Virus record (IMG/VR): IMGVR_UViG_3300032323_001800
Span: 32,001-96,000 of that record
Length of the DNA stretch: 64,000 nucleotides
Direction: 5' to 3' (one strand)
DNA from: a virus
A program made the position numbers and the translations under genes. The notes beneath the pieces are model-generated. The model was given only the letters and a program-made list of their open reading frames with translations, ran no database searches and was not told where the DNA came from. This document shows positions 1 to 64,000 of this stretch, piece by piece; position 1 is the stretch's first letter, and each line of letters starts with the position of its first letter.

Positions 1-756
1 GGCGGAAGTGGTGGTGTAGGTGAAAGTGTAGAAGAAGGTTGGAAGGATTGGGTAGCGGGTGCAGGATTAGCTGCTATGGCGGCAGGTGGGGGCGGCGCTG
101 CCTATGATGCTTACAAAGCCAGTCAATCTGAAAAAGAACCTACAGCCGTAGTAGCAAAAGCTGATAATAAAAGTAATTTTGAAAAAGGTGTTGAACGAAT
201 AGCCAAAGACGCAATACCCAAACATTTAGTTTCAGGCTCACCACACGAAAAGTTTCTAACTAAAGCAGCTATTGCCGCAGGTATCAAGGGCGAAGAGCTA
301 GCACAGTTCCTAGCACAGACCGCACACGAATCACACAACTTTAAATCAATGATTGAGTATGGTGGTTCATTAGATTTTAAAAAATACGAGCCTGTGTTTA
401 AAAAAGATAAAAAAGGTAAAGTAGTACAAGTTAATGCTAAAGCTAAAACACTAGGTAACAAAGTCAAAGGCGACGGCGCTCGTTATAAAGGTAGAGGTTA
501 CATACAACTTACTGGTCGATACAACTATAAAAAAGCAGGAGAAGCTCTAGGCTTACCTTTAGAAGCTAAACCTGAGTTAGTTGAAAAACCAGAAGTAGCT
601 GCGCAAGTGGCAATATGGTTTTGGCAACATCGTGTACAACCAAGAGTTGATAACTTTGGTGATACAAAAGCATCAACTAAACCAATTAATCCCGGTCTTA
701 AAGGATTAGATGATCGTAAAGAAAAGTTTAGTGATTATAGGTTATCGATGAAATGA
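1..756 (+). CDS. GH19 (chitinase class I-like) peptidoglycan hydrolase, 5'-truncated
   Basis: Frame is open from base 1 (GGSGGVGESVEEGWKDWVAG...). GH19 motifs AQFLAQTAHES, second Glu in MIEYG, RYKGRGYIQLTGRYNY and terminal INPGLKGLDDR. Confidence 0.9.
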   Translation, partial: GGSGGVGESVEEGWKDWVAGAGLAAMAAGGGGAAYDAYKASQSEKEPTAVVAKADNKSNFEKGVERIAKDAIPKHLVSGSPHEKFLTKAAIAAGIKGEELAQFLAQTAHESHNFKSMIEYGGSLDFKKYEPVFKKDKKGKVVQVNAKAKTLGNKVKGDGARYKGRGYIQLTGRYNYKKAGEALGLPLEAKPELVEKPEVAAQVAIWFWQHRVQPRVDNFGDTKASTKPINPGLKGLDDRKEKFSDYRLSMK

Positions 757-947
757 GAGCGCACGAGTTTATCTTAGAGAACTTTGCAGATGGTAAAGTT
801 AAAGGAAAAAGTCGTCCAGGACGTGTAAAGCGTTCAGGAGCCAGTTGTAATGGCTCCGTGACTGATCTAAGAAAACGTGCTAAGAATTCTTCAGGTGAAA
901 AAGCTAAAATGTATCACTGGTGTGCCAATATGAAAAGCGGTAAATAA
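753..947 (+). CDS. Small basic protein with capsid-targeting-like N-terminus (putative internal head protein)
   Basis: 64 aa. MRAHEFILE resembles the T4 IP capsid-targeting sequence (MKTYQEFIAE). ATGA overlap with the upstream gene. Confidence 0.7.
   Translation: MRAHEFILENFADGKVKGKSRPGRVKRSGASCNGSVTDLRKRAKNSSGEKAKMYHWCANMKSGK
941..946 (+). promoter_or_regulatory. Putative T4-type late promoter core TAAATA
   Basis: TAAATA lies 4 nt before ATG 951 with no Shine-Dalgarno. It overlaps the upstream stop codon. Confidence 0.4.
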
Positions 948-950
948 TGT

Positions 951-1136
951 ATGAGATTTGAAGAGCTTACTAAACAATTTAAATTCTTTAAAGCCAAGGT
1001 TAAAATTAAACAACCTGGCTATTCTCAACTCATTGATACAACAATTAATGCTAAAGACAGAGAGATGGCTAGAAGATTGCTCAAAGCACAGTACGGTGCT
1101 ACATCAATTATAGGCACTGTAACGGAGATAAAATGA
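951..1136 (+). CDS. Small basic hypothetical protein (putative internal head protein)
   Basis: 61 aa, N-terminus MRFEEL, tight packing with neighbours. Confidence 0.7.
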   Translation: MRFEELTKQFKFFKAKVKIKQPGYSQLIDTTINAKDREMARRLLKAQYGATSIIGTVTEIK

Positions 1137-1825
1137 AAGTAAAAGAAATCATACAAGAACGCGAACAGAAACAATTTGAAAAAAGTGTAACTGAAGGCCC
1201 GTTGGAGTTTAGAACCCCAAATCCTGTTGTAGTAATACAGGATCTTAAAGGTAAGATGTTAGATAAGTTAAATTTATCTGTAGCAGCACAAAAATACAAT
1301 TTAGGTCAGCCGCAGGATATAAAAAAACAATTAGCGCACCAGAATTACACAACTATAGGTGATTATGTTATAATTGCTCCTATGTCTGGGCAACCACAAG
1401 ACAAAACCACGCAGGGTATGGCAGAAAGAGTAAGAGACCCAGAAGATTGGGATGAAGGTAACACAGAACCTGCTAACAACTTTGCTGTTCATATTAACGG
1501 CAAAAAGTGGAAAATATTTAAAGGTCGCGGACAATTTGCCGACGACTATAAAGAAAGAGATCACTATCGTCAGCTTCAAAACTGGGCTCAAGCAAAATCA
1601 GAACAAACTGGTAAAAAATGGGAAGTTTTTGTTACAGGTGCCCCTGCTACAGAGAGCATTAAAGAAACTGCTACAGCAGGTGCTACATCATCGGGTAACG
1701 TTAGTGTAGGTGCTGTTTATAAGAATAAACCAGGCAAAACAGCTAAGAATAAAGACGGTACTGCTAAAAACGCCCTAGATATGAAAAGTACTAATCTACT
1801 CACCGGCGGCAGCATAAAAAGATAA
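1133..1825 (+). CDS. Putative processed head-internal protein
   Basis: 230 aa. N-terminus MKVKEIIQE and internal [ILV]-x-E sites (SVTE/G, SIKE/T). Confidence 0.65.
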   Translation: MKVKEIIQEREQKQFEKSVTEGPLEFRTPNPVVVIQDLKGKMLDKLNLSVAAQKYNLGQPQDIKKQLAHQNYTTIGDYVIIAPMSGQPQDKTTQGMAERVRDPEDWDEGNTEPANNFAVHINGKKWKIFKGRGQFADDYKERDHYRQLQNWAQAKSEQTGKKWEVFVTGAPATESIKETATAGATSSGNVSVGAVYKNKPGKTAKNKDGTAKNALDMKSTNLLTGGSIKR

Positions 1826-1828
1826 ATA
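1823..1828 (+). promoter_or_regulatory. Putative late promoter core TAAATA
   Basis: gaTAAATAtacttATG: 5 nt before ATG 1834, no SD. Confidence 0.45.
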
Positions 1829-1833
1829 TACTT

Positions 1834-2178
1834 ATGAAGAAACAAATTTTTAGAGAGTTTTCAAACGATCAAGATCAATCTAGAGTAGATGATCATGAAG
1901 CTAAAATGGCTCGAGCAGACCTATATAAGTTAGCAGAGTATTCTGTTAAGCTTTTTAAAATGATCGACGAAAATGAAGAATTAGATGGGTGGGTACAGGC
2001 AAAAATTACCAAAGCATCTGATTACATTTCCAGTGTATATCATTACCTCGAATATGAGAAAATGACAGCACGAAAAGCAGATTCACAAGAACCGGTTGAA
2101 TCTATCGACGAATCTGTTTCTAAACAAATTACAGAATCTTTAGCCACTGAATGGCAGAACATTAAAAATCAAGGATAA
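1834..2178 (+). CDS. Hypothetical helical protein (putative head/scaffold component)
   Basis: 114 aa. PVE/SIDE/S and ITE/S protease-type sites. Confidence 0.7.
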   Translation: MKKQIFREFSNDQDQSRVDDHEAKMARADLYKLAEYSVKLFKMIDENEELDGWVQAKITKASDYISSVYHYLEYEKMTARKADSQEPVESIDESVSKQITESLATEWQNIKNQG

Positions 2179-2183
2179 TAAAA

Positions 2184-3221
2184 ATGGATTTCAATAAAAT
2201 CATCGCTAAACTCAAAGACATTGACCCAACAAATGTTCTTGATCCAAAAGGCGTTTCACAAGCAGCAATTGACGCAAACCGACCAAAGGCCGCTGTTCAG
2301 CTAGACGAATCTGCTCAGCTACGTGTGCTGTTAGGCAGATCAACTATGCTTGCAGAAAGTGCGTTAATGGAAAAGAAATTAACCGCTGCTGAAAAAGATA
2401 AGAAAGAAGAAGTAGTTAAAAGCATGAAAGGCGATAAAAAAGGTTTCATGAAACGCTATGGCAAAAAGGGCGAGGAAGTCATGCATGCCACAGCTACTAA
2501 AATTGCTAAAAAGAAAGACGAAAGTGTAGAGATTCTTGACACTGATGAAGAAATTGCTGAAGTGTTTGATGCCGATGCTAAAGTAGGCGACAAGAAGAAA
2601 ACATCGTCTGGCGTTGCTACAAAAACAGCAACTGGTATGAAGCATGAAAAGACTTATGGCAAGGATGCTGACGGTAGCGATGACGAACCAAAAGCTAAGA
2701 AGAAAGTCAAAGAAGAAATGAAAGTTGGCGATAAGAAAAAATCTGCCACTGGCGGTACTATTGAAAAAACAGCAACGGGTATTAAGCACACTGGCGGCAA
2801 AAACTACAGTGGCAAGACTGCCGAGAAGGAAGAAAAGAAAAATGTCAAAGAAGCTTCTAAGCCAGACTTCTTAGATATGGACAAAGACGGTGACAAGAAA
2901 GAGCCAATGAAAAAAGCAGTTGCTGACAAGAAGAAAGGCAGTGCTCCTAAGAAAGGTGTAAATCCTTTTGCTAAGAAAGCAGTTAAGGAATCAGTTGATT
3001 ATCAAAATAAATTGACTTTCATCAAATGCTTACAAGCAGTTAAAGAGAGCCAAGGTCAGCTACAAATTGATCCAATGGACAAAGCTCTTTGGATGTGGGC
3101 CCAGCGAGTTGCTGCTTCTAAGGCAGGTTCTGGTAATAGAGCAGATGCGTTTGCTGCCAAAGTATATGAATCATATGGCGGCGAATGGTCATTGTATAAT
3201 ACATTAACCGAAACACAATAA
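2184..3221 (+). CDS. Lys/Glu-rich scaffold or internal-head-like polyprotein
   Basis: 345 aa, highly charged. Repeated [LVI]-x-E/S sites, an internal duplication and a DxDxDG motif. Confidence 0.7.
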   Translation: MDFNKIIAKLKDIDPTNVLDPKGVSQAAIDANRPKAAVQLDESAQLRVLLGRSTMLAESALMEKKLTAAEKDKKEEVVKSMKGDKKGFMKRYGKKGEEVMHATATKIAKKKDESVEILDTDEEIAEVFDADAKVGDKKKTSSGVATKTATGMKHEKTYGKDADGSDDEPKAKKKVKEEMKVGDKKKSATGGTIEKTATGIKHTGGKNYSGKTAEKEEKKNVKEASKPDFLDMDKDGDKKEPMKKAVADKKKGSAPKKGVNPFAKKAVKESVDYQNKLTFIKCLQAVKESQGQLQIDPMDKALWMWAQRVAASKAGSGNRADAFAAKVYESYGGEWSLYNTLTETQ

Positions 3222-3240
3222 TTTACCATTTGGTAAAAAT

Positions 3241-3271
3241 AAAGCCAGTCATTCATTGACTGGCTTTTTTT
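3241..3271 (+). terminator. Rho-independent terminator (possibly bidirectional)
   Basis: aaagccagtca-ttcat-tgactggcttt followed by a T-tract and preceded by an A-run, just after the stop at 3221. Confidence 0.85.
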
Positions 3272-3284
3272 ACGGCTGTATAAT
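3256..3284 (+). promoter_or_regulatory. Sigma70-type promoter
   Basis: TTGACT(3256)-N17-TATAAT(3279), then SD AGGAGA and ATG 3305. Confidence 0.8.
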
Positions 3285-3304
3285 AGTTCTATAGGAGAGA
3301 TAAT

Positions 3305-3568
3305 ATGTCAACAAGAATGTACGGTCCCGAAGAAAAAGCAAAACTTGAACGTCTTATTACCGAAGGCGGTAATGTGCTACGTGAGGTTGAAGATCTAACA
3401 GAAGGCCTTAAAGAAACTGTTAAAGCAGTAGCAGAAGAACTACAGATTAAGCCGAGTGTAATTAATAAAGCAATTAAGATTGCGCACAAAGATAATTGGA
3501 AAGATCATGAGCAAGAATGGAACGACGTCGAGATGATTCTAGGCGTTACTAAGCGATTGCCTGAATGA
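3305..3568 (+). CDS. T4 DsbA-like dsDNA-binding protein
   Basis: 87 aa helical protein. The pattern LKETVKAVAEELQIKPSVINKAIKIAHK resembles DsbA-type proteins (recalled similarity). Confidence 0.55.
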   Translation: MSTRMYGPEEKAKLERLITEGGNVLREVEDLTEGLKETVKAVAEELQIKPSVINKAIKIAHKDNWKDHEQEWNDVEMILGVTKRLPE

Positions 3569-3858
3569 TAGAATTTTTTCAAAAAAGTTATGATTGGGCT
3601 AAACAAGATTATCAAGAATGGCCATTAAGGTTTGTTCTTGAAATCACTGCTTGGTTTATGAGTATCTGTTGTACTATCTGGATGGGTGCTACTTTACCTA
3701 ATCCGCCGTTTCTTATTTTATACCCATTGTTTATTGTACAATGTACAATTTTTGGCTGGGCAGCTTGGACTAGACGCAGTACCGGAATGGTGGCAAACTA
3801 TCTATTAATTGTCACTATAGACATAGTAGCACTGGCTCGTTTGATAACTATACAATAA
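3565..3858 (+). CDS. Small membrane protein (about 3 TM)
   Basis: 97 aa with three hydrophobic segments. Confidence 0.75.
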   Translation: MIEFFQKSYDWAKQDYQEWPLRFVLEITAWFMSICCTIWMGATLPNPPFLILYPLFIVQCTIFGWAAWTRRSTGMVANYLLIVTIDIVALARLITIQ

Positions 3859-3898
3859 GAGAAAGGTTTGATCAGCCATAAATGATTATATTGGTGTT

Positions 3899-3916
3899 TG
3901 CGAGCCCTAAGTCGCA
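3899..3916 (+). promoter_or_regulatory. Hairpin adjacent to the polymerase RBS (putative translational operator)
   Basis: TGCGA-gccctaag-TCGCA (5-bp stem, 8-nt loop) immediately 5' of TAAGGAG...ATG 3928. Confidence 0.45.
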
Positions 3917-3927
3917 TAAGGAGAAAT

Positions 3928-6600
3928 ATGAGTTACGTAGATGCTTTTTATAGCAGAGATACAGACATCGTCTCGGTAGTTGAGCGAGATGACAAAGGAA
4001 AAAGACATTTCCGAGAATATCCTGCAAAATATGTCTTTTATTATCCAGACGCTAAAGGAAAATATACTAGCGTATATGGAGATCAACTAAGCAGAGTCAG
4101 CTGCAAAAATCTTAAAGAATTTCATAAAGAGTTAAGAATTCACAGTAATTCTAAACTATTTGAATCTGACATTAATCCAATCTTTAGAACACTAGAAGAC
4201 AACTATCTAAATGCCGATGCTCCGAAACTTAACGTTGCATGGTTTGATATTGAAGTAGATTTTGATCCAGAACGTGGATACGCATCACCTGATGATGCGT
4301 TTATGCCAATCACTGCTATTGCTGTGTATCTTCAATGGATGGACACTATGGTTTGTTTGGCGGTTCCTCCGAAAACAATGACCATGGATCAAGCTCAAGA
4401 GACTGTAAAAGAATTTACTAACACAATGTTGTTTGACAACGAAGCAGACATGTTAGATACATTTTTAGATCTAATTCAAGATGCTGATGTGTTAAGTGGT
4501 TGGAATTCAGAAGGCTTTGATATTCCCTATACTGTCAATCGTGTTACTAAGGTTCTCAGCAAAGAAGATACAAGAAGATTTTGTCTCTGGGATCAAATGC
4601 CTAAAAAACGTGAATACGAAAAATACGGCAAGGCTGCTGTAACTTATGACTTTTACGGTCGTGTGCATCTTGACAGTCTCGAATTATATAGAAAATACAC
4701 TTATGAAGAACGACATAGTTACAGACTTGACGCCATTGCTGAATACGAACTAGGCGAAACTAAAACACAGTACGAAGGTACATTAGATCAGTTATATAAC
4801 AATGATTTTAAAAAGTTCATTGAATATAACCGCCAAGACTGTATGCTATTAGAAAAACTAGACAGAAAACTAAAATTTTTAGATCTAGCAAATAAACTAG
4901 CACACGAAAACACAGTATTGCTACAAACTACAATGGGTGCCGTTGCTGTTACTGAACAAGCTATTATTAACGAAGCACATCGTAGAGGAATGATTGTTCC
5001 TAATCGTAAAAAGCGAGACGACGAAGTATCTACCCAAGCTGCCGGTGCGTATGTTGCTTATCCTAAAAAAGGCATTCACGAATGGATTGGCTCAGTGGAT
5101 CTTAACTCACTATATCCTTCAGCGATTCGTGCCTTAAACATGGGTCCAGAAACTATTGTTGGACAGTTACGTCCAGACTATACTAAAAATTACATCGAAG
5201 AACAAATGACGCGGCATGGTAAATCGTTTGCTGGTGCGTGGGAAGGATTGTTTTCTTCGTTTGAATATCAGTATGTTATGGAACGAAACGTTGCTAAAGA
5301 AATTACCATTGACTGGGAAGATGGTGGTAGTGATACGCTAAGTGGTGCTCAGATCTATGATTTGATCTTTGAAAGTAATCAACCCTGGATGGTTTCATCT
5401 AATGGTACAATCTTTACCTATGACAAAGACGGAATTATTCCAGGACTGTTAGCTCGCTGGTACAAAGAACGTAAAGAAATGCAGGCCAAACTTAAAGAAT
5501 GTATCGTGGCAGGTAATAAAGTTGAAGAAGAATACTGGGACAAACGTCAGCTGGTCAAAAAAATTAACTTAAACTCATTATATGGTGCTATTCTTAACCC
5601 TGGCTGTAGATTCTTTGACAATCGCATTGGTCAATCAACTACATTAACTGGTAGAACAATTACCAAACACATGGCGTCAAAAATTAACGAAATTATCACA
5701 GGTGAATACGACTACAAAGGTAAGTCGATCATTTATGGTGACACAGATTCTTGTTATTTTTCAGCGTATCCGGTGCTGAAGAAAGAAATTGAAACCGGAA
5801 AACTTCCTTGGACTAAAGAAACGGTGGTAACTTTATATGATCAAATCGCAGACGAAGTCAATTCCAGCTTTATTAAACTCATGCAGGACAGTTTCCATTG
5901 TCCAAAAACAAGAGGAGATGTTATCAAAGCAGGTCGAGAGATTGTCGCATCAAAGGGTCTGTTCATTACTAAGAAGCGATATGCCGTACTCTACTATGAA
6001 AAAGAAGGCAAGCGAGCAGATGTAGAGGGCAAACCAGGCAAGATCAAAGCCATGGGTCTTGATCTTAAACGTTCAGATACTCCTGTAGTCATTCAAGACT
6101 TCTTAAGTGAAGTTTTAACTCGGGTGCTAAATGGCGCAGGTAAGGAAGAAGTGCTGGAATACATTACTGAATTCCGTACTGAGTTCAAAACTAGACCTGG
6201 TTGGGAGAAAGGATCGCCCAAACGTGCTAACAATATCTCGCAATATCGCGACAAAGAAAAGAAAGCAGGCAAGACTAACATGCCCGGACACGTTCGAGCT
6301 GCTCTTAACTGGAACACTTTGAAGCGTATGAACGGTGACAAGTATTCTGTAGCCATAACAGACGGTGCTAAAGTCATTGTCTGTAAGGTTAAAGATAATC
6401 CAATGGGTTATACATCAGTGGCGTATCCAGTAGATGAACTTAGACTACCACAATGGTTTAAGGACTTACCGTTTGATGACGCTGAAATGGAAAGTACTGT
6501 TATTGATGAAAAGCTGGAAAACCTTATCGGTGTTCTAGAATGGGACATTAGTCGAACACGAAGTGACAACAACTTCAACAAATTATTTGATTTTGAATAA
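3928..6600 (+). CDS. DNA polymerase family B
   Basis: Exo motifs FDIEVD, WNSEGFDIPY, YNRQDC. Pol motifs SVDLNSLYPS, KKINLNSLYG, YGDTDS. Start moved to ATG 3928 on the basis of the SD. Confidence 0.97.
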   Translation: MSYVDAFYSRDTDIVSVVERDDKGKRHFREYPAKYVFYYPDAKGKYTSVYGDQLSRVSCKNLKEFHKELRIHSNSKLFESDINPIFRTLEDNYLNADAPKLNVAWFDIEVDFDPERGYASPDDAFMPITAIAVYLQWMDTMVCLAVPPKTMTMDQAQETVKEFTNTMLFDNEADMLDTFLDLIQDADVLSGWNSEGFDIPYTVNRVTKVLSKEDTRRFCLWDQMPKKREYEKYGKAAVTYDFYGRVHLDSLELYRKYTYEERHSYRLDAIAEYELGETKTQYEGTLDQLYNNDFKKFIEYNRQDCMLLEKLDRKLKFLDLANKLAHENTVLLQTTMGAVAVTEQAIINEAHRRGMIVPNRKKRDDEVSTQAAGAYVAYPKKGIHEWIGSVDLNSLYPSAIRALNMGPETIVGQLRPDYTKNYIEEQMTRHGKSFAGAWEGLFSSFEYQYVMERNVAKEITIDWEDGGSDTLSGAQIYDLIFESNQPWMVSSNGTIFTYDKDGIIPGLLARWYKERKEMQAKLKECIVAGNKVEEEYWDKRQLVKKINLNSLYGAILNPGCRFFDNRIGQSTTLTGRTITKHMASKINEIITGEYDYKGKSIIYGDTDSCYFSAYPVLKKEIETGKLPWTKETVVTLYDQIADEVNSSFIKLMQDSFHCPKTRGDVIKAGREIVASKGLFITKKRYAVLYYEKEGKRADVEGKPGKIKAMGLDLKRSDTPVVIQDFLSEVLTRVLNGAGKEEVLEYITEFRTEFKTRPGWEKGSPKRANNISQYRDKEKKAGKTNMPGHVRAALNWNTLKRMNGDKYSVAITDGAKVIVCKVKDNPMGYTSVAYPVDELRLPQWFKDLPFDDAEMESTVIDEKLENLIGVLEWDISRTRSDNNFNKLFDFE

Positions 6601-6607
6601 AAAATAT

Positions 6608-6636
6608 TTGCTTTTTACTCACAATCTAAATATAAT
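6608..6636 (+). promoter_or_regulatory. Sigma70-type promoter overlapping a TAAATA late core
   Basis: TTGCTT(6608)-N17-TATAAT(6631). TAAATA at 6627-6632. Confidence 0.6.
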
Positions 6637-6661
6637 CTTAATATACACGGAGAAACTCTAA

Positions 6662-7399
6662 ATGAAAGATATTTTACAAGACATCGTATCACATACGCAA
6701 AATCTAGGCTTCTTAACTACAGTTAAAGTAACAGGCGCTGAAGATAAAACTCAAATTAACTCGATGGCAGATGACCGTTCAGTTATTATGGAAGCAGAAA
6801 CTGCTGCTCCGTATCCAGACATGATTGGTGTGTTTGGTATGCCACAGCTACAAAAACTAAAGTATTTGTTAGAAGGCGCAGAGTACAAGGAAGATGCTAA
6901 GATTAGTATCACTACAGCAGAACGCAACGGAGAAACTATTCCAGTTGGTCTTCACTTTGAAAACAAAGATGGTGACTTCAAGAACGATTATCGCTTTATG
7001 AATTCCGAGATCATTAACGAAAAAATGAAAACCGTTAAATTCCGCGGAGTTAAGTGGGATGTTGAGATCGAACCTAGCGTCAGTGCTGTTCAGCGTTTCA
7101 ACTTCCAAGCAGGTGCTAATAGCGAACATCCAACTTTCTTAGCAAAGACTGATGGTGGCAATCTAAAGTTTATCTTTGGTGATGCGAGCACACACGGTGG
7201 TGAGTTTATTTTTGCACAAAACGTTGCAGGTAAATTAGATCGTGGTTGGACTTGGCCTGTATTACCAATCCTTGCTATTCTTAAAATTGCGGATGTTAAT
7301 AATACTAAGATGTCCTTGAGTAATGAAGGTGCTATTCAAATTACTTTAGACAGCGGCCTAGCATCTTACAAATATATCATTCCAGCACAAGCAGCGTAA
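6662..7399 (+). CDS. DNA polymerase sliding clamp (gp45/PCNA-like)
   Basis: 245 aa with an alternating beta/alpha clamp-like pattern, C-terminal YKYIIPA, and position directly after the polymerase. Confidence 0.7.
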   Translation: MKDILQDIVSHTQNLGFLTTVKVTGAEDKTQINSMADDRSVIMEAETAAPYPDMIGVFGMPQLQKLKYLLEGAEYKEDAKISITTAERNGETIPVGLHFENKDGDFKNDYRFMNSEIINEKMKTVKFRGVKWDVEIEPSVSAVQRFNFQAGANSEHPTFLAKTDGGNLKFIFGDASTHGGEFIFAQNVAGKLDRGWTWPVLPILAILKIADVNNTKMSLSNEGAIQITLDSGLASYKYIIPAQAA

Positions 7400-7400
7400 T

Positions 7401-7772
7401 ATGATTAAAGGTATTAATTCTAGCAGTAGATACATTACAGTATCTGGAGGATCTCCATCAAACACATATATCAGTCCTGGCTCTGTTGGGGCTGGTATGA
7501 TCCGGTGGAATCCAAATATGAACTGTATGGAAGTCAATGACGGAAATATGTGGAAAACGCTTGACATGTCTTATGCCTCTGTAGAATTAACGTCCGATGC
7601 CGAATCGTTGCTTGAATGGGCACGTAAAAAGCGTGACAAAGAAACAACATTATATGCCCTAGCTGAAAAAAATTCTGCTGTTAAAATAGCATTAGACAAC
7701 TTAGAACAGGCACAACAACAATTAGAAATTACAGCACATTTAGCGAGAGAACATGAACAAACAACCAGTTGA
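7401..7772 (+). CDS. Hypothetical protein
   Basis: 123 aa with a C-terminal coiled coil, coupled to the clamp and dpdA genes. Confidence 0.75.
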   Translation: MIKGINSSSRYITVSGGSPSNTYISPGSVGAGMIRWNPNMNCMEVNDGNMWKTLDMSYASVELTSDAESLLEWARKKRDKETTLYALAEKNSAVKIALDNLEQAQQQLEITAHLAREHEQTTS

Positions 7773-9282
7773 TTTAACACCATTACAAAAAGACTATGCT
7801 GTCTATTTGCCAGCAATTAGTTCTTTCTATTCTACATACGTTGCTAAACAACGACTAGAAGAATTTATTCCTAAAGATCGTATTCCTAAAGACTTTGATC
7901 GTGGCATTGAAGGTATGAACTTCCTAAATCCCGAACAAGGTTATTTTTACTACAAGTACGGTTTATATTCAGCAGGTCACGCACAACTAGATCTTGAAAA
8001 GTCAATGACTCAAGAGTCAATGATACAAGATCGCGATCGTTCAAAGACAATGATTCTAGGTGACTCCGGTGGATATCAGATTGGTAAAGGTGTTCTTAAG
8101 TTTGATTGGTTAAACTTTGAAGGTCCAGAAGCTACAAAGACTCGTCAAAAGATTCTTGAGTGGTTAGAACTAACTGCTGATTGGTCAATGATGCTGGACG
8201 TTCCGACATGGGCCTGCGATCATATCCATAGTCCAAAGACTGGTTTAAAAACATTTGAGGACTGTCTAGAAAAAACTCGTTACAACAACGACTACTTTCT
8301 AATGAATCGTTTAGGTCAAACTAAATGGTTAAACGTGCTACAGGGTTCGGACTGGGATACAGCAGAACGCTGGTATCAAGGTGTTAAAGAGTTTTCAGAT
8401 CCTAAAGGCAAATACGCTGGTCGAGAAGCTGAAGGTTGGGCAATGGGTGGCGCTAACATGTGTAAGATGCCAATTACACTACGTAGATTAATTACATTAA
8501 AATTTGATGGCTTGCTAGAAGGCAAGGATTGGATGCACTTCTTGGGCACAGCACAGTTGGATTGGGCTTGTTATCTAACATTGATCCAAAGACAAATTAG
8601 AAAACACGTAAATGAAAACTTCACAATTTCCTTTGACTGCGCATCACCTTTCATCGCAACAGCTCACGGATTGGTATATACTAACGCCCAGCACACCAAT
8701 AAGCGATTCTCTGTTATCATGGATAAAGCCCCGGACACTAAGAGTCTTGCCGGACGGCAGGATATACCTTTTCCTTTCGAAAGCGATTTTGGTCGCAGAC
8801 TTACGATCGCAGATATTTGTTACTACGCACCAGGAATGTTGAATAAGATTGGCAAAGAAGGTAAAACATCTTGGGATTCATTTGCTTATGCTCTAATGAT
8901 GGGCCATAATGTTGAATGTCATATCCGTGCTGTTCAACGTGCCTGTAATCTAATGGACATCGAATTAGCAAAACACAATCCGAACTGGCGACAATACACT
9001 AAACCTAGCAGTAAAGAAGTTAATATGCATGAATACTCCGAATGGGTTCCTCGCAATATACTTTACTTTGCAGGGTTTATTGAAGAATTGTTTGAATGTA
9101 AGACTAAAGAAGATGCTTTCCAAATGATCAAAGATGCAGACTTCTTTTTAAAGAATCTTGAAGGTGCTCGATTAAGAGGCGGTGTTACCAACGAGTTTAA
9201 TCGATTGTTCAGCGACGATGATAGTTCAGATTGGGACAATGATCGAGAAGATGATAAATTGGATAGTCTTAAAGTAGAATAA
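7753..9282 (+). CDS. dpdA: TGT-family transglycosylase (DpdA-like 7-deazaguanine DNA insertion enzyme)
   Basis: TGT motifs GDSGGYQ, MMLDVP, VLQG, AMGG, HFLG, SFDCAS and late GHN. folE and queE are nearby. Confidence 0.8.
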   Translation: MNKQPVDLTPLQKDYAVYLPAISSFYSTYVAKQRLEEFIPKDRIPKDFDRGIEGMNFLNPEQGYFYYKYGLYSAGHAQLDLEKSMTQESMIQDRDRSKTMILGDSGGYQIGKGVLKFDWLNFEGPEATKTRQKILEWLELTADWSMMLDVPTWACDHIHSPKTGLKTFEDCLEKTRYNNDYFLMNRLGQTKWLNVLQGSDWDTAERWYQGVKEFSDPKGKYAGREAEGWAMGGANMCKMPITLRRLITLKFDGLLEGKDWMHFLGTAQLDWACYLTLIQRQIRKHVNENFTISFDCASPFIATAHGLVYTNAQHTNKRFSVIMDKAPDTKSLAGRQDIPFPFESDFGRRLTIADICYYAPGMLNKIGKEGKTSWDSFAYALMMGHNVECHIRAVQRACNLMDIELAKHNPNWRQYTKPSSKEVNMHEYSEWVPRNILYFAGFIEELFECKTKEDAFQMIKDADFFLKNLEGARLRGGVTNEFNRLFSDDDSSDWDNDREDDKLDSLKVE

Positions 9283-9283
9283 T

Positions 9284-9312
9284 TTGACTAAGGACTAACT
9301 TGGTGTTATACT
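9284..9312 (+). promoter_or_regulatory. Sigma70-type promoter with extended -10
   Basis: TTGACT(9284)-N17-TATACT(9307), with TGn at 9304-9306. Confidence 0.75.
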
Positions 9313-9343
9313 ACTAACATCAAGTTAATTTTGAGATAGGTAC

Positions 9344-9769
9344 ATGGACAACGAATACGAAAATTTTGCCAAACAAATGGAAGAAAAGTTTCCAAAAATG
9401 TTTGAGCACAAGTATGGTGGATTTGCTGTAGGTCAAGGCTGGTGGCCTATTCTCGAAGCGTTGTGTGCTAATATTCAACAGCATACTGATTGGCGTAACC
9501 GAGAAACTAAAATTGTTCCACAAGTAGTTGTAGAACAGATTAAAGAAAAGTTTGGCGGACTGCGTTTCTACTATCAAGGCGGCGATGAACAGATTCACGG
9601 CATGGTGCGTATGGCAGAAGCATGGGCGGCAAATTGCTGTGAAGAATGTTGCGCACCTGGCAAGCGTAGAGGTGGTGGCTGGATTCGTACGCTGTGTGAT
9701 AAGCACGAAGCAGAACATCAAGAACACCTTCGTACAAGAGAAATGAAACTATCAGGATTTGAAGAATGA
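9344..9769 (+). CDS. Conserved phage hypothetical protein with C-terminal Zn-binding motif
   Basis: QIKEKFGGLRFY core, then CEECxxPG...GWIRTLCxxH. Confidence 0.75.
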   Translation: MDNEYENFAKQMEEKFPKMFEHKYGGFAVGQGWWPILEALCANIQQHTDWRNRETKIVPQVVVEQIKEKFGGLRFYYQGGDEQIHGMVRMAEAWAANCCEECCAPGKRRGGGWIRTLCDKHEAEHQEHLRTREMKLSGFEE

Positions 9770-9936
9770 ACACTTTAAAAAAATGTAATTCCTGCGGTGA
9801 AGACTTAAAGCTAAACGGTATCGGGTGCGACTGGCGTCAAGGACGTTGCCCGCATCGTACTCCAATGCTAACAGATTATCATTTTAGATTTTATAATTTG
9901 GTTCAATTTATTAAAGGATGGTTCGGTCGTGGCTAA
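9766..9936 (+). CDS. Small Cys/His protein (56 aa, not in the ORF track)
   Basis: MNTLKKCNSCGEDLKLNGIGCDWRQGRCPHRTP...GRG*. Overlaps both neighbours by a few bases. Confidence 0.65.
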   Translation: MNTLKKCNSCGEDLKLNGIGCDWRQGRCPHRTPMLTDYHFRFYNLVQFIKGWFGRG

Positions 9937-10453
9937 TTTATATCGTATTACTCCCTTAGAAAAGAAAAACGTCGAATATTTTGTAGATGTTTATGAAGAA
10001 CTAGCAGATGGCACAATCCGAGGATTTGATGTCACTGAAGTATATCGTTGGGGCCAAGGATTTCGAGAAGAAGATAACGAAGTTTATTCTACTGAAATAG
10101 ATCGTGTGCATTGCGATCCTCAAGTTGGTTGGGGTTGCGAACTTGATGATCTGTGTGCTGTGTATGTAAATTTCACAGATGGATTTACTGATCAAGAGAA
10201 AATCGAGATCGAAGCAAGATGCCGTGGAGAGTTAGAAGACGATGACGGTCGATGGGGTACTGCTTGGTTATACGACGGCGACCACAATTGGCAAATTGAA
10301 GACAACTGTGTTTATATTTTGGGTCCCGTAAAGATTGACCTTGTTAATGAAGATACGTATAATGAAGTAGTTGAAGAAAATATTCAACCTAAAGTAATTG
10401 ACCCCAAAACATCATGGCCGTTTAGTCCAGACTTTCCAGATACATCAAAATGA
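9929..10453 (+). CDS. Acidic hypothetical protein
   Basis: 174 aa, GTG start, Asp/Glu-rich. Confidence 0.75.
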   Translation: MANLYRITPLEKKNVEYFVDVYEELADGTIRGFDVTEVYRWGQGFREEDNEVYSTEIDRVHCDPQVGWGCELDDLCAVYVNFTDGFTDQEKIEIEARCRGELEDDDGRWGTAWLYDGDHNWQIEDNCVYILGPVKIDLVNEDTYNEVVEENIQPKVIDPKTSWPFSPDFPDTSK

Positions 10454-10968
10454 ATCGAGATTACACAACAGGAACTGCCGACAACATAGTATTTTTTGTT
10501 GGCAACGAAGTAGAACACACTCCTGCATACGGAATGAAAACATTGTTTGTCACAGGTGTTCAACCTGTAGAAGCAATCATAGGAGCTCTTACTAATCAAG
10601 ATATTACTCATATCTTTTTTGGTGCTAATCATAGTTTTAATCCTAAAGAATTTAATGAACATAAAGAATGGGAAGAAATGATCTTTCACTTTCTTAAACA
10701 AGATTATTTGTGTTCGTTAGATATTCCTATGAGTCAAGTAGAGGAATTTCACGAAAGCGGATACTGCGAATATGATAATTTTATTCCGCAGATTCGTGTG
10801 CCTATTCCTTATATTAAATTGTGGAACTACAACACCATGTTGAAGATCGACGATAAAGATTTTAAAGCAACTAATCCTGGTGTTTGGTCTCACAGTCTGC
10901 ATTCTTTGTTAGACCGTAAAAATTTCACAGATTGGTCCCAATATAAAAATGATGAGATTATAAAATGA
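10450..10968 (+). CDS. Hypothetical protein in the deazaguanine region
   Basis: 172 aa alpha/beta-like protein with motifs GNEVEHTP, HIFFGANHS, KIDDKDF, TNPGVW. Confidence 0.75.
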   Translation: MNRDYTTGTADNIVFFVGNEVEHTPAYGMKTLFVTGVQPVEAIIGALTNQDITHIFFGANHSFNPKEFNEHKEWEEMIFHFLKQDYLCSLDIPMSQVEEFHESGYCEYDNFIPQIRVPIPYIKLWNYNTMLKIDDKDFKATNPGVWSHSLHSLLDRKNFTDWSQYKNDEIIK

Positions 10969-11327
10969 GTACTGGACAAGTATCAGGAGGATGGGCTGTT
11001 GGAAAATCTACCGCTTACCCTAAAACGAGAACTAGAAGAGCAAGGAACACATCACCAATGAAATTAACATTTAAACAACGTATCCGAAACTGGATTATGA
11101 GTGACGACTATGAGCAAGACGTTCCTCAAATAGTAGAATCAGATCGACTGAGCAGCGAAGGTATGCGTATGCAGATCTATAAAGCCAGCGGTGGTTATGT
11201 TGTAGAAACTCGCAGTTACGATAGCCACAAAGATCGTAACAATAATTCAATGCATGTAGTCACTGAAGATCAAGATTTAGGTGACGCATTAGGTAAAATC
11301 GTAATGATGGAGGCACTAAAGCGATGA
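10965..11327 (+). CDS. Hypothetical protein
   Basis: 120 aa, ATGA-coupled. Confidence 0.7.
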   Translation: MSTGQVSGGWAVGKSTAYPKTRTRRARNTSPMKLTFKQRIRNWIMSDDYEQDVPQIVESDRLSSEGMRMQIYKASGGYVVETRSYDSHKDRNNNSMHVVTEDQDLGDALGKIVMMEALKR

Positions 11328-11551
11328 AACATCCTGACCTAAAAGTAAAATCAGTAACTATCAAAGAAAATGCTGCTTACAGAGTTAAAGTAGAATCTTG
11401 GGAAGCTATTGCTCCTAAAGGATTGATTGCTATTCATATCATTCAAGAATGCCTAAATAAAGATGGTAAGGTTGATCTTTCTAGTACATACAGCTATAAT
11501 ATGACTAGAGATGAAATTAGTAACCTTTGTAAGGCATTGTTAGCAGCATGA
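11324..11551 (+). CDS. Hypothetical protein
   Basis: 75 aa, ATGA-coupled. Confidence 0.7.
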   Translation: MKHPDLKVKSVTIKENAAYRVKVESWEAIAPKGLIAIHIIQECLNKDGKVDLSSTYSYNMTRDEISNLCKALLAA

Positions 11552-11943
11552 ACATTAAACAAGACATTCGCCCAAATAAAATGATTTGGGTAACTTTCCG
11601 CAAGGAAGGTATTCATAAATATCCTGCAGCCTTAACAGATCCAAATCTAGCTACAGGAGATGAATATGACGTATCGTTTTTGGGTTATCCCCATCGCCAC
11701 ATTTTTCATTTCAGGGTGTGGATCAATGTGCAACACGATGACCGAGACATCGAATTCATCCAGTTCAAACGATGGCTCGAGTCGTTGTATAATGGTCAAG
11801 GTTCCGTTTTGAGCCTCGATCATAAAAGTTGTGAGATGATGTCAGAAGATTTATATAACATCATCACACTAAAGTATCCAGGTCGAGAGATTTGGATTGA
11901 GGTCTCCGAAGACGGAGAAAATGGTTCATTTATCAAATATTAA
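11548..11943 (+). CDS. QueD-paralogous T-fold protein (DpdL-like predicted CDG decarboxylase)
   Basis: T-fold pattern F..EGIH, LGYPHRHIF (LxxxHRHxF instead of QueD CxxxHGH), DIEFIQFK, LDHKSCE, IEVSEDGE. Confidence 0.6.
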   Translation: MNIKQDIRPNKMIWVTFRKEGIHKYPAALTDPNLATGDEYDVSFLGYPHRHIFHFRVWINVQHDDRDIEFIQFKRWLESLYNGQGSVLSLDHKSCEMMSEDLYNIITLKYPGREIWIEVSEDGENGSFIKY

Positions 11944-11955
11944 TAAGAGGCTATT

Positions 11956-12189
11956 ATGGCTAAGAATTACAAAGATTACGCTTACTTTGAAAACCGCCCC
12001 GACGTTGTTCGTGTATGGGAAGATCTTGAAGCATACAACGACTTTTGTCGTTTCGAGCTTCGTGACTTTAATCCTGCGGAACTGTACCGCAAAGAAGCAC
12101 CCAACTATAGTGCTTACCTAGCAAGTAAGCGTCCTCGTCGCCCGTATCAGGGCAAAAACCCAAGGTTTAACAATCATCGAAATGGCTAA
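11956..12189 (+). CDS. Hypothetical protein
   Basis: 77 aa, SD GAGG, basic C-terminus. Confidence 0.7.
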   Translation: MAKNYKDYAYFENRPDVVRVWEDLEAYNDFCRFELRDFNPAELYRKEAPNYSAYLASKRPRRPYQGKNPRFNNHRNG

Positions 12190-13249
12190 GATATTTTTAG
12201 TCGATCTCGAAGCTGTTGAGACTCGTTACACAGGCGAGTGGAAAGTCCATTTGCCTGAGTTACTAAGAAAGAGAGGACACGATGTTCAAGTTATATCTGG
12301 CCCTACGGATATTCCTACTGCCACTACTCCTGGTGCTTTTCTTAACTTTGGTGGCACCAATATATACAAGGCTAGTCAGGTTGAGCAGATGGGCCGTTTA
12401 TTTTGTAGTGGATCTGTTCATCCTGGCGACCACTTTATTTTTACTGACGCTTGGCATCCGGGCATTATAAATTTAAAGTACATGAGTGAATTGCTGGGCA
12501 TCCCAGTAACAACACATGGCCTATGGCATGCTGGAAGTTATGATCCTCAAGATTTCTTAGGACGACTTGTTGGTGATAAGCCTTGGGTAAGACATGCTGA
12601 GAAAAGTTTTTATGAAGCATTTGATCATAACTACTTTGCCACAGACTTTCATATCGAAATGTTCTTTAAGAACTTGTTTGATACAAAAGTAATTGCTGGC
12701 GCTGATTTTGATGGCAAAGTAGTACGTACAGGGTGGCCAATGGAGTATATGCCTGATACGTTGCTGATGTATAAGAACATGCCCAAGCGTGATCTTATCT
12801 TGTTCCCACATCGTATTGCTCCTGAGAAGCAGGTTGAAATATTCCGTGACTTAAAAGAACACTTACCACAATATGAGTTCGTTGTTTGTCAAGATCAACA
12901 ACTTACAAAAAATGAATATCATAACTTGCTAGGTGAAGCTAAACTAGTATTCAGTGCCAACTTACAAGAAACACTAGGTATCAGTTGGTATGAAGGTGCG
13001 TTAGTTGATGCTATTCCTATGGTGCCAGATCGATTAAGCTATAGTGAAATGGCCTTAGACGAATTTAAGTATCCTTCAGAATGGACTGAATCATTTAAAT
13101 CGTATCAAATACACAGACACTCATTAGTAGAAAAGATTGTAAATTATATGGAAAATTATAAACAATTTCTACCTCGCCTAAATACTCAGGTAACATCTTT
13201 AACGGATAACTTTTTCAGTTGCGATCAACTATTAAAGATGTTAAAATAA
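12182..13249 (+). CDS. GT-B glycosyltransferase (GT4-like)
   Basis: HRIAPEK and E-x7-E (ETLGISWYE) donor-binding motifs, 355 aa. Confidence 0.85.
   Translation: MAKIFLVDLEAVETRYTGEWKVHLPELLRKRGHDVQVISGPTDIPTATTPGAFLNFGGTNIYKASQVEQMGRLFCSGSVHPGDHFIFTDAWHPGIINLKYMSELLGIPVTTHGLWHAGSYDPQDFLGRLVGDKPWVRHAEKSFYEAFDHNYFATDFHIEMFFKNLFDTKVIAGADFDGKVVRTGWPMEYMPDTLLMYKNMPKRDLILFPHRIAPEKQVEIFRDLKEHLPQYEFVVCQDQQLTKNEYHNLLGEAKLVFSANLQETLGISWYEGALVDAIPMVPDRLSYSEMALDEFKYPSEWTESFKSYQIHRHSLVEKIVNYMENYKQFLPRLNTQVTSLTDNFFSCDQLLKMLK
13219..13247 (+). promoter_or_regulatory. Sigma70-type promoter for folE
   Basis: TTGCGA(13219)-N17-TAAAAT(13242), with TGn extension. Confidence 0.5.
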
Positions 13250-13290
13250 CACACATGTGACATCCACGTCATTAACTCGGAGAATATTAA

Positions 13291-14055
13291 TTGACAGAAT
13301 CAAGAACATACCAAAACATACTTGCCGGAGTAGAACAGCAAGGCGATGACAACAAAGATTATAAAGAAGCATACCTAGCAGACGTAATTCGCTTTAAAAT
13401 GAAACGTGACCAAAAGCGTTTCTGGGCAGGTGACAATGTATCGGACTATGTCACTGAAGAAATGAAGCACAAACTCATCGACGAAGCAACAGAAGCATTT
13501 GAATTAGTGCTTGATCGGTTGTTAATCGATCGTGAGAATGATCCTAATAGTCAAGGCACAGCAAGACGACTGGCCAAGATGTACTTTAACGAAATCATGA
13601 GTGGCCGATATGACCCAGCACCAGACGCAACCGCATTCCCCAATGACACAGAAGACCGTTACGAAGGTATGTTGGTTGTTCGTAGTGAGCTTCGCAGTAT
13701 GTGTAGCCATCATCATCAACCTGTGGCTGGCGTTGCTTATATTGGTATTATTGCGGCTTCCAAGCTCATTGGCCTCTCTAAATACACCCGCATCGCACAG
13801 TGGTGTGCAAGACGTGGTACTCTCCAGGAGGAACTTGCTAATGATATTGCTCGCGAGATCGCCAAAGCCACTGGAGCCAAAGACGTAGGCGTATATGTAC
13901 AAGCCGTACATGGCTGCTGTGAGAATCGCGGAATTATGGCACATTCAAGTCTAACACAGACAACAGTATTAAAGGGTGCGTTCAAAGATGACACTAGTAC
14001 AAAGAAAGAATTCTTTGACAACATTAAACTACAACAAGACTTTGCTCCGAGGTAA
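13291..14055 (+). CDS. folE: GTP cyclohydrolase I
   Basis: SMCSHHHQP, IGLSKYTRIA, LQEEL, HGCCENRG. TTG start after SD GGAG. Confidence 0.95.
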   Translation: MTESRTYQNILAGVEQQGDDNKDYKEAYLADVIRFKMKRDQKRFWAGDNVSDYVTEEMKHKLIDEATEAFELVLDRLLIDRENDPNSQGTARRLAKMYFNEIMSGRYDPAPDATAFPNDTEDRYEGMLVVRSELRSMCSHHHQPVAGVAYIGIIAASKLIGLSKYTRIAQWCARRGTLQEELANDIAREIAKATGAKDVGVYVQAVHGCCENRGIMAHSSLTQTTVLKGAFKDDTSTKKEFFDNIKLQQDFAPR

Positions 14056-14058
14056 TAT

Positions 14059-14274
14059 ATGAACTCAGTAGATATGGCTAACGATCTAATTAATCGTGCT
14101 AGAAACTTAAAGAAGTTTGAAGTGAAACGTATGCTAGAAGATGGCATCTTATTCAACGGTCCTGTACCTTTTGATATCAAAGGCCGAGATGATTGCTATT
14201 GGATATATGCCTATGCTGTTACACAAGAAGAAGCAGAAGCACAAGTAGATATGTGGCTAAGCGATCGAACATGA
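14059..14274 (+). CDS. Hypothetical protein
   Basis: 71 aa, SD GAGGT. Confidence 0.7.
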   Translation: MNSVDMANDLINRARNLKKFEVKRMLEDGILFNGPVPFDIKGRDDCYWIYAYAVTQEEAEAQVDMWLSDRT

Positions 14275-14696
14275 TTCACCCGTTGCTAGATGAACTGATG
14301 GTCCAACAACAGTTGCCAGCCGCTGATCGTCGAGAGTGGGCATGGCAGCACATGGTGGCTGTGATCATGCTAAATCAAACCGGAAGGAAGGCGGTGAAAT
14401 ATGTACTGCCTCTTTTCTTAGATCGTTGGCCAACTCCAGAAGAGTTTTTATGGACAACGGATGACGAAGTCAAAGAAGTAATTTGGCCTTTGGGCATGTA
14501 CAATGTCCGTTTCCAACGACTCAAACGTATGACCGCAGATTTTTTGACTTGGGACGGAAATGATGCTACAATGTTATACGGCATCGGCAAGTATGGTTCA
14601 GATAGTTATGAGATTTTTTTCAAAAAAAACTATGTAGTCCAACCCACTGATAAAGAACTCAAACGCTACTTGAAAGAGGAAATATATGTTTCTTAA
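14271..14696 (+). CDS. MBD4-like HhH DNA glycosylase
   Basis: WQHMVAVIMLNQT, PLGMYNVR, HhH LYGIGKYGSDSYEIF with catalytic Asp, PTDKELKRY. Start set at the coupled ATG 14271. Confidence 0.8.
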   Translation: MIHPLLDELMVQQQLPAADRREWAWQHMVAVIMLNQTGRKAVKYVLPLFLDRWPTPEEFLWTTDDEVKEVIWPLGMYNVRFQRLKRMTADFLTWDGNDATMLYGIGKYGSDSYEIFFKKNYVVQPTDKELKRYLKEEIYVS

Positions 14697-15147
14697 ACTG
14701 CTAGAACGATTAGGTCGTAAGCGTATTATTATGGATAGGCTCAGTAACGAACCTTATCTAGAACGATACTACCTATTTCTCAAAGAGAGAACTCTCTTTC
14801 CATTTAACATATTTTTACACAAGTTCTTAAAAGGTGATCCGGACGATGTTCATGATCATCCGTGGCCTTATGCTACATTGATTTTGCGAGGTGGATACTA
14901 TGAATGGATTCCTATTTTTAATACTATCGGCGAAAAAATTAATGAATGTAAAGTTTGGAGAGGTCCTGGTCATTTCCGTATCTGCTCTTCTTCTAGTTAT
15001 CATCGCATTGAGCTAAAAGAAGGTGTAACAGCTTGGACATTGTTTATGCCCGGTCCCCACAAACGCGAATGGGGTTTCTTAGTTAATAACAAGTGGGTGC
15101 AACACGATCAATACCTTAAGGATAGACATGAACAAGCTCATAATTAA
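14686..15147 (+). CDS. Cupin-fold (DSBH) protein
   Basis: HDHPW...ILRGGYYE...HRIEL metal-binding pattern. Confidence 0.65.
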   Translation: MFLKLLERLGRKRIIMDRLSNEPYLERYYLFLKERTLFPFNIFLHKFLKGDPDDVHDHPWPYATLILRGGYYEWIPIFNTIGEKINECKVWRGPGHFRICSSSSYHRIELKEGVTAWTLFMPGPHKREWGFLVNNKWVQHDQYLKDRHEQAHN

Positions 15148-15688
15148 CAACGATCAATTAAAAAATTTAGTTACTAAACTCTGTCGAGACATTACTCTCA
15201 GCGGATGGCAACCTGAATACGTAGTAGGTCTAACCAGAGGTGGTTTAACTCCTGCTGTTATGATCAGTCACTACTTCAACGTACCATGCGAAACCTTAAA
15301 AGTTAGCCTACGTGACGGCGGCGAACCAGAAAGTAATTTATGGATGGCTGAAGATGCATTTGGATACACCTCTAAAGAAGTTGATTTCTTTGAAGGTAAT
15401 CCTATGGAATTGATTAACGAGGGCCGAGCTAAAGAAATATTAATTGTTGATGATATTAACGATTCGGGTGCTACTATAAACTGGATTATGAAAGACTGGC
15501 CTAGTGGTTGTTTTCCTGATGATCCTGTGTGGAAAGAAGTGTGGAACAACAATGTCCGCTTTGCTGTGTTAGTGGATAATCTTGCCAGTCAATGTAATGC
15601 TAAAATGGATTATGTTGGCATGGAAATTAACAAAGCAGAAAACGATGTATGGGTTGATTTTCCCTGGGAAGATTGGTGGCAGAAATGA
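15128..15688 (+). CDS. Purine phosphoribosyltransferase (Gpt/XGPRT-like)
   Basis: VGLTRGG and PRPP loop ILIVDDINDSGAT. Confidence 0.88.
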   Translation: MNKLIINNDQLKNLVTKLCRDITLSGWQPEYVVGLTRGGLTPAVMISHYFNVPCETLKVSLRDGGEPESNLWMAEDAFGYTSKEVDFFEGNPMELINEGRAKEILIVDDINDSGATINWIMKDWPSGCFPDDPVWKEVWNNNVRFAVLVDNLASQCNAKMDYVGMEINKAENDVWVDFPWEDWWQK

Positions 15689-15789
15689 TAGCAGTATGGT
15701 TACTGGTTATTTTTCTTGTTTTGACTGGACATTGGATGTTAGGTCTTATAGTTTCACTAGTAGGAATTTTATTTGAAGGCATAAAATGA
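15685..15789 (+). CDS. 34-aa hydrophobic membrane peptide (not in the ORF track)
   Basis: MIAVWLLVIFLVLTGHWMLGLIVSLVGILFEGIK*. ATGA overlaps at both ends. Confidence 0.65.
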   Translation: MIAVWLLVIFLVLTGHWMLGLIVSLVGILFEGIK

Positions 15790-16016
15790 TTGATGCAAAA
15801 GTAAAAGTACATTGCACTGACGCTGGTAAAGATTTTGAAATGCATGTGTTAGCATATAAACCCAAGACATTTTTAGATGTTGCGTTTCAAACTCTTAAAA
15901 TTCGTTTAGCATATATAGAACGTACAAAAGCGTTTAGAGGTAGTCTAGGTGGTAGAGAATTTGTTATTCGAGAAGAAGATCTTCCACAGGAAAATCGCAA
16001 GGAGTATCAGAGATGA
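15786..16016 (+). CDS. Hypothetical protein
   Basis: 76 aa, coupled. Confidence 0.7.
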   Translation: MIDAKVKVHCTDAGKDFEMHVLAYKPKTFLDVAFQTLKIRLAYIERTKAFRGSLGGREFVIREEDLPQENRKEYQR

Positions 16017-16414
16017 AATCTAACGATACCAATAAAGTTATGCTAGCCCAACCCAACTGTATCGAAGATTCAAAAGCACCATGGGATGATCTTGTAGAGC
16101 AAGATTTTCATGTTAAGGTGTTTGCTGATAAGTATCCTGTCACTGACGGCCACTTGTTGTTCGTACCTAAATATAACACAGTTCATGTACTAATGGATTG
16201 TTTTCATGATGCTGTTCAAGACGGTATTAAAAGAGTACAACTAGGTGAGTGGGACGGATTTAACGTTGGATTTAATTACGGGCAAGCTGCTGGTCAAACA
16301 GTAGATTGGCCACATGTACATCTTATCCCTAGACGCAAGGGAGATATGGAAGACCCCACAGGAGGGGTGCGTCACGTAATACCTGAAAAGGGAAACTATA
16401 GGAAATCAAAATGA
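16013..16414 (+). CDS. HIT-family nucleotide hydrolase
   Basis: GHLLFVPK, GFNVGFNYGQAAGQTV, PHVHLIPRRKGD. The first triad His is replaced by Trp. Confidence 0.88.
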   Translation: MKSNDTNKVMLAQPNCIEDSKAPWDDLVEQDFHVKVFADKYPVTDGHLLFVPKYNTVHVLMDCFHDAVQDGIKRVQLGEWDGFNVGFNYGQAAGQTVDWPHVHLIPRRKGDMEDPTGGVRHVIPEKGNYRKSK

Positions 16415-16614
16415 AAAAGCAAATTGTCGAAACACTAAAGCAACATTTCGAAGCACACATTTTAAAACATAAAATGAATGTTGATATTATGTTAGCTAAT
16501 CCCATGGCCATTCATGATCACACTGATCTAATGGATGCTATTGAAAAAGAAGTTGCTCAGATTGCCGAGTATATGGACAAATTAGAAGTAATGGAGAAAC
16601 ACTTCAGTGAATAA
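16411..16614 (+). CDS. Small helical hypothetical protein
   Basis: 67 aa, coupled. Confidence 0.7.
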   Translation: MKKQIVETLKQHFEAHILKHKMNVDIMLANPMAIHDHTDLMDAIEKEVAQIAEYMDKLEVMEKHFSE

Positions 16615-16801
16615 AGTTACTGTTCCTTGGGAAAGTCAAAATAACGAATGGTGGAATGAAACATGTGCTACTATATGCGAACATTTTGGCCTTCCTGGGG
16701 GAAAGTATGTTACTGAGGTTAATACCGAATGTATGAATTTTATTTTCTACAACGATAAAGATGCTTTGATGTGTAGATTATTAGTTAGTGATAAATTATG
16801 A
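16607..16801 (+). CDS. Hypothetical protein
   Basis: 64 aa, GTG start after GGAG. Confidence 0.65.
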   Translation: MNKVTVPWESQNNEWWNETCATICEHFGLPGGKYVTEVNTECMNFIFYNDKDALMCRLLVSDKL

Positions 16802-17043
16802 CAGATAGAATAATAATTGCAGTATTATTAATTTTTTCTGTTTATGTTTTAATTTCTACCGACTTTGGTAGAAATACAGTAGTGCGATACGACTGTAGAG
16901 ATGCGCATTGGCACCCGGATATTCCTATAGAAGTTAAAAAAGAATGTTCTAAATTATTCTACAAAGAATGGAAAAAACAAGAAGATGAAAGAAAAAATGA
17001 TCCAAGCATACATGAAAACAGCCGAGACCTTCTCAGAACTTAG
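16798..17043 (+). CDS. Membrane-anchored hypothetical protein
   Basis: N-terminal TM segment and two Cys. Confidence 0.6.
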   Translation: MTDRIIIAVLLIFSVYVLISTDFGRNTVVRYDCRDAHWHPDIPIEVKKECSKLFYKEWKKQEDERKNDPSIHENSRDLLRT

Positions 17044-17500
17044 TCATGCTCGTCGATTACATGTTGGTGCTATTGTAGTGAAAGATGATAGAATTATCAG
17101 TATTGGCTATAACGGTATGCCTAGTGGGTGGGATAATAACTGCGAAGATAAAATATGGGATTCGGGCGCAGGCGGGTGGTTGAGTCCTGAAGAGATTATA
17201 GAACAATATCCGTATGAAGGATGGCACGAGGCCGCACAGCGTGATGTGCGCTACGGATTAAAAACTAAACCAGAGGTACTACATGCTGAAACTAATGCCA
17301 TTGCCAAATTGGCTAAATCTAACGAATCTGGTATGGGTGCTACTATGTTTATTACCCATGCTCCATGTTTGGATTGTGCCAAACTTATCTACCAAAGTGG
17401 TATTAGCAGTGTTCTATATCGGAACGCTTATAGGGATACTAGCGGTATTACGTTTCTTGAAAAATCGGGGGTAAAAGTTGAACAATACAATAAAGACTAG
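16985..17500 (+). CDS. dCMP deaminase
   Basis: VGAIVVKDDRIISIGYNG, HAETNAI, THAPCLDC. Confidence 0.92.
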   Translation: MKEKMIQAYMKTAETFSELSHARRLHVGAIVVKDDRIISIGYNGMPSGWDNNCEDKIWDSGAGGWLSPEEIIEQYPYEGWHEAAQRDVRYGLKTKPEVLHAETNAIAKLAKSNESGMGATMFITHAPCLDCAKLIYQSGISSVLYRNAYRDTSGITFLEKSGVKVEQYNKD

Positions 17501-17657
17501 TTGGACTCTTACTGTTGAAGAAGATTCCGACACCGGAGATGCAATAATTCAATTTCCTCCAGATCTGTTAGAGCAAGCAGGATGGAAAGAGGGCGACACA
17601 TTAATTTGGAAAGACCGGGGCGATGGCTCTTGGCTTTTAGAGAAAAAGAGTGTATAA
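17478..17657 (+). CDS. AbrB/SpoVT-like small DNA-binding protein (59 aa, not in the ORF track)
   Basis: TTG start after GGGGG. WTLTVEED..GDAIIQFPPDLLEQAGWKEGDTLIW fits the swapped-hairpin pattern. Confidence 0.65.
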   Translation: MNNTIKTSWTLTVEEDSDTGDAIIQFPPDLLEQAGWKEGDTLIWKDRGDGSWLLEKKSV

Positions 17658-17658
17658 T
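17630..17658 (+). promoter_or_regulatory. Sigma70-type promoter for queE
   Basis: TTGGCT(17630)-N17-TATAAT(17653). ATG 17665 follows after 6 nt. Confidence 0.55.
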
Positions 17659-17664
17659 AGTAAT

Positions 17665-18528
17665 ATGAGTAAAATTAAAATCGCAGAGCTGTTTTACAGC
17701 ATTCAAGGTGAAGGACGCTACATGGGTGTCCCGTCTGTATTTCTACGCACATTTGGTTGTAACTTTAAGTGTGCAGGCTTTGGAATGCCTCGTGATACAA
17801 TCAGTATCGAGGCAGATGACATTGCATACACACACGCAAATATCGAATCGTTTCAAAAATATGAAGACTTGCCGTTAGTTAGCACAGGTTGTGACAGTTA
17901 TGCTTCATGGCATCCTGCGTTCAAAGATTTGTCGCCATTGCTTACTAGCGATGCTATTGTAGAACGTACTATGGAAATTCTTCCTGGTAACAAATGGGGC
18001 GATGCTCACTTGGTTATTACAGGTGGCGAGCCGTTGCTAGGTTGGCAACGTGCTTATCCAGACTTGTTAGAACATCCTAAGATGGGGGATTTAAAAGAGA
18101 TTACTTTTGAAACAAACGGTACTCAAAAATTAAGCGAAGAATTTAAAGAATATCTAGTAAAATGGCAAATGCCTAATTTAGATTTTGCTAGAGAAGTTAC
18201 ATTTAGTGTAAGTGCTAAACTTCCATGTAGTGGTGAGAAATGGGAAGAAGCAATTCTTCCAGAAGTAGTTTGCGAGTATGAAGAAGTTGGTACAGCATAT
18301 TTGAAGTTTGTTATTGCCACTGAACAAGACTTTAAAGACGCAGAGTGTGCTATTGCCGCTTATCGTAAAGCAGGATTCAAAGGGCATGTTTATCTAATGC
18401 CAGTGGGCGGTGTTGAAAGTGTATATGCACTAAACAATCGCACAGTAGCAGACCTAGCAATGAAAAACGGTCTTCGTTACAGTGATAGATTGCAGGTGCC
18501 GTTATTTAAAAACGAGTGGGGGACATAA
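17665..18528 (+). CDS. queE: 7-carboxy-7-deazaguanine synthase (radical SAM)
   Basis: IAELFYSIQGEGRYMGVPSVFLRTFGCNFKC...GCDS, LVITGGEPLL, FETNGT, RYSDRLQVPLF. Confidence 0.9.
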   Translation: MSKIKIAELFYSIQGEGRYMGVPSVFLRTFGCNFKCAGFGMPRDTISIEADDIAYTHANIESFQKYEDLPLVSTGCDSYASWHPAFKDLSPLLTSDAIVERTMEILPGNKWGDAHLVITGGEPLLGWQRAYPDLLEHPKMGDLKEITFETNGTQKLSEEFKEYLVKWQMPNLDFAREVTFSVSAKLPCSGEKWEEAILPEVVCEYEEVGTAYLKFVIATEQDFKDAECAIAAYRKAGFKGHVYLMPVGGVESVYALNNRTVADLAMKNGLRYSDRLQVPLFKNEWGT

Positions 18529-18953
18529 TGAATATAATCAAAAAATTACTAGGCATAGACAAGCTAGAAAAAGAAAAAGAAGCATTACAAATAGCTAGAG
18601 ACAAAGCAGTAGCCGAAACAGTCAGAGCCCAAGAAGAAGAAGCACAGGCTAAACTAACTCCTAAAGAAAGAGCAACTGCTCGAGGAGAACCATACATTGC
18701 CGTTCTTGATACCAAGGTGAATCCGGACAATATTCGTAATGGCTTTTTTGAACTTGACTGGAATGATCAATTTCTGTTACAATTAAAGCAAGAAGGCTAC
18801 GGGTTCGACGGCGATGCTGAAGAAGAAATTGTAGATCGTTGGTTTAGAGATATTGTTCGACAAATGCTTGATGAGGACGGCCTTGATTCTAATAGGCCGG
18901 CTGGTTATATTAACGTAATTCCAATAGCTAAAGGCAAAGCAGAAGTTTCATGA
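18528..18953 (+). CDS. Conserved hypothetical protein
   Basis: N-terminal coiled coil and NGFFELDWN. Start at the TAATG overlap. Confidence 0.75.
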   Translation: MNIIKKLLGIDKLEKEKEALQIARDKAVAETVRAQEEEAQAKLTPKERATARGEPYIAVLDTKVNPDNIRNGFFELDWNDQFLLQLKQEGYGFDGDAEEEIVDRWFRDIVRQMLDEDGLDSNRPAGYINVIPIAKGKAEVS

Positions 18954-19936
18954 CATATATTTTAGTAGATACTGCTAACACATTCTTCCGTGCTAGACAC
19001 GTAATTCGCGGCGATGCTGACATTAAGTTGGGCATGGCGTTTCACATCACTTTAAATTCCATCAAAAAAGCATGGAAAGACTTTGAGGGGAAACATGTAG
19101 TGTTCTGTCTCGAAGGTCGTAGTTGGCGTAAAGACTACTATGCTCCGTATAAACGTAATCGTTCGGATGCTCGTGCTGCGCTAACTCCTTCAGAACAAGA
19201 AGAAGATAAAATATTCTGGGAAGCATTTGATACATTCAAAGATTTCGTCACGGAAAAAACTAATTGTACAGTACTACAACATCCGCAACTAGAAGCAGAC
19301 GATTTGATTGCTGGATTTATTCAATCGCACCCAAACGATAATCATGTTATCATTTCAACTGATACCGACTTCGTTCAACTTATTGCCCCCAATGTAAAAC
19401 AATATAACGGTGTTCAGGAATGTACAATTACACATGAGGGATACTTTGATGACAAGGGCAAACGAATTATTGACAAGAAAACACAAGAAGCAAAAATTGC
19501 TCCTAACCCAGAATGGCTCTTGTTTGAAAAATGTATGCGTGGTGATACCAGTGATAATGTCTTCTCGGCGTATCCAGGTGTGCGTGTTAAAGGTACTAAA
19601 AACAAAGTTGGTCTTACTGAAGCGTTCGAAGATCGTAACAGCAAAGGATTTTCGTGGAACAATCTCATGCTACAGAGATGGACTGATCACGAAGGTCAAG
19701 AACATCGTGTGTTAGAAGACTATAATCGTAATCGACAATTGATCGATCTTACACAGCAGCCAGAAGATATTCGAGCAGTTATTAATGAAACTATTTCGTC
19801 TGCCACTCAAGCAGATAAAAATATTAGTCAAGTCGGTATCAGACTTATTAAGTTCTGCAATTTGTATGATCTTAAAAAAATTGCGGATCAAGCACAAGCA
19901 TATGCTGAACCATTAAATGCGAGGTATAAACAATGA
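18950..19936 (+). CDS. rnh: T4 RNase H-like 5'-3' exonuclease/flap endonuclease
   Basis: ILVDTAN, EADDLIA, ISTDTDFVQL, RGDTSDNV. Confidence 0.9.
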   Translation: MTYILVDTANTFFRARHVIRGDADIKLGMAFHITLNSIKKAWKDFEGKHVVFCLEGRSWRKDYYAPYKRNRSDARAALTPSEQEEDKIFWEAFDTFKDFVTEKTNCTVLQHPQLEADDLIAGFIQSHPNDNHVIISTDTDFVQLIAPNVKQYNGVQECTITHEGYFDDKGKRIIDKKTQEAKIAPNPEWLLFEKCMRGDTSDNVFSAYPGVRVKGTKNKVGLTEAFEDRNSKGFSWNNLMLQRWTDHEGQEHRVLEDYNRNRQLIDLTQQPEDIRAVINETISSATQADKNISQVGIRLIKFCNLYDLKKIADQAQAYAEPLNARYKQ

Positions 19937-20409
19937 CAGACTTACAGGCAAAAGCAGTAATTGAAAATAAATTTTGGATTGTCGAAAAAGATGGCGAGAA
20001 GTTTGCCACATTAAGAAAAAGCGATGATAATAGATTTGTTATGAGTAATGAAGCTGGGATTAAGATTTACGAAACAAAGAAAAGTTTAACTGATCAATTT
20101 GGCAAAGATTTCTTTGTTGCTAAAATTATCAAAGAAGCAACTAACTCACCGTTACAGGAAGTGCATGGTTACCCTAGTTCGTGTAATCCACATAATCCAA
20201 TGTATGACATTAAAAGAAAGTTGCCACTTTTTACCAAGAGTCAAGATAGTAAAAGTGTGTATTGCGCCGGTTATTATGTTATTAAGTTTGATAAAGGCTG
20301 GGTCAAGAGCCATTGTCCTAAATTAATAACTCTCCAGCGATACGAATATCAAGGGCCGTTTAAGACAGAACTTGAAATGAAACAAAGGTTATCTAATGTC
20401 TCGAAATGA
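19933..20409 (+). CDS. Hypothetical protein
   Basis: 158 aa, coupled. Confidence 0.75.
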   Translation: MTDLQAKAVIENKFWIVEKDGEKFATLRKSDDNRFVMSNEAGIKIYETKKSLTDQFGKDFFVAKIIKEATNSPLQEVHGYPSSCNPHNPMYDIKRKLPLFTKSQDSKSVYCAGYYVIKFDKGWVKSHCPKLITLQRYEYQGPFKTELEMKQRLSNVSK

Positions 20410-20644
20410 TCTACCAATTAAACTTACTAGCGTTGAAAAAATAGTACAACGACTAGTTGCCGCTGAAAAAAGCAATCAAAAAGAAATTAGGCTCTCTGTT
20501 CAAGAAGCTCGTGAGATTGTGACCGATCTTAGTGTATTAACATCTAAATTGGGCAAACATATCGAAGATATACATCAAAAATTAGATAAAATCGAAGCTG
20601 CTAGTGCTCAACTCAATGTACAGATGGACGGAGGCACGTTCTGA
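20396..20644 (+). CDS. Hypothetical coiled-coil protein
   Basis: 82 aa. Confidence 0.7.
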   Translation: MSRNDLPIKLTSVEKIVQRLVAAEKSNQKEIRLSVQEAREIVTDLSVLTSKLGKHIEDIHQKLDKIEAASAQLNVQMDGGTF

Positions 20645-20649
20645 GAAGA

Positions 20650-20655
20650 TAAATA
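20650..20655 (+). promoter_or_regulatory. Putative late promoter core TAAATA
   Basis: gaTAAATA in the intergenic gap before 20681. Confidence 0.4.
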
Positions 20656-20680
20656 TATGCGTGTATTATAAAAGAGAGAT

Positions 20681-20971
20681 TTGATGAGCAGACCAAAACC
20701 TAAAGTGTTACTTGAACATGCAAATAAAGAAACTTATAGAATAGAACAGGTTCTTGAGTCTGAAGCCATTTGGGCTGTATTTTATAAAGATCAGCCATTT
20801 AACTTAAAAAGCGGCAGTTTAGTTTCAAGTTATCCTGGTCCTAAATATAAAAAAGTTTCCTTTTCAAATCCTGGTCACGCTAGAAATCTTGCAAAGAAAT
20901 TAAACAAAATGTTTAAAACAGAAGAGTTTAAAGTTTGCAAATTAACATCCGGTGAAGTTGTCGAGAAGTAA
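20681..20971 (+). CDS. Basic hypothetical protein
   Basis: 96 aa, SD GAGAG. Confidence 0.75.
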   Translation: MMSRPKPKVLLEHANKETYRIEQVLESEAIWAVFYKDQPFNLKSGSLVSSYPGPKYKKVSFSNPGHARNLAKKLNKMFKTEEFKVCKLTSGEVVEK

Positions 20972-21360
20972 TGAATAAAAAATATGCTTTTACAGAAACA
21001 TTCTTAAAAGCTGCTAATATAAATCCAAACAGCGATTTAATACAAGAAAAAAAACTCCAATGGTGGTTCAATGTTCGTGATAAAGACGAAGGCGGTCTTC
21101 GTCTAACCGAAGATGGACTTACCTTTGTCCAAAACGATGCTGACATCAAAACATATACAATAAAGTTTCCCGGACATGTGACTTTAACTCCGCAGATACT
21201 TGTATGGTTAGACCAGCAAATTAAGTCCCCGTATCATGTTACTAAAAAAGAAATAACTGTTCTATCCGAAAAAGATGCTTTTGAGTTATATTTGTTCTCA
21301 GGCGATGTGAGAAAAATGGGATATTCCAAAGCACTGTCAAAACGATTAAACCAAGATTAA
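20971..21360 (+). CDS. Hypothetical protein
   Basis: 129 aa, TAATG overlap. Confidence 0.75.
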   Translation: MNKKYAFTETFLKAANINPNSDLIQEKKLQWWFNVRDKDEGGLRLTEDGLTFVQNDADIKTYTIKFPGHVTLTPQILVWLDQQIKSPYHVTKKEITVLSEKDAFELYLFSGDVRKMGYSKALSKRLNQD

Positions 21361-21398
21361 CCGTCCCTAATCGCAACAGGTTTAAATATTATGCTATT

Positions 21399-21668
21399 AT
21401 GATTACTATAAATCCTCTAGACCATCTTAACAAGAGAAAATTAAATTGGATTCCTGTTCAATTTTCCAAAACAAAACTCTCTCAAATTTCAAATATTGAG
21501 AAAGTAGATGAATGGATTAAATATCGCCTTAGTGGGAGATATTGTATAGCATCATATCCTCATCTTGACCGAGATGAGAAATCTAAAACAGCCACTTTTG
21601 TGGCCTTTGAAGAAGAAAAAGAACTAACATACTTTATGTTAGCATGTCCATACCTAAGGAGTATTTAA
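21399..21668 (+). CDS. Hypothetical protein
   Basis: 89 aa, preceded by TAAATA at 21383-21388. Confidence 0.7.
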   Translation: MITINPLDHLNKRKLNWIPVQFSKTKLSQISNIEKVDEWIKYRLSGRYCIASYPHLDRDEKSKTATFVAFEEEKELTYFMLACPYLRSI

Positions 21669-21908
21669 ATGACAGACGAAGTTAAACAAAACGAAGCAGA
21701 AGCACAGAAGCAGATGGCCGCTCAACCTCAAGCTGAACAGCCAAGTACTGATCTAACAATCTCAGATCTAAATGCTTTAAAGACAGTAATCGATGTTGCC
21801 ACACAACGCGGTGCGTTTAAGGCAGCAGAAATGGAAGCGGTAGGTAAAGTTTATAACAAACTAAACAACTTTTTAGCAACTGTGGCACCTGCTAAAGAAG
21901 GACAATAA
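21669..21908 (+). CDS. Hypothetical protein
   Basis: 79 aa, SD AAGGAG. Confidence 0.75.
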   Translation: MTDEVKQNEAEAQKQMAAQPQAEQPSTDLTISDLNALKTVIDVATQRGAFKAAEMEAVGKVYNKLNNFLATVAPAKEGQ

Positions 21909-21910
21909 TC

Positions 21911-22564
21911 ATGAAAACATTAAAGCATATCGGTAGAATTAAATCAACCGGTGAAAAAGTTCTAGTAGCATTTAGAACAATCCCAGGAGATTCGTCGTTT
22001 GCTCTTGTTGTTACTGTTGGTTCTTTAACAGCACCGCAACATGATGCTATCATAAATCTTGTAGAAACTGATCAAGCCCAAGATGCGTTTGAATTCGGTG
22101 AAGTGTTGGCTATCAGACATTTCCCAGAAGGCGGACTTATGTTGCCAGTGTTAAGTCAATTAGGAAAACTACAAAAAGTAGGAACTTCGGATATATTGAT
22201 TACACCAACATCCGACGAAGGTAAAACGATTCCGTTAAGTGATCTTAACACAATTATTGCTGAACAGAAGAACTGTGCTGTTGATGATCTATGCAATTTT
22301 GTTTCAGGTGCGCCATCAACCGAAGTACGCACTGCTGCTAAAGTTAATGAAGTGCCTAAGACCAAAGAACCGGCTATCGAAGAGTCAGCTGTACTTAAAG
22401 CAGCAAACAACGAAGTATTAGATGATAAATCCATTGCTCGTTCATATCGTAGCCAGGCAGATGCTATGTATAAAGAAGCTGCTAGATTACGTAAAGAAGC
22501 TGATTCATTAGATCCACCGCAGAAGAAAACAACTTCAAAGGTAAAAGAAACCGAAGGTGCCTAA
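21911..22564 (+). CDS. Hypothetical protein
   Basis: 217 aa, SD AAGGA. Confidence 0.75.
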   Translation: MKTLKHIGRIKSTGEKVLVAFRTIPGDSSFALVVTVGSLTAPQHDAIINLVETDQAQDAFEFGEVLAIRHFPEGGLMLPVLSQLGKLQKVGTSDILITPTSDEGKTIPLSDLNTIIAEQKNCAVDDLCNFVSGAPSTEVRTAAKVNEVPKTKEPAIEESAVLKAANNEVLDDKSIARSYRSQADAMYKEAARLRKEADSLDPPQKKTTSKVKETEGA

Positions 22565-22871
22565 AAAATTATTCAAGCCACCAAAAGACGTTATCCAAGA
22601 GTGGCCTGAAATCTTTGAAGACCTTTATATGAGCACTATTCCTATTTCATATATGCATAGTGTGGAAATAGAGTTTGACGATGGCAGGATTTGGGAAATT
22701 AATGTCGCTGAACAACTGGAACTAAACGAAGCTGAGATTGTGGCGAAAAAGTTAATCGAAGCATTCAGAGAATATCAAAACGAAATTCATAATATGAATT
22801 TTAGAGTAGATATCGAAAAATTAAAAAATGATGTAATTAATTCAACGAAAGGTATACTAGGTAACAAATGA
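22557..22871 (+). CDS. Hypothetical protein
   Basis: 104 aa, GTG start. Confidence 0.7.
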   Translation: MPKKLFKPPKDVIQEWPEIFEDLYMSTIPISYMHSVEIEFDDGRIWEINVAEQLELNEAEIVAKKLIEAFREYQNEIHNMNFRVDIEKLKNDVINSTKGILGNK

Positions 22872-23554
22872 ATGTTAAACTTTTATCATATTCCCAACCA
22901 ACAGGCGAGTTTGCAGACATGGGCCTCAAAGATGCGCAAGAACTCATTGCGTATTGCGCCCGTGTCAGCAATCCCAGCAACCAGTTTAACACCGAGACAT
23001 CAGAGAAACTCATCCGATACTTGGTCAAACACGCACACTGGTCACCACTCGAAATGGTCAGCGCCTGCATTGAGATCGAAACCACAAGAGATATCGCCAG
23101 ACAGATCCTCAGACACAGAAGTTTTAGTTTCCAAGAATTCAGTCAGCGATATGCTGATCCTACTACAGACCTCTCGTTCGTGGTTAGAGAAGCACGGAAG
23201 CAAGATCCAAAAAACAGACAGAACTCGATCGCATTGGAGCCTACAATCGGCGATGCAATGTTACAGGACCAATGGAGAGATAAGCAGCTCGAACTTATCA
23301 AACTCGCAGCAGACACTTACAAGTGGGCTGTCGATAACGGCATAGCTAAAGAACAAGCTCGATCTGTTCTACCGGAAGGTAATACCGTAAGCCGATTATA
23401 CATGAACGGAACTCTGCGCTCATGGATACACTTCATTCAGTTACGGTCTGGGAATGGGACACAACTAGAGCATCAAAGAATTGCCATTGCGTGTGCCGAA
23501 GTAATTACTAAGGTATTTCCTATGAGCAAGGAATTCGTTGAAACAGATCAATAA
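22868..23554 (+). CDS. thyX: FAD-dependent thymidylate synthase
   Basis: CARVSN, HAHWSPLE, RHRSFSFQEFSQRY (RHRx7SxR), KEQARSVLP, LRSWIHF. Confidence 0.97.
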   Translation: MNVKLLSYSQPTGEFADMGLKDAQELIAYCARVSNPSNQFNTETSEKLIRYLVKHAHWSPLEMVSACIEIETTRDIARQILRHRSFSFQEFSQRYADPTTDLSFVVREARKQDPKNRQNSIALEPTIGDAMLQDQWRDKQLELIKLAADTYKWAVDNGIAKEQARSVLPEGNTVSRLYMNGTLRSWIHFIQLRSGNGTQLEHQRIAIACAEVITKVFPMSKEFVETDQ

Positions 23555-24939
23555 CTTTTACAAAGATTATAGAATTCTGTCATTTCGGGGAACGTTTTTA
23601 AAAAATTCGTTCCTCTTCTCTTATCGTGTTCATCAACAAACATAATAAAATCTTTTCTATTATTAATTTGATTACTACCAAGTTTGGATTGATATACAGA
23701 CAAGAGTCTTTCTAATTTTTGAATTTCAGAATTATAAAATCCAAGATCATACATTGTTGCTATCTGATCGTTTATATTTTCTAAAAAATTCTCTGTTAAT
23801 ATACCAACTGATTGATGAGGAGGATTATTTAGATACGGTATATCTAACACAACCATACGCTTGTCAAATTGTTTCCTTAACACAAATTTAAGAATTGTTT
23901 CATACCATGTAAGTTTGCCATACTTAACATTTAACGCAGCAACATCATTTAAGAACTTGTTGTATGAAGTTACAGATAACGCATTATATGTACTCATAAT
24001 TCCTAATTTTGATTTAGGAACAGTTGAAAGATATTTCTCACAATTTACTAACCATTGATTATAATCTAAACCGTGTCTAATATATTCCGCTGCTTGGCCA
24101 TAGGCTTCGCAACTTGTATAAATTATTAAACTTTTTACTGCGTTTTGTTTTTTTATTAATTGAAGTTTTTTTATAAACTTATCAAACAACTCATCAGGCA
24201 CACAGAAATTAGAATTTATACTCAGTTCTAATTGTGTATTGGGATTAGAAATTATATAATCCAATACCTGAAACGTGTGCTTTGATAACAGGGGTTCTCC
24301 CCCAGTAATTCTAAATGTATGTAAGTCAGGATATAACGACGGCCACCACTGCCAAAAAGCATCTACATACGGATTTTCCTCTCTTTCAGGAATAGGCTCT
24401 TTGTTTTGAATTTTAATCCAGTTAAGATTATTAAATTGTGTAGATGTAGGATACGGGCCGTGTTCTTTTATTTCTTCCATCCACTTACTGCTGACATCGG
24501 GCGAACAGTAAGAACATTTAAAATTACAAACATTACTAAATGAAACTTCTAAATATTTAGGATTGATCGACTCAGTTGAACCAGCAGTTAATACATCATC
24601 AATAAATGGTCTTGACCACGGTTCATAACTTTTTAAAACTCTATCGCTGAGAAGTTCTCCAGCATCTTCAACTTTCCAGCAATAATCACATTCTTTAGGT
24701 CTAATGCCATTTAACATTTCTTCACGTATTGATTTTTTAAAAGATGTGTTGTGCAATGCGCTAGGATCTTTTTGTATTTCAGAGATAGGAATAACGTGAG
24801 TTCTAGGATGATGGCAACTATGTGTATGCCCTACTCCTAAATGAAGAGTAGTTTGTGTCCATTTAGCTGTACAGAAACTAGGGCTAATTGAATCTAATTG
24901 TTTTTTATAATCAATTCTGTCTTGAGACCATTTGTTCAT
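23548..24939 (-). CDS. Radical SAM protein with N-terminal twitch-like Cys/His domain
   Basis: CTAKW...HSCHHP...CDYCW, then CNFKCSYC (CxxxCxxC) and ITGGEPLL. Confidence 0.88.
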   Translation of the reverse strand: MNKWSQDRIDYKKQLDSISPSFCTAKWTQTTLHLGVGHTHSCHHPRTHVIPISEIQKDPSALHNTSFKKSIREEMLNGIRPKECDYCWKVEDAGELLSDRVLKSYEPWSRPFIDDVLTAGSTESINPKYLEVSFSNVCNFKCSYCSPDVSSKWMEEIKEHGPYPTSTQFNNLNWIKIQNKEPIPEREENPYVDAFWQWWPSLYPDLHTFRITGGEPLLSKHTFQVLDYIISNPNTQLELSINSNFCVPDELFDKFIKKLQLIKKQNAVKSLIIYTSCEAYGQAAEYIRHGLDYNQWLVNCEKYLSTVPKSKLGIMSTYNALSVTSYNKFLNDVAALNVKYGKLTWYETILKFVLRKQFDKRMVVLDIPYLNNPPHQSVGILTENFLENINDQIATMYDLGFYNSEIQKLERLLSVYQSKLGSNQINNRKDFIMFVDEHDKRRGTNFLKTFPEMTEFYNLCKSY

Positions 24940-25594
24940 ACTTGTCTTTTAACCATTTGAAATCGTTAATCTTTTTAAGTATTAACGGTCTATCTTTATT
25001 TGCAGTTCCAAATTCTCTACCAAATTTTGCACCTGATTCTACGAATTCGGCATTCTCAACATTATTAAATTTAGAACACCAGATATCTAATCGGTATTCG
25101 TCTTCGCTGTTATTTCTATTAGGAATAATTCCCGAACTAAGTTTGGTACATTCTCTAACAGCAGTTCGCCATGCTTGGAATGGAGTTGAATTAAATTTAT
25201 GTATGCTTAATAATTTTTTAACTATATGTATATGCCCGTTAAATGATGTTGTAAAATCAATCACATCTTTATCTACAAAAAGGCTACGTTGAAAGACCTT
25301 TACTCCACCATGACCATATTCTAGATCATTTACAGGATTTTTTGATCGGAACACATATATTTTATTTTTTTCTTTTACACTATCATATACATCATTTAAT
25401 GAAAAATCTAAAAGATAGTTATCCGAATCAACAACCATAAATTGATCAGTGAATGATTTCGATGCACATGCTTTATGCGATTCTGCTATAGAAGTGATTG
25501 TATTCAATCGTTGAATCGTTGGCAATACACTCTTTGCTTTTGCAAAGTTTTCTTCTGCGTTTGAATCATCGTAATTTAAAAAGAATTTTTCCAC
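24911..25594 (-). CDS. GT-A (GT2-like) glycosyltransferase
   Basis: LNYDDSNAEENF, VVDSDN (DxD), YGHGGVK, PFQAWRTAVRE. Paralogue of the adjacent upstream gene. Confidence 0.7.
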   Translation of the reverse strand: MEKFFLNYDDSNAEENFAKAKSVLPTIQRLNTITSIAESHKACASKSFTDQFMVVDSDNYLLDFSLNDVYDSVKEKNKIYVFRSKNPVNDLEYGHGGVKVFQRSLFVDKDVIDFTTSFNGHIHIVKKLLSIHKFNSTPFQAWRTAVRECTKLSSGIIPNRNNSEDEYRLDIWCSKFNNVENAEFVESGAKFGREFGTANKDRPLILKKINDFKWLKDKYEQMVSRQN

Positions 25595-26493
25595 AAATTA
25601 TCTCTATTATAATATGTTCTACCTAGTTCTATTGATTCGTTATAAAGATCAATTAAACATAAACTTTGATTAGCATCGAAGTTAGCCCAATTTAAGCCTA
25701 ATTTAAGTTTTATCTGATGGCCGGTTTTTGTAATTTCTTCTTGACATCCAACTAAATTAGTTTCAAAGTGTTTTGCTATGTCATTATATATCTGTGCCAA
25801 TACTTCAAAATCTCTAACCTGCACATAATCCCAATTAGGATCATGTAACATCAAAGATCCCTGTCTTGCTCCTAATATAGAAAACAAACCATTTTTAGCA
25901 TGTGCGCCAATTGAAGACCAAATTCTTAGTCTGTGTATGTTGTGCCAATACACGTCAGAAGAAATATTTTGCGGTTGAACTTTGATTCCATTTTTAGTAA
26001 GCATCTTAACGCCTTCGCGAAAACCTGCTCTCCATGCTTGGAACGGGGTTTCATTCATAATGCTATCGCTGAATACAAGAGGAAAATTTTTGTAACCATC
26101 TTCCCAACAAAAATCAATTTGTGATCCGTTTGATTCAGCAGACTCGTGCGTCAGCATATTATTAACAAACGATTTACTCCAGATCTTAAGACCACCATTG
26201 CCATATTTTAAACCGTTTATAACATTATTCGCACACCAACTGAAAACTTTTACTTCATCAGTAATATCTAAATTTAAATCTAAAAACTTAGTGTGTATTT
26301 GATTGTCACCATCGACTGTTACAAACCATTCAGTATCTGACAGTTGAGCAGCAGCTTTATGGGCAGCATCTGACCCTTTAACTCCATGCACACGCTTTGC
26401 CCAAGGTGCTTTGTTTAATAAGTCAGCATAATTAATTTCAGCATTAGGCTCGTCGTAACTAATGTAGATTATATCAATTTCAGATATTTTCAT
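25576..26493 (-). CDS. GT-A (GT2-like) glycosyltransferase
   Basis: ISYDEPNAEINY, TVDGDN (DxD), YGNGGLK, PFQAWRAGFRE. Start set at the ATGA overlap. Confidence 0.72.
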   Translation of the reverse strand: MKISEIDIIYISYDEPNAEINYADLLNKAPWAKRVHGVKGSDAAHKAAAQLSDTEWFVTVDGDNQIHTKFLDLNLDITDEVKVFSWCANNVINGLKYGNGGLKIWSKSFVNNMLTHESAESNGSQIDFCWEDGYKNFPLVFSDSIMNETPFQAWRAGFREGVKMLTKNGIKVQPQNISSDVYWHNIHRLRIWSSIGAHAKNGLFSILGARQGSLMLHDPNWDYVQVRDFEVLAQIYNDIAKHFETNLVGCQEEITKTGHQIKLKLGLNWANFDANQSLCLIDLYNESIELGRTYYNRDNLWKNSF

Positions 26494-27083
26494 TCGAAAG
26501 CACATCCATATGTTTTAAATGTTTTTCTTGTATAAAAACTTAAATTAGAACTATAAAGAAAATCAAAATCTATTTTACTGATACGAGAAATAACTTCGTT
26601 AGTATCATTTAGATCTTCAAAATTAAATTTAAATGATTCATACAATACATTTATATCATCTTTTTTAGTAGCATATACTGTTATGCTACTTTCTTTTTTA
26701 TCGATAAGATCTTTTTTAGATCCGTTATATGTTACTATTAAATGCGGGATGTTATCTATAGAACATATTTTTAAAACAACATCAAATAAACTTATTGTTT
26801 CTAATCTCACAAACGGGATTTTATAAAAAGAATTATAGTCTGAATCTAATTGTATATCAAATTTATCAACTACTTTTAAGAGAGAACTATCGAGGTCTAT
26901 TTTGTAATTAGACATCTTTTTATTGCACAATAAAAAATCTTGATATAGCTCTATATAATTTTCAGTTACAACAATAAACGATTCATTGACATTTATGTTA
27001 TCGGTTGGATTAACCGACGATAAAGACCGTATATCACCGGTGCTGCTATTATATACAAAATAAAATTTATCTTCAGATGTCAT
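26490..27083 (-). CDS. Hypothetical protein
   Basis: 197 aa, very AT-rich, coupled within the GT operon. Confidence 0.7.
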   Translation of the reverse strand: MTSEDKFYFVYNSSTGDIRSLSSVNPTDNINVNESFIVVTENYIELYQDFLLCNKKMSNYKIDLDSSLLKVVDKFDIQLDSDYNSFYKIPFVRLETISLFDVVLKICSIDNIPHLIVTYNGSKKDLIDKKESSITVYATKKDDINVLYESFKFNFEDLNDTNEVISRISKIDFDFLYSSNLSFYTRKTFKTYGCAFE

Positions 27084-27928
27084 AATTTAAAATTTAATTT
27101 CATTTTTTGATTATATCCGTCAAACAAATTAGAAAAATCTAAATCTTTTTCAACATAATGTATTATGTCGTATTGATGGAATGAACCTATTTTATACTCA
27201 TCAATATTATTTGTGTAAAACCCAATGTCTCGAGACCACTTAAATATTGGAGTTTTTAAATTTTGAATCATTGGTTTCATATGAACAAACTTAGGAAACT
27301 CTAACGGATGTGATATTTGATCTTGTATATCCAACAACTGTGCCGCTAAAGAAAAGATTTCGTCCGTGCCCATTTCGTTTGGCTTTTCTTTTTCTAAAAA
27401 CATATTTTTAAATTCTTCTTTTTGATTTGTAATGGCCTGTACCAACTCAAAAAAATCTCGAACCATATAAGATTCTTTTTTAAAAAATGTGTATGCTGAA
27501 TACAAATTAGGCAAATTGTTTTCTTTATAGATTTTCCTATAATAATCGCTGGTTACTATTTCATTTCTGTAAGTCAATACATTAGATGCTATATACATTT
27601 CGCAGTTTTCAACAAAATAATCAATCCAATGGCTAGTATCTCTCATAAAAATCATATCAGCATCTAAACACACTGTATGTTTCCATGGTGAAATTTTATT
27701 CATATAGGATCGACCGTCCCAGTGAGTTTGCTTGTCCCAGTATTCAACTTTATCAAACGCCCATGAGGTTTTATATAATTCAAGTTTTTTTACGTTATCA
27801 GTTACTAACGCAACATTATCGTATCCTGCCTTTTGAGTTCGTTTTATAGACAACGCCAATAGATGAGCCATAGCATGGTAATCATGAATTCCGTCATCCG
27901 ATACTATTATTAAATAACCAAAACTCAC
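27080..27928 (-). CDS. GT-A (GT8-like) glycosyltransferase
   Basis: LALSIK, TVCLDADMIF (DxD), NLYSAYTFFKK, DEIFSLA, FVHMKP. Confidence 0.7.
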   Translation of the reverse strand: MSFGYLIIVSDDGIHDYHAMAHLLALSIKRTQKAGYDNVALVTDNVKKLELYKTSWAFDKVEYWDKQTHWDGRSYMNKISPWKHTVCLDADMIFMRDTSHWIDYFVENCEMYIASNVLTYRNEIVTSDYYRKIYKENNLPNLYSAYTFFKKESYMVRDFFELVQAITNQKEEFKNMFLEKEKPNEMGTDEIFSLAAQLLDIQDQISHPLEFPKFVHMKPMIQNLKTPIFKWSRDIGFYTNNIDEYKIGSFHQYDIIHYVEKDLDFSNLFDGYNQKMKLNFKL

Positions 27929-28737
27929 AGTAATGCCTCTTTAAATTCTAAAATTGCAGACTTATTCATAACATGTACATCAGAATCTTGAATAGTCAGC
28001 AATGTGTCATTATTTTTTAAGATTAATTTGACTATTCCCTTATCTATTTTTAACACACTCTCGTCGTTTAATGTAAATGACAGAGGAGGAAGATATAATC
28101 TATCTAAAGACGATGCATACATGATATGTTCTGCTAATGTAAAAGCAATATCGTTCCTATATTGAAACGGCACAAAATTATATACGTCAGCATAGTAAAG
28201 ATAATTTTCCTTTATGTGCTTTACTAAATTAAAAAAAGTTTCTGCTTCTTGAGTTTTTTTAAACATAATAGCAGTTGCCCATCTTAATTTTGGACCGGTG
28301 TTAGATACATATATGTCGGGAATCTCTAATCTAGAATTAGCAGGGTCAAGCATTGTTTCGCAAAGGATAACGCTCTGATCTATATCCCAATACTGATTAA
28401 ATCTATCAGTAAAAATTAATAGATCACTGTCAATTAACAGCGTATGTTCGTAGGGTGTTAAAGCGTATATATCTGGCCGATTCCAATTTAAAAATGTGTC
28501 GGTGATTTTTCCATCGATAACTCGAACGTTGCCGTTTTTTGGTTTGTCTGTTAAAATTATTTTATCAAAAAACTCAAAAAAAGAATTGTTTTTTAAATTT
28601 TCTAAAGATTCTTGATCTGTAATTAGCGAAACTGGCAAATTTAAATTTTGTCGAGCCAAAGAAGCAGCGATAGCTGCCAGTGTTGAATACGATACAATCG
28701 GTGTATCATGAGCTACAACTAAAAGTCCCCGTGTCAT
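27925..28737 (-). CDS. GT-A (GT8-like) glycosyltransferase
   Basis: TLLIDSDLLIF (DxD), WATAIMFKK, YRNDIAFTLA. Paralogue of 27080-27928. Confidence 0.7.
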   Translation of the reverse strand: MTRGLLVVAHDTPIVSYSTLAAIAASLARQNLNLPVSLITDQESLENLKNNSFFEFFDKIILTDKPKNGNVRVIDGKITDTFLNWNRPDIYALTPYEHTLLIDSDLLIFTDRFNQYWDIDQSVILCETMLDPANSRLEIPDIYVSNTGPKLRWATAIMFKKTQEAETFFNLVKHIKENYLYYADVYNFVPFQYRNDIAFTLAEHIMYASSLDRLYLPPLSFTLNDESVLKIDKGIVKLILKNNDTLLTIQDSDVHVMNKSAILEFKEALL

Positions 28738-29084
28738 AGTTTTTCCAAATCATATATAGATCTAGCTTTTTTTAACTTTTCAACATGATCAATGTACTCG
28801 GTTGTAGCCGAAAAATATCTGTCTATGATTTTATCACTGAATTCTTTTAAATTAGTAATAATTACAGGGTTTTTATTTGAGTCAAGTACCGGAATCGATT
28901 CAATCCGATCATTACTAATTAAAAAATTAACGAAATTAATTAGTTCGTGATCTATTTTGAATATTCCGCCGTTAAACCCAAAGGTTAAATCAGCGTCTAA
29001 CTTTTCTTTTAAGTATAAACGCTGAGTAGTTAGCGACTTATGATAGTCTGCGTATTCTAATGCTGATTTTAATTTATTATCCAT
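28734..29084 (-). CDS. Hypothetical protein, first gene of the GT operon
   Basis: 116 aa, ATGA-coupled to the downstream GT. Confidence 0.75.
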   Translation of the reverse strand: MDNKLKSALEYADYHKSLTTQRLYLKEKLDADLTFGFNGGIFKIDHELINFVNFLISNDRIESIPVLDSNKNPVIITNLKEFSDKIIDRYFSATTEYIDHVEKLKKARSIYDLEKL

Positions 29085-29090
29085 CTCTGT

Positions 29091-29120
29091 ATTCTAGCAT
29101 ATTATATATGCTCTTGTCAA
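29091..29120 (-). promoter_or_regulatory. Sigma70-type promoter for the GT/radical SAM operon
   Basis: Minus strand TTGACA(29120-29115)-N18-TAGAAT(29096-29091) with TGn extension. ATG follows after 6 nt. Confidence 0.7.
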
Positions 29121-29134
29121 GAGATAAAATAAAT

Positions 29135-30295
29135 TTATGATGAACTGATTGTAGTAGGAGAAATTACTAAATCGGAAAACGGATAATTTAATGTTATGCC
29201 GCCCGTGGTGTAGAATAATATGAATGCTATGCTGATATCAGCTGTTACTGCCTGGGCAAATACGTTAGCGTGTGCATCGGCCATAGTAATCGACCATCTC
29301 ATTCTCCTTTCGTTAAGAGCTCTATGTGTTATTGAAAGGTAATTTGTTGCATAGCTACCACTACCCGCAACCCTGTAAATTTCTCTATCAAAGGCATCAG
29401 CATCGTAAAATCCAGCTGTAGTCCAATTTCCCGGACGACTTCCCATGTTGGCAGCATTTCGACCCCCATAATTGACCGGAGTTGTATTCAAAATTGCTGC
29501 CCAAGATTCGTCTTTTAGTTTTGAGTTTGCTGTAGTTGCCGCACCTGCATTGATATCAAATTGAATATGCCCACCGGTGTTAAACCATTGACGAATAGCA
29601 TTTAAAGACGGCCACTCTATTTCTAAAGTAAATGATAATGTACCTGTCCAGTCACCGGTGAACGTTCTAGGGCTAGTTGCAGGTTGATTAGATGTGCTTT
29701 CACCTAAGTAGTATTTCTGGGTATTAGAGGCATTTGCTAGATTATAAAAAGAATCATATACATTGTATCTAATTATTGAACCTCGAGTCGATGTAGGTAA
29801 TTCGCCAGCACCTGTGCCATCGGCTACTGTAAATCCAGTTTGATGTTTTCTTACCGAAGCTAAATCTGCTCTTAATCTGTTAAATTGATTAGCAGAAATA
29901 ATGAACTGCTGTATTCTTCCTGTTTGGCCAGTTTGCCATGTTGTGAAACCAGCAGTATTGGTATTAAGATTAATGGTAAAAGTAAAGGTGCTAACTGTAA
30001 CAACACTTACGTATCTGTCATTTAACTCTACCATTCCTCCACCAATACTATCAATATAGATAATCTCTCCTGGAACTAAATTGTGTCGAACATTAGTCGT
30101 TACAGTAGCTTGCGAGGCTTTGCTCACACTTGTAATTTGTGCTGTAGAAAATGGATATTGTTCAGAAACAATAGTAGCTTGTCCGTAGCCTGTATCTACA
30201 GGGATAGTACCGGATGTAGGTCCAATTAGTGTTGCTACCGTGCTTTGTATAGCATTGTATTCAGAGAAAATAACCGTAGATCCAAGACTTGCCAT
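29135..30295 (-). CDS. Virion structural/tail-associated protein with FCCH-like beta module
   Basis: ITSVSKASQATVTTNVRHNL..GEIIYI...GMVELN module. Thr/Gly-rich, last gene of the fibre block. Confidence 0.6.
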   Translation of the reverse strand: MASLGSTVIFSEYNAIQSTVATLIGPTSGTIPVDTGYGQATIVSEQYPFSTAQITSVSKASQATVTTNVRHNLVPGEIIYIDSIGGGMVELNDRYVSVVTVSTFTFTINLNTNTAGFTTWQTGQTGRIQQFIISANQFNRLRADLASVRKHQTGFTVADGTGAGELPTSTRGSIIRYNVYDSFYNLANASNTQKYYLGESTSNQPATSPRTFTGDWTGTLSFTLEIEWPSLNAIRQWFNTGGHIQFDINAGAATTANSKLKDESWAAILNTTPVNYGGRNAANMGSRPGNWTTAGFYDADAFDREIYRVAGSGSYATNYLSITHRALNERRMRWSITMADAHANVFAQAVTADISIAFILFYTTGGITLNYPFSDLVISPTTISSS

Positions 30296-30304
30296 TTCTA
30301 ATCC

Positions 30305-32092
30305 TTAAAGTATAATTGCTTCAATTAATTTTACATCGGTGTTTTCGCTAGATTCTAACGCTATAGCAAATACATCTGCGTATTGGTGTAGAGTAGCAAG
30401 TACAGCACAGCCGTTATTTGTTGCTACAAGACGATCACCTTTCTTTATAGATCCAACCACCTTAACAGGTACTCTGCCCTTTAGTGCTACTGCCTGTCCT
30501 TCTGCTTTAGAATTCATCAAATAAGCAGGCTTTTCACTAACGGCTCCAATTGCTCTATCACCAAAAACAGACGATCTAGCTTCTGCTTCACCACCGATCG
30601 ATATAACAGTACCGACCTCATACTCTTTATCAGTTTTATATATTTCAGCAAGGTCAGCATAGTTAGCAGATGTGGCTGTACCGTCAAAGAATCTAGCAGA
30701 AACATCTCCTGCTGAATTTCTTAAAACTACAGTATCTGGTAATTTATTAGTCGATGGTAGTTTGCCATCAAGTCTTAACGAATCTGATGCTATACCGTCA
30801 AATTGAATTGCTTTAATAACACCGCTAGCATCACGAATTGGGATCGTAACTGATCCGGGATTTGCTACTGCTGACGGCGAGTAAGTTGCTAGCCTCAATG
30901 AGTCTAACGAGCTGCCAGCTTGACCGGAACAATCGCCAACTACGTTACCAGTTAAATTTCCGCTAAAAATTTTATTAACTGAATCGTATGCTATAGCACC
31001 CGACGAATCTGTTATATTACCTTGGTGTGTGCCTGCAGTGTTTCCTAATACGTTGCCTGTTAAGTTACCAAATAACGAAACAGCATAAACATTTTTCCAT
31101 GTTCTAGCTGCTGATCCTAAATTAATTCTATTAGTTTGTCCAGGGGCAATTGTAAGTGCCGGAAATGCCGAGGCTAACGCACCGGAGAACGCCGATCTTG
31201 TAATAACAAACATGTCATCAAAATCTTCAGTGGATCCAGCGTTACTAATTCTTAAACGCAATGGGCCATTATTTAAATTTTCTATAATCGGAGATGAGTT
31301 ACCGATATAAATTCCTAAATCGTTTCGTGTGCCGATCGTTAAACCTGCATCACCGAACGCAGTTCTAGTTGTAAAACCAACCGAGTCGCCTGTTCTTCTA
31401 ACAAATGAATCTACTGGCAGACCGCCTAATCTTTCCGAGTTTGATGCAGTTCCCCAAAATTTAAAACCTGCCGACGTATCACTAACACCGTTTTGATCAA
31501 CTGAGTTAAGTGTTATACCTTTGTTAATTCTGTTGTTGGCTAAAGAGAATCCGCTAATTTGATTTGTATCAGATAGTGTAAAAGTCGGATCATTACTGAA
31601 AATCGCAGTAGTTATACCACCAACCACTGATCTTAAAATAACATGAGATGCGTTACTCGTATCTTTAACAACCTGAGTAATAATTTGCGAGGTACCAAAT
31701 CCTGGCGCACTCTGGGGACCAACTAACACAAAGCTAGATCCGGTCCAAACAGAAACTTGACTTGTAGTAGAATCATACCACAAATCGCCTTGAGTCAATC
31801 CAATCGGGGGTGTGTCGGATACTTCGGGACTACTGGCTGTTTTAAATTTAGAGCCGTCAAAAAACTTTATTTTTTTATTTCCACTATCATACCAAATTTG
31901 GCCTGATACTGGTTTTGACGGTGCTATGGTATTAGCAAAATTTTCTAACAGATATAAAAAATTTTCGTTCTGAACTTCACCGTATCCGGCATAATTTTGA
32001 CCGATAAAACTTAAATCAGTAGTTCGATCAACTGTGCCCGGGGCAACAGTTGTTAAAAATGTTCCGCTATATCTATCAACTCTATATGACAT
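30305..32092 (-). CDS. Tail fibre paralogue with C-terminal autocleaving chaperone-like domain
   Basis: Shared N-domain GQNYAGYGEVQNENFLYLLENF. C-terminal YADLAE...LKGRVPVKVVG.IKKGD (peptidase G2/IMC-like). Confidence 0.75.
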   Translation of the reverse strand: MSYRVDRYSGTFLTTVAPGTVDRTTDLSFIGQNYAGYGEVQNENFLYLLENFANTIAPSKPVSGQIWYDSGNKKIKFFDGSKFKTASSPEVSDTPPIGLTQGDLWYDSTTSQVSVWTGSSFVLVGPQSAPGFGTSQIITQVVKDTSNASHVILRSVVGGITTAIFSNDPTFTLSDTNQISGFSLANNRINKGITLNSVDQNGVSDTSAGFKFWGTASNSERLGGLPVDSFVRRTGDSVGFTTRTAFGDAGLTIGTRNDLGIYIGNSSPIIENLNNGPLRLRISNAGSTEDFDDMFVITRSAFSGALASAFPALTIAPGQTNRINLGSAARTWKNVYAVSLFGNLTGNVLGNTAGTHQGNITDSSGAIAYDSVNKIFSGNLTGNVVGDCSGQAGSSLDSLRLATYSPSAVANPGSVTIPIRDASGVIKAIQFDGIASDSLRLDGKLPSTNKLPDTVVLRNSAGDVSARFFDGTATSANYADLAEIYKTDKEYEVGTVISIGGEAEARSSVFGDRAIGAVSEKPAYLMNSKAEGQAVALKGRVPVKVVGSIKKGDRLVATNNGCAVLATLHQYADVFAIALESSENTDVKLIEAIIL

Positions 32093-32110
32093 GTTAGTTC
32101 CAGTTTCGTT

Positions 32111-32116
32111 TATTTA
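32111..32116 (-). promoter_or_regulatory. Putative late promoter core TAAATA
   Basis: Intergenic gaTAAATA upstream of the fibre ATG at 32092. Confidence 0.45.
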
Positions 32117-32126
32117 TCGGCTTATT

Positions 32127-32597
32127 TTATTCTAAATTTAGCTTTTTACTTGTTGTGGTTTTTTCTTCTTCTAAAGAAACCCAAGTATAAGCGTTGGTAT
32201 TAGTAGAATAGGCTGCTATCTGTTCTTGGTGTGTAGATCTAATTGTATCTAAAAATTCTTTCATTTCTGTAAATTTTTCAGTTTTTGGTATGTCGGATTG
32301 AGCTAACATATCAATAATAATATTCAATTGAGAATGTATAGGATATTTGTCTAAAACAGTAACGTTGGTTGTGTATCTAACATAGGACTCAGTTATTACT
32401 GGTTTATCTGTTCTTGCTCTAATTTCACCTGAAGCAAAATCTCCGTACCAATACTCTCCGAGAGATTCGTCAAGCTCGACTATTTTAGTATCAAATTTAG
32501 TTAAATCTAATTTTGATTTGTCATTGTCACTGGTTAATTCACCTATAAAAACCCCAGTGCTCTTTAAAAATAGTAATTCTCTAGATTGCTTTGCCAT
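32127..32597 (-). CDS. Putative tail fibre assembly protein
   Basis: 156 aa, YPIHSQLNI helical C-domain, downstream of a fibre gene. Confidence 0.5.
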   Translation of the reverse strand: MAKQSRELLFLKSTGVFIGELTSDNDKSKLDLTKFDTKIVELDESLGEYWYGDFASGEIRARTDKPVITESYVRYTTNVTVLDKYPIHSQLNIIIDMLAQSDIPKTEKFTEMKEFLDTIRSTHQEQIAAYSTNTNAYTWVSLEEEKTTTSKKLNLE

Positions 32598-32598
32598 T

Positions 32599-33099
32599 TT
32601 AATTTCCTATATTTCCCCAAGCTAGCACTAAACTGTACTTAGGGGTTTCATTCTCTGTTATCTTTGTAACTTCATGTTCTATGTGTATGGGCATTTCCAA
32701 TAACGCACCCGGTTCTTCTTGCACAAGGTTAGCGTTTCCGTTTTCATCAAACCATTGAAAATGAGGTTTATCGCTTTGAAGAAAAATTAGTTTAAACTTC
32801 CAATAGCCGCCTGCACTGTCTCGGTGTCGCAACAAATAATCACCCGGGTCATATCTGTTAATTGTAAAGCTCGTTACAGTTTTCTTATTATCGGGAATTG
32901 TTTTAAAAATAGCATCAATTAATTCGTCATTCATATTAAAATGAAATAAACTTTTTATTTTGCTATCTCCGTATGCCGTTGAAAAATTATATGTTTTACC
33001 TAAACTCCTGTCAGAAAATTTATCTCTATGCTTTTCAGCAATAGCTATAATTTCATCAGAATTAGTAAGATAATTTTTCACAAGATTAACCTGATACAT
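32599..33099 (-). CDS. 2OG-Fe(II) dioxygenase
   Basis: INRYDPGDYLLRHRD (HxD), HEV distal His, KYS 2OG-binding motif. Start set at ATG 33099. Confidence 0.82.
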   Translation of the reverse strand: MYQVNLVKNYLTNSDEIIAIAEKHRDKFSDRSLGKTYNFSTAYGDSKIKSLFHFNMNDELIDAIFKTIPDNKKTVTSFTINRYDPGDYLLRHRDSAGGYWKFKLIFLQSDKPHFQWFDENGNANLVQEEPGALLEMPIHIEHEVTKITENETPKYSLVLAWGNIGN

Positions 33100-34825
33100 A
33101 TTCCCAACTTGTTCCAATACTATTAACTCTAAACACTAAATTATTAATTCTAGTTGGGTTATTCACTGTTGTAGTTACAGATACCGCATTAACAAAACTT
33201 ACGCTAATCCATCCGCCATACCCTAAACTAACAGCACTAGAAACATTCTGAACTGTTCCGGCTATTCTTGCTTGTTGGCCTGGTTGATAATTTCCGGTAG
33301 GTGCTAGTGTATTCAACAATGAAGCTATATTTGTATTTGTAAGTCCTCTAACATCTAAAGAAAATACCAAAGGTTTTAATGTATAGAAATCTTGCACATA
33401 CTCATCAACATATTGTTTAGTTGCAGCGTGATTTGGTTCTACTGGATCTCCGGGAAGTGTTAGATATCCGGTCATAACGCTACCAGACTTGGCAACTTTA
33501 GTATTATCAAATACTGTTATGTTTTGAGTGCCGTCAAATTCTTCGCCATTTATAAAAACTTCAGATGCCAATCTTACTGCTGAATCGGCTCGACCTTGAA
33601 ATTCTACCCCTATAAAAGTTTTTGTAACATGGTTATAAGCTAGGTCATCGTTAATATCAAACAGATCGCCTGTATGGTCGCCTTCGGTATCACCGATTAA
33701 ATTACCTGCTACATTACCTGTTAAGTTTCCTGAAAAATTTCCAATGAATGTTTTAGTAGAAGAATTATACGATACACTTAAATCTTGTGCTTGAATATTT
33801 CCTCTATGAGTGCCTATCGAATTGCCAGTAAGACTACCAACAACATTGCCTTGAACATTACCTTCAACATCTGCTAGTATGTTTGTAGCATATATATTGT
33901 TCCATCGCTTACTGACGCTTCCGATGTTTAAATTACCGTTAGTTCCGGGTATAAATCCGTCCGGATTAAAAACGTAATCTAATACTTCAGTATTATCGAC
34001 TATTCTTAAAACAAAATCTGTTCCTGATAGGTTACTAAGAACAGGACTATTACCGTTTTCGACATATATTCTTAAATCGCTTCCGTCACCTACATAGAAT
34101 CCAGCATCATCAAAACCTGATCCATTATTGGTTCGCAATACAAAACTTTCTATACCGTAGCCGTCTAATTTTTTTGAATTACTCGATGATCCCCAATACC
34201 AATAATCCCCCGATGTTACTCCAGATGATCCTGTATTGATTAGCGTGAAGCCCTTTTTAATTGTTGTAAAACCAGTTATTCCCTCAATAATTCCAATATC
34301 AAATTGGTCATTAGATATCGTTGCAATTACATCACTGTCCATAAACACTTTAACAATAGCATGTTCAGTGTTTCCGTTGTCTCGAATAGTGTCCGAAACT
34401 AGTCTAGTAACTCCAAATCCTGGAGATTGTTCTGGCCCAACAGTGACAAATTCTATACCATTCCATACGCTGACTTGATTTTTATTCGAATCAAACCAAA
34501 GATTTCCTTGATCTTTAATAGTAAGACCAGTTGGCGGTGTAGCTTCAACTTCAGTAACCGTTAAACTTCTCCATGCGTTTGTAGAATCTCTATATTTTAT
34601 TTTATTGTTTGCTTCGTCAAACCATAGTTGCCCAATTACTGGTTTTCTAGGAGCTGTGGTATTTCTAAAATTTTCTAATAAATGTAGAAAGTTTTCGTTC
34701 TGAACTTCACCATACCCGGCATAGTTTTTACCAATTAGTTTTAAATCACTACTGGTTGTATCGACTGTTTGATCAGGGACCGTTGTAAATACAGTTCCGT
34801 TAAATCTATCAATTTGGTATGGCAT
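33086..34825 (-). CDS. Tail fibre paralogue
   Basis: Shared N-domain, GNxxG repeats, HAATKQYVD. Confidence 0.75.
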   Translation of the reverse strand: MPYQIDRFNGTVFTTVPDQTVDTTSSDLKLIGKNYAGYGEVQNENFLHLLENFRNTTAPRKPVIGQLWFDEANNKIKYRDSTNAWRSLTVTEVEATPPTGLTIKDQGNLWFDSNKNQVSVWNGIEFVTVGPEQSPGFGVTRLVSDTIRDNGNTEHAIVKVFMDSDVIATISNDQFDIGIIEGITGFTTIKKGFTLINTGSSGVTSGDYWYWGSSSNSKKLDGYGIESFVLRTNNGSGFDDAGFYVGDGSDLRIYVENGNSPVLSNLSGTDFVLRIVDNTEVLDYVFNPDGFIPGTNGNLNIGSVSKRWNNIYATNILADVEGNVQGNVVGSLTGNSIGTHRGNIQAQDLSVSYNSSTKTFIGNFSGNLTGNVAGNLIGDTEGDHTGDLFDINDDLAYNHVTKTFIGVEFQGRADSAVRLASEVFINGEEFDGTQNITVFDNTKVAKSGSVMTGYLTLPGDPVEPNHAATKQYVDEYVQDFYTLKPLVFSLDVRGLTNTNIASLLNTLAPTGNYQPGQQARIAGTVQNVSSAVSLGYGGWISVSFVNAVSVTTTVNNPTRINNLVFRVNSIGTSWEYVSG

Positions 34826-34837
34826 CTGTTCGCTCCG

Positions 34838-35197
34838 TTATTCTGTTATACTTTTAGCAATTTCTTGACGTTGATTTTCTAAATCTAAATATTCTTGCTC
34901 GGTCATAGTTGTGTCAATAGTTAATGCTTTTTCTCTTAGGTGTCTTAATATTTTCCAATCAGTAGAATTTAAAAATTCACGTTTTTCATTATTTTCATTG
35001 AAAGTTTGTTGTTGTATTAATTGTTCTGGTGGTATAGTATCTACTGTTCTAGAATTTATATTAAAGTAGTGAGTTTTATTTTCAATTTTAGTAAAATCAT
35101 TGTCAGAAATCTCTACAACAGTAACAGTTTGTGGCACCGACGGTTGATAATTTAATATCGATATAACTTGATTATTTTCTAAACATACGTAGTGCAT
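34838..35197 (-). CDS. Tail fibre assembly chaperone-like protein
   Basis: REFLNSTDWKILRH...YLDLENQRQEIA pattern, directly after a fibre gene. Confidence 0.6.
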   Translation of the reverse strand: MHYVCLENNQVISILNYQPSVPQTVTVVEISDNDFTKIENKTHYFNINSRTVDTIPPEQLIQQQTFNENNEKREFLNSTDWKILRHLREKALTIDTTMTEQEYLDLENQRQEIAKSITE

Positions 35198-35199
35198 TT

Positions 35200-37164
35200 T
35201 TAACTCCAAATAGCTAGCCAGTTGGCTGCAGGTGTTGATCTTTGTTCTGTATTTTGTACATAAACTCTAATTCTATCTCCCAAATTACTCCAAGTACAAC
35301 GTAAAGAGTCGTTACCATCAACTCGTCCGGCATAATGAATCACTGCTATACTAGGTATAAAAGCTACTAAATTAGACATAGTTTTATTTCCAGTACCGGA
35401 TACTGAAAAATCATACATTATAACTGTATGTTGATATGTTCCACTTCCAAGAGTAAATTCGAAAACTCCAGAAAAAACTATCGACCCTCTAGTATATCGT
35501 CTTTCACTATCACTTAGAATTGTAGCTGTTTGCAACGGAGAAGACACTTCAAATGTATTATTAAAATTTACATAGGTAGCCACGCCGTAAAATTCTGTTC
35601 CTAAAAATTCAGGAGCAGACAATGGAGGATCTATTACTATCCATTCGTTTGGAACTACAGAATTAACGTCGTTTAATGCTGCTGCATAATCGTTAATATT
35701 TCTTATTGTTGATGTAACTGACACAGTTGGTTGAGAACCTGGAGGAAATACATCAAAAAAGTTTGCACTATTATTCCAAGAACCTACTTGATTAGTAAAT
35801 CCAGCTGTGCTATACGTTGTGTTTCCGTACGTTATTGTATAATTGGATGGTATAGCTGCTAGTGCTCCTTGAAGCACTATATTATCACGAGTATCAACAT
35901 ATCGCTTAGTGGCAGCATGTAAGGCAGATGTAGGATCAACTGGTAACGTTAATATTCCAGTCAATGTTCCACCGTTGATAGGAAGCTTTGTGTTATCGAC
36001 AATTGTTATATTTCCAGTACCATCAAACGCTTCACCGTTTATTGTTCTTGGTGTTTGTAATCTAGTAGCGGTTGTAGAATTTCCAGAAACATCTCCAGTA
36101 ACATTACCTATAACATTCCCTGTGACATTTCCTAGATGATCTCCTGCTAGATTTCCTGTAACGTTACCTGTTAAATTACCAGTGACGGTGCCTGTAACAT
36201 TACCTGTAACATTACCTGTAACATTACCCTGTAAATTTCCAACCACATCACCTTGAACATCACCAAACACTGCTACAGCAGATGCTCCTGTTAATGTTCC
36301 TACAAAGTTATTTGCTGTGATTGTTCCTGCAGAAAAATTTCCGCTGCTATCACGTTTAACAATAGTATCATCTAAATTATTCGAACTAGCATCTACTGAC
36401 CAAGTAACCGATGTTGATCCAGTATAATTACTGCCAATCAAATGCTCCCCTGGAATTAACGGATTTGGAGATACAGCATTAATTGTTATATCTGCTGATC
36501 CGTTAAATGCTACTCCATTTATATTTCTAGCAGTTGCTAATGCAGTAGCGGTAGTAGCATTGCCATTGACCTGTCCGTTAAAAACTGACGTTGAGGAAAC
36601 TGTTATACCTTTTTTAAGATTAGTAAATCCTGCTACGGCATCCAAGGAATTAATTTCAAAATCTCTTTCGGCAAATATTGCTACCACAGTATCATTAAGA
36701 GTAGCCTTTATAATCGGCCAATAATTTCCAGATATATCTCGAGCCTTAGACGATATCAATCTAGTATCGCCAAATCCAAGCACTATCTCGGGCCCAATAA
36801 ATTGCCAAGCAGTTCCTGTATAAACATATAATTTTTTATTACCATCTAACCATTGGTCGCCTGCTGCCGGTGTGGTTGGTTGAGTTGATGATATTTCTAC
36901 ACCGCCAATAGTGTTCCACTCGTTGCCGCTATAGACCTTAATTCTTCCCTCGGTAGCATTGAACCATAATTGTCCAATTATTGGTCTGCCAGGTGCGTTT
37001 TCACCAGCAAAATTTTCTAGTAACCATAGGAAATTTTCGTTTTGAATTTCTCCATATCCGGCAAAGTTTTTTCCTACTAGTCCAACACTGGTAGTTGAGT
37101 CCAAAGTACCATCTTCTAGTACAACTAGAGGGTCTCCGTTAAATTTATTAATTTGATATGGCAT
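35200..37164 (-). CDS. Tail fibre paralogue with GNVT repeats
   Basis: Shared N-domain, GNVTGNVT tract, HAATKRYVD, distinct C-terminal domain. Confidence 0.75.
   Translation of the reverse strand: MPYQINKFNGDPLVVLEDGTLDSTTSVGLVGKNFAGYGEIQNENFLWLLENFAGENAPGRPIIGQLWFNATEGRIKVYSGNEWNTIGGVEISSTQPTTPAAGDQWLDGNKKLYVYTGTAWQFIGPEIVLGFGDTRLISSKARDISGNYWPIIKATLNDTVVAIFAERDFEINSLDAVAGFTNLKKGITVSSTSVFNGQVNGNATTATALATARNINGVAFNGSADITINAVSPNPLIPGEHLIGSNYTGSTSVTWSVDASSNNLDDTIVKRDSSGNFSAGTITANNFVGTLTGASAVAVFGDVQGDVVGNLQGNVTGNVTGNVTGTVTGNLTGNVTGNLAGDHLGNVTGNVIGNVTGDVSGNSTTATRLQTPRTINGEAFDGTGNITIVDNTKLPINGGTLTGILTLPVDPTSALHAATKRYVDTRDNIVLQGALAAIPSNYTITYGNTTYSTAGFTNQVGSWNNSANFFDVFPPGSQPTVSVTSTIRNINDYAAALNDVNSVVPNEWIVIDPPLSAPEFLGTEFYGVATYVNFNNTFEVSSPLQTATILSDSERRYTRGSIVFSGVFEFTLGSGTYQHTVIMYDFSVSGTGNKTMSNLVAFIPSIAVIHYAGRVDGNDSLRCTWSNLGDRIRVYVQNTEQRSTPAANWLAIWS
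36191..36226. repeat. 12-bp tandem repeat x3 (cctgtaacatta) encoding GNVT units
   Basis: Three perfect copies inside a longer degenerate tract (about 36100-36260). Confidence 0.9.
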
Positions 37165-37185
37165 GGTTTAATCCGCTGTTTGTAA

Positions 37186-37191
37186 TATTTA
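37186..37191 (-). promoter_or_regulatory. Putative late promoter core TAAATA
   Basis: Intergenic gtTAAATA upstream of ATG 37164. Confidence 0.45.
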
Positions 37192-37193
37192 AC

Positions 37194-39173
37194 TTAAACA
37201 TAAGTTCCAAAAAGTGCTGAGTTAGTTGTTGTTGGAGAATCGTCTTCATCAATAAAGGTTCTTACCCAAGATTTGCCGCTAGGTGCTCCAGATGCTGTTA
37301 ATGTAAATACCTGACGACCTCTTCTTACTAACGGTCTAGCAAATGCTCGTCTTGGAAACTCTTCAGCTGCTACTGTTTGAATATATCCGTCAGCAGTAGT
37401 CGTTAAAAGATTTATCTGCATAGGTAATTGATCAGGCAAATAATATCTCATAGTTGATATTCTTGTTTCTGTACCCACATCGTATTCTGTAGTTGGTGCT
37501 ATGCTTTCAATGATAGCAGCAATTTCAGATTCAGTTAATGGAGTATCAATTAACGGATCGTCGCCTGTGATGTCTAATGTCAAAGGAATATTTCTTGTTC
37601 TTACTAGTCCAGCAACGTATTTTTTAGATGTTGCTTCCGAAAGCTCTGTTGATGTTAAAATATTTCCCGCTTCAACTGTTTGATCAATACTGTCTTCGCT
37701 AGTAGTTTGCACACCAATAATTTTTGGTTTTGTTGCGCCTTCTAAAATTACATTGCCTAACGGTTCTATAATTATATTGGCAGGATTAGCACTACCGCCA
37801 TCTATGTAAGCCGCAGATCTAGCATTATTAGAAATTCTATTATTATTAATTGTAATGTTATCAGATGTAACAGAAGTTTGAGCACCGAATGATGTTAATC
37901 CTGGAGCAGAACTAACTGCGCTGGTTAATTCTATACCCGACCCAGTATCTCTTAGTACTTCAATTCCGCCAATTTTATAAGATTTAAGTGCTGGAATATC
38001 GATAGTTTCTGTAAAGTCCCAATCGCTTGTAGATTGATTCCATAGAATTGAATGATCGGTTGTGCCTTTTAGAACAATGCCGCCGCCATTAGCAGTGGTG
38101 TCTGTAGCAGATCCAGATTCTGGTACTCCTAATTCTATTGTCTTATCTAATAATCGTATAGTCTCTGATGCTACAAAAACAGTAGATCCTTCTACTGTTA
38201 AATTACCTTTTACTGTTAGTGCGCCGCCGACTGTGGTAATACTGTTTAAGTTTGATGGATATATATTAAACTCGTCTGGATTGCTTGTTAAAAGATCACC
38301 AGGTTTAATCACTAACGAATTTCCAACAATATTATCTCTAGTAGTTCTAAAAACTATCTGTCTATTATCGGAAATGTTTGACATAATTACATCGCCGGAT
38401 CCCTCTACTGATAAGTTACCTTGTGGCCCAGGACCCCACGATATTCCAGCAACGTTTTGAATAGTAATTGGTTGAGTGAATGTATTAGCAATGCCCTTTC
38501 TAGGATATTCGGCTGCTACGTAAGTTCCTAGTCTTTCTGCATCTTCTACTATCCCTCGATATTTAAAATCAGCAGGGTTAGCTGGATTGAATCCAATTCT
38601 GATAACAGGGCTCGGATTCGATGGATCTGCATTATATCCTGCTGGTCTGGTTCTAATAACAAATTCAACTGAACTAAAATAACCGGACAGCGAACCTGCT
38701 GTATATAATGATGTTACTGTTCTAAATCGTCGATTATTATCTTCAATCTGTTCAACCCGAATTCCACTGATACCTTGATTGAATGAAAAATCAGGACCTA
38801 ACAAGTAATCACGGACTCCGTCAAAGAAATATAATTGTTTATCTACACTGTTAAACCAAAAATCACCAACACCTACTTGTAATGGTCTAGATTCCGATAA
38901 TACCGCAGTTCCAATTGATTTCCAACCCGAACCGGAATATACTTTAATTCTTGCTTCTGCTGTATCATACCATAGTTGTCCTTCTAACGGATTACCTGGT
39001 TGTGACTGGCTGGCGAAGTTTTCTAATATTTTAACAAAATTTTCATTGATAAATTCACCAAACCCACTGTAATTTTTTCCAACCAACGTTATATCAGTAG
39101 TTGCTTGATCGATTTGACCGTCAGCAACTACTACTATTGGTGTTCCGTCAGTTTTATTAATTGTATATGCCAT
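37194..39173 (-). CDS. Tail fibre paralogue
   Basis: Shared N-domain GKNYSGFGEFINENF. The C-domain resembles that of 33086-34825. Confidence 0.75.
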   Translation of the reverse strand: MAYTINKTDGTPIVVVADGQIDQATTDITLVGKNYSGFGEFINENFVKILENFASQSQPGNPLEGQLWYDTAEARIKVYSGSGWKSIGTAVLSESRPLQVGVGDFWFNSVDKQLYFFDGVRDYLLGPDFSFNQGISGIRVEQIEDNNRRFRTVTSLYTAGSLSGYFSSVEFVIRTRPAGYNADPSNPSPVIRIGFNPANPADFKYRGIVEDAERLGTYVAAEYPRKGIANTFTQPITIQNVAGISWGPGPQGNLSVEGSGDVIMSNISDNRQIVFRTTRDNIVGNSLVIKPGDLLTSNPDEFNIYPSNLNSITTVGGALTVKGNLTVEGSTVFVASETIRLLDKTIELGVPESGSATDTTANGGGIVLKGTTDHSILWNQSTSDWDFTETIDIPALKSYKIGGIEVLRDTGSGIELTSAVSSAPGLTSFGAQTSVTSDNITINNNRISNNARSAAYIDGGSANPANIIIEPLGNVILEGATKPKIIGVQTTSEDSIDQTVEAGNILTSTELSEATSKKYVAGLVRTRNIPLTLDITGDDPLIDTPLTESEIAAIIESIAPTTEYDVGTETRISTMRYYLPDQLPMQINLLTTTADGYIQTVAAEEFPRRAFARPLVRRGRQVFTLTASGAPSGKSWVRTFIDEDDSPTTTNSALFGTYV

Positions 39174-39183
39174 ATTTTATACC

Positions 39184-41391
39184 TTAAACAGTTTGTTCTT
39201 CAATTGGTTTTCCAGATCTAATAATGTAATTTAAAGTTATAAAAGGATTTAACACTTCAAACGGACGACCTGTTAATGATGTTGATGCGCCAGGAGCTCT
39301 TCTATTTTCATCAGCGATCCTAACAAGTCCTGAAGATGTCATTTTTCTACTTTGATTAATCAATGTACCATATGCTGTAGATGAGTTTGGCACCTGTGGA
39401 GGACCAATCGGTGTTTGTGGTGTAAAATCAACCACCGATGTTGCTCGATCATGCAGTACATAATATTGAATGTTAGACGGTTGATTGTCAGATCGTCTTC
39501 CTTGTAAATCATGATCGTGATCTGGAATATTAAATGGTTCAATGATATACTCAGATGCTCCGCCGCTGTCACCTAAAATGTTAGCTGCGCCGTCACTCTT
39601 AACTCTATATGTTGTAGCTGTTAGATCAATTGTAGCTGGGATTCCGCCCGGAAACGGCATGTCTAAATCGTTGTTCATGGTCTGCAGACCGAGAACAAAT
39701 CGTCCTCGTAAATCAGGTAATCTAAAAGATCCACCCGATGTAGTAACAGGTGTTAATGGAACCGATCCGTTATAAATTGAACCGATAACTTCAAAAAGTG
39801 CTCGATATCGATATACTTCAACTTCCGACCCGTCACATAATAAGTAACCGGGTGGTAAATTTCTCCAGGCATCTGAGCCCGATCCTTGACCAGCATAAGG
39901 TAAAATTGTTCCAATCGGAACTGATAAGTCATCAAAAAACACCGCTCTGGTTGTTTTTCTTAAACCTGTACTTGATCTATAGACTAGAATTTCATCTGAA
40001 TCTTTAGACGTTCCTATTGATGGTTTATTTGAAATAATATCAGCAGTAAGCTGAGTAGTAAAAACTTTGTTTAAATTACCAGTACCATTAAAAGAAACAA
40101 CGTTACTTTGTACGTCGCCCTCAAGTTTAAAGTTAGTAGCAGATCTTAGACTTGTTGCCGAATTGGCATTACCGCCAATGTCTCCATCTAAGTTTCCTTC
40201 GATAGTGTTTGCTACAATAGTGTCAGCATAAATTGTGTTGTATCTATTTGTTACTTTTCCAATTGTTTCTGATGCTGTTCTTGGTTCTAAAGATTTAGTT
40301 TTTAATGTACCATTTAATAATTCAAGATCACCGCCGACGATAATATTCTTAGAAACTGCTAGTCCGCCTAATGTTCTTACTGATCCATTTTCTAAGTTAG
40401 TTGCATCGTCTGTAGAATTACTTAAAATTGTACCAGTTAATTCTAGATTTCCTAAAATGTCTAATGCTTCAGTAGGAGACTGAGTATTAATTCCAACCTT
40501 GTCCTCAACTACACGAATAATTGTATTGGGCTGACCTGATCGACTTGTTTGGATATCAATAGCAGCACCTGCTGTTGAATTGTAAATTGTAGAATTAGCA
40601 TTTGAAACACTTAAACGGAAGTTACCGTCAGTACCAACAGTAAGCCCTGCGTTATCCTTAACGTTAAATTGCTTTTGAATTGTTCCGATTTCGTCAGTTC
40701 TTAAAAAACTTGTAGAAGGAATTGTATTTGTACCAACTACTAGTCCTTCAGCTGATGTAGCAATACCAACAAACTTTGGTGTAAAAGCTCCTGCGCCAAT
40801 GTCTGTTCTAGTTGTTAAGTTAATACCTGTTCTAATTAAAGAAAATCCCTGAATTGATATTTTTGGTACAAACTGATCTCTACTGATAATAGATACTGGG
40901 ATGTCATCAGTATAGAATATGATAACTGTTCTTTTTAAGTTATCGATGTCGAACAACGATTCAACTAGCGGGCCTGAACGTGTGCCTTCGCTGAATTGCG
41001 GGCCAACTAATATCCAGTTTGTGCCCGACCAAAGATATAACTGTTGAGTTGATGTATTGACCCACAAGTCGCCCACATCAGCATCTGTCGGTTCATTAAC
41101 CGCAGTCTTAATGTTACTGGTGGTTTTCCAACCAATACCATCAAAAACAAATAATCTGTTTTCATTAGAATTATACCACAGTTGCCCAATTACTGCTTTT
41201 GCTGTAGAAGGTGCAACATCACTGGCAAAATTTTCTAATAAATGTAAAAAGTTTTCAGCAATTAATTTACCATATCCTGTTTGATTTCTTCCAGGCAACG
41301 TTAAACTAGTTGCTGTATTTGGTGTGTTATCAACGACTTCTAACGGTTCTGGATTTAAATTGTCGTCTGTAAAGAATACGCTATATGTCAT
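39184..41391 (-). CDS. Tail fibre paralogue with tail-collar domain (short-fibre-like)
   Basis: Shared N-domain. Collar VPIGTILPYAG...GYLLCDGS...FRLPDLRGRF. C-terminal PFITLNYIIR. Confidence 0.82.
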   Translation of the reverse strand: MTYSVFFTDDNLNPEPLEVVDNTPNTATSLTLPGRNQTGYGKLIAENFLHLLENFASDVAPSTAKAVIGQLWYNSNENRLFVFDGIGWKTTSNIKTAVNEPTDADVGDLWVNTSTQQLYLWSGTNWILVGPQFSEGTRSGPLVESLFDIDNLKRTVIIFYTDDIPVSIISRDQFVPKISIQGFSLIRTGINLTTRTDIGAGAFTPKFVGIATSAEGLVVGTNTIPSTSFLRTDEIGTIQKQFNVKDNAGLTVGTDGNFRLSVSNANSTIYNSTAGAAIDIQTSRSGQPNTIIRVVEDKVGINTQSPTEALDILGNLELTGTILSNSTDDATNLENGSVRTLGGLAVSKNIIVGGDLELLNGTLKTKSLEPRTASETIGKVTNRYNTIYADTIVANTIEGNLDGDIGGNANSATSLRSATNFKLEGDVQSNVVSFNGTGNLNKVFTTQLTADIISNKPSIGTSKDSDEILVYRSSTGLRKTTRAVFFDDLSVPIGTILPYAGQGSGSDAWRNLPPGYLLCDGSEVEVYRYRALFEVIGSIYNGSVPLTPVTTSGGSFRLPDLRGRFVLGLQTMNNDLDMPFPGGIPATIDLTATTYRVKSDGAANILGDSGGASEYIIEPFNIPDHDHDLQGRRSDNQPSNIQYYVLHDRATSVVDFTPQTPIGPPQVPNSSTAYGTLINQSRKMTSSGLVRIADENRRAPGASTSLTGRPFEVLNPFITLNYIIRSGKPIEEQTV

Positions 41392-41393
41392 TT

Positions 41394-42050
41394 TTATACC
41401 TCAGTAAAACCGGTTAAGCTTTGTACTCGAACGGTATAATCTATTTGAATTAATCGATTTAATGATTTTTGCACAGGGTGAAAAATAACATGAGTTAAAA
41501 GCCTGCCAGTTCCGGCTGCTTTTAATCCCAATTCATCAAATACAAATTCGCCGGACAAGTCAGTTGAATTGTCAAACGCCTCTTGGCCGCTTGGTTCGCC
41601 GTAGTCTAATAAACAGGAAACTAAAATATCAGAATAAGTTGCTCCGCTGATATGTCTAACTTCCATTTTATTTCTAATGTTATCAGTATTAATAGCAGAA
41701 TTTTGATCAACAACTTTTAGATAAGTTTGATTATATAAACTTGAATTTATACCCACAGTGTTTGGAGTCAAATAGGTAATTAACCCTGTTGGATCTACCA
41801 CTGTACCTCCGTTGCCAAATACCATTTCTGATATCCATCCTTGACCTTGGTTTGATAACGCACTAGCCATTGCTACTGACATATTTTCGTAGTGTATAGC
41901 GTTTCGTTTATCTATGAAAACTTCTTTAGTTTCAGGGTCAAATATTTTAATATGACCTTCAACATGAAATCCCATATTCTCGTCAGGGCGAGAAATTGGT
42001 ATATTTTTATCTGTATTTTGTGGCATAATTTTAGACTCGTCTTTTTCCAT
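41394..42050 (-). CDS. Putative baseplate/fibre-attachment protein
   Basis: 218 aa, EGHIKIFD...FVFDELGLK...QIDYTVRVQ, between the giant protein and the fibres. Confidence 0.5.
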   Translation of the reverse strand: MEKDESKIMPQNTDKNIPISRPDENMGFHVEGHIKIFDPETKEVFIDKRNAIHYENMSVAMASALSNQGQGWISEMVFGNGGTVVDPTGLITYLTPNTVGINSSLYNQTYLKVVDQNSAINTDNIRNKMEVRHISGATYSDILVSCLLDYGEPSGQEAFDNSTDLSGEFVFDELGLKAAGTGRLLTHVIFHPVQKSLNRLIQIDYTVRVQSLTGFTEV

Positions 42051-42055
42051 ATATG

Positions 42056-42061
42056 TATTTA
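42056..42061 (-). promoter_or_regulatory. Putative late promoter core TAAATA
   Basis: TAAATA-catat-ATG(42050), no SD. Confidence 0.5.
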
Positions 42062-45000
42062 TTAGAGCAATTTTGTTGTTCGCTGTTGCAGGAATTTAGC
42101 AATAGGTGTAGTATTTTGGCTCAGCGTAACGCCTGTTGTAACTTCGTCGGCGCCTTGATTATACCAAACTTTTCCAGTTCGTTTAATAACTGTAATACGT
42201 GCTCCGGCTGGCGGAGTTTGGGTAATTCTTATAGCATTTGTTTGATTATCAACTGAAAATTCTGCTTCTAAAGTGACATCTCCCGCTGGACTGTAAGATC
42301 CTACTGTAGAATCATACACTGTAATTGGATCCTTTCTCAAGCGGCGACCTTGAACAAAAACTTCAATAGTATCGCAAGGATAAAAATTGTCCGGAATAGA
42401 ATTTGTATATGTAAATTCTACTAAGATTCCTTGCTGATTTTTTCTTGCTGCTGGAACAAACGGTAATCCTGTATAAATTTCAGAACTACCATCTGCTACA
42501 AAATCGTACCTATCTTGTGATTCTTTGTAAGGAACAATTTCTCGATATCCTACATCCACAACATAAGATTCTACAGGATGGGTAATTGCTATAGAAGTTC
42601 CTAATGTTCCTCTTCTTAGATCCTTTAACACATTTCCAACTTTGCGTAGATACTCAATTCTTTCACCGTTAATTGTTACAATTCCCGGCAATTTTAATTG
42701 AGGAGTACTTAATGTAGTAGCATCATTAACTTCCATTTCGTCATCGTAATAGTTAAGTTCTTTAGTTAGCTTAACATCCGTAACTGTATATCTATTATAG
42801 TGATGACTATTTAAAATATCTTTAAAAATTTCAAAAGCAAATGGTTGTTTATAAACCTCAGTAGCAAAAGAAATTATTTCTATTTCATCATCTTCTGTAT
42901 TACTATCTTTTAGATAAACAGTATTTCTTGGATAGTCAATATAGAAATCCACATCTGGAGTTAATCTGTCTCCGTTTTTATAAACCCAAACATAAGACAC
43001 TCCTAACGGAGCTCGTTGAAGTGGGTAATTTAATTGGCCACCAGTTCTAACATCTTTAACTAAATCTACTGACGAGTAACGATCAAACCAAATAATATCA
43101 ATTTTATCACCGGCTGTTAAAATTACATCATTAGATAACACAAGATTATTATCAATAATTTCATATTGCACTGCTTCGTATGTTTCTACTCGGATAACAT
43201 CACCGTGGTTTATATTTTGTTTAATAACATTAACACTGTTTGTAGCAGCTGAGAATTCATATTCAATACCAAATATTAGTGGAATATTGTTAATATAAGC
43301 TCTTACCTGAGCTTGAACAATTCCGCCAAATGTTTTTAATGGATCTCGTCCAACATTAACTATTCTATTTGTTCCGTCATATGTCTGTATAACGGTGTCA
43401 GCACATCTTAACAACTTATTGTTTAACTCAACAATAACGTTACCTGTAGCTGACGCTTGTAATTCAACAAAATCAGTCACAGCATATGTACGCTGAGAAG
43501 TATTAGTAACTGTTATAGTTTGATAGTTTGCTCTCACAATAGAATTGTCAGTTCCTGATTCGCCTGAAAGAACAATAATAGATACTTTAGATCCATTAGG
43601 TGGGGCAATACCAAACTCAACTAATGCTTTGTCGATATTATTAACAACACCGTTACTGTTAACAAATGCTACAGGAGTTGTTGAATAATCCACGGTAGCA
43701 AACACTCGACCGGCTTCTGCGTAAGATGCTGCTGTTAAGAAATATCGATTTGAACCGTCGCCTACAAATTCTCTATAATCTAAAATTTCAACACCGCCGA
43801 TACTTATTGAAAATATTTCAATTAATGAATTATTAATCGGTGCTGTTAAAAATCTTATTTGTTGTGTATCTGATACAAATGTATAATCAACATCAACTTC
43901 TTGTTTCACCTTATCAACAAACACAATAACAGAAGAATTTTCAAGAATAGTTTGTCCTATATTGTATAAAATAGTTGTGCCATCAGCGGTATAAATTCTT
44001 GACAATATCGCAGGTGCTCCTTGTCGATCTGAATGGAATACTTTTATGCTTACAGATTCTAGTACTTGCCCCGGAATGTTTTCTTCAGGAGCAGGAACTT
44101 GATCAGGACTTATAAACTTATCACCTTCGATAACTATCTCAGCTGCGGTTAACCCTGTTGCCGTTGAATAGGCTCCATTAATTGCGTTTGGTGCAACTAA
44201 GTTTCCTGTAGTATTGCTAGATAACAATCCACCGCTAACGTCGGCGTCGATTAGGTTAGCGTCTGTAATTGATAAAGAACCATCGCTAGTATCTGGACGG
44301 AATATCAGCACGTCGCCGTCTTGTATCGTTACCGCTGGAGGAATTACTATTGACCGCGTTGATCCATCACCAATAAATGTATCCATTACTGCTGTATCTA
44401 TCGGAGCATCACTCAATACTAGTATATTTTGCAATACTTGATCTAATGTTTGTTCCAACAAAACTACTGACTGAGTAGCGGTATTGTATTCTGTAGTTGC
44501 CGTTGCTAGTGCTGAATTAGCATTAGATAATGCTAAAATCAACGGTGCTTCAGCAGCCTCTAATGCGTCTAAAGTTACATTTAACGCATCAATTTCATCT
44601 TGCTTATCATTGATTTCTGTTTGTTTATCATCAATTGCAGAAACTATAGCATCAAGTTGATTCACCAATGTCTGATATGCTGGATTAGGAATAACATTCG
44701 ATGGTGGAACAAAAATTGTAGGCGGAGTTGAAGCAATTTGTATTTCTATCGACGATTTTTGATTATTTAAAACACTCAACTCGACCTGTAAATCTCCTCG
44801 ATCGTTTTCGGCCTGTGTAATGTCGCTTTCAATAGATGAAATTTCTAGTTGTTTGTTCAACAATAGTGTATTAGCAGAATTTCTATCAATCTGAGCTTGA
44901 TTTAACAAATTTAATTTTTGTTGTTTAATAAGATTTTGATTAATAATTTGAGATTCTAATGTAGTCTGTTGATCTTCTAAATTGTTTCTTCTCTCATTTA

Positions 45001-48000
45001 AATTTTGTCCCTGAAGAACTGTCACAAACTCAGTATAATTTGTATCGTCAATTCTTTCGTAAATTCCTGTAACAGAATTTCTTAGATAAATGTTGATTGC
45101 TTGCCCATCTAGTGGCACTTCGGGCAATACAAACATATTTGTAGTTCCGTCGGCAGTAATATAAAAATCTGAATTTAAAGAATCAACGCTATCCCAGCCT
45201 TCCGTAAACCAAGGCAGTGCATCCCAGCCGCCGCTGACGTCTAGTGTGGCACCTTGAACTACTACTCCACCAAAGTCTATTCCTGTTATTAGTTGAGAAT
45301 AGTCGTAATCAATCTTAATGATTTCTTGCGTAATATCATCTCTAATAACAGTTTTTTCTAATCCTATCATTCCATCTGTAGGATTATAATATTTGTCTAT
45401 CCTGTTGAGAGAATCTAATGATTGGTCATTTTTCTCATATTCAACAGTTACAAGAATGGTTTTTGCTGGTGCTGAATTAAGTGTTAGTTTTCCTACTTGG
45501 ATAGTTAATCCATTAACTTTAGTAGTATCAATAGATACACTGTACTGGCCGGTTAATAGCTTTTGTCCTGGTGAAGTAGTTGTATCAGTTATTAATTTTG
45601 TATAGACATTTACCTTTGTCTTGTCAAGTGCTGCAGGATATTTTAACTCAAATACAGTCTTACTTCCAGTGCCAGTAAAGGTTTGAATTTCTTTAAATTT
45701 CTCATCCAACGCCTTGGCTGTAAATGTAGATGATTTACTTACTCTATCAAATTTCATCGATACATCAAAAGTTCTTGCTTTTGTGTTTCCAATTACCGCA
45801 ATAGCAGTTGCAGCGTTTGATAAGTTAGTTCCAACCCCGCCTACTAATTTTACCGTTGGCGCAGAAATATATCCAGTTCCGCTGTTAGTTAATACTATTC
45901 GACTAACTTTTCCATTAGAGATAAATGCTCTAGCAGACGCACCTGTGCCACCGCCTCCTTCAAATACCACAATCGGAACAGTTTTATATCCGGATCCAAC
46001 GTTAGATATTTGAATGTCTATTACTGAGTATTTGTAATTGTCTAACCAGTATTTCCATGGATATGTATCAATTTCAGTAGAAATAATTTTAACAGGTTCA
46101 ATACTGTTAGTATCAGGATTATATACCGAAGGAACATCGAAGTCGCTGAAACTTGTCGATGTATTTTCAGTTCTAATATATCTACTTGTATATTCTCGTA
46201 TCTTAGTTCGGTACGGTTTGACTTCTTCTATATACTTTTGATAGCTAGGTAAATTGTCACTCTTGTAAGTGATCTTTTGTGTTAAATTTCCAACGTTATG
46301 GATGGCATTAACAAAACTTGTTTTAAACGCCCAATCTACATATAACTGTTCTGAAAATGCATAATGAATATTAGCAAAGAAAAGTTTATTCCATTCTACT
46401 CGCAGATCATCTAAGAAAATATCATTCTTAACAGATTCTAAAATAATTCTAAACTCTCTAGCCGAAGACTGATCGTATCCATTACTATCAAATGATGTAG
46501 TCTTATCATATCCTGTAGAATTACTTTCAGTGTTTATAAAACTGTCATTTATTTGTATTGTTCCGTTTGATCTACCAACAAGTCGATACTTATCGAGTAT
46601 AGTTGAATTTTCTATAGACGTTCTTTCTAGTACTGCCCAGTTGCCAGCACCATACTCTCGTATTCTTAGCAATTGACCAATTGTTAAATTAACTTCAGAT
46701 TCTTGATATAGTCCTACAATTTCATTAGTGATTCTAGATTTTTCTGAGAACCCTTCAGCCCACCAATCAATAGTAGTCCAGTAATTTCTTGTGTTGTATG
46801 ATTGAGTAGCAGTTCTATAAAACTCTTTTGCTTTTTCATTCCAGCTGTAGATGCTCCAATAATTTCTCACAGTTGAATCAGATTTAACTAAAACTGCAAA
46901 TTGTCTAACAGACAACGCTGCTGAAAGATATTTTGCTCCAGAATTTACAACAGTCACAGATATTACTCTACCCAATCGATCAATGTTGGCACGCAATATC
47001 GCGCCTGATCCTGATCCAGTAACTATAATTGGAGGAGATACCCTATATCCATATCCGGCTTCAATAACATCTACAGTATCAATTTTTCCATTAGCAATAT
47101 TTGCTTTTAAAATTGCGGGAGATATCTTTGACGTAGAAACTAATGCTAATTCTTCTTTAGTTTCTACCGTTCTATCATATAGATTTTTAACATCTGCCGG
47201 GGCAACTTCAAAAGAATTTAATCTAGTAGTATTAATAATTTCTGCAAACGGTCTTGTTTTTAAAATATTATTAATAAAATCTAAAGTTATTTGTGTTGCT
47301 TTGTTTCTATCAACAAACATACTCTGACGAGGTCTGCTTGATAAACCATACTTAAATTTTGTTGGCAGTTTAAAATCTGGAACATCTTTTCCTGTAATAT
47401 CGTAACCAATTAATGAATCAATCCATTTATTTTCTAGTTCAGGAGACGGCAGGCTGTCTGCTACTCCTTCGGTTAGAAGCTGATATTCTCTATGGACTTG
47501 ATTAATTTGTTTGCTGTTTTTATAGAACTGAATAGTAACAGATACATTATTTCCAGTAATTGCTATTGTCGGATTATATACTGCAATTTTTTCGTTGTCT
47601 ATTAATGCCGCAAAAGTTATTCCTGTACCTAAAGGATTTTGAATGTATTGAGCTACTGAACTTGCAGCAATCTTTCTAAAGTTTTTATTAGTTGGTAACG
47701 TTATTTTATCTTTAACCCAGTAATAATAAATTCGAGAACTTACTCTTCCAGTCAAAATATCTACATTTTCTTTAACAGAGTATGAACTATTATCAGGGTA
47801 TAGTGGTGTTCCCGATACTCCAACACTGAATGCGTCAGCTGTGACTGTTATATCAGCCCACTCACTAGGAAGATATTCAGTTTCAACCCATTCATACACA
47901 TCAATCGACGATCCGTATGCTAAAGAGTTCCATCCTCCTAACTTGTAAGAAATGTCACCCTGGTTATAATTTGCCCACTTAACTGTGCTTGTGTCCCACC

Positions 48001-51000
48001 ACAAATAACCTACCATGTTGTCAAACCAGGCTCTAGATGCGTCAGCAGAAGTACCAACTGAATAAACTGCAGGATCGTAGGATGTTTTAAATTTTAATTC
48101 TTGTTCAGCGACTGATAAAATTTTTCCGTTTAACGGATCTATTACATCAACGTCTAATAGTTTAATATTTGAATCGGAATCGAATAAAGATAACGATTTT
48201 AATAATGTTAAATCAACTACAGGCTCTTGGCTACGTAACGGTGACCAGGCATTGATATTTTTATATTTTCTAAATGTTTGAACCTTACCTATGACTGAAC
48301 CAAGAAATGCATCTTCCGAAGATGTAAATGCAGGAGATCCTATAATCACTCGATCGTCAAAACATGCTAAAGATTTTCCAAAATTTTCTCCAGTGATTAA
48401 ACCTTCATCAAAAGATTCAGATAATATAAACGTATCACCGTATCTATTATAGATATAAACTTTACCAGTAATTCCTACCGGGTCTCTAAATCTTGTTAGC
48501 AAGTAGTCAAAGTTAGTTTCGCCTCTATCAAAATTTATTAATGTAGATGCTACAGCCGAACCTGCAGTAATGGCTATTGTGTCAGCCGTTGGAGATACTG
48601 ATATTTCGTCTCCGAATCTTTCAAAGAAATCAAAAGAGTAACTTTCTAATCGTTGAATATATTCAAATCTATTATTAACATTTTTAAAGACGAACACAGC
48701 ACCTTTGTCTTTTTCTTTAATGTCGGCATCCGGAGCTGAAACAAATAATAAATTTCCTTCACGGCTTAATACAACCTTAAATCCAAGCTCGTCTCCGGAC
48801 TCTAGATCGTCAGTGATAATATCATTATCGTCGATCGTTTGAACTAGTTCATAAATGTTTTCTTGATTTTTTAGATAAACAAATACTGCTCCAGTATTAT
48901 ATTCAGATGCGTTCGATACCTTTTCCCATACTGTTCCACTAACTGGAAGTTGATTTAAACTTTCAATAGCTAGTAATTTATAATATGTTGGTTGTGCTGA
49001 CTCGACAATTTTTACAACATCGTTACGATTATATTCTTGATAAGACTTCCATGTACCTTTATAATTTTCTAAATCCGCAGTATCGGCAAACGGAGCTCCT
49101 ACTACTAACAACGACGCATCTGAGGACATTGTTGTAGAATATCCATATCGATCTCCTACATTTAATAACTCAGGAGTTTGATCTCCAACCAAACCAACTT
49201 CAATAGATGAACCATCATTCGGATAAGCAGGCTGTATTGGCAATATACCAGCATTGAGAGAATTAACTAATTCCCAACCAACTGTGTCTGTTGTAATCGT
49301 TGTACCGCTATTTTTAAAATACGGAACAGTTGATCTCCAATAGTTATTATTATACCATACTATCGATCCAGTTGCATAATCGTTGGCTGGGTTAAAAATC
49401 CCTACAAAGTTATTATCATCCGATTGTGTCCAATTAATACCGTCAAAACTGTATAGATAAATTCTTCCTTTGCTATCTAACGCACCAGGAGCAGAAATAG
49501 CCATATAATATGCTTCTGATGCTCCTCCTATGTTAGATCCTAAAATTCTAATTTGGTCTCCAACGTTATATCGTGTTCCTCGAACATTAACCGTAGCAGC
49601 ATATCTGCCGTTAGATCTAACCAGTTCAAAAATTGCTCCTGAACCGCTTTGACTAATGTCAGTACCAATAATATCCGAATATGACCCTAACCCTACTGAT
49701 GTTCCTACGAAACTAACTCCGGATTTAGCAACACCTGAGATAGTAAAGTTTCTGATACTGTTATCAATAAACTTCATTGGATTAGCAGATGGCGATGATG
49801 CTGATGTTAAAGTTACAATTTGTTTTGTTAAAGGGTCACTGTAAATTGTAAAAGATGTACTGTTAATAATCTCTTTTACAAAGTACTGGCTTCCTGAAGA
49901 AATCCCGCCGACCGCACTGCCTGTAAAGACAATAGGCATATCAACTCTTAATGTAGCTGTAGATCCTACAACAACCGTTGAGTTAGTTTCAAATGTTCCA
50001 ACAGTGGTTATTGGTAAGTTTGGGCTTACTCTAATTAAAAGATCGTTAGCCGGTGTGTCACCGCCCAGTGTTGTACCCGGAACCAAAATAGTAGATCCCG
50101 ATCTATATTTTGTCAAGTCTCCTAAATTGCCATCCGATGTTGATGTTACATAGGCTTTCCATGGAGTTGCTAAACTTAAAAATGTGCCTGCTGAAACTTC
50201 TTCCCAATATTCAAGATTAGTAGGGAGAATCGGTTCTGATACTTCCCAATAGTCAGTATCAGTTGGTAACACAAATTGTACTTCTTGTATTGATCCATCC
50301 AGTCCATTTTTAACTCTATAGTACGAAGACGATCTAAACGGATACTTAACCACATCTCCTGTATAGTAAGTGGCGTTCGAGTCCCACACACCTCGATCTG
50401 TCTGGGTATCTTTTATACAGCCATAATATCTTAAACCTAATCCTGGAGCAGAATATGAAACAATACTTCTTCCAGTGTATCCCACACCTCTGTTGATTAT
50501 TGCTACTGCGTATGTATTTCTAGTACGTGTTACATTAAACACAGCCTCATTAGTTGGAATAGTGGAGTTAATACCTGTAAGATTAGAATATGTTTCAGAT
50601 CCAATAATTGAACCGCCGGTGTCAATGGCTGTTACTGTAATTAACAAATCGTTTTCTGGAGACGACCCACCTACCTGTGTTCCTAATACATTTATTTGAT
50701 CACCTAACGCATATCTTGTACCGCCGTTTCTCACGGTTACTACATATGTGCCACCGGATTTTGTAATGTTAAACGAAGCGCCATTTCCTGAATCACTGAT
50801 GTCTGTACCACCAATGTTTTGGTATGTGGCATCTTTTAATCCGCTAGTTCCCACAGCATCAACAATAGTAATACCGCCGTTAGGGTCAATTGCTTTAACA
50901 ATTAACGTTACATCACCGCTGGTGCCTTCAATACCTTCTTGTTTTCCGATTGAAACACTGCTACCAAATAGTTCGTTAGCTTCCGGGCGAGGACTGATAA

Positions 51001-54000
51001 TTGTTTTTCTATATGTCCATTGACCTTGTGTAAATTCAAAAATATCAACACATCCCTGTTTAGGGTATCCTGGATTAGTACCTATTAAGTTCTTAGCTGC
51101 AGGTTGTGCTTCATGTAGATCAACTGGGCTCCAGTCATCGCTACTTAGGTTGATTGTGCTGCCGTCACCTAAAATAGGTTTGTTAGCTTTCCATAATTTT
51201 CCTGTGTAAATCACAGTGTCGTTGGTATTATATTCTGCCGAGGTACTATACTGCCCTTTAAATCCAGAAGGAATTCCAGAAGCAGTTGGTGACGCAACAA
51301 GTAACCATCTTCCGTCCGGACTTACCGATAACACAGTTCCGTATGATCCTAATAGCTCAGGTGCAATTTCAAATATAGGACTTAATACTTGACTAGGTAC
51401 TAGGCCGTCTAAACTCTGTGTATAAACAATTACAGCAGAATCTCTCGATGTATCGTTAGAAGCAACTCTAGCACCAGGATTAGACACAATAGTCTGATCC
51501 CTTGACGGAACGTAAGCAACCGCACTGCCCATGCTTGCTGGGAACGAAACACCATATTCTGATATTCCTGTTTTAGAATATTGTTTTGTACGCTGTAATA
51601 CTTCCCAATTTCCGGTAGCATTTTTATCTAACCATACTTTAGAACCTAATGGAAGAATTGAAAAATCTTCCTTTATTAATTCGTCAGTGCTGGATATTCT
51701 CGCTGGCAGGAAAACACCAACATTACAGAAAGAACTTTGATCTATTTCTGGTGGTTCTTCAAATCCCAATACCTCTATAACGATTGTTGTAGTGTTTGAC
51801 GCTTTAATTTTATAAAAACCTGTCAACCCTTTAATATTTGTTAAACCAATAATAGTTCCGGTTGTTAAACGATGTGGTCTGTTAGTTGTTATAACTGCAT
51901 TTCGTTGATCAATGGCCGCAACCGCAATTACTGTTACATTGGTTATTTTATATCGTAAAATATCCCAACCACCCGTTTCATACGTTATCCAAATTACAGA
52001 ACCATCATTAAACTGTGTTACATCGTTTCCGATTAATTCATCAAAATTCTTAATTACAAAATCTACGTCATCGACATTAACATACCCTGCTCCGGAATTA
52101 GGAACAGAAATATTTTTAGTTTGAATAATTTGATTTTTACTATCACCAATTTGATAATTTTGGTCTGATAATACTATGTAATTTTTATATTCATTTTGAT
52201 CAATTGAACGATCATTTAAAATAATAGGTTGAGGATTTAGTTTAAATTGGTCTTTGCCTATTTTAAATTCAATTTCATTAAATTGATCTGTTCCACCAAT
52301 TTGTCCTAATCTAAATGCCCATTCTTCATTTATTTCAATAGCATCGCTATCAACAGAACTTATTTTATCAAATATTTTTTTGATAGAATTGTTAGTTCCT
52401 TTTTCTCTAATAAATCCTTGATATAATCTGTATTGTGTTACATCGTCTTCGGCAAGATCTCGTAGATAATCTCTAGATTGATATCCAATAGAATGTCTAG
52501 CTAATTCTCGCTGACTAGATCCCAACCCTTCCGAATCTAAATCATAAAAGTCTTCAAACTGACTTATCCTATAATCAAAATTTGCTACTAAACCAGTTTC
52601 AGGACGACTATCTAATTTTTCCCAGTTGCTAGGATTAAATTCAGCCTCTCCCGATTGTGCTACTTTGCTTACGTAATTAAATTCTTTATAGGTAGCAATA
52701 TCTCCTAATTTGTAATCAACAAACGGTGACCACGGTTGGATATTGACATCGTCGAATAAAAATCCAGGGCTAGTATAATCGCCATCCCAATCAGTTGTTC
52801 TAAAACCTAAAACTTTGATTCTCTGCTGTCTATATCCTGGACCCTTGTCAAACATGACATCATTGAACATAGTTCTATCAGAAAATACAACTACGTGTTC
52901 TTTTAACACATAGTTAATTCTAGCAAAATATATGCCGTCTCTGATATTAACTGGAGCTATAGCAAATTCGTTGTATCGTCTTATAACATCAATGTTTGCC
53001 GGTAATAATTTAGTTCCGTCGCTCTTTAAAATTGTATATTCATAAAATGAATCTAAAAGGTTATCTGCAACTCCGCCGGTAGATATTAATTTTAATTTAA
53101 TGGCTGCAGGGCTTACTGATAAGATTGCTCCCGGTGCCCAGTTATGACTGGTCCAGAACATAAATTCTTTTGATGTAGTTTCCCAGTTAGCAACTGATTG
53201 AAGTTCGCTGCTGAACTCGTCGAATACAAATCCAAGATCTTTTAATCGTTCTCCGTATCCTAATAAGAAATCAACAACATCTTGAACTGTTTCTAACGCT
53301 GTTCCGTATGATAATCTCTTTAAATCTGTCTTGTCAAAATATGTTCTTTTGGTTGCTTCAATAGCACCAACAAGAGGAATTTGAGTTATTCTAACCCATT
53401 TAGTTGCATCAAACTGGTCTTCCGATGTGTGGGCTGTTACAGATCTAAAAAATTGCTCGTTGTATCTTACAATTATACCTTTGGTATAGAATTGATTGTT
53501 TTGCCACGCAACGTATGTTTCGCTAACACCGCCTACAAATATTTTAGGATCTGCGTTGGTTGGTAACGAAGGATAATATTCAAAATATGTGTTTAGTCGA
53601 TCATATCCTCTAATAATCCATGCTCTAGCCGACTTTTCAAGTATAACTCCGGAATATGTAAGACTCTGTACAGATGATCCGATGTTAAAAAATATGTCAT
53701 AATTTTCTGGAGGTATAAAAACACTGCTTGTAGATGCCTGTGGATTTTTAGAATCTAAAATATATTTCTGTTGTGACTTATCAACAAATCCGCCAATTCT
53801 ATTAGACATGTTAATATCAAAATTTTCTAATTTTTCAATTAATGATGTTTTGTCTTTTAGATCAACTTTTAAATAATTGTCAATATAGTAAAACAATCCA
53901 GACGGAGTAATATCGCCATTAAGGATTTCCAGTAAGTCAGAAATTTTAACAAAATAATTACTGTTAGAACTTACAAGCTGACCTAATTTATTTTTCTTAA

Positions 54001-57000
54001 CTTTAGTTTTATCTAAACTTGCAGGAATAAATTCAAAAGGTCTTAATAAGCACAAAGCAAAAATAACACTGAACGGATAAGCAGAACTTTTTCTCCAAGC
54101 ATACTCTGCCGGAGCGACATCACCAAATTTAAAATCTAGTTGATTATTAAATGTAGAATAATTGTCAAGAACATTTAATAGTAACGGATTTTTTAATTCA
54201 CCGTCTTCATCTGTAGGAATAATATCTAGTAAATTAGATCTCTTATATCTGTCATGCTGGCCGGCTCGTGGGCCTTGACGAATTATACCGTCCTTTAAGT
54301 CTTCCCATAAAATTAAGTTTCCGCTGGTATATGGAGCAGGACCGTATTCATCTTCCCACCATAGTGGTTTTTGTGTAAAGCCCAACATTTCCCAAGGTGA
54401 AATATGTGGTCTGTCAGTATCATATAAAGATAAAAACATACCTCGCCAAAAGCTAGGCAATTCTTCTCGAGTAGTTTTATCGACTACTTGAGAATATGTA
54501 TAAGTGAATGGGTTTGACACTTGATAAAAATTATTACCAAATAGATCAATGTCAGTAGTGGATGCCCATCTTAAAAATTCTTGATTTATTACTGTATTAA
54601 AATTAGACTGTGTAAAGATTCCAGTTTTATAAAATGACGATAATGTTTTATCAATATCAAATGTTTCTTCGTCATATTCAATTTTTATGTTATTATAAAT
54701 TCGTTTTTCTAATTCTAATAATAAATCGTCTCTAAAGTCGTTGAATGCAATTGTTATACTGCCGTCGTGGCCTCTTATTACCTTTTTAGGTTCTAGGTAT
54801 GTAGTATCAACATAGATTTCTGGTTCGTATTTTTTATACATTCCCATCTTGGTAGGTGTGGGAGGTACAAAGTTAAATGCTGTTGAAAAATATTCTTTAA
54901 TTTGAATATTATCGTTTTCATTTAATGGTTTTAAAATTTTAACAAAACCAAACGTAGCATCAAACTCGTAGTCTTTACCGTTAATGCCTTGTTGATTGTT
55001 TATATACACATAGGTTGCTTTCGATGATATTACCGATAGATCAAATTTGTCACCTAAGGAAAACACATTGATACCAGTGTCTTCAACAGTATAATCAATA
55101 GTCGTAAACGCACCAGAACCTACCATGTCAGAATCAACAAATGGTGATTTAATTGTTTTTGCCTGAGAAATAGTTGTTAAAATATCATCAACAAATTTAA
55201 CAGGATCTCCGTTATCATATGGCAATTCTATAGCTAATGTTAAAAAATTATTTTTAAACTTTTCGTATTCAGCTGAAGCAAATCTAATCGAATTTATTAT
55301 ATTTGTTTCTTTATTGCACAACAAATTAATCGACAAAGTTGGAATACCGGAATGTTTTAAAAATCTTCTTCCGTACTGTTCATAATCAATTAAATCTCTT
55401 AAATTGCCGCTACCGGGATATGTTCCTTCAAATCCATCGACTAGCTCAACCATTGATCCTAAATGATCGTTAAGCTGTCCTAAAGTAAATGACTGTAGAT
55501 CTTGATTTAACGGATTTCTTTCAAGACCAAACGGGATTTCATAATAACCATCAACTGGTTCAGCGTCTGAATAAACTTTAAAGGTCACAGTGTCACCTGA
55601 TATCAGTTTATTACTAACAGTTATTTTCTTTTTATTGTTTTCAATAACAGTACTAATAGGAGTTACTAAATTTCCATTAACATAGCAAATTGTTTTATCT
55701 CTAGTAGATGAATTCCAATCACATGCTGTTGAAATTACAACATTGGTATCTTCTAATACTGTAATCGTTTGAATAATTGCCTGCAAATATTTGCTGTCAA
55801 TCAGTGTCCATCCGTTTTCGTATGTGTATTCAGTTAATGATCTATTATTTCTATAATACCCTTTATTCACTAATTCTGTGATAATTTGAAAATTTTCTTG
55901 GTATGAGAAGTTATCACGGTCCCAGTCAAATTCAAACTGGATGTCTCCTGAATTGTTAATATTCAGATAGCTTAATGGAAACTCGAGTTCGGTATCATTA
56001 TTTCCCGTACCAATCACATAACTAATAATTTCTGATCCAGTAAATGACGAAGTGTTGTACTTTGTTAAATCTCCTACAGATACCCCGTCAATGTCAAATA
56101 CATCAAATAGTGGCGGTTGATTTACCTTTGTTTTTTCTTGGCTTCTAATCCATGATTCACCGTTAAAGTGAAACATCTTATTTCTATTTTCTACACCACG
56201 TTTAACAACCAGCCCTTCACCGGGATTAGAAACAGTGTCTGTAGTCTCTATCAAACTAATTTGTCGTCTATTAACAATATTAGTACTAGCTTGTACTGTA
56301 ATAAATTTAACTTCAAATATTTTATTTTTTACTAAAGGATCAGTGTCTGCTGTAAAAAGAATTCGATATCCGTCTGTTAAAGGCTCTCCGTCAATGTTAT
56401 AACCAGATGACCCTTCGATGACTGAAAATATATCAGTAGTAAAGTCGTCAATTAAATCAACACTGGTTTTAGCAACAACGCCATGATTAAACAGTTGAAG
56501 GTCGGCATTAAATTCAATAATTGGTCTTTTTGCTCTTAGATTTTCATCTATTTTTGCATCAGTGTTATTGAGCTCTCCGGTATATTCTAATACAGATCTA
56601 TGGAACCATCTATTATATCTGCTCCATGGATTTTTATCTAAACTAGATCGATTAATTGTGATATAGTCTTTGCTTCTTGGATACGATAGTGATTCATCAA
56701 ACGGTTGGTCATCGAATCCGCCATCGTCAAACAACACTTCTGGATTAGGATTCGAAATAGGTGGAAGTTCAATGGTTTCCCAATTAATTAATCGTATAGC
56801 ATCTCCAACACCCTCGATTACCCAAGATCCTTGTTTATAAATTGAAGGTGATGTTTGTCCTTCAAATTTAACTCTTAGACCATTGGTAAATTTAACTCCG
56901 TTCGAACTAATATATTTTTGCTTGCCTATAACATCTTTCTCAATATCTAAGAAAGTGTTTTCTTTAATTTCAGCGATCCTAAATGTTCCAACTCTATCTC

Positions 57001-57760
57001 GAGTGGTCGAACTTTGATAATATAATAATTCAGGAGCATCGTTAGGTACTTCAAATATAACTTTTCCTACTTGAGTTCCGCTGTTAGTCACTCCCTTGGT
57101 ATAATTTGATTGCTCACCTAATACATTTGAGGTTCTGATAAAAAACGGGTCGCCTGGCGAATTTACGTCAAATTCGTAAGTTTGGCCGCGGTATAAAGTA
57201 ATTGACGGATTTTTCTTAAGTCCGTCTGGATAAAAAATCCACTCTGATGTTCCGCTGGTTCTCACACGGTACGATGATATTGTTTCTCTTGCTTGTCCTT
57301 GAACAGCAACCGAATCAACTCCAACTGGTTGCCAATAATATTCTCTGTAATTAACAAATTTGTCCCAGTCAATAGGAGGAGCCCAAGCATATGAATCATT
57401 GCCTGTAATTTGATCATCTCTTTCTAGACTGTTGCCAAAGAATTTTAATTGATTTTTAAAATCAATATAATCGTTGAATTCAGAGATTCTATTGTTTTTT
57501 CTAACAACTACAGCAGGTTCTAATTGATAAGCATCACGTAATGTATCGGCTCTATCTATATAGACATCAGTCGAGTTAAAAGTTTTTCCGTACTTTCTTC
57601 CAATGTATCCAGATAACTTTTCTAAAGTACCTGGTTGTACAAGAGCGTCTAACGTAGCACCTAAGAATTTTTCATTGGCGTTAGTCTGAAAAATATCAGG
57701 TAACAGTTCAATAGTTCTTCTAATAGGCAATCCGCTAGATTTAAAAACTTTATTTTCCAT
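42062..57760 (-). CDS. Giant (5232 aa) virion structural protein, baseplate wedge (gp7-like position)
   Basis: Uninterrupted ORF after the gp6-like gene. Contains an FG-GAP propeller, CBM5/12-like modules, GSGY..GGG.GA repeats and a coiled-coil insert. Confidence 0.8.
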   Translation of the reverse strand: MENKVFKSSGLPIRRTIELLPDIFQTNANEKFLGATLDALVQPGTLEKLSGYIGRKYGKTFNSTDVYIDRADTLRDAYQLEPAVVVRKNNRISEFNDYIDFKNQLKFFGNSLERDDQITGNDSYAWAPPIDWDKFVNYREYYWQPVGVDSVAVQGQARETISSYRVRTSGTSEWIFYPDGLKKNPSITLYRGQTYEFDVNSPGDPFFIRTSNVLGEQSNYTKGVTNSGTQVGKVIFEVPNDAPELLYYQSSTTRDRVGTFRIAEIKENTFLDIEKDVIGKQKYISSNGVKFTNGLRVKFEGQTSPSIYKQGSWVIEGVGDAIRLINWETIELPPISNPNPEVLFDDGGFDDQPFDESLSYPRSKDYITINRSSLDKNPWSRYNRWFHRSVLEYTGELNNTDAKIDENLRAKRPIIEFNADLQLFNHGVVAKTSVDLIDDFTTDIFSVIEGSSGYNIDGEPLTDGYRILFTADTDPLVKNKIFEVKFITVQASTNIVNRRQISLIETTDTVSNPGEGLVVKRGVENRNKMFHFNGESWIRSQEKTKVNQPPLFDVFDIDGVSVGDLTKYNTSSFTGSEIISYVIGTGNNDTELEFPLSYLNINNSGDIQFEFDWDRDNFSYQENFQIITELVNKGYYRNNRSLTEYTYENGWTLIDSKYLQAIIQTITVLEDTNVVISTACDWNSSTRDKTICYVNGNLVTPISTVIENNKKKITVSNKLISGDTVTFKVYSDAEPVDGYYEIPFGLERNPLNQDLQSFTLGQLNDHLGSMVELVDGFEGTYPGSGNLRDLIDYEQYGRRFLKHSGIPTLSINLLCNKETNIINSIRFASAEYEKFKNNFLTLAIELPYDNGDPVKFVDDILTTISQAKTIKSPFVDSDMVGSGAFTTIDYTVEDTGINVFSLGDKFDLSVISSKATYVYINNQQGINGKDYEFDATFGFVKILKPLNENDNIQIKEYFSTAFNFVPPTPTKMGMYKKYEPEIYVDTTYLEPKKVIRGHDGSITIAFNDFRDDLLLELEKRIYNNIKIEYDEETFDIDKTLSSFYKTGIFTQSNFNTVINQEFLRWASTTDIDLFGNNFYQVSNPFTYTYSQVVDKTTREELPSFWRGMFLSLYDTDRPHISPWEMLGFTQKPLWWEDEYGPAPYTSGNLILWEDLKDGIIRQGPRAGQHDRYKRSNLLDIIPTDEDGELKNPLLLNVLDNYSTFNNQLDFKFGDVAPAEYAWRKSSAYPFSVIFALCLLRPFEFIPASLDKTKVKKNKLGQLVSSNSNYFVKISDLLEILNGDITPSGLFYYIDNYLKVDLKDKTSLIEKLENFDINMSNRIGGFVDKSQQKYILDSKNPQASTSSVFIPPENYDIFFNIGSSVQSLTYSGVILEKSARAWIIRGYDRLNTYFEYYPSLPTNADPKIFVGGVSETYVAWQNNQFYTKGIIVRYNEQFFRSVTAHTSEDQFDATKWVRITQIPLVGAIEATKRTYFDKTDLKRLSYGTALETVQDVVDFLLGYGERLKDLGFVFDEFSSELQSVANWETTSKEFMFWTSHNWAPGAILSVSPAAIKLKLISTGGVADNLLDSFYEYTILKSDGTKLLPANIDVIRRYNEFAIAPVNIRDGIYFARINYVLKEHVVVFSDRTMFNDVMFDKGPGYRQQRIKVLGFRTTDWDGDYTSPGFLFDDVNIQPWSPFVDYKLGDIATYKEFNYVSKVAQSGEAEFNPSNWEKLDSRPETGLVANFDYRISQFEDFYDLDSEGLGSSQRELARHSIGYQSRDYLRDLAEDDVTQYRLYQGFIREKGTNNSIKKIFDKISSVDSDAIEINEEWAFRLGQIGGTDQFNEIEFKIGKDQFKLNPQPIILNDRSIDQNEYKNYIVLSDQNYQIGDSKNQIIQTKNISVPNSGAGYVNVDDVDFVIKNFDELIGNDVTQFNDGSVIWITYETGGWDILRYKITNVTVIAVAAIDQRNAVITTNRPHRLTTGTIIGLTNIKGLTGFYKIKASNTTTIVIEVLGFEEPPEIDQSSFCNVGVFLPARISSTDELIKEDFSILPLGSKVWLDKNATGNWEVLQRTKQYSKTGISEYGVSFPASMGSAVAYVPSRDQTIVSNPGARVASNDTSRDSAVIVYTQSLDGLVPSQVLSPIFEIAPELLGSYGTVLSVSPDGRWLLVASPTASGIPSGFKGQYSTSAEYNTNDTVIYTGKLWKANKPILGDGSTINLSSDDWSPVDLHEAQPAAKNLIGTNPGYPKQGCVDIFEFTQGQWTYRKTIISPRPEANELFGSSVSIGKQEGIEGTSGDVTLIVKAIDPNGGITIVDAVGTSGLKDATYQNIGGTDISDSGNGASFNITKSGGTYVVTVRNGGTRYALGDQINVLGTQVGGSSPENDLLITVTAIDTGGSIIGSETYSNLTGINSTIPTNEAVFNVTRTRNTYAVAIINRGVGYTGRSIVSYSAPGLGLRYYGCIKDTQTDRGVWDSNATYYTGDVVKYPFRSSSYYRVKNGLDGSIQEVQFVLPTDTDYWEVSEPILPTNLEYWEEVSAGTFLSLATPWKAYVTSTSDGNLGDLTKYRSGSTILVPGTTLGGDTPANDLLIRVSPNLPITTVGTFETNSTVVVGSTATLRVDMPIVFTGSAVGGISSGSQYFVKEIINSTSFTIYSDPLTKQIVTLTSASSPSANPMKFIDNSIRNFTISGVAKSGVSFVGTSVGLGSYSDIIGTDISQSGSGAIFELVRSNGRYAATVNVRGTRYNVGDQIRILGSNIGGASEAYYMAISAPGALDSKGRIYLYSFDGINWTQSDDNNFVGIFNPANDYATGSIVWYNNNYWRSTVPYFKNSGTTITTDTVGWELVNSLNAGILPIQPAYPNDGSSIEVGLVGDQTPELLNVGDRYGYSTTMSSDASLLVVGAPFADTADLENYKGTWKSYQEYNRNDVVKIVESAQPTYYKLLAIESLNQLPVSGTVWEKVSNASEYNTGAVFVYLKNQENIYELVQTIDDNDIITDDLESGDELGFKVVLSREGNLLFVSAPDADIKEKDKGAVFVFKNVNNRFEYIQRLESYSFDFFERFGDEISVSPTADTIAITAGSAVASTLINFDRGETNFDYLLTRFRDPVGITGKVYIYNRYGDTFILSESFDEGLITGENFGKSLACFDDRVIIGSPAFTSSEDAFLGSVIGKVQTFRKYKNINAWSPLRSQEPVVDLTLLKSLSLFDSDSNIKLLDVDVIDPLNGKILSVAEQELKFKTSYDPAVYSVGTSADASRAWFDNMVGYLWWDTSTVKWANYNQGDISYKLGGWNSLAYGSSIDVYEWVETEYLPSEWADITVTADAFSVGVSGTPLYPDNSSYSVKENVDILTGRVSSRIYYYWVKDKITLPTNKNFRKIAASSVAQYIQNPLGTGITFAALIDNEKIAVYNPTIAITGNNVSVTIQFYKNSKQINQVHREYQLLTEGVADSLPSPELENKWIDSLIGYDITGKDVPDFKLPTKFKYGLSSRPRQSMFVDRNKATQITLDFINNILKTRPFAEIINTTRLNSFEVAPADVKNLYDRTVETKEELALVSTSKISPAILKANIANGKIDTVDVIEAGYGYRVSPPIIVTGSGSGAILRANIDRLGRVISVTVVNSGAKYLSAALSVRQFAVLVKSDSTVRNYWSIYSWNEKAKEFYRTATQSYNTRNYWTTIDWWAEGFSEKSRITNEIVGLYQESEVNLTIGQLLRIREYGAGNWAVLERTSIENSTILDKYRLVGRSNGTIQINDSFINTESNSTGYDKTTSFDSNGYDQSSAREFRIILESVKNDIFLDDLRVEWNKLFFANIHYAFSEQLYVDWAFKTSFVNAIHNVGNLTQKITYKSDNLPSYQKYIEEVKPYRTKIREYTSRYIRTENTSTSFSDFDVPSVYNPDTNSIEPVKIISTEIDTYPWKYWLDNYKYSVIDIQISNVGSGYKTVPIVVFEGGGGTGASARAFISNGKVSRIVLTNSGTGYISAPTVKLVGGVGTNLSNAATAIAVIGNTKARTFDVSMKFDRVSKSSTFTAKALDEKFKEIQTFTGTGSKTVFELKYPAALDKTKVNVYTKLITDTTTSPGQKLLTGQYSVSIDTTKVNGLTIQVGKLTLNSAPAKTILVTVEYEKNDQSLDSLNRIDKYYNPTDGMIGLEKTVIRDDITQEIIKIDYDYSQLITGIDFGGVVVQGATLDVSGGWDALPWFTEGWDSVDSLNSDFYITADGTTNMFVLPEVPLDGQAINIYLRNSVTGIYERIDDTNYTEFVTVLQGQNLNERRNNLEDQQTTLESQIINQNLIKQQKLNLLNQAQIDRNSANTLLLNKQLEISSIESDITQAENDRGDLQVELSVLNNQKSSIEIQIASTPPTIFVPPSNVIPNPAYQTLVNQLDAIVSAIDDKQTEINDKQDEIDALNVTLDALEAAEAPLILALSNANSALATATTEYNTATQSVVLLEQTLDQVLQNILVLSDAPIDTAVMDTFIGDGSTRSIVIPPAVTIQDGDVLIFRPDTSDGSLSITDANLIDADVSGGLLSSNTTGNLVAPNAINGAYSTATGLTAAEIVIEGDKFISPDQVPAPEENIPGQVLESVSIKVFHSDRQGAPAILSRIYTADGTTILYNIGQTILENSSVIVFVDKVKQEVDVDYTFVSDTQQIRFLTAPINNSLIEIFSISIGGVEILDYREFVGDGSNRYFLTAASYAEAGRVFATVDYSTTPVAFVNSNGVVNNIDKALVEFGIAPPNGSKVSIIVLSGESGTDNSIVRANYQTITVTNTSQRTYAVTDFVELQASATGNVIVELNNKLLRCADTVIQTYDGTNRIVNVGRDPLKTFGGIVQAQVRAYINNIPLIFGIEYEFSAATNSVNVIKQNINHGDVIRVETYEAVQYEIIDNNLVLSNDVILTAGDKIDIIWFDRYSSVDLVKDVRTGGQLNYPLQRAPLGVSYVWVYKNGDRLTPDVDFYIDYPRNTVYLKDSNTEDDEIEIISFATEVYKQPFAFEIFKDILNSHHYNRYTVTDVKLTKELNYYDDEMEVNDATTLSTPQLKLPGIVTINGERIEYLRKVGNVLKDLRRGTLGTSIAITHPVESYVVDVGYREIVPYKESQDRYDFVADGSSEIYTGLPFVPAARKNQQGILVEFTYTNSIPDNFYPCDTIEVFVQGRRLRKDPITVYDSTVGSYSPAGDVTLEAEFSVDNQTNAIRITQTPPAGARITVIKRTGKVWYNQGADEVTTGVTLSQNTTPIAKFLQQRTTKLL

Positions 57761-57762
57761 CT

Positions 57763-60700
57763 TTATCTACTCGTTGTTGTAATGATTTGATTTGCTGACA
57801 AATTTAATTCAGTAGCTGTGATATTTGAAATAATTTCAATATTATCAACGTTTGCTGAACTAATAAAAATTTCATCGGGCCTTGATTGAATTTCTAACAA
57901 ACTTCCAAACACTTGATTAGGCTGTTTAGGTACTAACACCATGTTACTAATGTCAGGTGAATTTTGTGTAATAACGTATGTAATCAATTCGCTGGCAAAA
58001 AACTTATCGCCAAAGTCCCAATTTTCAATTGAAAAGAACTGTGCTATAGAGTTAATTATCCTAACTTTAAGGTCGTTATTATTAATCGACTTGGATGGAT
58101 TCTTGACCACTTTAAACGTAGCTTGAAACTCTGATTGTGCTATGTCACCAAACAATGAAAAATATCTCACCGGATGATAAACGATTTCATCACTGAGTGA
58201 TTTAATATCGTCTAATGTTGATCCAAACTGGATTTTTAATTCTTCGCTTGTTGGCGATGGCGGTTCAATGGTTCGATTTCCAGCAATCCACTGTCTGTAT
58301 TCAGTATCGTAAATTCTTGTTAGAAGATAGATATCAATAATATTACTTGAGCTAGGATCTATTCTTCTATCAACTCCGGCATTATGTATATACTGAAACT
58401 TAAGATTTGATCGGCCAACATATGCTACATATACTGGTTCTAATATAAAGGATCTTGTGATTAGGTCAGTTCTTTTAATAACATTTTCAGCAGAGTCGTA
58501 GAAATAAACTAGCTGGTTGTGCTCAAAGTCATTAACATTTGTATTAACTTCTCTATCACGAATAATGATTAGGCCATTTACATTAGGAACGTAAATTAAT
58601 TGTTTAGAACCAAAATCATCTAATTCTTCTTTAAAGAACAAATATCTATCGTTGTTATCAAATCCAACAACTTCGTCAAAACTATCTGGATTGTCAATTA
58701 CTCCGTCGTTGTCGGAATCATAATAGACAACTTTTATCGAATCAGTACTTTGATATCCATCATCATATCTCACAGAATCATAAATTTCAAAAGGCACGTC
58801 TTGTTTTAATACTTGATTTTGATCAACAATAGCCAACACCTCGTTAAACGTAAATGTTGGATTTGCGTTTCTTAATGTAACAATGTCTTGAGCAATCTCA
58901 ATAATGCTGCGATCTCTTCCTTCTGGAACTCTATTAATTCCTAGAATCTTAATTTGATCTTTAATTACCTGTCTAGTTTTACTATCATAAATTTTTTCAT
59001 TTTTGTCAAAATAGAATCTATTTTGTAGTTCGCTGGCAAAAATATAGTCAGATGATCTAACTCTAATAATATATTCGTCACCATCAAAAATAAACGCAGC
59101 TAACCACGAACTATCAATATTTGTATTTCGAGTGTCGCCTGCTTGTCCTAAACTAAAATTACCATTTAAGTCAAGATTTGAGCTTGTTACAATTTTCCAT
59201 TGTCTTGTTGATATGTCATATCGAATACCAAAAATTCTTGACGCAAACATCAACTCCACTACTTCAGTTTCAAACTCCGATGAAAAGTTATTAACAAACT
59301 TAGGGACTACTTGTGTAGGTAGAGCATTCGATGGAATTGGATCGCTTAATATGATTGGTCCAAATCCAGTATTAAGATTACCGCGACCGGCGTTAGTTCC
59401 GTCTCCAGCAACGCTAACAATTTTAGTCCATATATATTTTCTTTGATCTACATCAGCAGGATCGTATTCTACAACTTCATTATTTTTAAATGCTTGAGAT
59501 TCTTGAGGTGGAATAAATTTTACCAATGCGCCGGCTTCGACAAATCTCATGTTACTATTTGTGTAGATGCCTACCTGAACTGGTGTTCTATCAAACACAT
59601 TACCAAAATATCCGGTTGTTGATGTTTCGTCTGTAGTAGTTTGACTCCACGATACATTAACGTCAGATGTAAAAATTTTATCAAAGTTAGTAATGTAAAA
59701 ATTATAAATTTCACCTGAATCAATTATAGGCTCAAATGTATTTCTTATAAAATTTAAAATTGTATTTTTATTTTTTGATTTAAATGTAAAAGTTTTTTCG
59801 TAGTTTTTTCTATAAATTAACCCATCATCAGCAAACACATTTACCTTAGAATATTTTCCAGAGGCATCGATAATATCAAAATTTCTACTAATTCCACTGC
59901 TGGTTCTGTTAATGGATTTTACTTTTAAAATCTCTTGCGAACTGCCTAACGGAGCAAGATTATAATCTTCTCCGGTAATCATTCTGTTCTGTGTATAATA
60001 TATTGCCGGAGCATTGGTTCTTATTGATTCGATATCTTCCGACGGAGCACTGTTAGCTACGGTATAATTTAAACTCAATGAAAGTGTTAGAGTATGCTGT
60101 ATTCCTAACTTATTGACATAAGGTACCGCAATTGCAATTCCCTTAACTTCGCTTGGCTCTATTGAATATCTTAAACCATTCGATACTCTATAATAAACTC
60201 GCATAGCGCCAACTGGTAAATTTCCATATACACCGTCAGCAAAATTTAAATCAACAGCATCATCAGTTTTAGTAATAATTGAATAGATGTTTCGTTGATT
60301 ATTTTTTAAACTGTTGTAAGCAATATTGTTACCAACTACAGCCGAAACTTGTGTCCATAAATCTGTTTCAATATTTTGAGAATCAAGTTTGTACAGCCAT
60401 ATATCGTTGTTGTTAATCCCTGTGGTGTTTATGCTTACTTTTTCGTTAGGTACGGGCTGTGTTACCTGGAAGTCAGCAAGTTCTAAACTTCCTTGTTTAA
60501 ACATCATAAAGAATCCAGTATTAGGACTGGCATTACCTTTGCCGTCTTGTTTATAAACAAACCCTAATTTATTTCCTGGAAACGGTGCTTCTTCATAAAT
60601 TTTATTTTCGTCTTTGAATGTTGTACTAACGATTTCAAAGGCCATAAAGCGGCCGGCCACTGTCTTACTAAACGTATAAACAGGAACGTCTGCTGTAGAT

Positions 60701-61272
60701 GTATTAAATCTGTATTGATCAGTTTGAATACCGTCAATAACTGATGATAATTGGCTTCTGCCGAATTCTACATTATCGACCATCGATGAATTCATAACCA
60801 ACAAAAACTGTTCGAACCAGTTAGGGTTAGTAGGATCATTCCATTGGACTGACTGTCTTGCTAAATTTCTTCCGTTACTATCAATTAATGTGTCCGTGGT
60901 GCTGATAGTATCAAATTTTAATAGGCCACTAGCTCCGATATTTCTTTTAGCGTTATATGCCAATGTTCTGGCAAGTCGTAAAACACTTTCTTTACGTTCT
61001 GCTAGTTCAATAAAGTTTTCTCTAGATGCTAGATCAATGCGGAATGAAAGGCTTTGCCCTAAGAATGCAATTAAGTCAATTAAAGCAACATATTCGGAAC
61101 TTTCAATGTAATCGTTAAAATCTTCGGGATAGTTTTCTCTGAGATAAGAAATCATAACACGACGAAGATTTTCAAAATCGTATGATTTGAAATCTGCGTT
61201 TTTAAATGTTTGATAAACTCTAGTCCAATCTTCTGCTAGAATTAAATTATTTTGCCTTGCTGTTGTGGTCAT
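57763..61272 (-). CDS. Baseplate wedge subunit (T4 gp6-like)
   Basis: DFKSYDFENLR...FNDYIESSEYVALIDLIAF...RENFIELAERKESVLRLARTLAY, plus QNRMITGEDY. Confidence 0.85.
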   Translation of the reverse strand: MTTTARQNNLILAEDWTRVYQTFKNADFKSYDFENLRRVMISYLRENYPEDFNDYIESSEYVALIDLIAFLGQSLSFRIDLASRENFIELAERKESVLRLARTLAYNAKRNIGASGLLKFDTISTTDTLIDSNGRNLARQSVQWNDPTNPNWFEQFLLVMNSSMVDNVEFGRSQLSSVIDGIQTDQYRFNTSTADVPVYTFSKTVAGRFMAFEIVSTTFKDENKIYEEAPFPGNKLGFVYKQDGKGNASPNTGFFMMFKQGSLELADFQVTQPVPNEKVSINTTGINNNDIWLYKLDSQNIETDLWTQVSAVVGNNIAYNSLKNNQRNIYSIITKTDDAVDLNFADGVYGNLPVGAMRVYYRVSNGLRYSIEPSEVKGIAIAVPYVNKLGIQHTLTLSLSLNYTVANSAPSEDIESIRTNAPAIYYTQNRMITGEDYNLAPLGSSQEILKVKSINRTSSGISRNFDIIDASGKYSKVNVFADDGLIYRKNYEKTFTFKSKNKNTILNFIRNTFEPIIDSGEIYNFYITNFDKIFTSDVNVSWSQTTTDETSTTGYFGNVFDRTPVQVGIYTNSNMRFVEAGALVKFIPPQESQAFKNNEVVEYDPADVDQRKYIWTKIVSVAGDGTNAGRGNLNTGFGPIILSDPIPSNALPTQVVPKFVNNFSSEFETEVVELMFASRIFGIRYDISTRQWKIVTSSNLDLNGNFSLGQAGDTRNTNIDSSWLAAFIFDGDEYIIRVRSSDYIFASELQNRFYFDKNEKIYDSKTRQVIKDQIKILGINRVPEGRDRSIIEIAQDIVTLRNANPTFTFNEVLAIVDQNQVLKQDVPFEIYDSVRYDDGYQSTDSIKVVYYDSDNDGVIDNPDSFDEVVGFDNNDRYLFFKEELDDFGSKQLIYVPNVNGLIIIRDREVNTNVNDFEHNQLVYFYDSAENVIKRTDLITRSFILEPVYVAYVGRSNLKFQYIHNAGVDRRIDPSSSNIIDIYLLTRIYDTEYRQWIAGNRTIEPPSPTSEELKIQFGSTLDDIKSLSDEIVYHPVRYFSLFGDIAQSEFQATFKVVKNPSKSINNNDLKVRIINSIAQFFSIENWDFGDKFFASELITYVITQNSPDISNMVLVPKQPNQVFGSLLEIQSRPDEIFISSANVDNIEIISNITATELNLSANQIITTTSR

Positions 61273-61290
61273 ATTTCTTATCCTGTCTAA

Positions 61291-61296
61291 TATTTA
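61291..61296 (-). promoter_or_regulatory. Putative late promoter core TAAATA
   Basis: Intergenic, followed by SD AGGA and ATG 61272. Confidence 0.45.
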
Positions 61297-61319
61297 TTTT
61301 GATTTATTATGTACGCATA

Positions 61320-61757
61320 TTAAATCGTAGGAATATTTCTACTGTCAAAATCTAAAATCATGCTATCAACCACGTTAAATGGAAGATACATCAGTTCAAC
61401 TTGTATTCGTATGCCGTGCTCTGTAGCTTCTATTACTACGTTATTAACCTTTGTTCTAGGATCATTATTAACGATTGCTTCAACATCATCGGCAACAACT
61501 TTTTTATTTGATTCACTCATTGGTTCAAAAATCATATCCCAAATTGCTGTTCCAAACTCTGGATTTTCTACTTTCTGTCCTCGTTTGATGTGGAAATGAT
61601 TAAGCAAATCTTGTTTGATTAAATCAATATCATACTGTTTAAACCCAGCTTTAGCATTTCTAGAATTAAATCCTTTGTATGTGAATGGCTTAGGATTAAT
61701 GTTTCCTATACTAGCTTGATTTGTAGCAACTGTTTTTTGATTATATAATTTTGCCAT
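61320..61757 (-). CDS. Baseplate wedge subunit (gp25/GPW-like)
   Basis: IKQDLLNHFHIKRGQKVENPEFGTAIWDMIFEP...NNDPRTKV. Confidence 0.88.
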   Translation of the reverse strand: MAKLYNQKTVATNQASIGNINPKPFTYKGFNSRNAKAGFKQYDIDLIKQDLLNHFHIKRGQKVENPEFGTAIWDMIFEPMSESNKKVVADDVEAIVNNDPRTKVNNVVIEATEHGIRIQVELMYLPFNVVDSMILDFDSRNIPTI

Positions 61758-61758
61758 A

Positions 61759-63384
61759 TTATTCTCCTGTTACATCTCGGTCTGTTTTTTCTGGTGTAAC
61801 TTTTGTAGGGTCTAGATGTTCATGATCTGCCCACGGTTCGTGCATTGGTATTCTTTTCATTATAGATAATACAGTTTCTTGGCTCTTGTACTGTGTGTCT
61901 TTCCATGTCAATGTATCATCAATAACTGCTAGATTAAATGTTGTTAGTGCTGTCGGCTTAACTGATGCTGTTGCGACTTCTGCTGCTGATGCTGGATCGC
62001 AGTTCATTTCGATCCGTGCTGCTTCTTCGATATGTTTTCCTGCCGATTTGATATTAGTGTTTGTTCCTGCCTGTAATCTTAAATCTACAGATGTTTTTAA
62101 ACTAATTGTTCCAGTTGAAGAAATTTTAATTTTTCCATCGACTGTAGAATTACTATCGCCCATCACTTTAGAAAAAACATTAGTATCTACAGTTTGATGA
62201 TAGTTTCCTTTAATATATTCTTTTACATCCTTAGTAACAATGTTAATTAAATCAGTAGCTACTTCTGTCTGTACTCTACCTTCAAGAGTTTTAATATTAA
62301 TATTTCTTTTAGCTTCCATGTTGATATCTCGATCAGCACGAATGTTTAAATCATTTTTTGTATGAATTGAAATGCTATCTTCAGCAAAAATATCAACCTT
62401 TCCATTACTGGTTAATTCAATCCAAGTGGTTCCTTTAGCGTTACCAATGTAGATTAAATCTTCTGAGTTGTGTAATAAGATTTGATGGCCGGTGCGAGTT
62501 CTAATACGAAAGTATTCACTAGCTACTACTGTTGGGTCGCCTTTTTCATTGTTATCTAGATCAGCATATAACATCGGTCCTTCACTAGCTGGAGTTTTTC
62601 GTTGGAATCTTGAGTCACCGTCATCCATAACAAATGTGGTTCCGCCTAATCGACTTACCGGAACTTGGGTTTCGGACTTAGATTCTTTCTTACCGATATA
62701 GGCTTTTTTACCTAAGGGATCAATCGGACCGGGCGTACTGATTCCAAATACACTTCCGGGTAAATTTCTTCGCGGAGTAGAGGTTGATGGGCCCCTGATG
62801 TCATCCATTAACAGTCCCTGTTTTAGGTATGTTTCGGCAACTGGATGCACTGGTTTTTTTGCTGCGCTGATATTTGCACCAACTGCTACGTTAGCCGCTC
62901 GATTAACTTCTGCAACCGGTAATCCAACATTGGGCTCGTATTTTTGTCTATCTGCCTGAGCATAGTCAATGTTTTTACTCGACGCTATCGCAGGAACCAT
63001 GTGGTTCGCAAATCTGTCAGGAATACATGCGATCCAGTATCCTTCAGCCGGGTCACCGTCAATGAATACAACTAATACAGTAACACCGATATCTGGAGGA
63101 ACAAACCACATACCATACGATTTTTGTGTGTCGTTGAACGCTTGATCGTTGCCTTTATTTTCTCCCTGAAAAGAAAAATTTGTAACTCCGTAAAATGGAG
63201 TAGCGCATCTTACACTAAATGTTTGATTATCATTACCGAACTGATTACCGTTATCTTTTAATAAGGTAACTTCTAGTCCTCCCATGAAACTAGGATCTAG
63301 ATGGCCAACTACCTTAGCTTTGTACGGACCTCCGTTACCTAAGATAGTTTTTGAATTATACTGTTTTCTGATTTCTTGTGCCAT
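61759..63384 (-). CDS. Baseplate central spike (gp5/VgrG-like OB-fold + beta-helix, no lysozyme domain)
   Basis: GPYKAKVVGHLDP, WFVPPDIGVTVLVVF, RTRTGHQILLH, beta-helix tract, C-terminal HEH. Confidence 0.82.
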   Translation of the reverse strand: MAQEIRKQYNSKTILGNGGPYKAKVVGHLDPSFMGGLEVTLLKDNGNQFGNDNQTFSVRCATPFYGVTNFSFQGENKGNDQAFNDTQKSYGMWFVPPDIGVTVLVVFIDGDPAEGYWIACIPDRFANHMVPAIASSKNIDYAQADRQKYEPNVGLPVAEVNRAANVAVGANISAAKKPVHPVAETYLKQGLLMDDIRGPSTSTPRRNLPGSVFGISTPGPIDPLGKKAYIGKKESKSETQVPVSRLGGTTFVMDDGDSRFQRKTPASEGPMLYADLDNNEKGDPTVVASEYFRIRTRTGHQILLHNSEDLIYIGNAKGTTWIELTSNGKVDIFAEDSISIHTKNDLNIRADRDINMEAKRNINIKTLEGRVQTEVATDLINIVTKDVKEYIKGNYHQTVDTNVFSKVMGDSNSTVDGKIKISSTGTISLKTSVDLRLQAGTNTNIKSAGKHIEEAARIEMNCDPASAAEVATASVKPTALTTFNLAVIDDTLTWKDTQYKSQETVLSIMKRIPMHEPWADHEHLDPTKVTPEKTDRDVTGE

Positions 63385-63392
63385 GTTTGTCC

Positions 63393-64000
63393 TTAAGCGT
63401 ATGAGTACCCTTCGTTAGCATCCCCAGTCAATGGATTAAAGTTTGAGTTAGCAGGAACTTCTCCAATTTCTTTTGCTGGTTTAGAATCATCGTTATTACC
63501 AGCGACTGCGGTATCAAAGTCTTTAGGTTGTCCTTTCATACGAACAGCTTTAATAGTCTGTTTAAACACAGCATCTTTGGCCATTTCTGTTTCTACTTCT
63601 GTTACCATGTAGATTCCACTAAACGGACTTTCTTTTTCTTTAAAATTATATAGACCCTCATCGCCAGATTCATCGATATCTAAAGGTGTTTGAAAAGAAA
63701 CATAAACATAAACTTGATTAGTTTCATATGTCATTGCACCATCAATATTAACTGACGGATTATCTGTTGAGGGAGGTCCGTAGTAGTTGCCCACACCACT
63801 ATCGACCAAATAGTAAGGATCTCCCATAATGTCAAACTCTACTGATATCAAATCAGCATTACTGGCTAAGACTGCGTTTTGAAAATCTCTTGCTACCGCG
63901 GCCGCAACATCATCATTGTTTGCGCCACCCGGTTTATAAGCCGCCACTGAACCATCTTTGGCAAATCTAGGAGTTGCTGTTTTCGATAGCAACTGTCTGG
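63393..64000 (-). CDS. C-terminal part of a probable baseplate hub protein (5'-truncated)
   Basis: Frame is open to the window edge. VEFDIMGDPYY...FSGIYMVTEVETEM..FKQTIKAVR, directly upstream of the spike gene. Confidence 0.55.
   Translation of the reverse strand, partial: RQLLSKTATPRFAKDGSVAAYKPGGANNDDVAAAVARDFQNAVLASNADLISVEFDIMGDPYYLVDSGVGNYYGPPSTDNPSVNIDGAMTYETNQVYVYVSFQTPLDIDESGDEGLYNFKEKESPFSGIYMVTEVETEMAKDAVFKQTIKAVRMKGQPKDFDTAVAGNNDDSKPAKEIGEVPANSNFNPLTGDANEGYSYA

Follow-up and report, generated by a model that had tools for sequence, protein, structure and literature searches.

A client protein tethered by a sliding clamp, the principle underlying the arrangement proposed here, is already known; the form proposed for this locus would be new. 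The terminal peptide of the RB69 DNA polymerase gp43 has been crystallised on the gp45 clamp (PMC3012046), and gp55 and gp33 are clients joined to the clamp by a short terminal epitope, both hydrophobic and acidic, with an unstructured linker of variable length (PMC2988020). A DNA-modification enzyme, T4 alpha-glucosyltransferase, co-purifies with gp45, and modification concomitant with replication was proposed (Sommer et al. 2004; PMC13216743). In a 2026 re-test of that enzyme, clamp binding was not the main determinant of modification level (PMC13216743). Phages encoding DpdA1-DpdA4 have 7-deazaguanines in their DNA, and clamps are nowhere mentioned in the paper on these DpdA subfamilies (Hutinet et al., NAR 2023, PMC10516641).

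The window, the whole 64,000-nucleotide stretch of viral DNA that was analysed, lies in a contig of 187,929 bp. The gene order given by an earlier note on this DNA, polymerase, clamp, ORF and dpdA, was found at 3898-6600, 6662-7399, 7401-7772 and 7753-9282. As a whole, the explanation that fits these genes best, to which we give a probability of about 0.7, is that the last encodes a divergent DpdA-like enzyme recruited to DNA by a clamp-docking tail.

The first gene (3898..6600, plus strand) encodes a T4/RB69-type family B DNA polymerase of 900 residues if started at TTG 3898, although ATG 3928 is the more likely start. It matches Pfam DNA_pol_B (3e-35) and DNA_pol_B_exo1 (1e-18) as well as phrog_262 (1e-205), and residues 617-851 of RB69 gp43 align with its C-terminal 300 residues (E 1.5e-17). 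Translation of 3898-6600 gives exactly the ending that had been read at 6568-6600, NNFNKLFDFE-stop. This peptide (6568..6597, plus strand, residues 891-900; stop codon 6598-6600), a predicted clamp-binding motif, is terminal just as the tail of RB69 gp43 is (...KKASLFDMFDF-stop), and [LF]F is found within the last 12 residues of the polymerase in 101/101 non-redundant relatives.

The clamp protein (6662..7399, plus strand, 245 residues) has no match in Pfam, and its PHROG match, phrog_12062, is labelled 'unknown function'. Its AlphaFold2 monomer model (pLDDT 96.5, pTM 0.92) is a two-domain PCNA-like protomer with two repeats of helix plus beta-sheet, and each of the top 50 Foldseek matches is to PCNA or a viral clamp (probability 1.00, TM 0.6-0.7), so that the identification of the middle gene as a sliding clamp is borne out by fold. 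The same contig has a clamp-loader AAA+ gene (G000:C1:17299-18219; PF00004, PF13177/DNA_pol3_delta2, Rad17-type). Note that the clamp homologue of phage PA5oct carries the annotation 'structural protein', which derives from virion mass spectrometry. The small ORF of 123 residues (7401..7772, plus strand) that lies between clamp and transglycosylase is missing from some relatives, and the gap between these two genes is <100 nt in 52/142 loci.

The 509-residue product of the last gene (7753..9282, plus strand) is a putative DNA guanine transglycosylase, judged to be DpdA-like and of TGT fold by AlphaFold2, Foldseek and VIA-align. Its model (pLDDT 89.5, pTM 0.88) has only TGTs as top Foldseek matches (probability 1.00, E about 1e-7), and alignment by VIA-align to bacterial, archaeal and human TGTs gave Z 18.5-19.9 over about 300 aligned residues with an rmsd of 4.5-4.9; the TGT alignment spans model residues 12-446 only. 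The TGT-type catalytic-aspartate motif DSGGYQ (8062..8079, plus strand, residues 104-109), which we take to be the equivalent of DSGGFQ in Z. mobilis TGT, has D104, S105, G106, G107 and Q109 invariant among 42 diverse homologues with identities as low as 37%. Another aspartate that never varies, D295, lies in SFDCASP (8629..8649, plus strand, residues 293-299), presumably akin to the TGT nucleophile motif MFDCV; S298 and P299 are likewise invariant among the 42 homologues. D104 and D295 would be positionally equivalent to TGT Asp102 and Asp280.

Sequence models gave a different result. Four members of the family had no match in Pfam (PF01702 TGT) or NCBIfam even at E 10, no PHROG model matches the transglycosylase, and profile searches of PDB sequences with it were empty. 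Its probable membership of the TGT/DpdA superfamily rests on the modelled fold, not on sequence models, and because Pfam, NCBIfam and PHROG all lack a matching model, 'DpdA', the name used in the earlier note, denotes an inferred function. The part of that assignment which stood is a TGT fold with conserved catalytic-type motifs, whereas no family model matches it and DpdA3 identity was rejected: the DpdA3 of phage phiST has 259 residues rather than 509, and hhalign gave a probability of 29% over 91 columns. By tblastn, the transglycosylase matched no Cellulophaga or Campylobacter phage even at E 10, and its matches among 50,697 phage records were only PA5oct-like phages, Vibrio phage 2.275.O and Sinorhizobium phage Phosso. 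The protein is probably a divergent TGT/DpdA superfamily member and most likely exchanges guanine in phage DNA.

The surrounding genes bear on the substrate. A GTP cyclohydrolase I (FolE; 13291..14055, plus strand; Pfam PF01227, 5e-39), which catalyses the first step of 7-deazaguanine synthesis, is followed further downstream by a radical-SAM, QueE-like protein (17650..18528, plus strand) with a Pfam Radical_SAM score of 1.3e-05, under the curated cut-off; the syntenic PA5oct gene is annotated as 7-carboxy-7-deazaguanine synthase. Vibrio phage 2.275.O encodes QueF, queuosine-biosynthesis genes and FolE, and PA5oct encodes QueE. Virion DNA of PA5oct, a cultured relative, resists restriction enzymes that have G in their sites, a pattern that was taken to reflect G modified where it stands in GA and/or GG, and not total replacement (PMC12191111). 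These data bear on the proposal that the tail is regulatory and competes with the polymerase for clamp pockets, or that the protein is a tRNA-modifying enzyme using the clamp for localisation only. Although the closest solved structures found by fold search are tRNA enzymes, and a motif nearly identical to that of the polymerase makes competition possible, genes of 7-deazaguanine synthesis lie in the same gene block here and in relatives, PA5oct DNA has modified G with no other transglycosylase named there (PMC12191111), phage DpdA-type models are structural neighbours too (TGT/DpdA proteins of phages are among the BFVD matches, phiST DpdA3 being one at E 3.7e-4), and it is hard to see why a tRNA enzyme would need a DNA clamp. 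We therefore consider both forms of this proposal improbable. In the regulatory form, competition for the pockets could mean polymerase exchange, replication pausing or a switch to late functions.

The DpdA-like enzyme recruited by the clamp would carry its docking peptide beyond the catalytic fold. Translation of 7753-9282 gives exactly the NEFNRLFS that had been noticed at 9190-9213 at the head of an acidic tail. This copy of the polymerase motif (9190..9213, plus strand, residues 480-487) is a predicted clamp-binding peptide, compared here as NEFNRLFSDDD with NNFNKLFDFE-stop of the polymerase. It lies within residues 475-500, which have pLDDT<50 and are outside the TGT fold in the AlphaFold2 model, in agreement with the earlier view that the motif sits on a likely disordered tail. 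The acidic tail that follows (9214..9279, plus strand, residues 488-509) has 11 D/E in 22 residues and includes a conserved terminal amphipathic helix, DDKLDSLKVE (9253-9276, plus strand). Where relatives have a tail past the motif, most show an ending of the [DE][DE]..L..LE type, which in the contig is confined to the transglycosylase.

A crude search of the contig proteome (197 ORFs, 61,784 residues) found FNxLF only in the polymerase and the transglycosylase, whereas there are 8 instances of FxxLF, of which 3 lie no more than 40 residues from a C-terminus. Because FNxLF is confined to these two proteins of the contig, their pairing exceeds chance. The codons at shared motif residues differ (ttc/ttt, aac/aat, aaa/cga, tta/ttg and ttt/ttc), indicating that there was no recent DNA duplication. 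In the 349-kb genome of Vibrio phage 2.275.O, a DNA pattern for DLF[DG]W-stop has exactly two matches (control 0), which form the ends of the polymerase and transglycosylase genes. The similar strings of two glycosyltransferase-like genes had been suspected of being chance, and both were rejected as clamp motifs: FKNLFD (12665-12682, 'GT4') is internal, at residue 162 of 355, and FSNLFD, in a 282-residue ORF on the minus strand (27080-27928, 'GT8'), is absent from the only homologue found. One might argue that the likeness of two short, low-information C-terminal strings is coincidental and their function not shared. The motif is just 5-8 residues long, LF is present in about 10% of C-terminal tails of contig ORFs (20/197), and chance produced the two glycosyltransferase look-alikes. 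However, the motif is unique to the gene pair in two genomes, is conserved over 142 loci, even at identities of about 30%, and shows matched LF-to-FF switches in five lineages. Coincidence, already disfavoured, is thus very hard to credit.

The comparative data suggest a shared binding partner. The order of polymerase, clamp and transglycosylase is kept in 142/142 non-redundant loci and also in PA5oct and Vibrio phage 2.275.O, and the pairing of the two peptides is seen in the same two phages and the 142 metagenomic loci, most tails having the motif. Conservation in the homologues of the transglycosylase, which the earlier note had named as a check, was therefore found. Within the last 50 residues, F..[LF]F is present in 60/101 transglycosylase homologues vs 2/195 background proteins, and a broader hydrophobic-F-polar motif in 98/101 vs 51/195; weakened variants (MF, HF, VF, TF and LM) are found in about 15% of the homologues. 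In a permutation test, 8-mers from a polymerase and its cognate transglycosylase resembled each other more closely than those of shuffled pairs did (p about 0.0005-0.002; 20-28 clusters). The polymerase switched from LF to FF in five independent lineages, three seen in the tree and two others, and the transglycosylase of these lineages has FF in four and HF in one (lineage-level Fisher p 0.0008-0.0014 for matched switches). For example, both proteins end FFEF-stop in loci L086 and L093, and the polymerase/transglycosylase motifs are FNKFF/FKKFF in L144, FFSFE/FFSFN in L274 and QFFK/KFFD in L291. In the five FF lineages, position 224 of the clamp, which strand order rather than alignment would put inside the pocket for the peptide, is L, L, V, L and L, as against Ala in the majority of LF lineages. 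This association with FF is modest at the lineage level (p 0.004-0.04) and, with Leu 224 also found in three LF lineages, is permissive only.

Such co-variation shows a common partner without naming which. Both tails could bind a non-clamp partner, such as a phage single-strand-binding protein, a helicase/primase or something that directs proteins to a replication compartment, in which case the motif would signify replisome membership and no tethering to the clamp. There is precedent for shared C-terminal tails that bind something other than a clamp, as in T7, where gp4 and gp2.5 have acidic tails that end in Phe and bind the polymerase, and the signal at clamp residue 224 is modest and permissive. 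Against this, the polymerase is a homologue of RB69/T4 gp43 with the same tail architecture, and the gp43 tail binds the clamp; the clamp gene lies between both motif-bearing genes in 142/142 loci; the hydrophobic-plus-acidic composition agrees with known gp45 epitopes; and residue 224 is changed in 5/5 FF lineages. A non-clamp partner thus seems rather unlikely, and the clamp would be the partner shared by both peptides. Tethering of the transglycosylase to the clamp, as predicted from sequence, is well supported by comparison, and since the peptides change together across hundreds of related phages, it is probably the clamp that delivers the enzyme to DNA just replicated.

In the mechanism that we propose, DNA would be the transglycosylase substrate, and guanine in phage DNA would give way to a derivative of 7-deazaguanine that the FolE/QueE-type genes nearby would supply. 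The catalytic TIM-barrel (residues about 12-446) is followed by a flexible tail that displays an x-F-N-x-L-F-acidic peptide, which, if it behaves like its counterparts in RB69/T4 gp43, gp55 and gp33, would dock in a hydrophobic pocket of the PCNA-like trimeric clamp. Once the phage clamp loader had put the clamp on phage DNA, the clamp could bring the transglycosylase to duplex that is being replicated or has just been replicated, allow one-dimensional scanning and raise the efficiency of modification. Either one ring, with three pockets per trimer, would be shared with the polymerase, or clamps left behind the fork would be used. TGT-type enzymes are slow and thus a transglycosylase is unlikely to keep up with the polymerase as it moves; recruitment to clamps that stay behind on the DNA is the better fit. 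The near-complete G replacement envisaged in the earlier note is disfavoured as a generalisation because phiST DpdA3 (259 residues) is without the FNxLF-type motif, and the PA5oct pattern was read as modified G in some contexts only. DpdA3 of Cellulophaga phage phiST represents the subfamily reported to give complete replacement (PMC10516641).

The RB69/T4 gp43-gp45 pair (PDB 1b8h) resembles this locus in its T4-type family B polymerase with hydrophobic and acidic residues in the last ~10 positions (...SLFDMFDF-stop in RB69 gp43 and ...FNKLFDFE-stop here) and in a phage-encoded clamp of trimeric type, judged here from the predicted monomer. In contrast to RB69 gp45, the present clamp is recognised by its PCNA fold, with no Pfam match and a failed hhalign to RB69 gp45, and here a putative base-exchange enzyme carries the same peptide as the polymerase. 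T4/RB69 gp55 and gp33 are also non-polymerase clients with a short terminal epitope (RB69 gp55 ends SLDFLYEDDN-stop), which is predicted in our case. However, these are transcription factors and the client proposed here is an enzyme that would modify DNA; an acidic tail of 25-35 residues with a second conserved helix also extends past the epitope in most lineages. T4 alpha-glucosyltransferase is likewise a phage DNA-modification enzyme linked to the phage sliding clamp, but it transfers sugar to hmC rather than exchanging a base, and a polymerase-like motif is undefined for it. Eukaryotic DNMT1 and UNG2, enzymes that modify or excise bases, are likewise linked to the replication clamp PCNA through a PIP-type peptide in a flexible region, although kingdom, reaction and motif consensus (Qxx[LIM]xx[FY][FY]) all differ. 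Phage DpdA1-DpdA4 (PMC10516641) share with the present enzyme a TGT-superfamily fold encoded beside FolE/QueD/QueE-type genes, phiST DpdA3 having 259 residues and the transglycosylase family described here about 500-600.

Translation of the window gave exactly the two strings, with their positions, that the earlier note had reported. The polymerase ORF (3898-6600) ends with NNFNKLFDFE, and residues 480-487 of the 509-aa transglycosylase (ORF 7753-9282) are NEFNRLFS (9190-9213); Asp or Glu accounts for 11 of the 22 residues that remain. Comparison of the nucleotide sequences shows different codons in the two motifs, and thus it is the proteins that are alike. The gene order is polymerase, 245-aa ORF (6662-7399), 123-aa ORF and 509-aa ORF, and the window spans positions 32001-96000 of a single viral contig of 187,929 bp, ~53% complete as estimated by CheckV. 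The polymerase matches DNA_pol_B, its exonuclease domain and phrog_262 (1e-205), and its last 300 residues align with residues 617-851 of RB69 gp43. By its sequence it is a T4/RB69-type replicative polymerase in which a similar stretch remains beyond the thumb. Note that the longest polymerase ORF has a TTG start at 3898 and the alignment of the family starts near residue 10; the ATG at 3928 (MSYVDAFY...) is the more likely start.

The 245-aa protein had no match in a Pfam search. Its fold, predicted from an alignment of 113 diverse relatives, consists of two similar helix-sheet domains (pLDDT 96.5, pTM 0.92), and the top 50 Foldseek matches to the model were all PCNA or viral clamps. The PCNA-like prediction bears out the sliding clamp that had been placed between pol and dpdA. 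Outside the window (G000:C1:17299-18219) the same contig encodes a 307-aa clamp-loader-type AAA+ protein that matches DNA_pol3_delta2 and Rad17 and whose N-terminus (W.EKYRP) is RFC-like.

The 509-aa protein matched no model of Pfam, NCBIfam or PHROGs, even with the cut-off relaxed to E 10, and single-sequence and profile queries of PDB sequences gave nothing useful. Its predicted fold (pLDDT 89.5) superposes through residues 12-446 on the bacterial, archaeal and human tRNA-guanine transglycosylases (TGT) with Z scores of 18.5-19.9; other structural neighbours were phiST DpdA3 and predicted viral structures with a TGT or queuine tRNA-ribosyltransferase annotation. All of 42 homologues share the DSGG[FY]Q motif and a second aspartate (D295, within SFDCASP). 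Downstream of the gene are FolE and a radical-SAM gene of QueE-like type, and the neighbours of the homologues in Pseudomonas phage PA5oct (MK797984.1) and Vibrio phage 2.275.O include QueE, QueF, FolE and related genes. The fold and the deazaguanine-gene context therefore make DpdA-like a reasonable functional label, which assigns a putative function to a gene family named in no model library. Membership in DpdA3 was rejected owing to size (259 aa versus 509 aa) and an hhalign probability of 29%. Between the FolE and QueE-like genes are encoded an HhH-GPD DNA-glycosylase-superfamily protein (14193-14696), a phosphoribosyltransferase (15128-15688), a HIT-family protein (16013-16414) and a dCMP-deaminase-type protein (16985-17500). 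QueC was not found among the ORFs scanned, and the inserted base may be other than preQ0. The 2.275.O homologue (7923-9713 of its locus) has a Lys/Glu-rich insertion of ~85 residues within the TGT barrel (columns ~300-383 of the transglycosylase alignment).

Burial of the motif within the DpdA fold, raised at the outset as an argument against clamp binding, is not what the model predicts. The motif sits in residues 475-500, the only long segment of the protein with pLDDT <50, beyond the last helices of the fold. In the crude proteome of the contig FNxLF is found only in the polymerase and the transglycosylase. In 2.275.O the polymerase ends with NNTDLFDW and the homologue with NNNDLFGW, and a degenerate DNA query encoding DLF[DG]W and a stop gave exactly two matches in the complete 349-kb genome, the ends of these two genes (control, 0). 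The PA5oct polymerase ends with HFDSLFGW, and its homologue has NSFNSLFDVD followed by a 28-residue tail.

Similar strings elsewhere were considered and rejected as marks of clamp clients. The GT4 and GT8 strings had been suspected of being chance, and this doubt was well placed: the GT4 string is internal (residue 162 of 355) and FSNLFD, in a 282-aa ORF, is absent in the sole homologue found. A 659-aa protein ending with NSALFGTYV is a virion structural protein. A 556-aa protein with an internal FKSLFD, attributed to chance, is a NodU/CmcH-type carbamoyltransferase (Pfam Carbam_trans_N/C; G000:C1:141446-143116, outside the window); the phage to which it belongs has a DNA-hypermodification cluster. 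Also outside the window (G000:C1:112097-112909) is a 270-aa protein of unassigned family; its low-complexity tail ends with NKQSLFRK, and it may be a further clamp client or a chance resemblance.

Three IMG/VR scans seeded on the transglycosylase plus one seeded on a distant clamp (P0150) gave 142 non-redundant loci having all three genes, whereas nothing was found in a viral-contig scan seeded on clamp representative P0142. All 142 loci keep the polymerase-clamp-transglycosylase order, with median gaps of 60 nt and 328 nt, and every polymerase ends with x-F-x-x-[LF]-F-x-[FW] or a sequence close to it. Conservation of the motif in DpdA homologues, a check that the earlier note had proposed, was found in the first 101 loci, where 60 of 101 transglycosylases have F..[LF]F within their last 50 residues, versus 2 of 195 background proteins, and 98 of 101 have a hydrophobic-F-polar version. 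Tails in which the motif is still misplaced by the locator add noise only against the hypothesis. Two architectures are seen. The motif is either terminal and polymerase-like (2.275.O, L086, L093, L113, L147, L196 and many of loci L214-L293) or is followed by an acidic tail of 25-35 residues. Most lineages have a second conserved element after the motif, an acidic amphipathic [DE][DE]..L..LE, which in the window is the terminal DDKLDSLKVE (9253-9279) and within the contig ends only the transglycosylase. Many relatives have the form DDDELRALEE, and the element is found in the tails of PA5oct, L016, L092, L109, L123, L138 and others. This terminal acidic helix is absent from all tails that end with the clamp-type motif, and it may serve to dock a second partner or as an auto-inhibitor that mimics DNA. 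In Sinorhizobium phage Phosso, the gene upstream of the homologue encodes 240 aa and showed no relation to the clamp profile by hhalign.

The two peptides also co-vary. With one representative drawn per cluster, cognate polymerase and transglycosylase 8-mers were more alike than shuffled pairs (p ~0.0005-0.002 with 20-28 clusters; 0.002-0.04 with 10), the clearest signal being at the residue preceding the invariant Phe. The Leu of the polymerase motif has become Phe in five separate lineages. Three such changes are required by a quick IQ-TREE tree of the transglycosylase core made from the first data set, and an independent clade adds L274 and L291. In these five lineages the transglycosylase has FF, FF, HF, FF and FF, whereas FF is found in only two lineages that retain Leu (lineage-level Fisher p 0.0008-0.0014). 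Some pairs nearly match: both proteins end with FFEF in L086 and L093, and the pairs are TFNKFFKF and NFKKFFSP in L144 and FDSFFSFE and INEFFSFN in L274 (polymerase first).

Clamp residue 224 is Ala in the window and in most Leu lineages, and in the five Phe lineages it is Leu, Leu, Val, Leu and Leu (p 0.004-0.04 for non-Ala; 0.003-0.01 for Leu specifically). Leu at 224 is not sufficient for FF, because three Leu lineages also have it. In the predicted structure the residue starts the third-from-last strand of domain 2 and, going by strand order, would lie at about the site of the PCNA pocket residue Pro234. Its place relative to the published gp45 pocket could not be fixed, because only the wrong domains were paired when the clamp profile was compared with RB69 gp45 by hhalign (probability 14%). 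Across 113 clamp representatives this column is highly variable (A 48, L 20, I 13, V 12, M 9), which suggests many pocket variants in the wider family, whose partner motifs could, given the contigs, be identified.

In PA5oct the clamp homologue is EST35_0314 (6912-7658 of its locus), annotated as a structural protein and here re-annotated as a sliding clamp. EST35_0316 (7995-9617), annotated as a hypothetical protein, is a TGT-fold enzyme and thus likely the missing transglycosylase behind the modified G of this phage. QueE and a pterin synthase, and no transglycosylase, were named in the study that inferred the modified G (PMC12191111). PA5oct is a therapeutic-candidate jumbo phage, and its G modification is an END nuclease target. 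Its polymerase gene (1605-6831) is in two parts separated by a Hef-like homing endonuclease gene, with the clamp-type motif on the second part.

That the peptide common to polymerase and transglycosylase is a putative clamp-binding peptide is strongly supported by these sequence comparisons. The clamp would recruit the transglycosylase to phage DNA through this peptide, the enzyme either occupying the same ring as the moving polymerase or using clamps left on the duplex. TGT enzymes typically turn over slowly, which favours the clamps left on duplex. Near-complete G replacement, suggested earlier, finds no support in these results. DpdA3 gives complete replacement and lacks such a tail, and the PA5oct data were interpreted as context-dependent modification (PMC12191111). 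With a probability of roughly 0.6, we propose that a T4-like and jumbo phage group couples base exchange to its replisome: a hitherto unrecognised DpdA subfamily of 500-600 aa would be a clamp client, its peptide co-evolving with the polymerase peptide and the clamp pocket, giving the first clamp-tethered DNA transglycosylase and the one missing from PA5oct. The group is large and mostly uncultivated (>590 IMG/VR loci, PA5oct-like Pseudomonas phages and Vibrio phage 2.275.O). If true, the tail would give a concrete, testable recruitment mechanism for high DpdA modification of double-stranded DNA and would explain why heterologous tests lacking the phage clamp may fail. The matched LF/FF switches are natural material for a specificity swap.

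DpdA insertion has been treated as post-replicative, with efficiencies that differ between subfamilies (<0.1% to 100%), and some subfamilies could not be reconstituted in E. coli (PMC10516641). The clamp is not mentioned in the DpdA literature, where a search with 'sliding clamp' gave incidental co-mentions only. Among T4-type proteins, RB69 gp43 ends with KKASLFDMFDF, and its residues 883-903 bind the hydrophobic pocket of gp45, with two basic residues flanking (PDB 1b8h; PMC3012046). Similar hydrophobic-acidic termini on unstructured linkers are found in gp55 and gp33 (PMC2988020), RB69 gp55 ending with SLDFLYEDDN. T4 alpha-glucosyltransferase co-purifies with gp45, although clamp binding did not set its share of glucosylation in a 2026 study (PMC13216743). 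If the proposal holds, a base-exchange enzyme would join the few known clamp clients of phages (polymerase, gp55, gp33, ligase and alpha-glucosyltransferase). The clamp-binding peptide is a known principle, proposed here for a gene family unnamed in current libraries.

Follow-up and report, generated by a model that had tools for sequence, protein, structure and literature searches.

A probable QueC-independent 7-deazaguanine DNA-modification cluster in the replication module of a jumbo phage distantly related to PA5oct

A jumbo phage of ~350 kb, distantly related to Pseudomonas phage PA5oct, carries a gene cluster embedded between PolB and a 5'-3' exonuclease. This cluster is probably the copy, within the replication module, of a 7-deazaguanine DNA-modification system that works without QueC. 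The core set is not new. In 2023 a dDG route built on DpdA, DpdL, FolE and QueE without QueC was put forward for the Cellulophaga phage phiST and for ACP17 (Cui, Hutinet et al., NAR 2023, PMC10516641); the preliminary description of this DNA had not recognised the combination as characterised, but its core was already described. The new parts are an unrecognised DpdA clade, the linkage of a GT4-like gene, a 172-aa ORF (o172) and a purine phosphoribosyltransferase (PRT) gene, and a DpdA tail that mimics the C-terminus of the polymerase.

The window analysed is a stretch of 64,000 nucleotides (positions 32,001 to 96,000) from a record of 187,929 bp that is 53% complete by CheckV. The genes named in the preliminary description were all found, on the + strand, and the limits given there coincide exactly with ORF boundaries. 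The first ORF starts at 7753 and the last ends at 18528:

7753..9282, +, predicted DNA guanine transglycosylase, DpdA-like, from a divergent clade, "DpdAx" (509 aa, TGT fold)
10450..10968, +, o172, conserved 172-aa ORF, candidate module partner (recurrence in related loci)
11548..11943, +, DpdL, QueD-paralogous, proposed 7-carboxy-7-deazaguanine decarboxylase (131 aa, signature motif)
12182..13249, +, GT4-like glycosyltransferase, GT-B fold, retaining-type, DpdL-linked (AF2 model, EX7E motif)
13291..14055, +, GTP cyclohydrolase I, FolE (PF01227, E 5e-39, 134 bits, residues 76-245)
14193..14696, +, MBD4-like HhH-GPD DNA glycosylase, variable accessory, start uncertain (PF00730, 32 bits)
14686..15147, +, cupin-like protein, variable accessory (solely phrog_4786 "cysteine dioxygenase", E 9e-36)
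15128..15688, +, purine (xanthine/guanine-type) PRT (PF00156, 46.5 bits)
16013..16414, +, HIT-family nucleotide hydrolase/transferase, variable accessory (PF01230, 35.8 bits)
16985..17500, +, dCMP deaminase (PF00383, 73.5 bits)
17650..18528, +, QueE-like radical SAM enzyme, 7-carboxy-7-deazaguanine synthase (phrog_2076 "QueE-like", E 3e-50)

HMMs for QueC, QueF and ArcS/DUF5591 gave zero matches across the whole 187,929-bp record, as did those for canonical TGT and PTPS/QueD. The whole-genome search for QueC, QueD and QueF that had been proposed earlier came back empty in this record, which is 53% complete. This record and a 98%-complete relative together hold no QueC, QueF or ArcS, with the exception of one weak PP-loop match. 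The gene set supports the earlier claim of a QueC-independent 7-deazaguanine DNA-modification cluster. The same genes occur together in 160 related loci, counted below as two sets of 80 of which the second is divergent, so their clustering is not due to chance. Even in the second set the order DpdAx, o172, DpdL, GT, FolE, PRT, (QueD), QueE is kept. The module always includes DpdA, and QueE too where the locus extends far enough.

DpdAx has no match in Pfam or PHROG. Its AlphaFold2 model (pLDDT 91.5) shows the TGT fold: the 50 best Foldseek matches listed from the PDB are all tRNA-guanine transglycosylases (prob 1.0, E ~1e-7), and VIA-align places ~300 residues on solved TGTs at Z 19-20. Model, Foldseek and VIA-align all bear out the TGT-fold DpdA-like gene of the preliminary description. 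Within the module DpdAx shows the strongest conservation, and its catalytic motifs are kept; D104-S105-G107 of the DSGG motif does not vary across 59 homologues, nor do H262 and D295, and D149 is nearly invariant. With hhalign, DpdAx matched DpdA2 at 97.4% (E 1.4e-11) and DpdA3 at 62.8% over only 85 columns, and BLAST found no similarity to DpdA3. The DpdA2 members nt-1 and VH7D have been validated experimentally (PMC10516641). DpdAx is also 41% identical to EST35_0316 of PA5oct. We place it in a large, new clade that Pfam misses, that is shared with PA5oct and that lies nearest to DpdA2. Members of this clade adjoin deazaguanine genes of other pathway types; in Vibrio phage 2.275.O, for example, one lies beside QueF, a YhhQ-type transporter and FolE. 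Residues 475-509 of DpdAx form a disordered C-terminal tail bearing FNRLF, which mimics the polymerase C-terminus, a new observation.

The motif LGYPHRHIF in the 131-aa T-fold protein fits LxxxHRHxF, the published DpdL signature (PMC10516641). This protein is 55% identical to DpdL of Acidovorax phage ACP17 and 34% to phiST CGPG_00067, and it matches phrog_17812 (E 1e-33). Its H23, H49-R50-H51 and S94-C95-E96 are invariant, and the Pfam PTPS HMM does not detect it. The preliminary description had noted a QueD-paralogous T-fold gene; that gene is present and is DpdL by its motif, and it is no substitute for QueD because relatives encode both. The decarboxylase activity of DpdL is a prediction. 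When dpdL and dpdA of phiST or ACP17 were expressed together in E. coli, no dDG was formed, and the authors suggested that additional enzymes may be required (PMC10516641).

FolE NCBIfam models also match the FolE ORF, under their curated cut-offs; the TTG at 13291 may not be its real start, which could be further downstream. The QueE-like ORF is matched by several NCBIfam models of QueE at E 1e-9 to 1e-15, likewise under cut-offs, and Pfam Radical_SAM scores 25.8 bits, below its cut-off of 29.5. QueD was not found in the 188-kb record. Because the record covers about half of the genome, this absence carries no weight and probably reflects an assembly gap; QueD is encoded in three related records, including one that is 98% complete.

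Gene identities, folds and gene-set conservation were observed here, while all the enzymatic activities, and which base the DNA carries, are inferred. FolE would convert GTP to dihydroneopterin triphosphate, QueD (encoded in relatives) would yield CPH4, and the QueE-like enzyme would produce 7-carboxy-7-deazaguanine (CDG). DpdL would decarboxylate CDG to 7-deazaguanine, the reaction put forward for phiST, and DpdA would swap guanine in phage DNA for this base. The resulting dDG, or a close derivative, would block G-dependent restriction. The PRT may turn the released guanine into GMP, so that FolE would be supplied, and the polymerase-like tail may tether DpdA to the sliding clamp. The GT4-like enzyme and o172 may act in an additional step. 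Taken as a whole, we regard this explanation as reasonably probable. For it we count the TGT fold with its conserved DSGGxQ and Asp residues, the DpdA2 profile match, the DpdL signature, FolE and QueE in the cluster with QueD in relatives, the lack of QueC, QueF and ArcS here and in the 98%-complete relative apart from the weak PP-loop match, the deazaguanine genes beside other members of the DpdAx clade, the conserved order, synteny with PA5oct together with the restriction resistance of that phage's DNA, and the dDG of phiST. Against it stand the predicted status of the DpdAx-clade and DpdL activities, the absence of QueD from the 188 kb, and the failure of the Pfam TGT and PTPS HMMs to detect DpdAx and DpdL. 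To our knowledge, phiST is the only DpdL phage with known DNA chemistry. Since phiST has DpdA3 and lacks a GT, phages that carry a GT may form a different product. In phiST DNA, all G is replaced by dDG and there is no dCDG (PMC10516641). The earlier expectation of dDG or dCDG names the correct product class.

The AF2 model of the GT (pLDDT 87.9) aligns with sucrose-phosphate synthase, BshA and MshA at Z 24-25.6 (VIA), and its EX7E motif lies at residues 263-271. A GT gene is found within a few kb of DpdL in Phosso, ACP17, PA5oct, X1/BUDD, BUCT-ZZ01 and BCSR5, directly adjoining it in four, and co-occurs with DpdL in 56/80 and 74/80 uncultured loci of the two sets. The presence of a GT4-like gene near DpdL, often adjacent, across many phage lineages is new, and the linkage holds although the two GT groups share only ~24% identity. 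With its EX7E motif and many invariant residues, the GT is likely to be an active enzyme, and so conserved a partner hints at an extra pathway step. Because divergent lineages retain the GT4-like gene, o172 and the PRT along with DpdL and DpdA, the final base may be a decorated 7-deazaguanine. The GT, perhaps with o172, would add a sugar or similar group, either to a small-molecule intermediate before insertion or to the base already in DNA. We consider this unlikely, if worth weighing. It draws on the linkage, seen in the uncultured loci and in six or more divergent lineages of cultured phages, on the signs of an active GT, and on the unproductive dpdL and dpdA co-expression. Moreover, a ThyA-type hydroxymethylase is absent from this phage and a complete relative, so no hydroxymethyl-pyrimidine acceptor would be available. 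However, 7-deazaguanine has no hydroxyl group for glycosylation, phiST makes dDG without a GT, and RHph_I1_18 and Ahp1 have DpdL, FolE and QueE with no GT nearby. The nearest GT structures are not DNA glucosyltransferases but GT4 enzymes, most of which use small molecules, lipids or glycans as acceptors, and we know of no glycosylated purine in phage DNA.

o172 has no family in Pfam, PHROG, NCBIfam or Atlas. It recurs in 70/80 and 68/80 related loci, mostly between DpdAx and DpdL, and a homologue lies immediately upstream of ACP17 DpdA2 (HMM E 1.9e-46). The PRT, which xanthine and hypoxanthine PRT NCBIfam models match under cut-offs, is present in 33/80 and 49/80 related loci, and its homologue adjoins QueE in PA5oct and BUCT-ZZ01. 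The conservation of both genes with the module is new. The recurrence of the PRT in many uncultured loci as well as in PA5oct, BUCT-ZZ01 and the phage studied here, and the position of the cluster between PolB and the exonuclease, would also fit a modified base that enters DNA, in part or entirely, ahead of replication or in its course. In that case the PRT would turn free 7-deazaguanine (or CDG) into the nucleotide, which would be reduced, phosphorylated and used by PolB, and DpdA would have no more than a secondary or proofreading function. ADG has been reported as a nucleoside from cells that Campylobacter phage CP220 had infected, as quoted in PMC10516641. We find this improbable: DpdA is the best-conserved module member with intact catalytic motifs, and every 7-deazaguanine DNA modification known so far is, in the published view, post-replicative (PMC10516641). 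No dGTP-specific hydrolase was found in the region, the sole MazG-like match lies in a relative, distant from the module, and salvage of released guanine is a simpler reason for the PRT.

All the extra enzymes in the preliminary description are present, and the GT4-like and PRT genes among them are conserved. The HhH-GPD gene, which matches MBD4 glycosylase-domain structures at E 1e-15, occurs in only 20/80 and 5/80 related loci, the HIT gene in 31/80 and 4/80, and the cupin-like gene, whose product has no Pfam or PDB sequence match, in 40/80 and 3/80. The dCMP deaminase gene is found in 4/80 and, with ThyX at window positions 22928-23521, probably serves ordinary dTMP supply outside the module. 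Because these four vary among close relatives, they are weak candidates for a defining extra step; the preliminary description had raised the first three as possible decorating enzymes. Very improbable is a DpdL that is no decarboxylase, with dCDG or another base in the DNA, or a T-fold protein and GT that make a glycosylated pterin-type metabolite unrelated to DNA: DpdL activity is predicted, tetrahydrobiopterin glucosyltransferases are among the GT structural matches and FolE, a PTPS-like T-fold protein and a GT presumably resemble the cyanobacterial pterin-glycoside route, but pterin GTs rank only 32nd to 45th, tied with many other GT4 enzymes, DpdA and (in long enough loci) QueE are constant, and phiST has no dCDG.

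The phiST dDG pathway comprises DpdA3, DpdL, FolE, QueD and QueE (PMC10516641). Both clusters lack QueC, pair FolE with QueE for predicted CDG synthesis, encode an LxxxHRHxF DpdL and a TGT-superfamily inserter, and adjoin polymerase genes. Unlike phiST, the phage studied here has a transglycosylase that is not DpdA3. phiST is without the GT4-like gene, o172 and the PRT, has a MazG-like gene adjoining DpdL, and has QueD, whereas the 53%-complete record here has none.

The ACP17 cluster consists of QueD, FolE, ASD50402, the DpdA2-type ASD50403, the GT-like ASD50404, DpdL ASD50405 and QueE. It shares homologues of o172, the GT (37% identity), DpdL (55%), FolE and QueE with the cluster here, and its run of o172 homologue, DpdA, GT and DpdL resembles the arrangements in the second locus set and PA5oct. 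At its end, ACP17 DpdA likewise copies the tail of that phage's polymerase (LDELFE versus LDDLFE). However, this transglycosylase is a DpdA2 that shares 34-36% identity with the enzymes of nt-1 and VH7D and only 22% with DpdAx (pairwise E 0.002). We found no report on ACP17 DNA chemistry in the literature.

DpdAx shares the fold and the DSGGxQ active-site motif with bacterial and archaeal TGTs (PF01702). It differs in escaping the Pfam HMM, with ~15% identity to solved structures, in its extra helical C-terminal region and disordered acidic tail, and in its genomic context, which is one of deazaguanine synthesis and DNA replication rather than of tRNA modification.

In the jumbo phage PA5oct (Wroclawvirus), EST35_0316-0322 include a member of the same DpdA clade (41% identity), a GT-like gene (41%), DpdL (55%), PRT and QueE; o172 was not found in this cluster. 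The genes of the PA5oct cluster are all annotated "hypothetical", its PolB is split by a homing endonuclease, and two PTPS-type genes lie ~55 kb away. The genes sit between PolB and RNaseH/5'-3' exonuclease, syntenic with the cluster described here, and PA5oct virion DNA resists several restriction enzymes with G-containing sites (PMC12191111).

The window spans bases 32001-96000 of a 187,929-bp IMG/VR virus record that CheckV scores as 53% complete, and its genes lie on the plus strand from window position 1 to about 24000. Every gene named in the preliminary description was found, and the limits given there fall on ORF boundaries. The cluster is flanked by a DNA polymerase and an exonuclease and therefore lies inside the replication module. 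The features discussed here are as follows.

3898-6600, plus strand, family-B DNA polymerase (PolB), a single 900-aa ORF
7753-9282, plus strand, DpdA, a 509-aa TGT-fold protein
10450-10968, plus strand, o172, a 172-aa protein
11548-11943, plus strand, DpdL, a 131-aa protein
12182-13249, plus strand, GT4-like glycosyltransferase (GT)
13291-14055, plus strand, FolE
14193-14696, plus strand, MBD4-like HhH glycosylase inside the cluster, lacking an obvious Fe-S cluster and found in just one quarter of close relatives
14686-15147, plus strand, cupin-like protein of 153 aa
15128-15688, plus strand, purine phosphoribosyltransferase (PRT)
16013-16414, plus strand, HIT protein
16985-17500, plus strand, dCMP deaminase
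17650-18528, plus strand, QueE-like protein
18950-19936, plus strand, 5'-3' exonuclease
22928-23521, plus strand, ThyX

Pfam recognized FolE (134 bits), HhH-GPD, PRT, HIT and dCMP deaminase, with radical SAM below threshold, and it matched neither of the two key proteins, the 509-aa DpdA and the 131-aa DpdL. For the HhH protein, the match is to MBD4 glycosylase domains (E 1e-15), and PHROGs assigned the 153-aa ORF as 'cysteine dioxygenase'-like, i.e. cupin-like. The QueE-like protein has a full-length match to the QueE-type radical SAM family phrog_2076 (E 3e-50); matches to five QueE models of NCBIfam stay under the curated cut-offs, and Pfam Radical_SAM falls marginally short of its own. Judged by these matches, the protein is divergent but classifies as a QueE-type radical SAM enzyme. 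A megablast of the cluster region against GenBank phages returned no match. The neighborhood also contains a 141-aa ORF (9344-9769) with a Cys-rich block (CCEECC...C...H), which is present in 25/80 close relatives.

DpdL is the proposed decarboxylase of 7-carboxy-7-deazaguanine (CDG), and its signature is the CxxxHGH of QueD changed to LxxxHRHxF (Cui, Hutinet; PMC10516641). Phages that encode it have DpdA, FolE, QueD and QueE and lack QueC, and in the DNA of Cellulophaga phage phiST all G is replaced by the 7-deazaguanine deoxynucleoside, dDG (PMC10516641). The 131-aa ORF carries LGYPHRHIF, which fits this signature, and residues L45, H49, R50, H51 and F53 do not vary among 18 homologues. It is 55% identical to DpdL of Acidovorax phage ACP17 (E 2e-42) and 34% identical to the founding member, phiST CGPG_00067 (E 1e-14). 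Pfam PTPS did not match the window DpdL; HHpred placed the phiST homologue in PF01242 at 99.9% (PMC10516641). The gene first described as a QueD-paralogous T-fold gene is indeed a QueD paralogue, but the motif and the identity to founding members make it DpdL.

The AlphaFold2 model of DpdA has a pLDDT of 91.5 and a pTM of 0.90, with residues 475-509 forming a disordered tail. When this model was searched against the PDB with Foldseek, the best 50 matches listed were all tRNA-guanine transglycosylases (TGTs), and VIA-align placed about 305 residues on TGTs at Z 19-20 and an rmsd of 4.5 Å. The modeled structure confirmed the predicted TGT-type (beta/alpha)8 barrel; a PDB sequence search with the same protein found no match. 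The ORF contains GDSGGYQ, and in an alignment of 59 diverse homologues the invariant residues are D104, S105, G107, H262 and D295, with Q109 and D149 nearly invariant. The conserved motifs align by hhalign with DSGGLQ, FDE and SYDS of DpdA2.

We compared DpdA with a DpdA2 alignment that took in the experimentally validated enzymes of Vibrio phages nt-1 and VH7D and the ACP17 enzyme. Here hhalign gave 97.4% (E 1.4e-11) over 183 catalytic-core columns, with a pairwise identity to the ACP17 enzyme of 22%, and tblastn with DpdA recovered no DpdA2 phage. Membership in DpdA3, the type found in phiST and Campylobacter phages, was rejected, because hhalign was marginal (62.8% over only 85 columns), the BLASTP E value was 0.39, and the lengths differ (259 aa for DpdA3 vs 509 aa). 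We read the window DpdA as a separate DpdA clade, sister to DpdA2, which is its nearest group by profile-profile comparison.

We searched 1.8 billion representative proteins with DpdA and obtained 881 clusters at 50% identity (E ≤ 0.001), and the family has more than 7,600 variants in the 90% database. The transglycosylase of Pseudomonas jumbo phage PA5oct belongs to a very large clade, with thousands of metagenome variants, that Pfam misses. The only cultured phages in which tblastn detected the family are PA5oct-like phages (42%), Phosso of Sinorhizobium and Vibrio phage 2.275.O. In the Vibrio phage, QueF comes two genes downstream of the homologue, together with a YhhQ-type transporter, a gene for queuosine synthesis and FolE, which links the clade to deazaguanine genes from more than one type of pathway. 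Linkage of the clade to 7-deazaguanine synthesis genes was seen in the window, PA5oct, Vibrio phage 2.275.O and 160 uncultured loci. Two divergent DpdA representatives are on contigs too short to reveal their gene neighborhoods.

These uncultured loci comprise 80 around close DpdA relatives (set 1) and 80 around relatives of the Synechococcus phage BUCT-ZZ01 GT (set 2), which we searched with the window proteins. Counts are minima because many loci are truncated.

Loci encoding each protein in the two sets
DpdA clade: set 1, 80/80; set 2, 74/80
o172: set 1, 70/80; set 2, 68/80
DpdL: set 1, 64/80; set 2, 75/80
GT: set 1, 56/80; set 2, 74/80
FolE: set 1, 50/80; set 2, 56/80
PRT: set 1, 33/80; set 2, 49/80
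QueE: set 1, 36/80; set 2, 17/80
Cupin: set 1, 40/80; set 2, 3/80
HIT: set 1, 31/80; set 2, 4/80
HhH: set 1, 20/80; set 2, 5/80
dCMP deaminase: set 1, 4/80; set 2, 0/80

In most of ten inspected set-2 loci the order is DpdA, o172, DpdL, GT, then FolE, PRT, (QueD) and QueE, even though the set-2 GTs share only about 24% identity with the window GT. From counts and order together, DpdA, o172, DpdL and GT emerge as the stable core, accompanied by FolE, PRT and QueE. The HhH, HIT and cupin genes are lineage-specific. Thus, among the extra enzymes to which the preliminary description drew attention, GT and PRT are kept across both sets, but HhH, HIT and cupin vary (20, 31 and 40 vs 5, 4 and 3 of 80). 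For o172, the Atlas features search returned no family, and a search for fused forms produced two probable mis-calls.

The absence of QueC, QueF and ArcS noted in the window extends to the whole 53%-complete record, where HMM searches also found no PAPS-reductase-type PP-loop enzyme or QueD (PF06508 was used for QueC) and where BLAST with three phage QueDs gave no match. Pfam-significant QueD is present in three related records, including a 353-kb relative that is 98% complete (G001), and one set-2 locus has QueD and DpdL side by side. We rejected DpdL as a substitute for QueD, since relatives carry both, as do PA5oct, ACP17 and phiST. Loss of QueD is likewise unsupported: the record is half a genome, its gene order differs from that of the complete relative G001, and a DAHP synthase gene lies near its 3' end. 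QueD most likely resides in the half of the genome that is missing; failing that, the phage would use the enzyme of its host. The DAHP synthase is of family I (record 179324-180097, outside the window) and is also encoded by G001, directly downstream of QueD.

G001 encodes a 310-aa PP-loop protein (SGGADS) whose match to the QueC profile is confined to positions 4-68, at 25-30 bits vs an equivalog cut-off of 150 bits, and which had no PDB match. Its gene, in the region 69937-73134 of G001, is ~70 kb from the module, adjoins a fatty-acid desaturase and is absent from the window record. We treat this protein as a candidate generic PP-loop ATPase and did not count it as QueC. DpdL is thus encoded with DpdA, FolE and QueE and without QueC in the window record, and in G001 with the PP-loop protein as a caveat. 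In the DpdL-type cluster of Xanthomonas phage X1, a PAPS-reductase-family PP-loop protein (70090-70623) lies beside FolE, and the carboxyl group could be handled by a different chemistry in that lineage.

In T4-like phages, the C-terminal peptide of the polymerase binds the sliding clamp. The disordered tail of the window DpdA (9200-9282) contains FNRLF, and PolB of the same phage ends in NFNKLFDFE (6560-6600). Similar pairings of DpdA with the polymerase occur in PA5oct (SFNSLF vs HFDSLFGW), in ACP17, at the very C-terminus of both proteins (LDELFE vs LDDLFE), and, more loosely, in Phosso. The last 70 residues contain FxxLF in 17/107 full-length family representatives, compared to an average of 1.7 for shuffled tails (about tenfold enrichment) and 0.7% of body segments; 36/65 set-2 proteins also have it. 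By analogy with the polymerase peptide, it is a reasonable idea that DpdA may be tethered to the sliding clamp through its tail, which suggests how G exchange could be coupled to replication. PolB of PA5oct (216595-221821) is interrupted by a homing endonuclease, and that of the window is uninterrupted.

GT directly adjoins DpdL in Phosso, ACP17, PA5oct and BUCT-ZZ01, and in Xanthomonas phages X1 and BUDD and Burkholderia phage BCSR5 the two genes are no more than a few kb apart. In Phosso they remain adjacent even though DpdA is 170 kb away. Pfam Glycos_transf_1 did not match GT, and a GT profile gave nothing significant against PDB sequences. Its structural model (pLDDT 87.9) superposed by VIA on the retaining GT4 enzymes sucrose-phosphate synthase, BshA, MshA and GlgM at Z 24-25.6, with an rmsd of about 3.1 Å over 304-317 residues for the first three. 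GT is predicted from this model to be a GT4-type retaining enzyme with a two-Rossmann GT-B fold, and EX7E at residues 263-271 suggests that the enzyme is active. The structures nearest to GT belong mostly to enzymes with small-molecule, lipid or glycan acceptors.

phiST has dDG without this GT, and Ahp1 and RHph_I1_18 have DpdL with no GT nearby; dDG itself therefore does not depend on GT. One alternative to plain dDG is that phages pairing DpdL with a GT4-like enzyme (the window group, PA5oct, ACP17, Phosso and T4-like aquatic phages) carry an undescribed glycosylated or extended 7-deazaguanine, made with GT and o172 and installed by the clamp-tethered, unclassified DpdA clade. The persistent pairing of GT with DpdL is consistent with this alternative, but we consider such a base unlikely. 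Distant GT homologues in Xanthomonas PhiXhv phages occur away from deazaguanine genes, which shows that the GT family at large is not restricted to this pathway. In Xanthomonas phage PhiXhv-15, the homologue sits beside GlmS and a BshB-like deacetylase, with no deazaguanine genes, in what looks like a GlcNAc/GlcN-transfer cassette.

A role for GT as an hmC/hmU glucosyltransferase was rejected: a ThyA-type hydroxymethylase was found neither in the phage record nor in G001, pyrimidine metabolism looks ordinary, with ThyX and dCMP deaminase leading to ordinary dTMP, and a hydroxymethyl-pyrimidine acceptor is therefore unlikely. T4-type DNA glucosyltransferases (AGT/BGT) were not among the best 50 matches to GT in the PDB or BFVD searches, which by itself excludes nothing.

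A purine PRT recurs in PA5oct, BUCT-ZZ01 and many other loci, where it adjoins QueE or FolE. Each base exchange releases one guanine, and GTP is the substrate of FolE. On the simplest reading, PRT would salvage the released guanine into the pathway. It is less likely that PRT makes the nucleotide of the modified base as an alternative route.

7-Deazaguanine modifications shield phage DNA against restriction, and recently discovered defence nucleases sense them. PA5oct, a phage-therapy candidate, has DNA that resists several restriction enzymes with G in their sites, from which its authors inferred a modified G while mentioning just QueE and a PTPS-like gene (PMC12191111). This resistance is indirect evidence that the DpdA clade exchanges bases in DNA rather than in tRNA. 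Its homologues of DpdA, GT and DpdL are annotated as hypothetical, and the window yields a concrete gene set that is testable in cultured phages.

We read the cluster as a QueC-independent deazaguanine system whose product is probably dDG. The preliminary description was right about QueC independence, but it did not recognize the combination as characterised and had the extra enzymes possibly decorating the base. Most of those enzymes are variable, and the published DpdL gene set is the combination found here, so the core had already been described in 2023 (PMC10516641). In that study, dpdL and dpdA alone failed in E. coli, and the authors noted that other enzymes might be required (PMC10516641). 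The usual GT4-like companion of DpdL, which lies outside the published pathway, may explain this failure. Three points go beyond that pathway: a DpdA clade that had not been classified, a tail on DpdA resembling that of the polymerase, and the conserved association of DpdL with the GT4-like enzyme, o172 and PRT.
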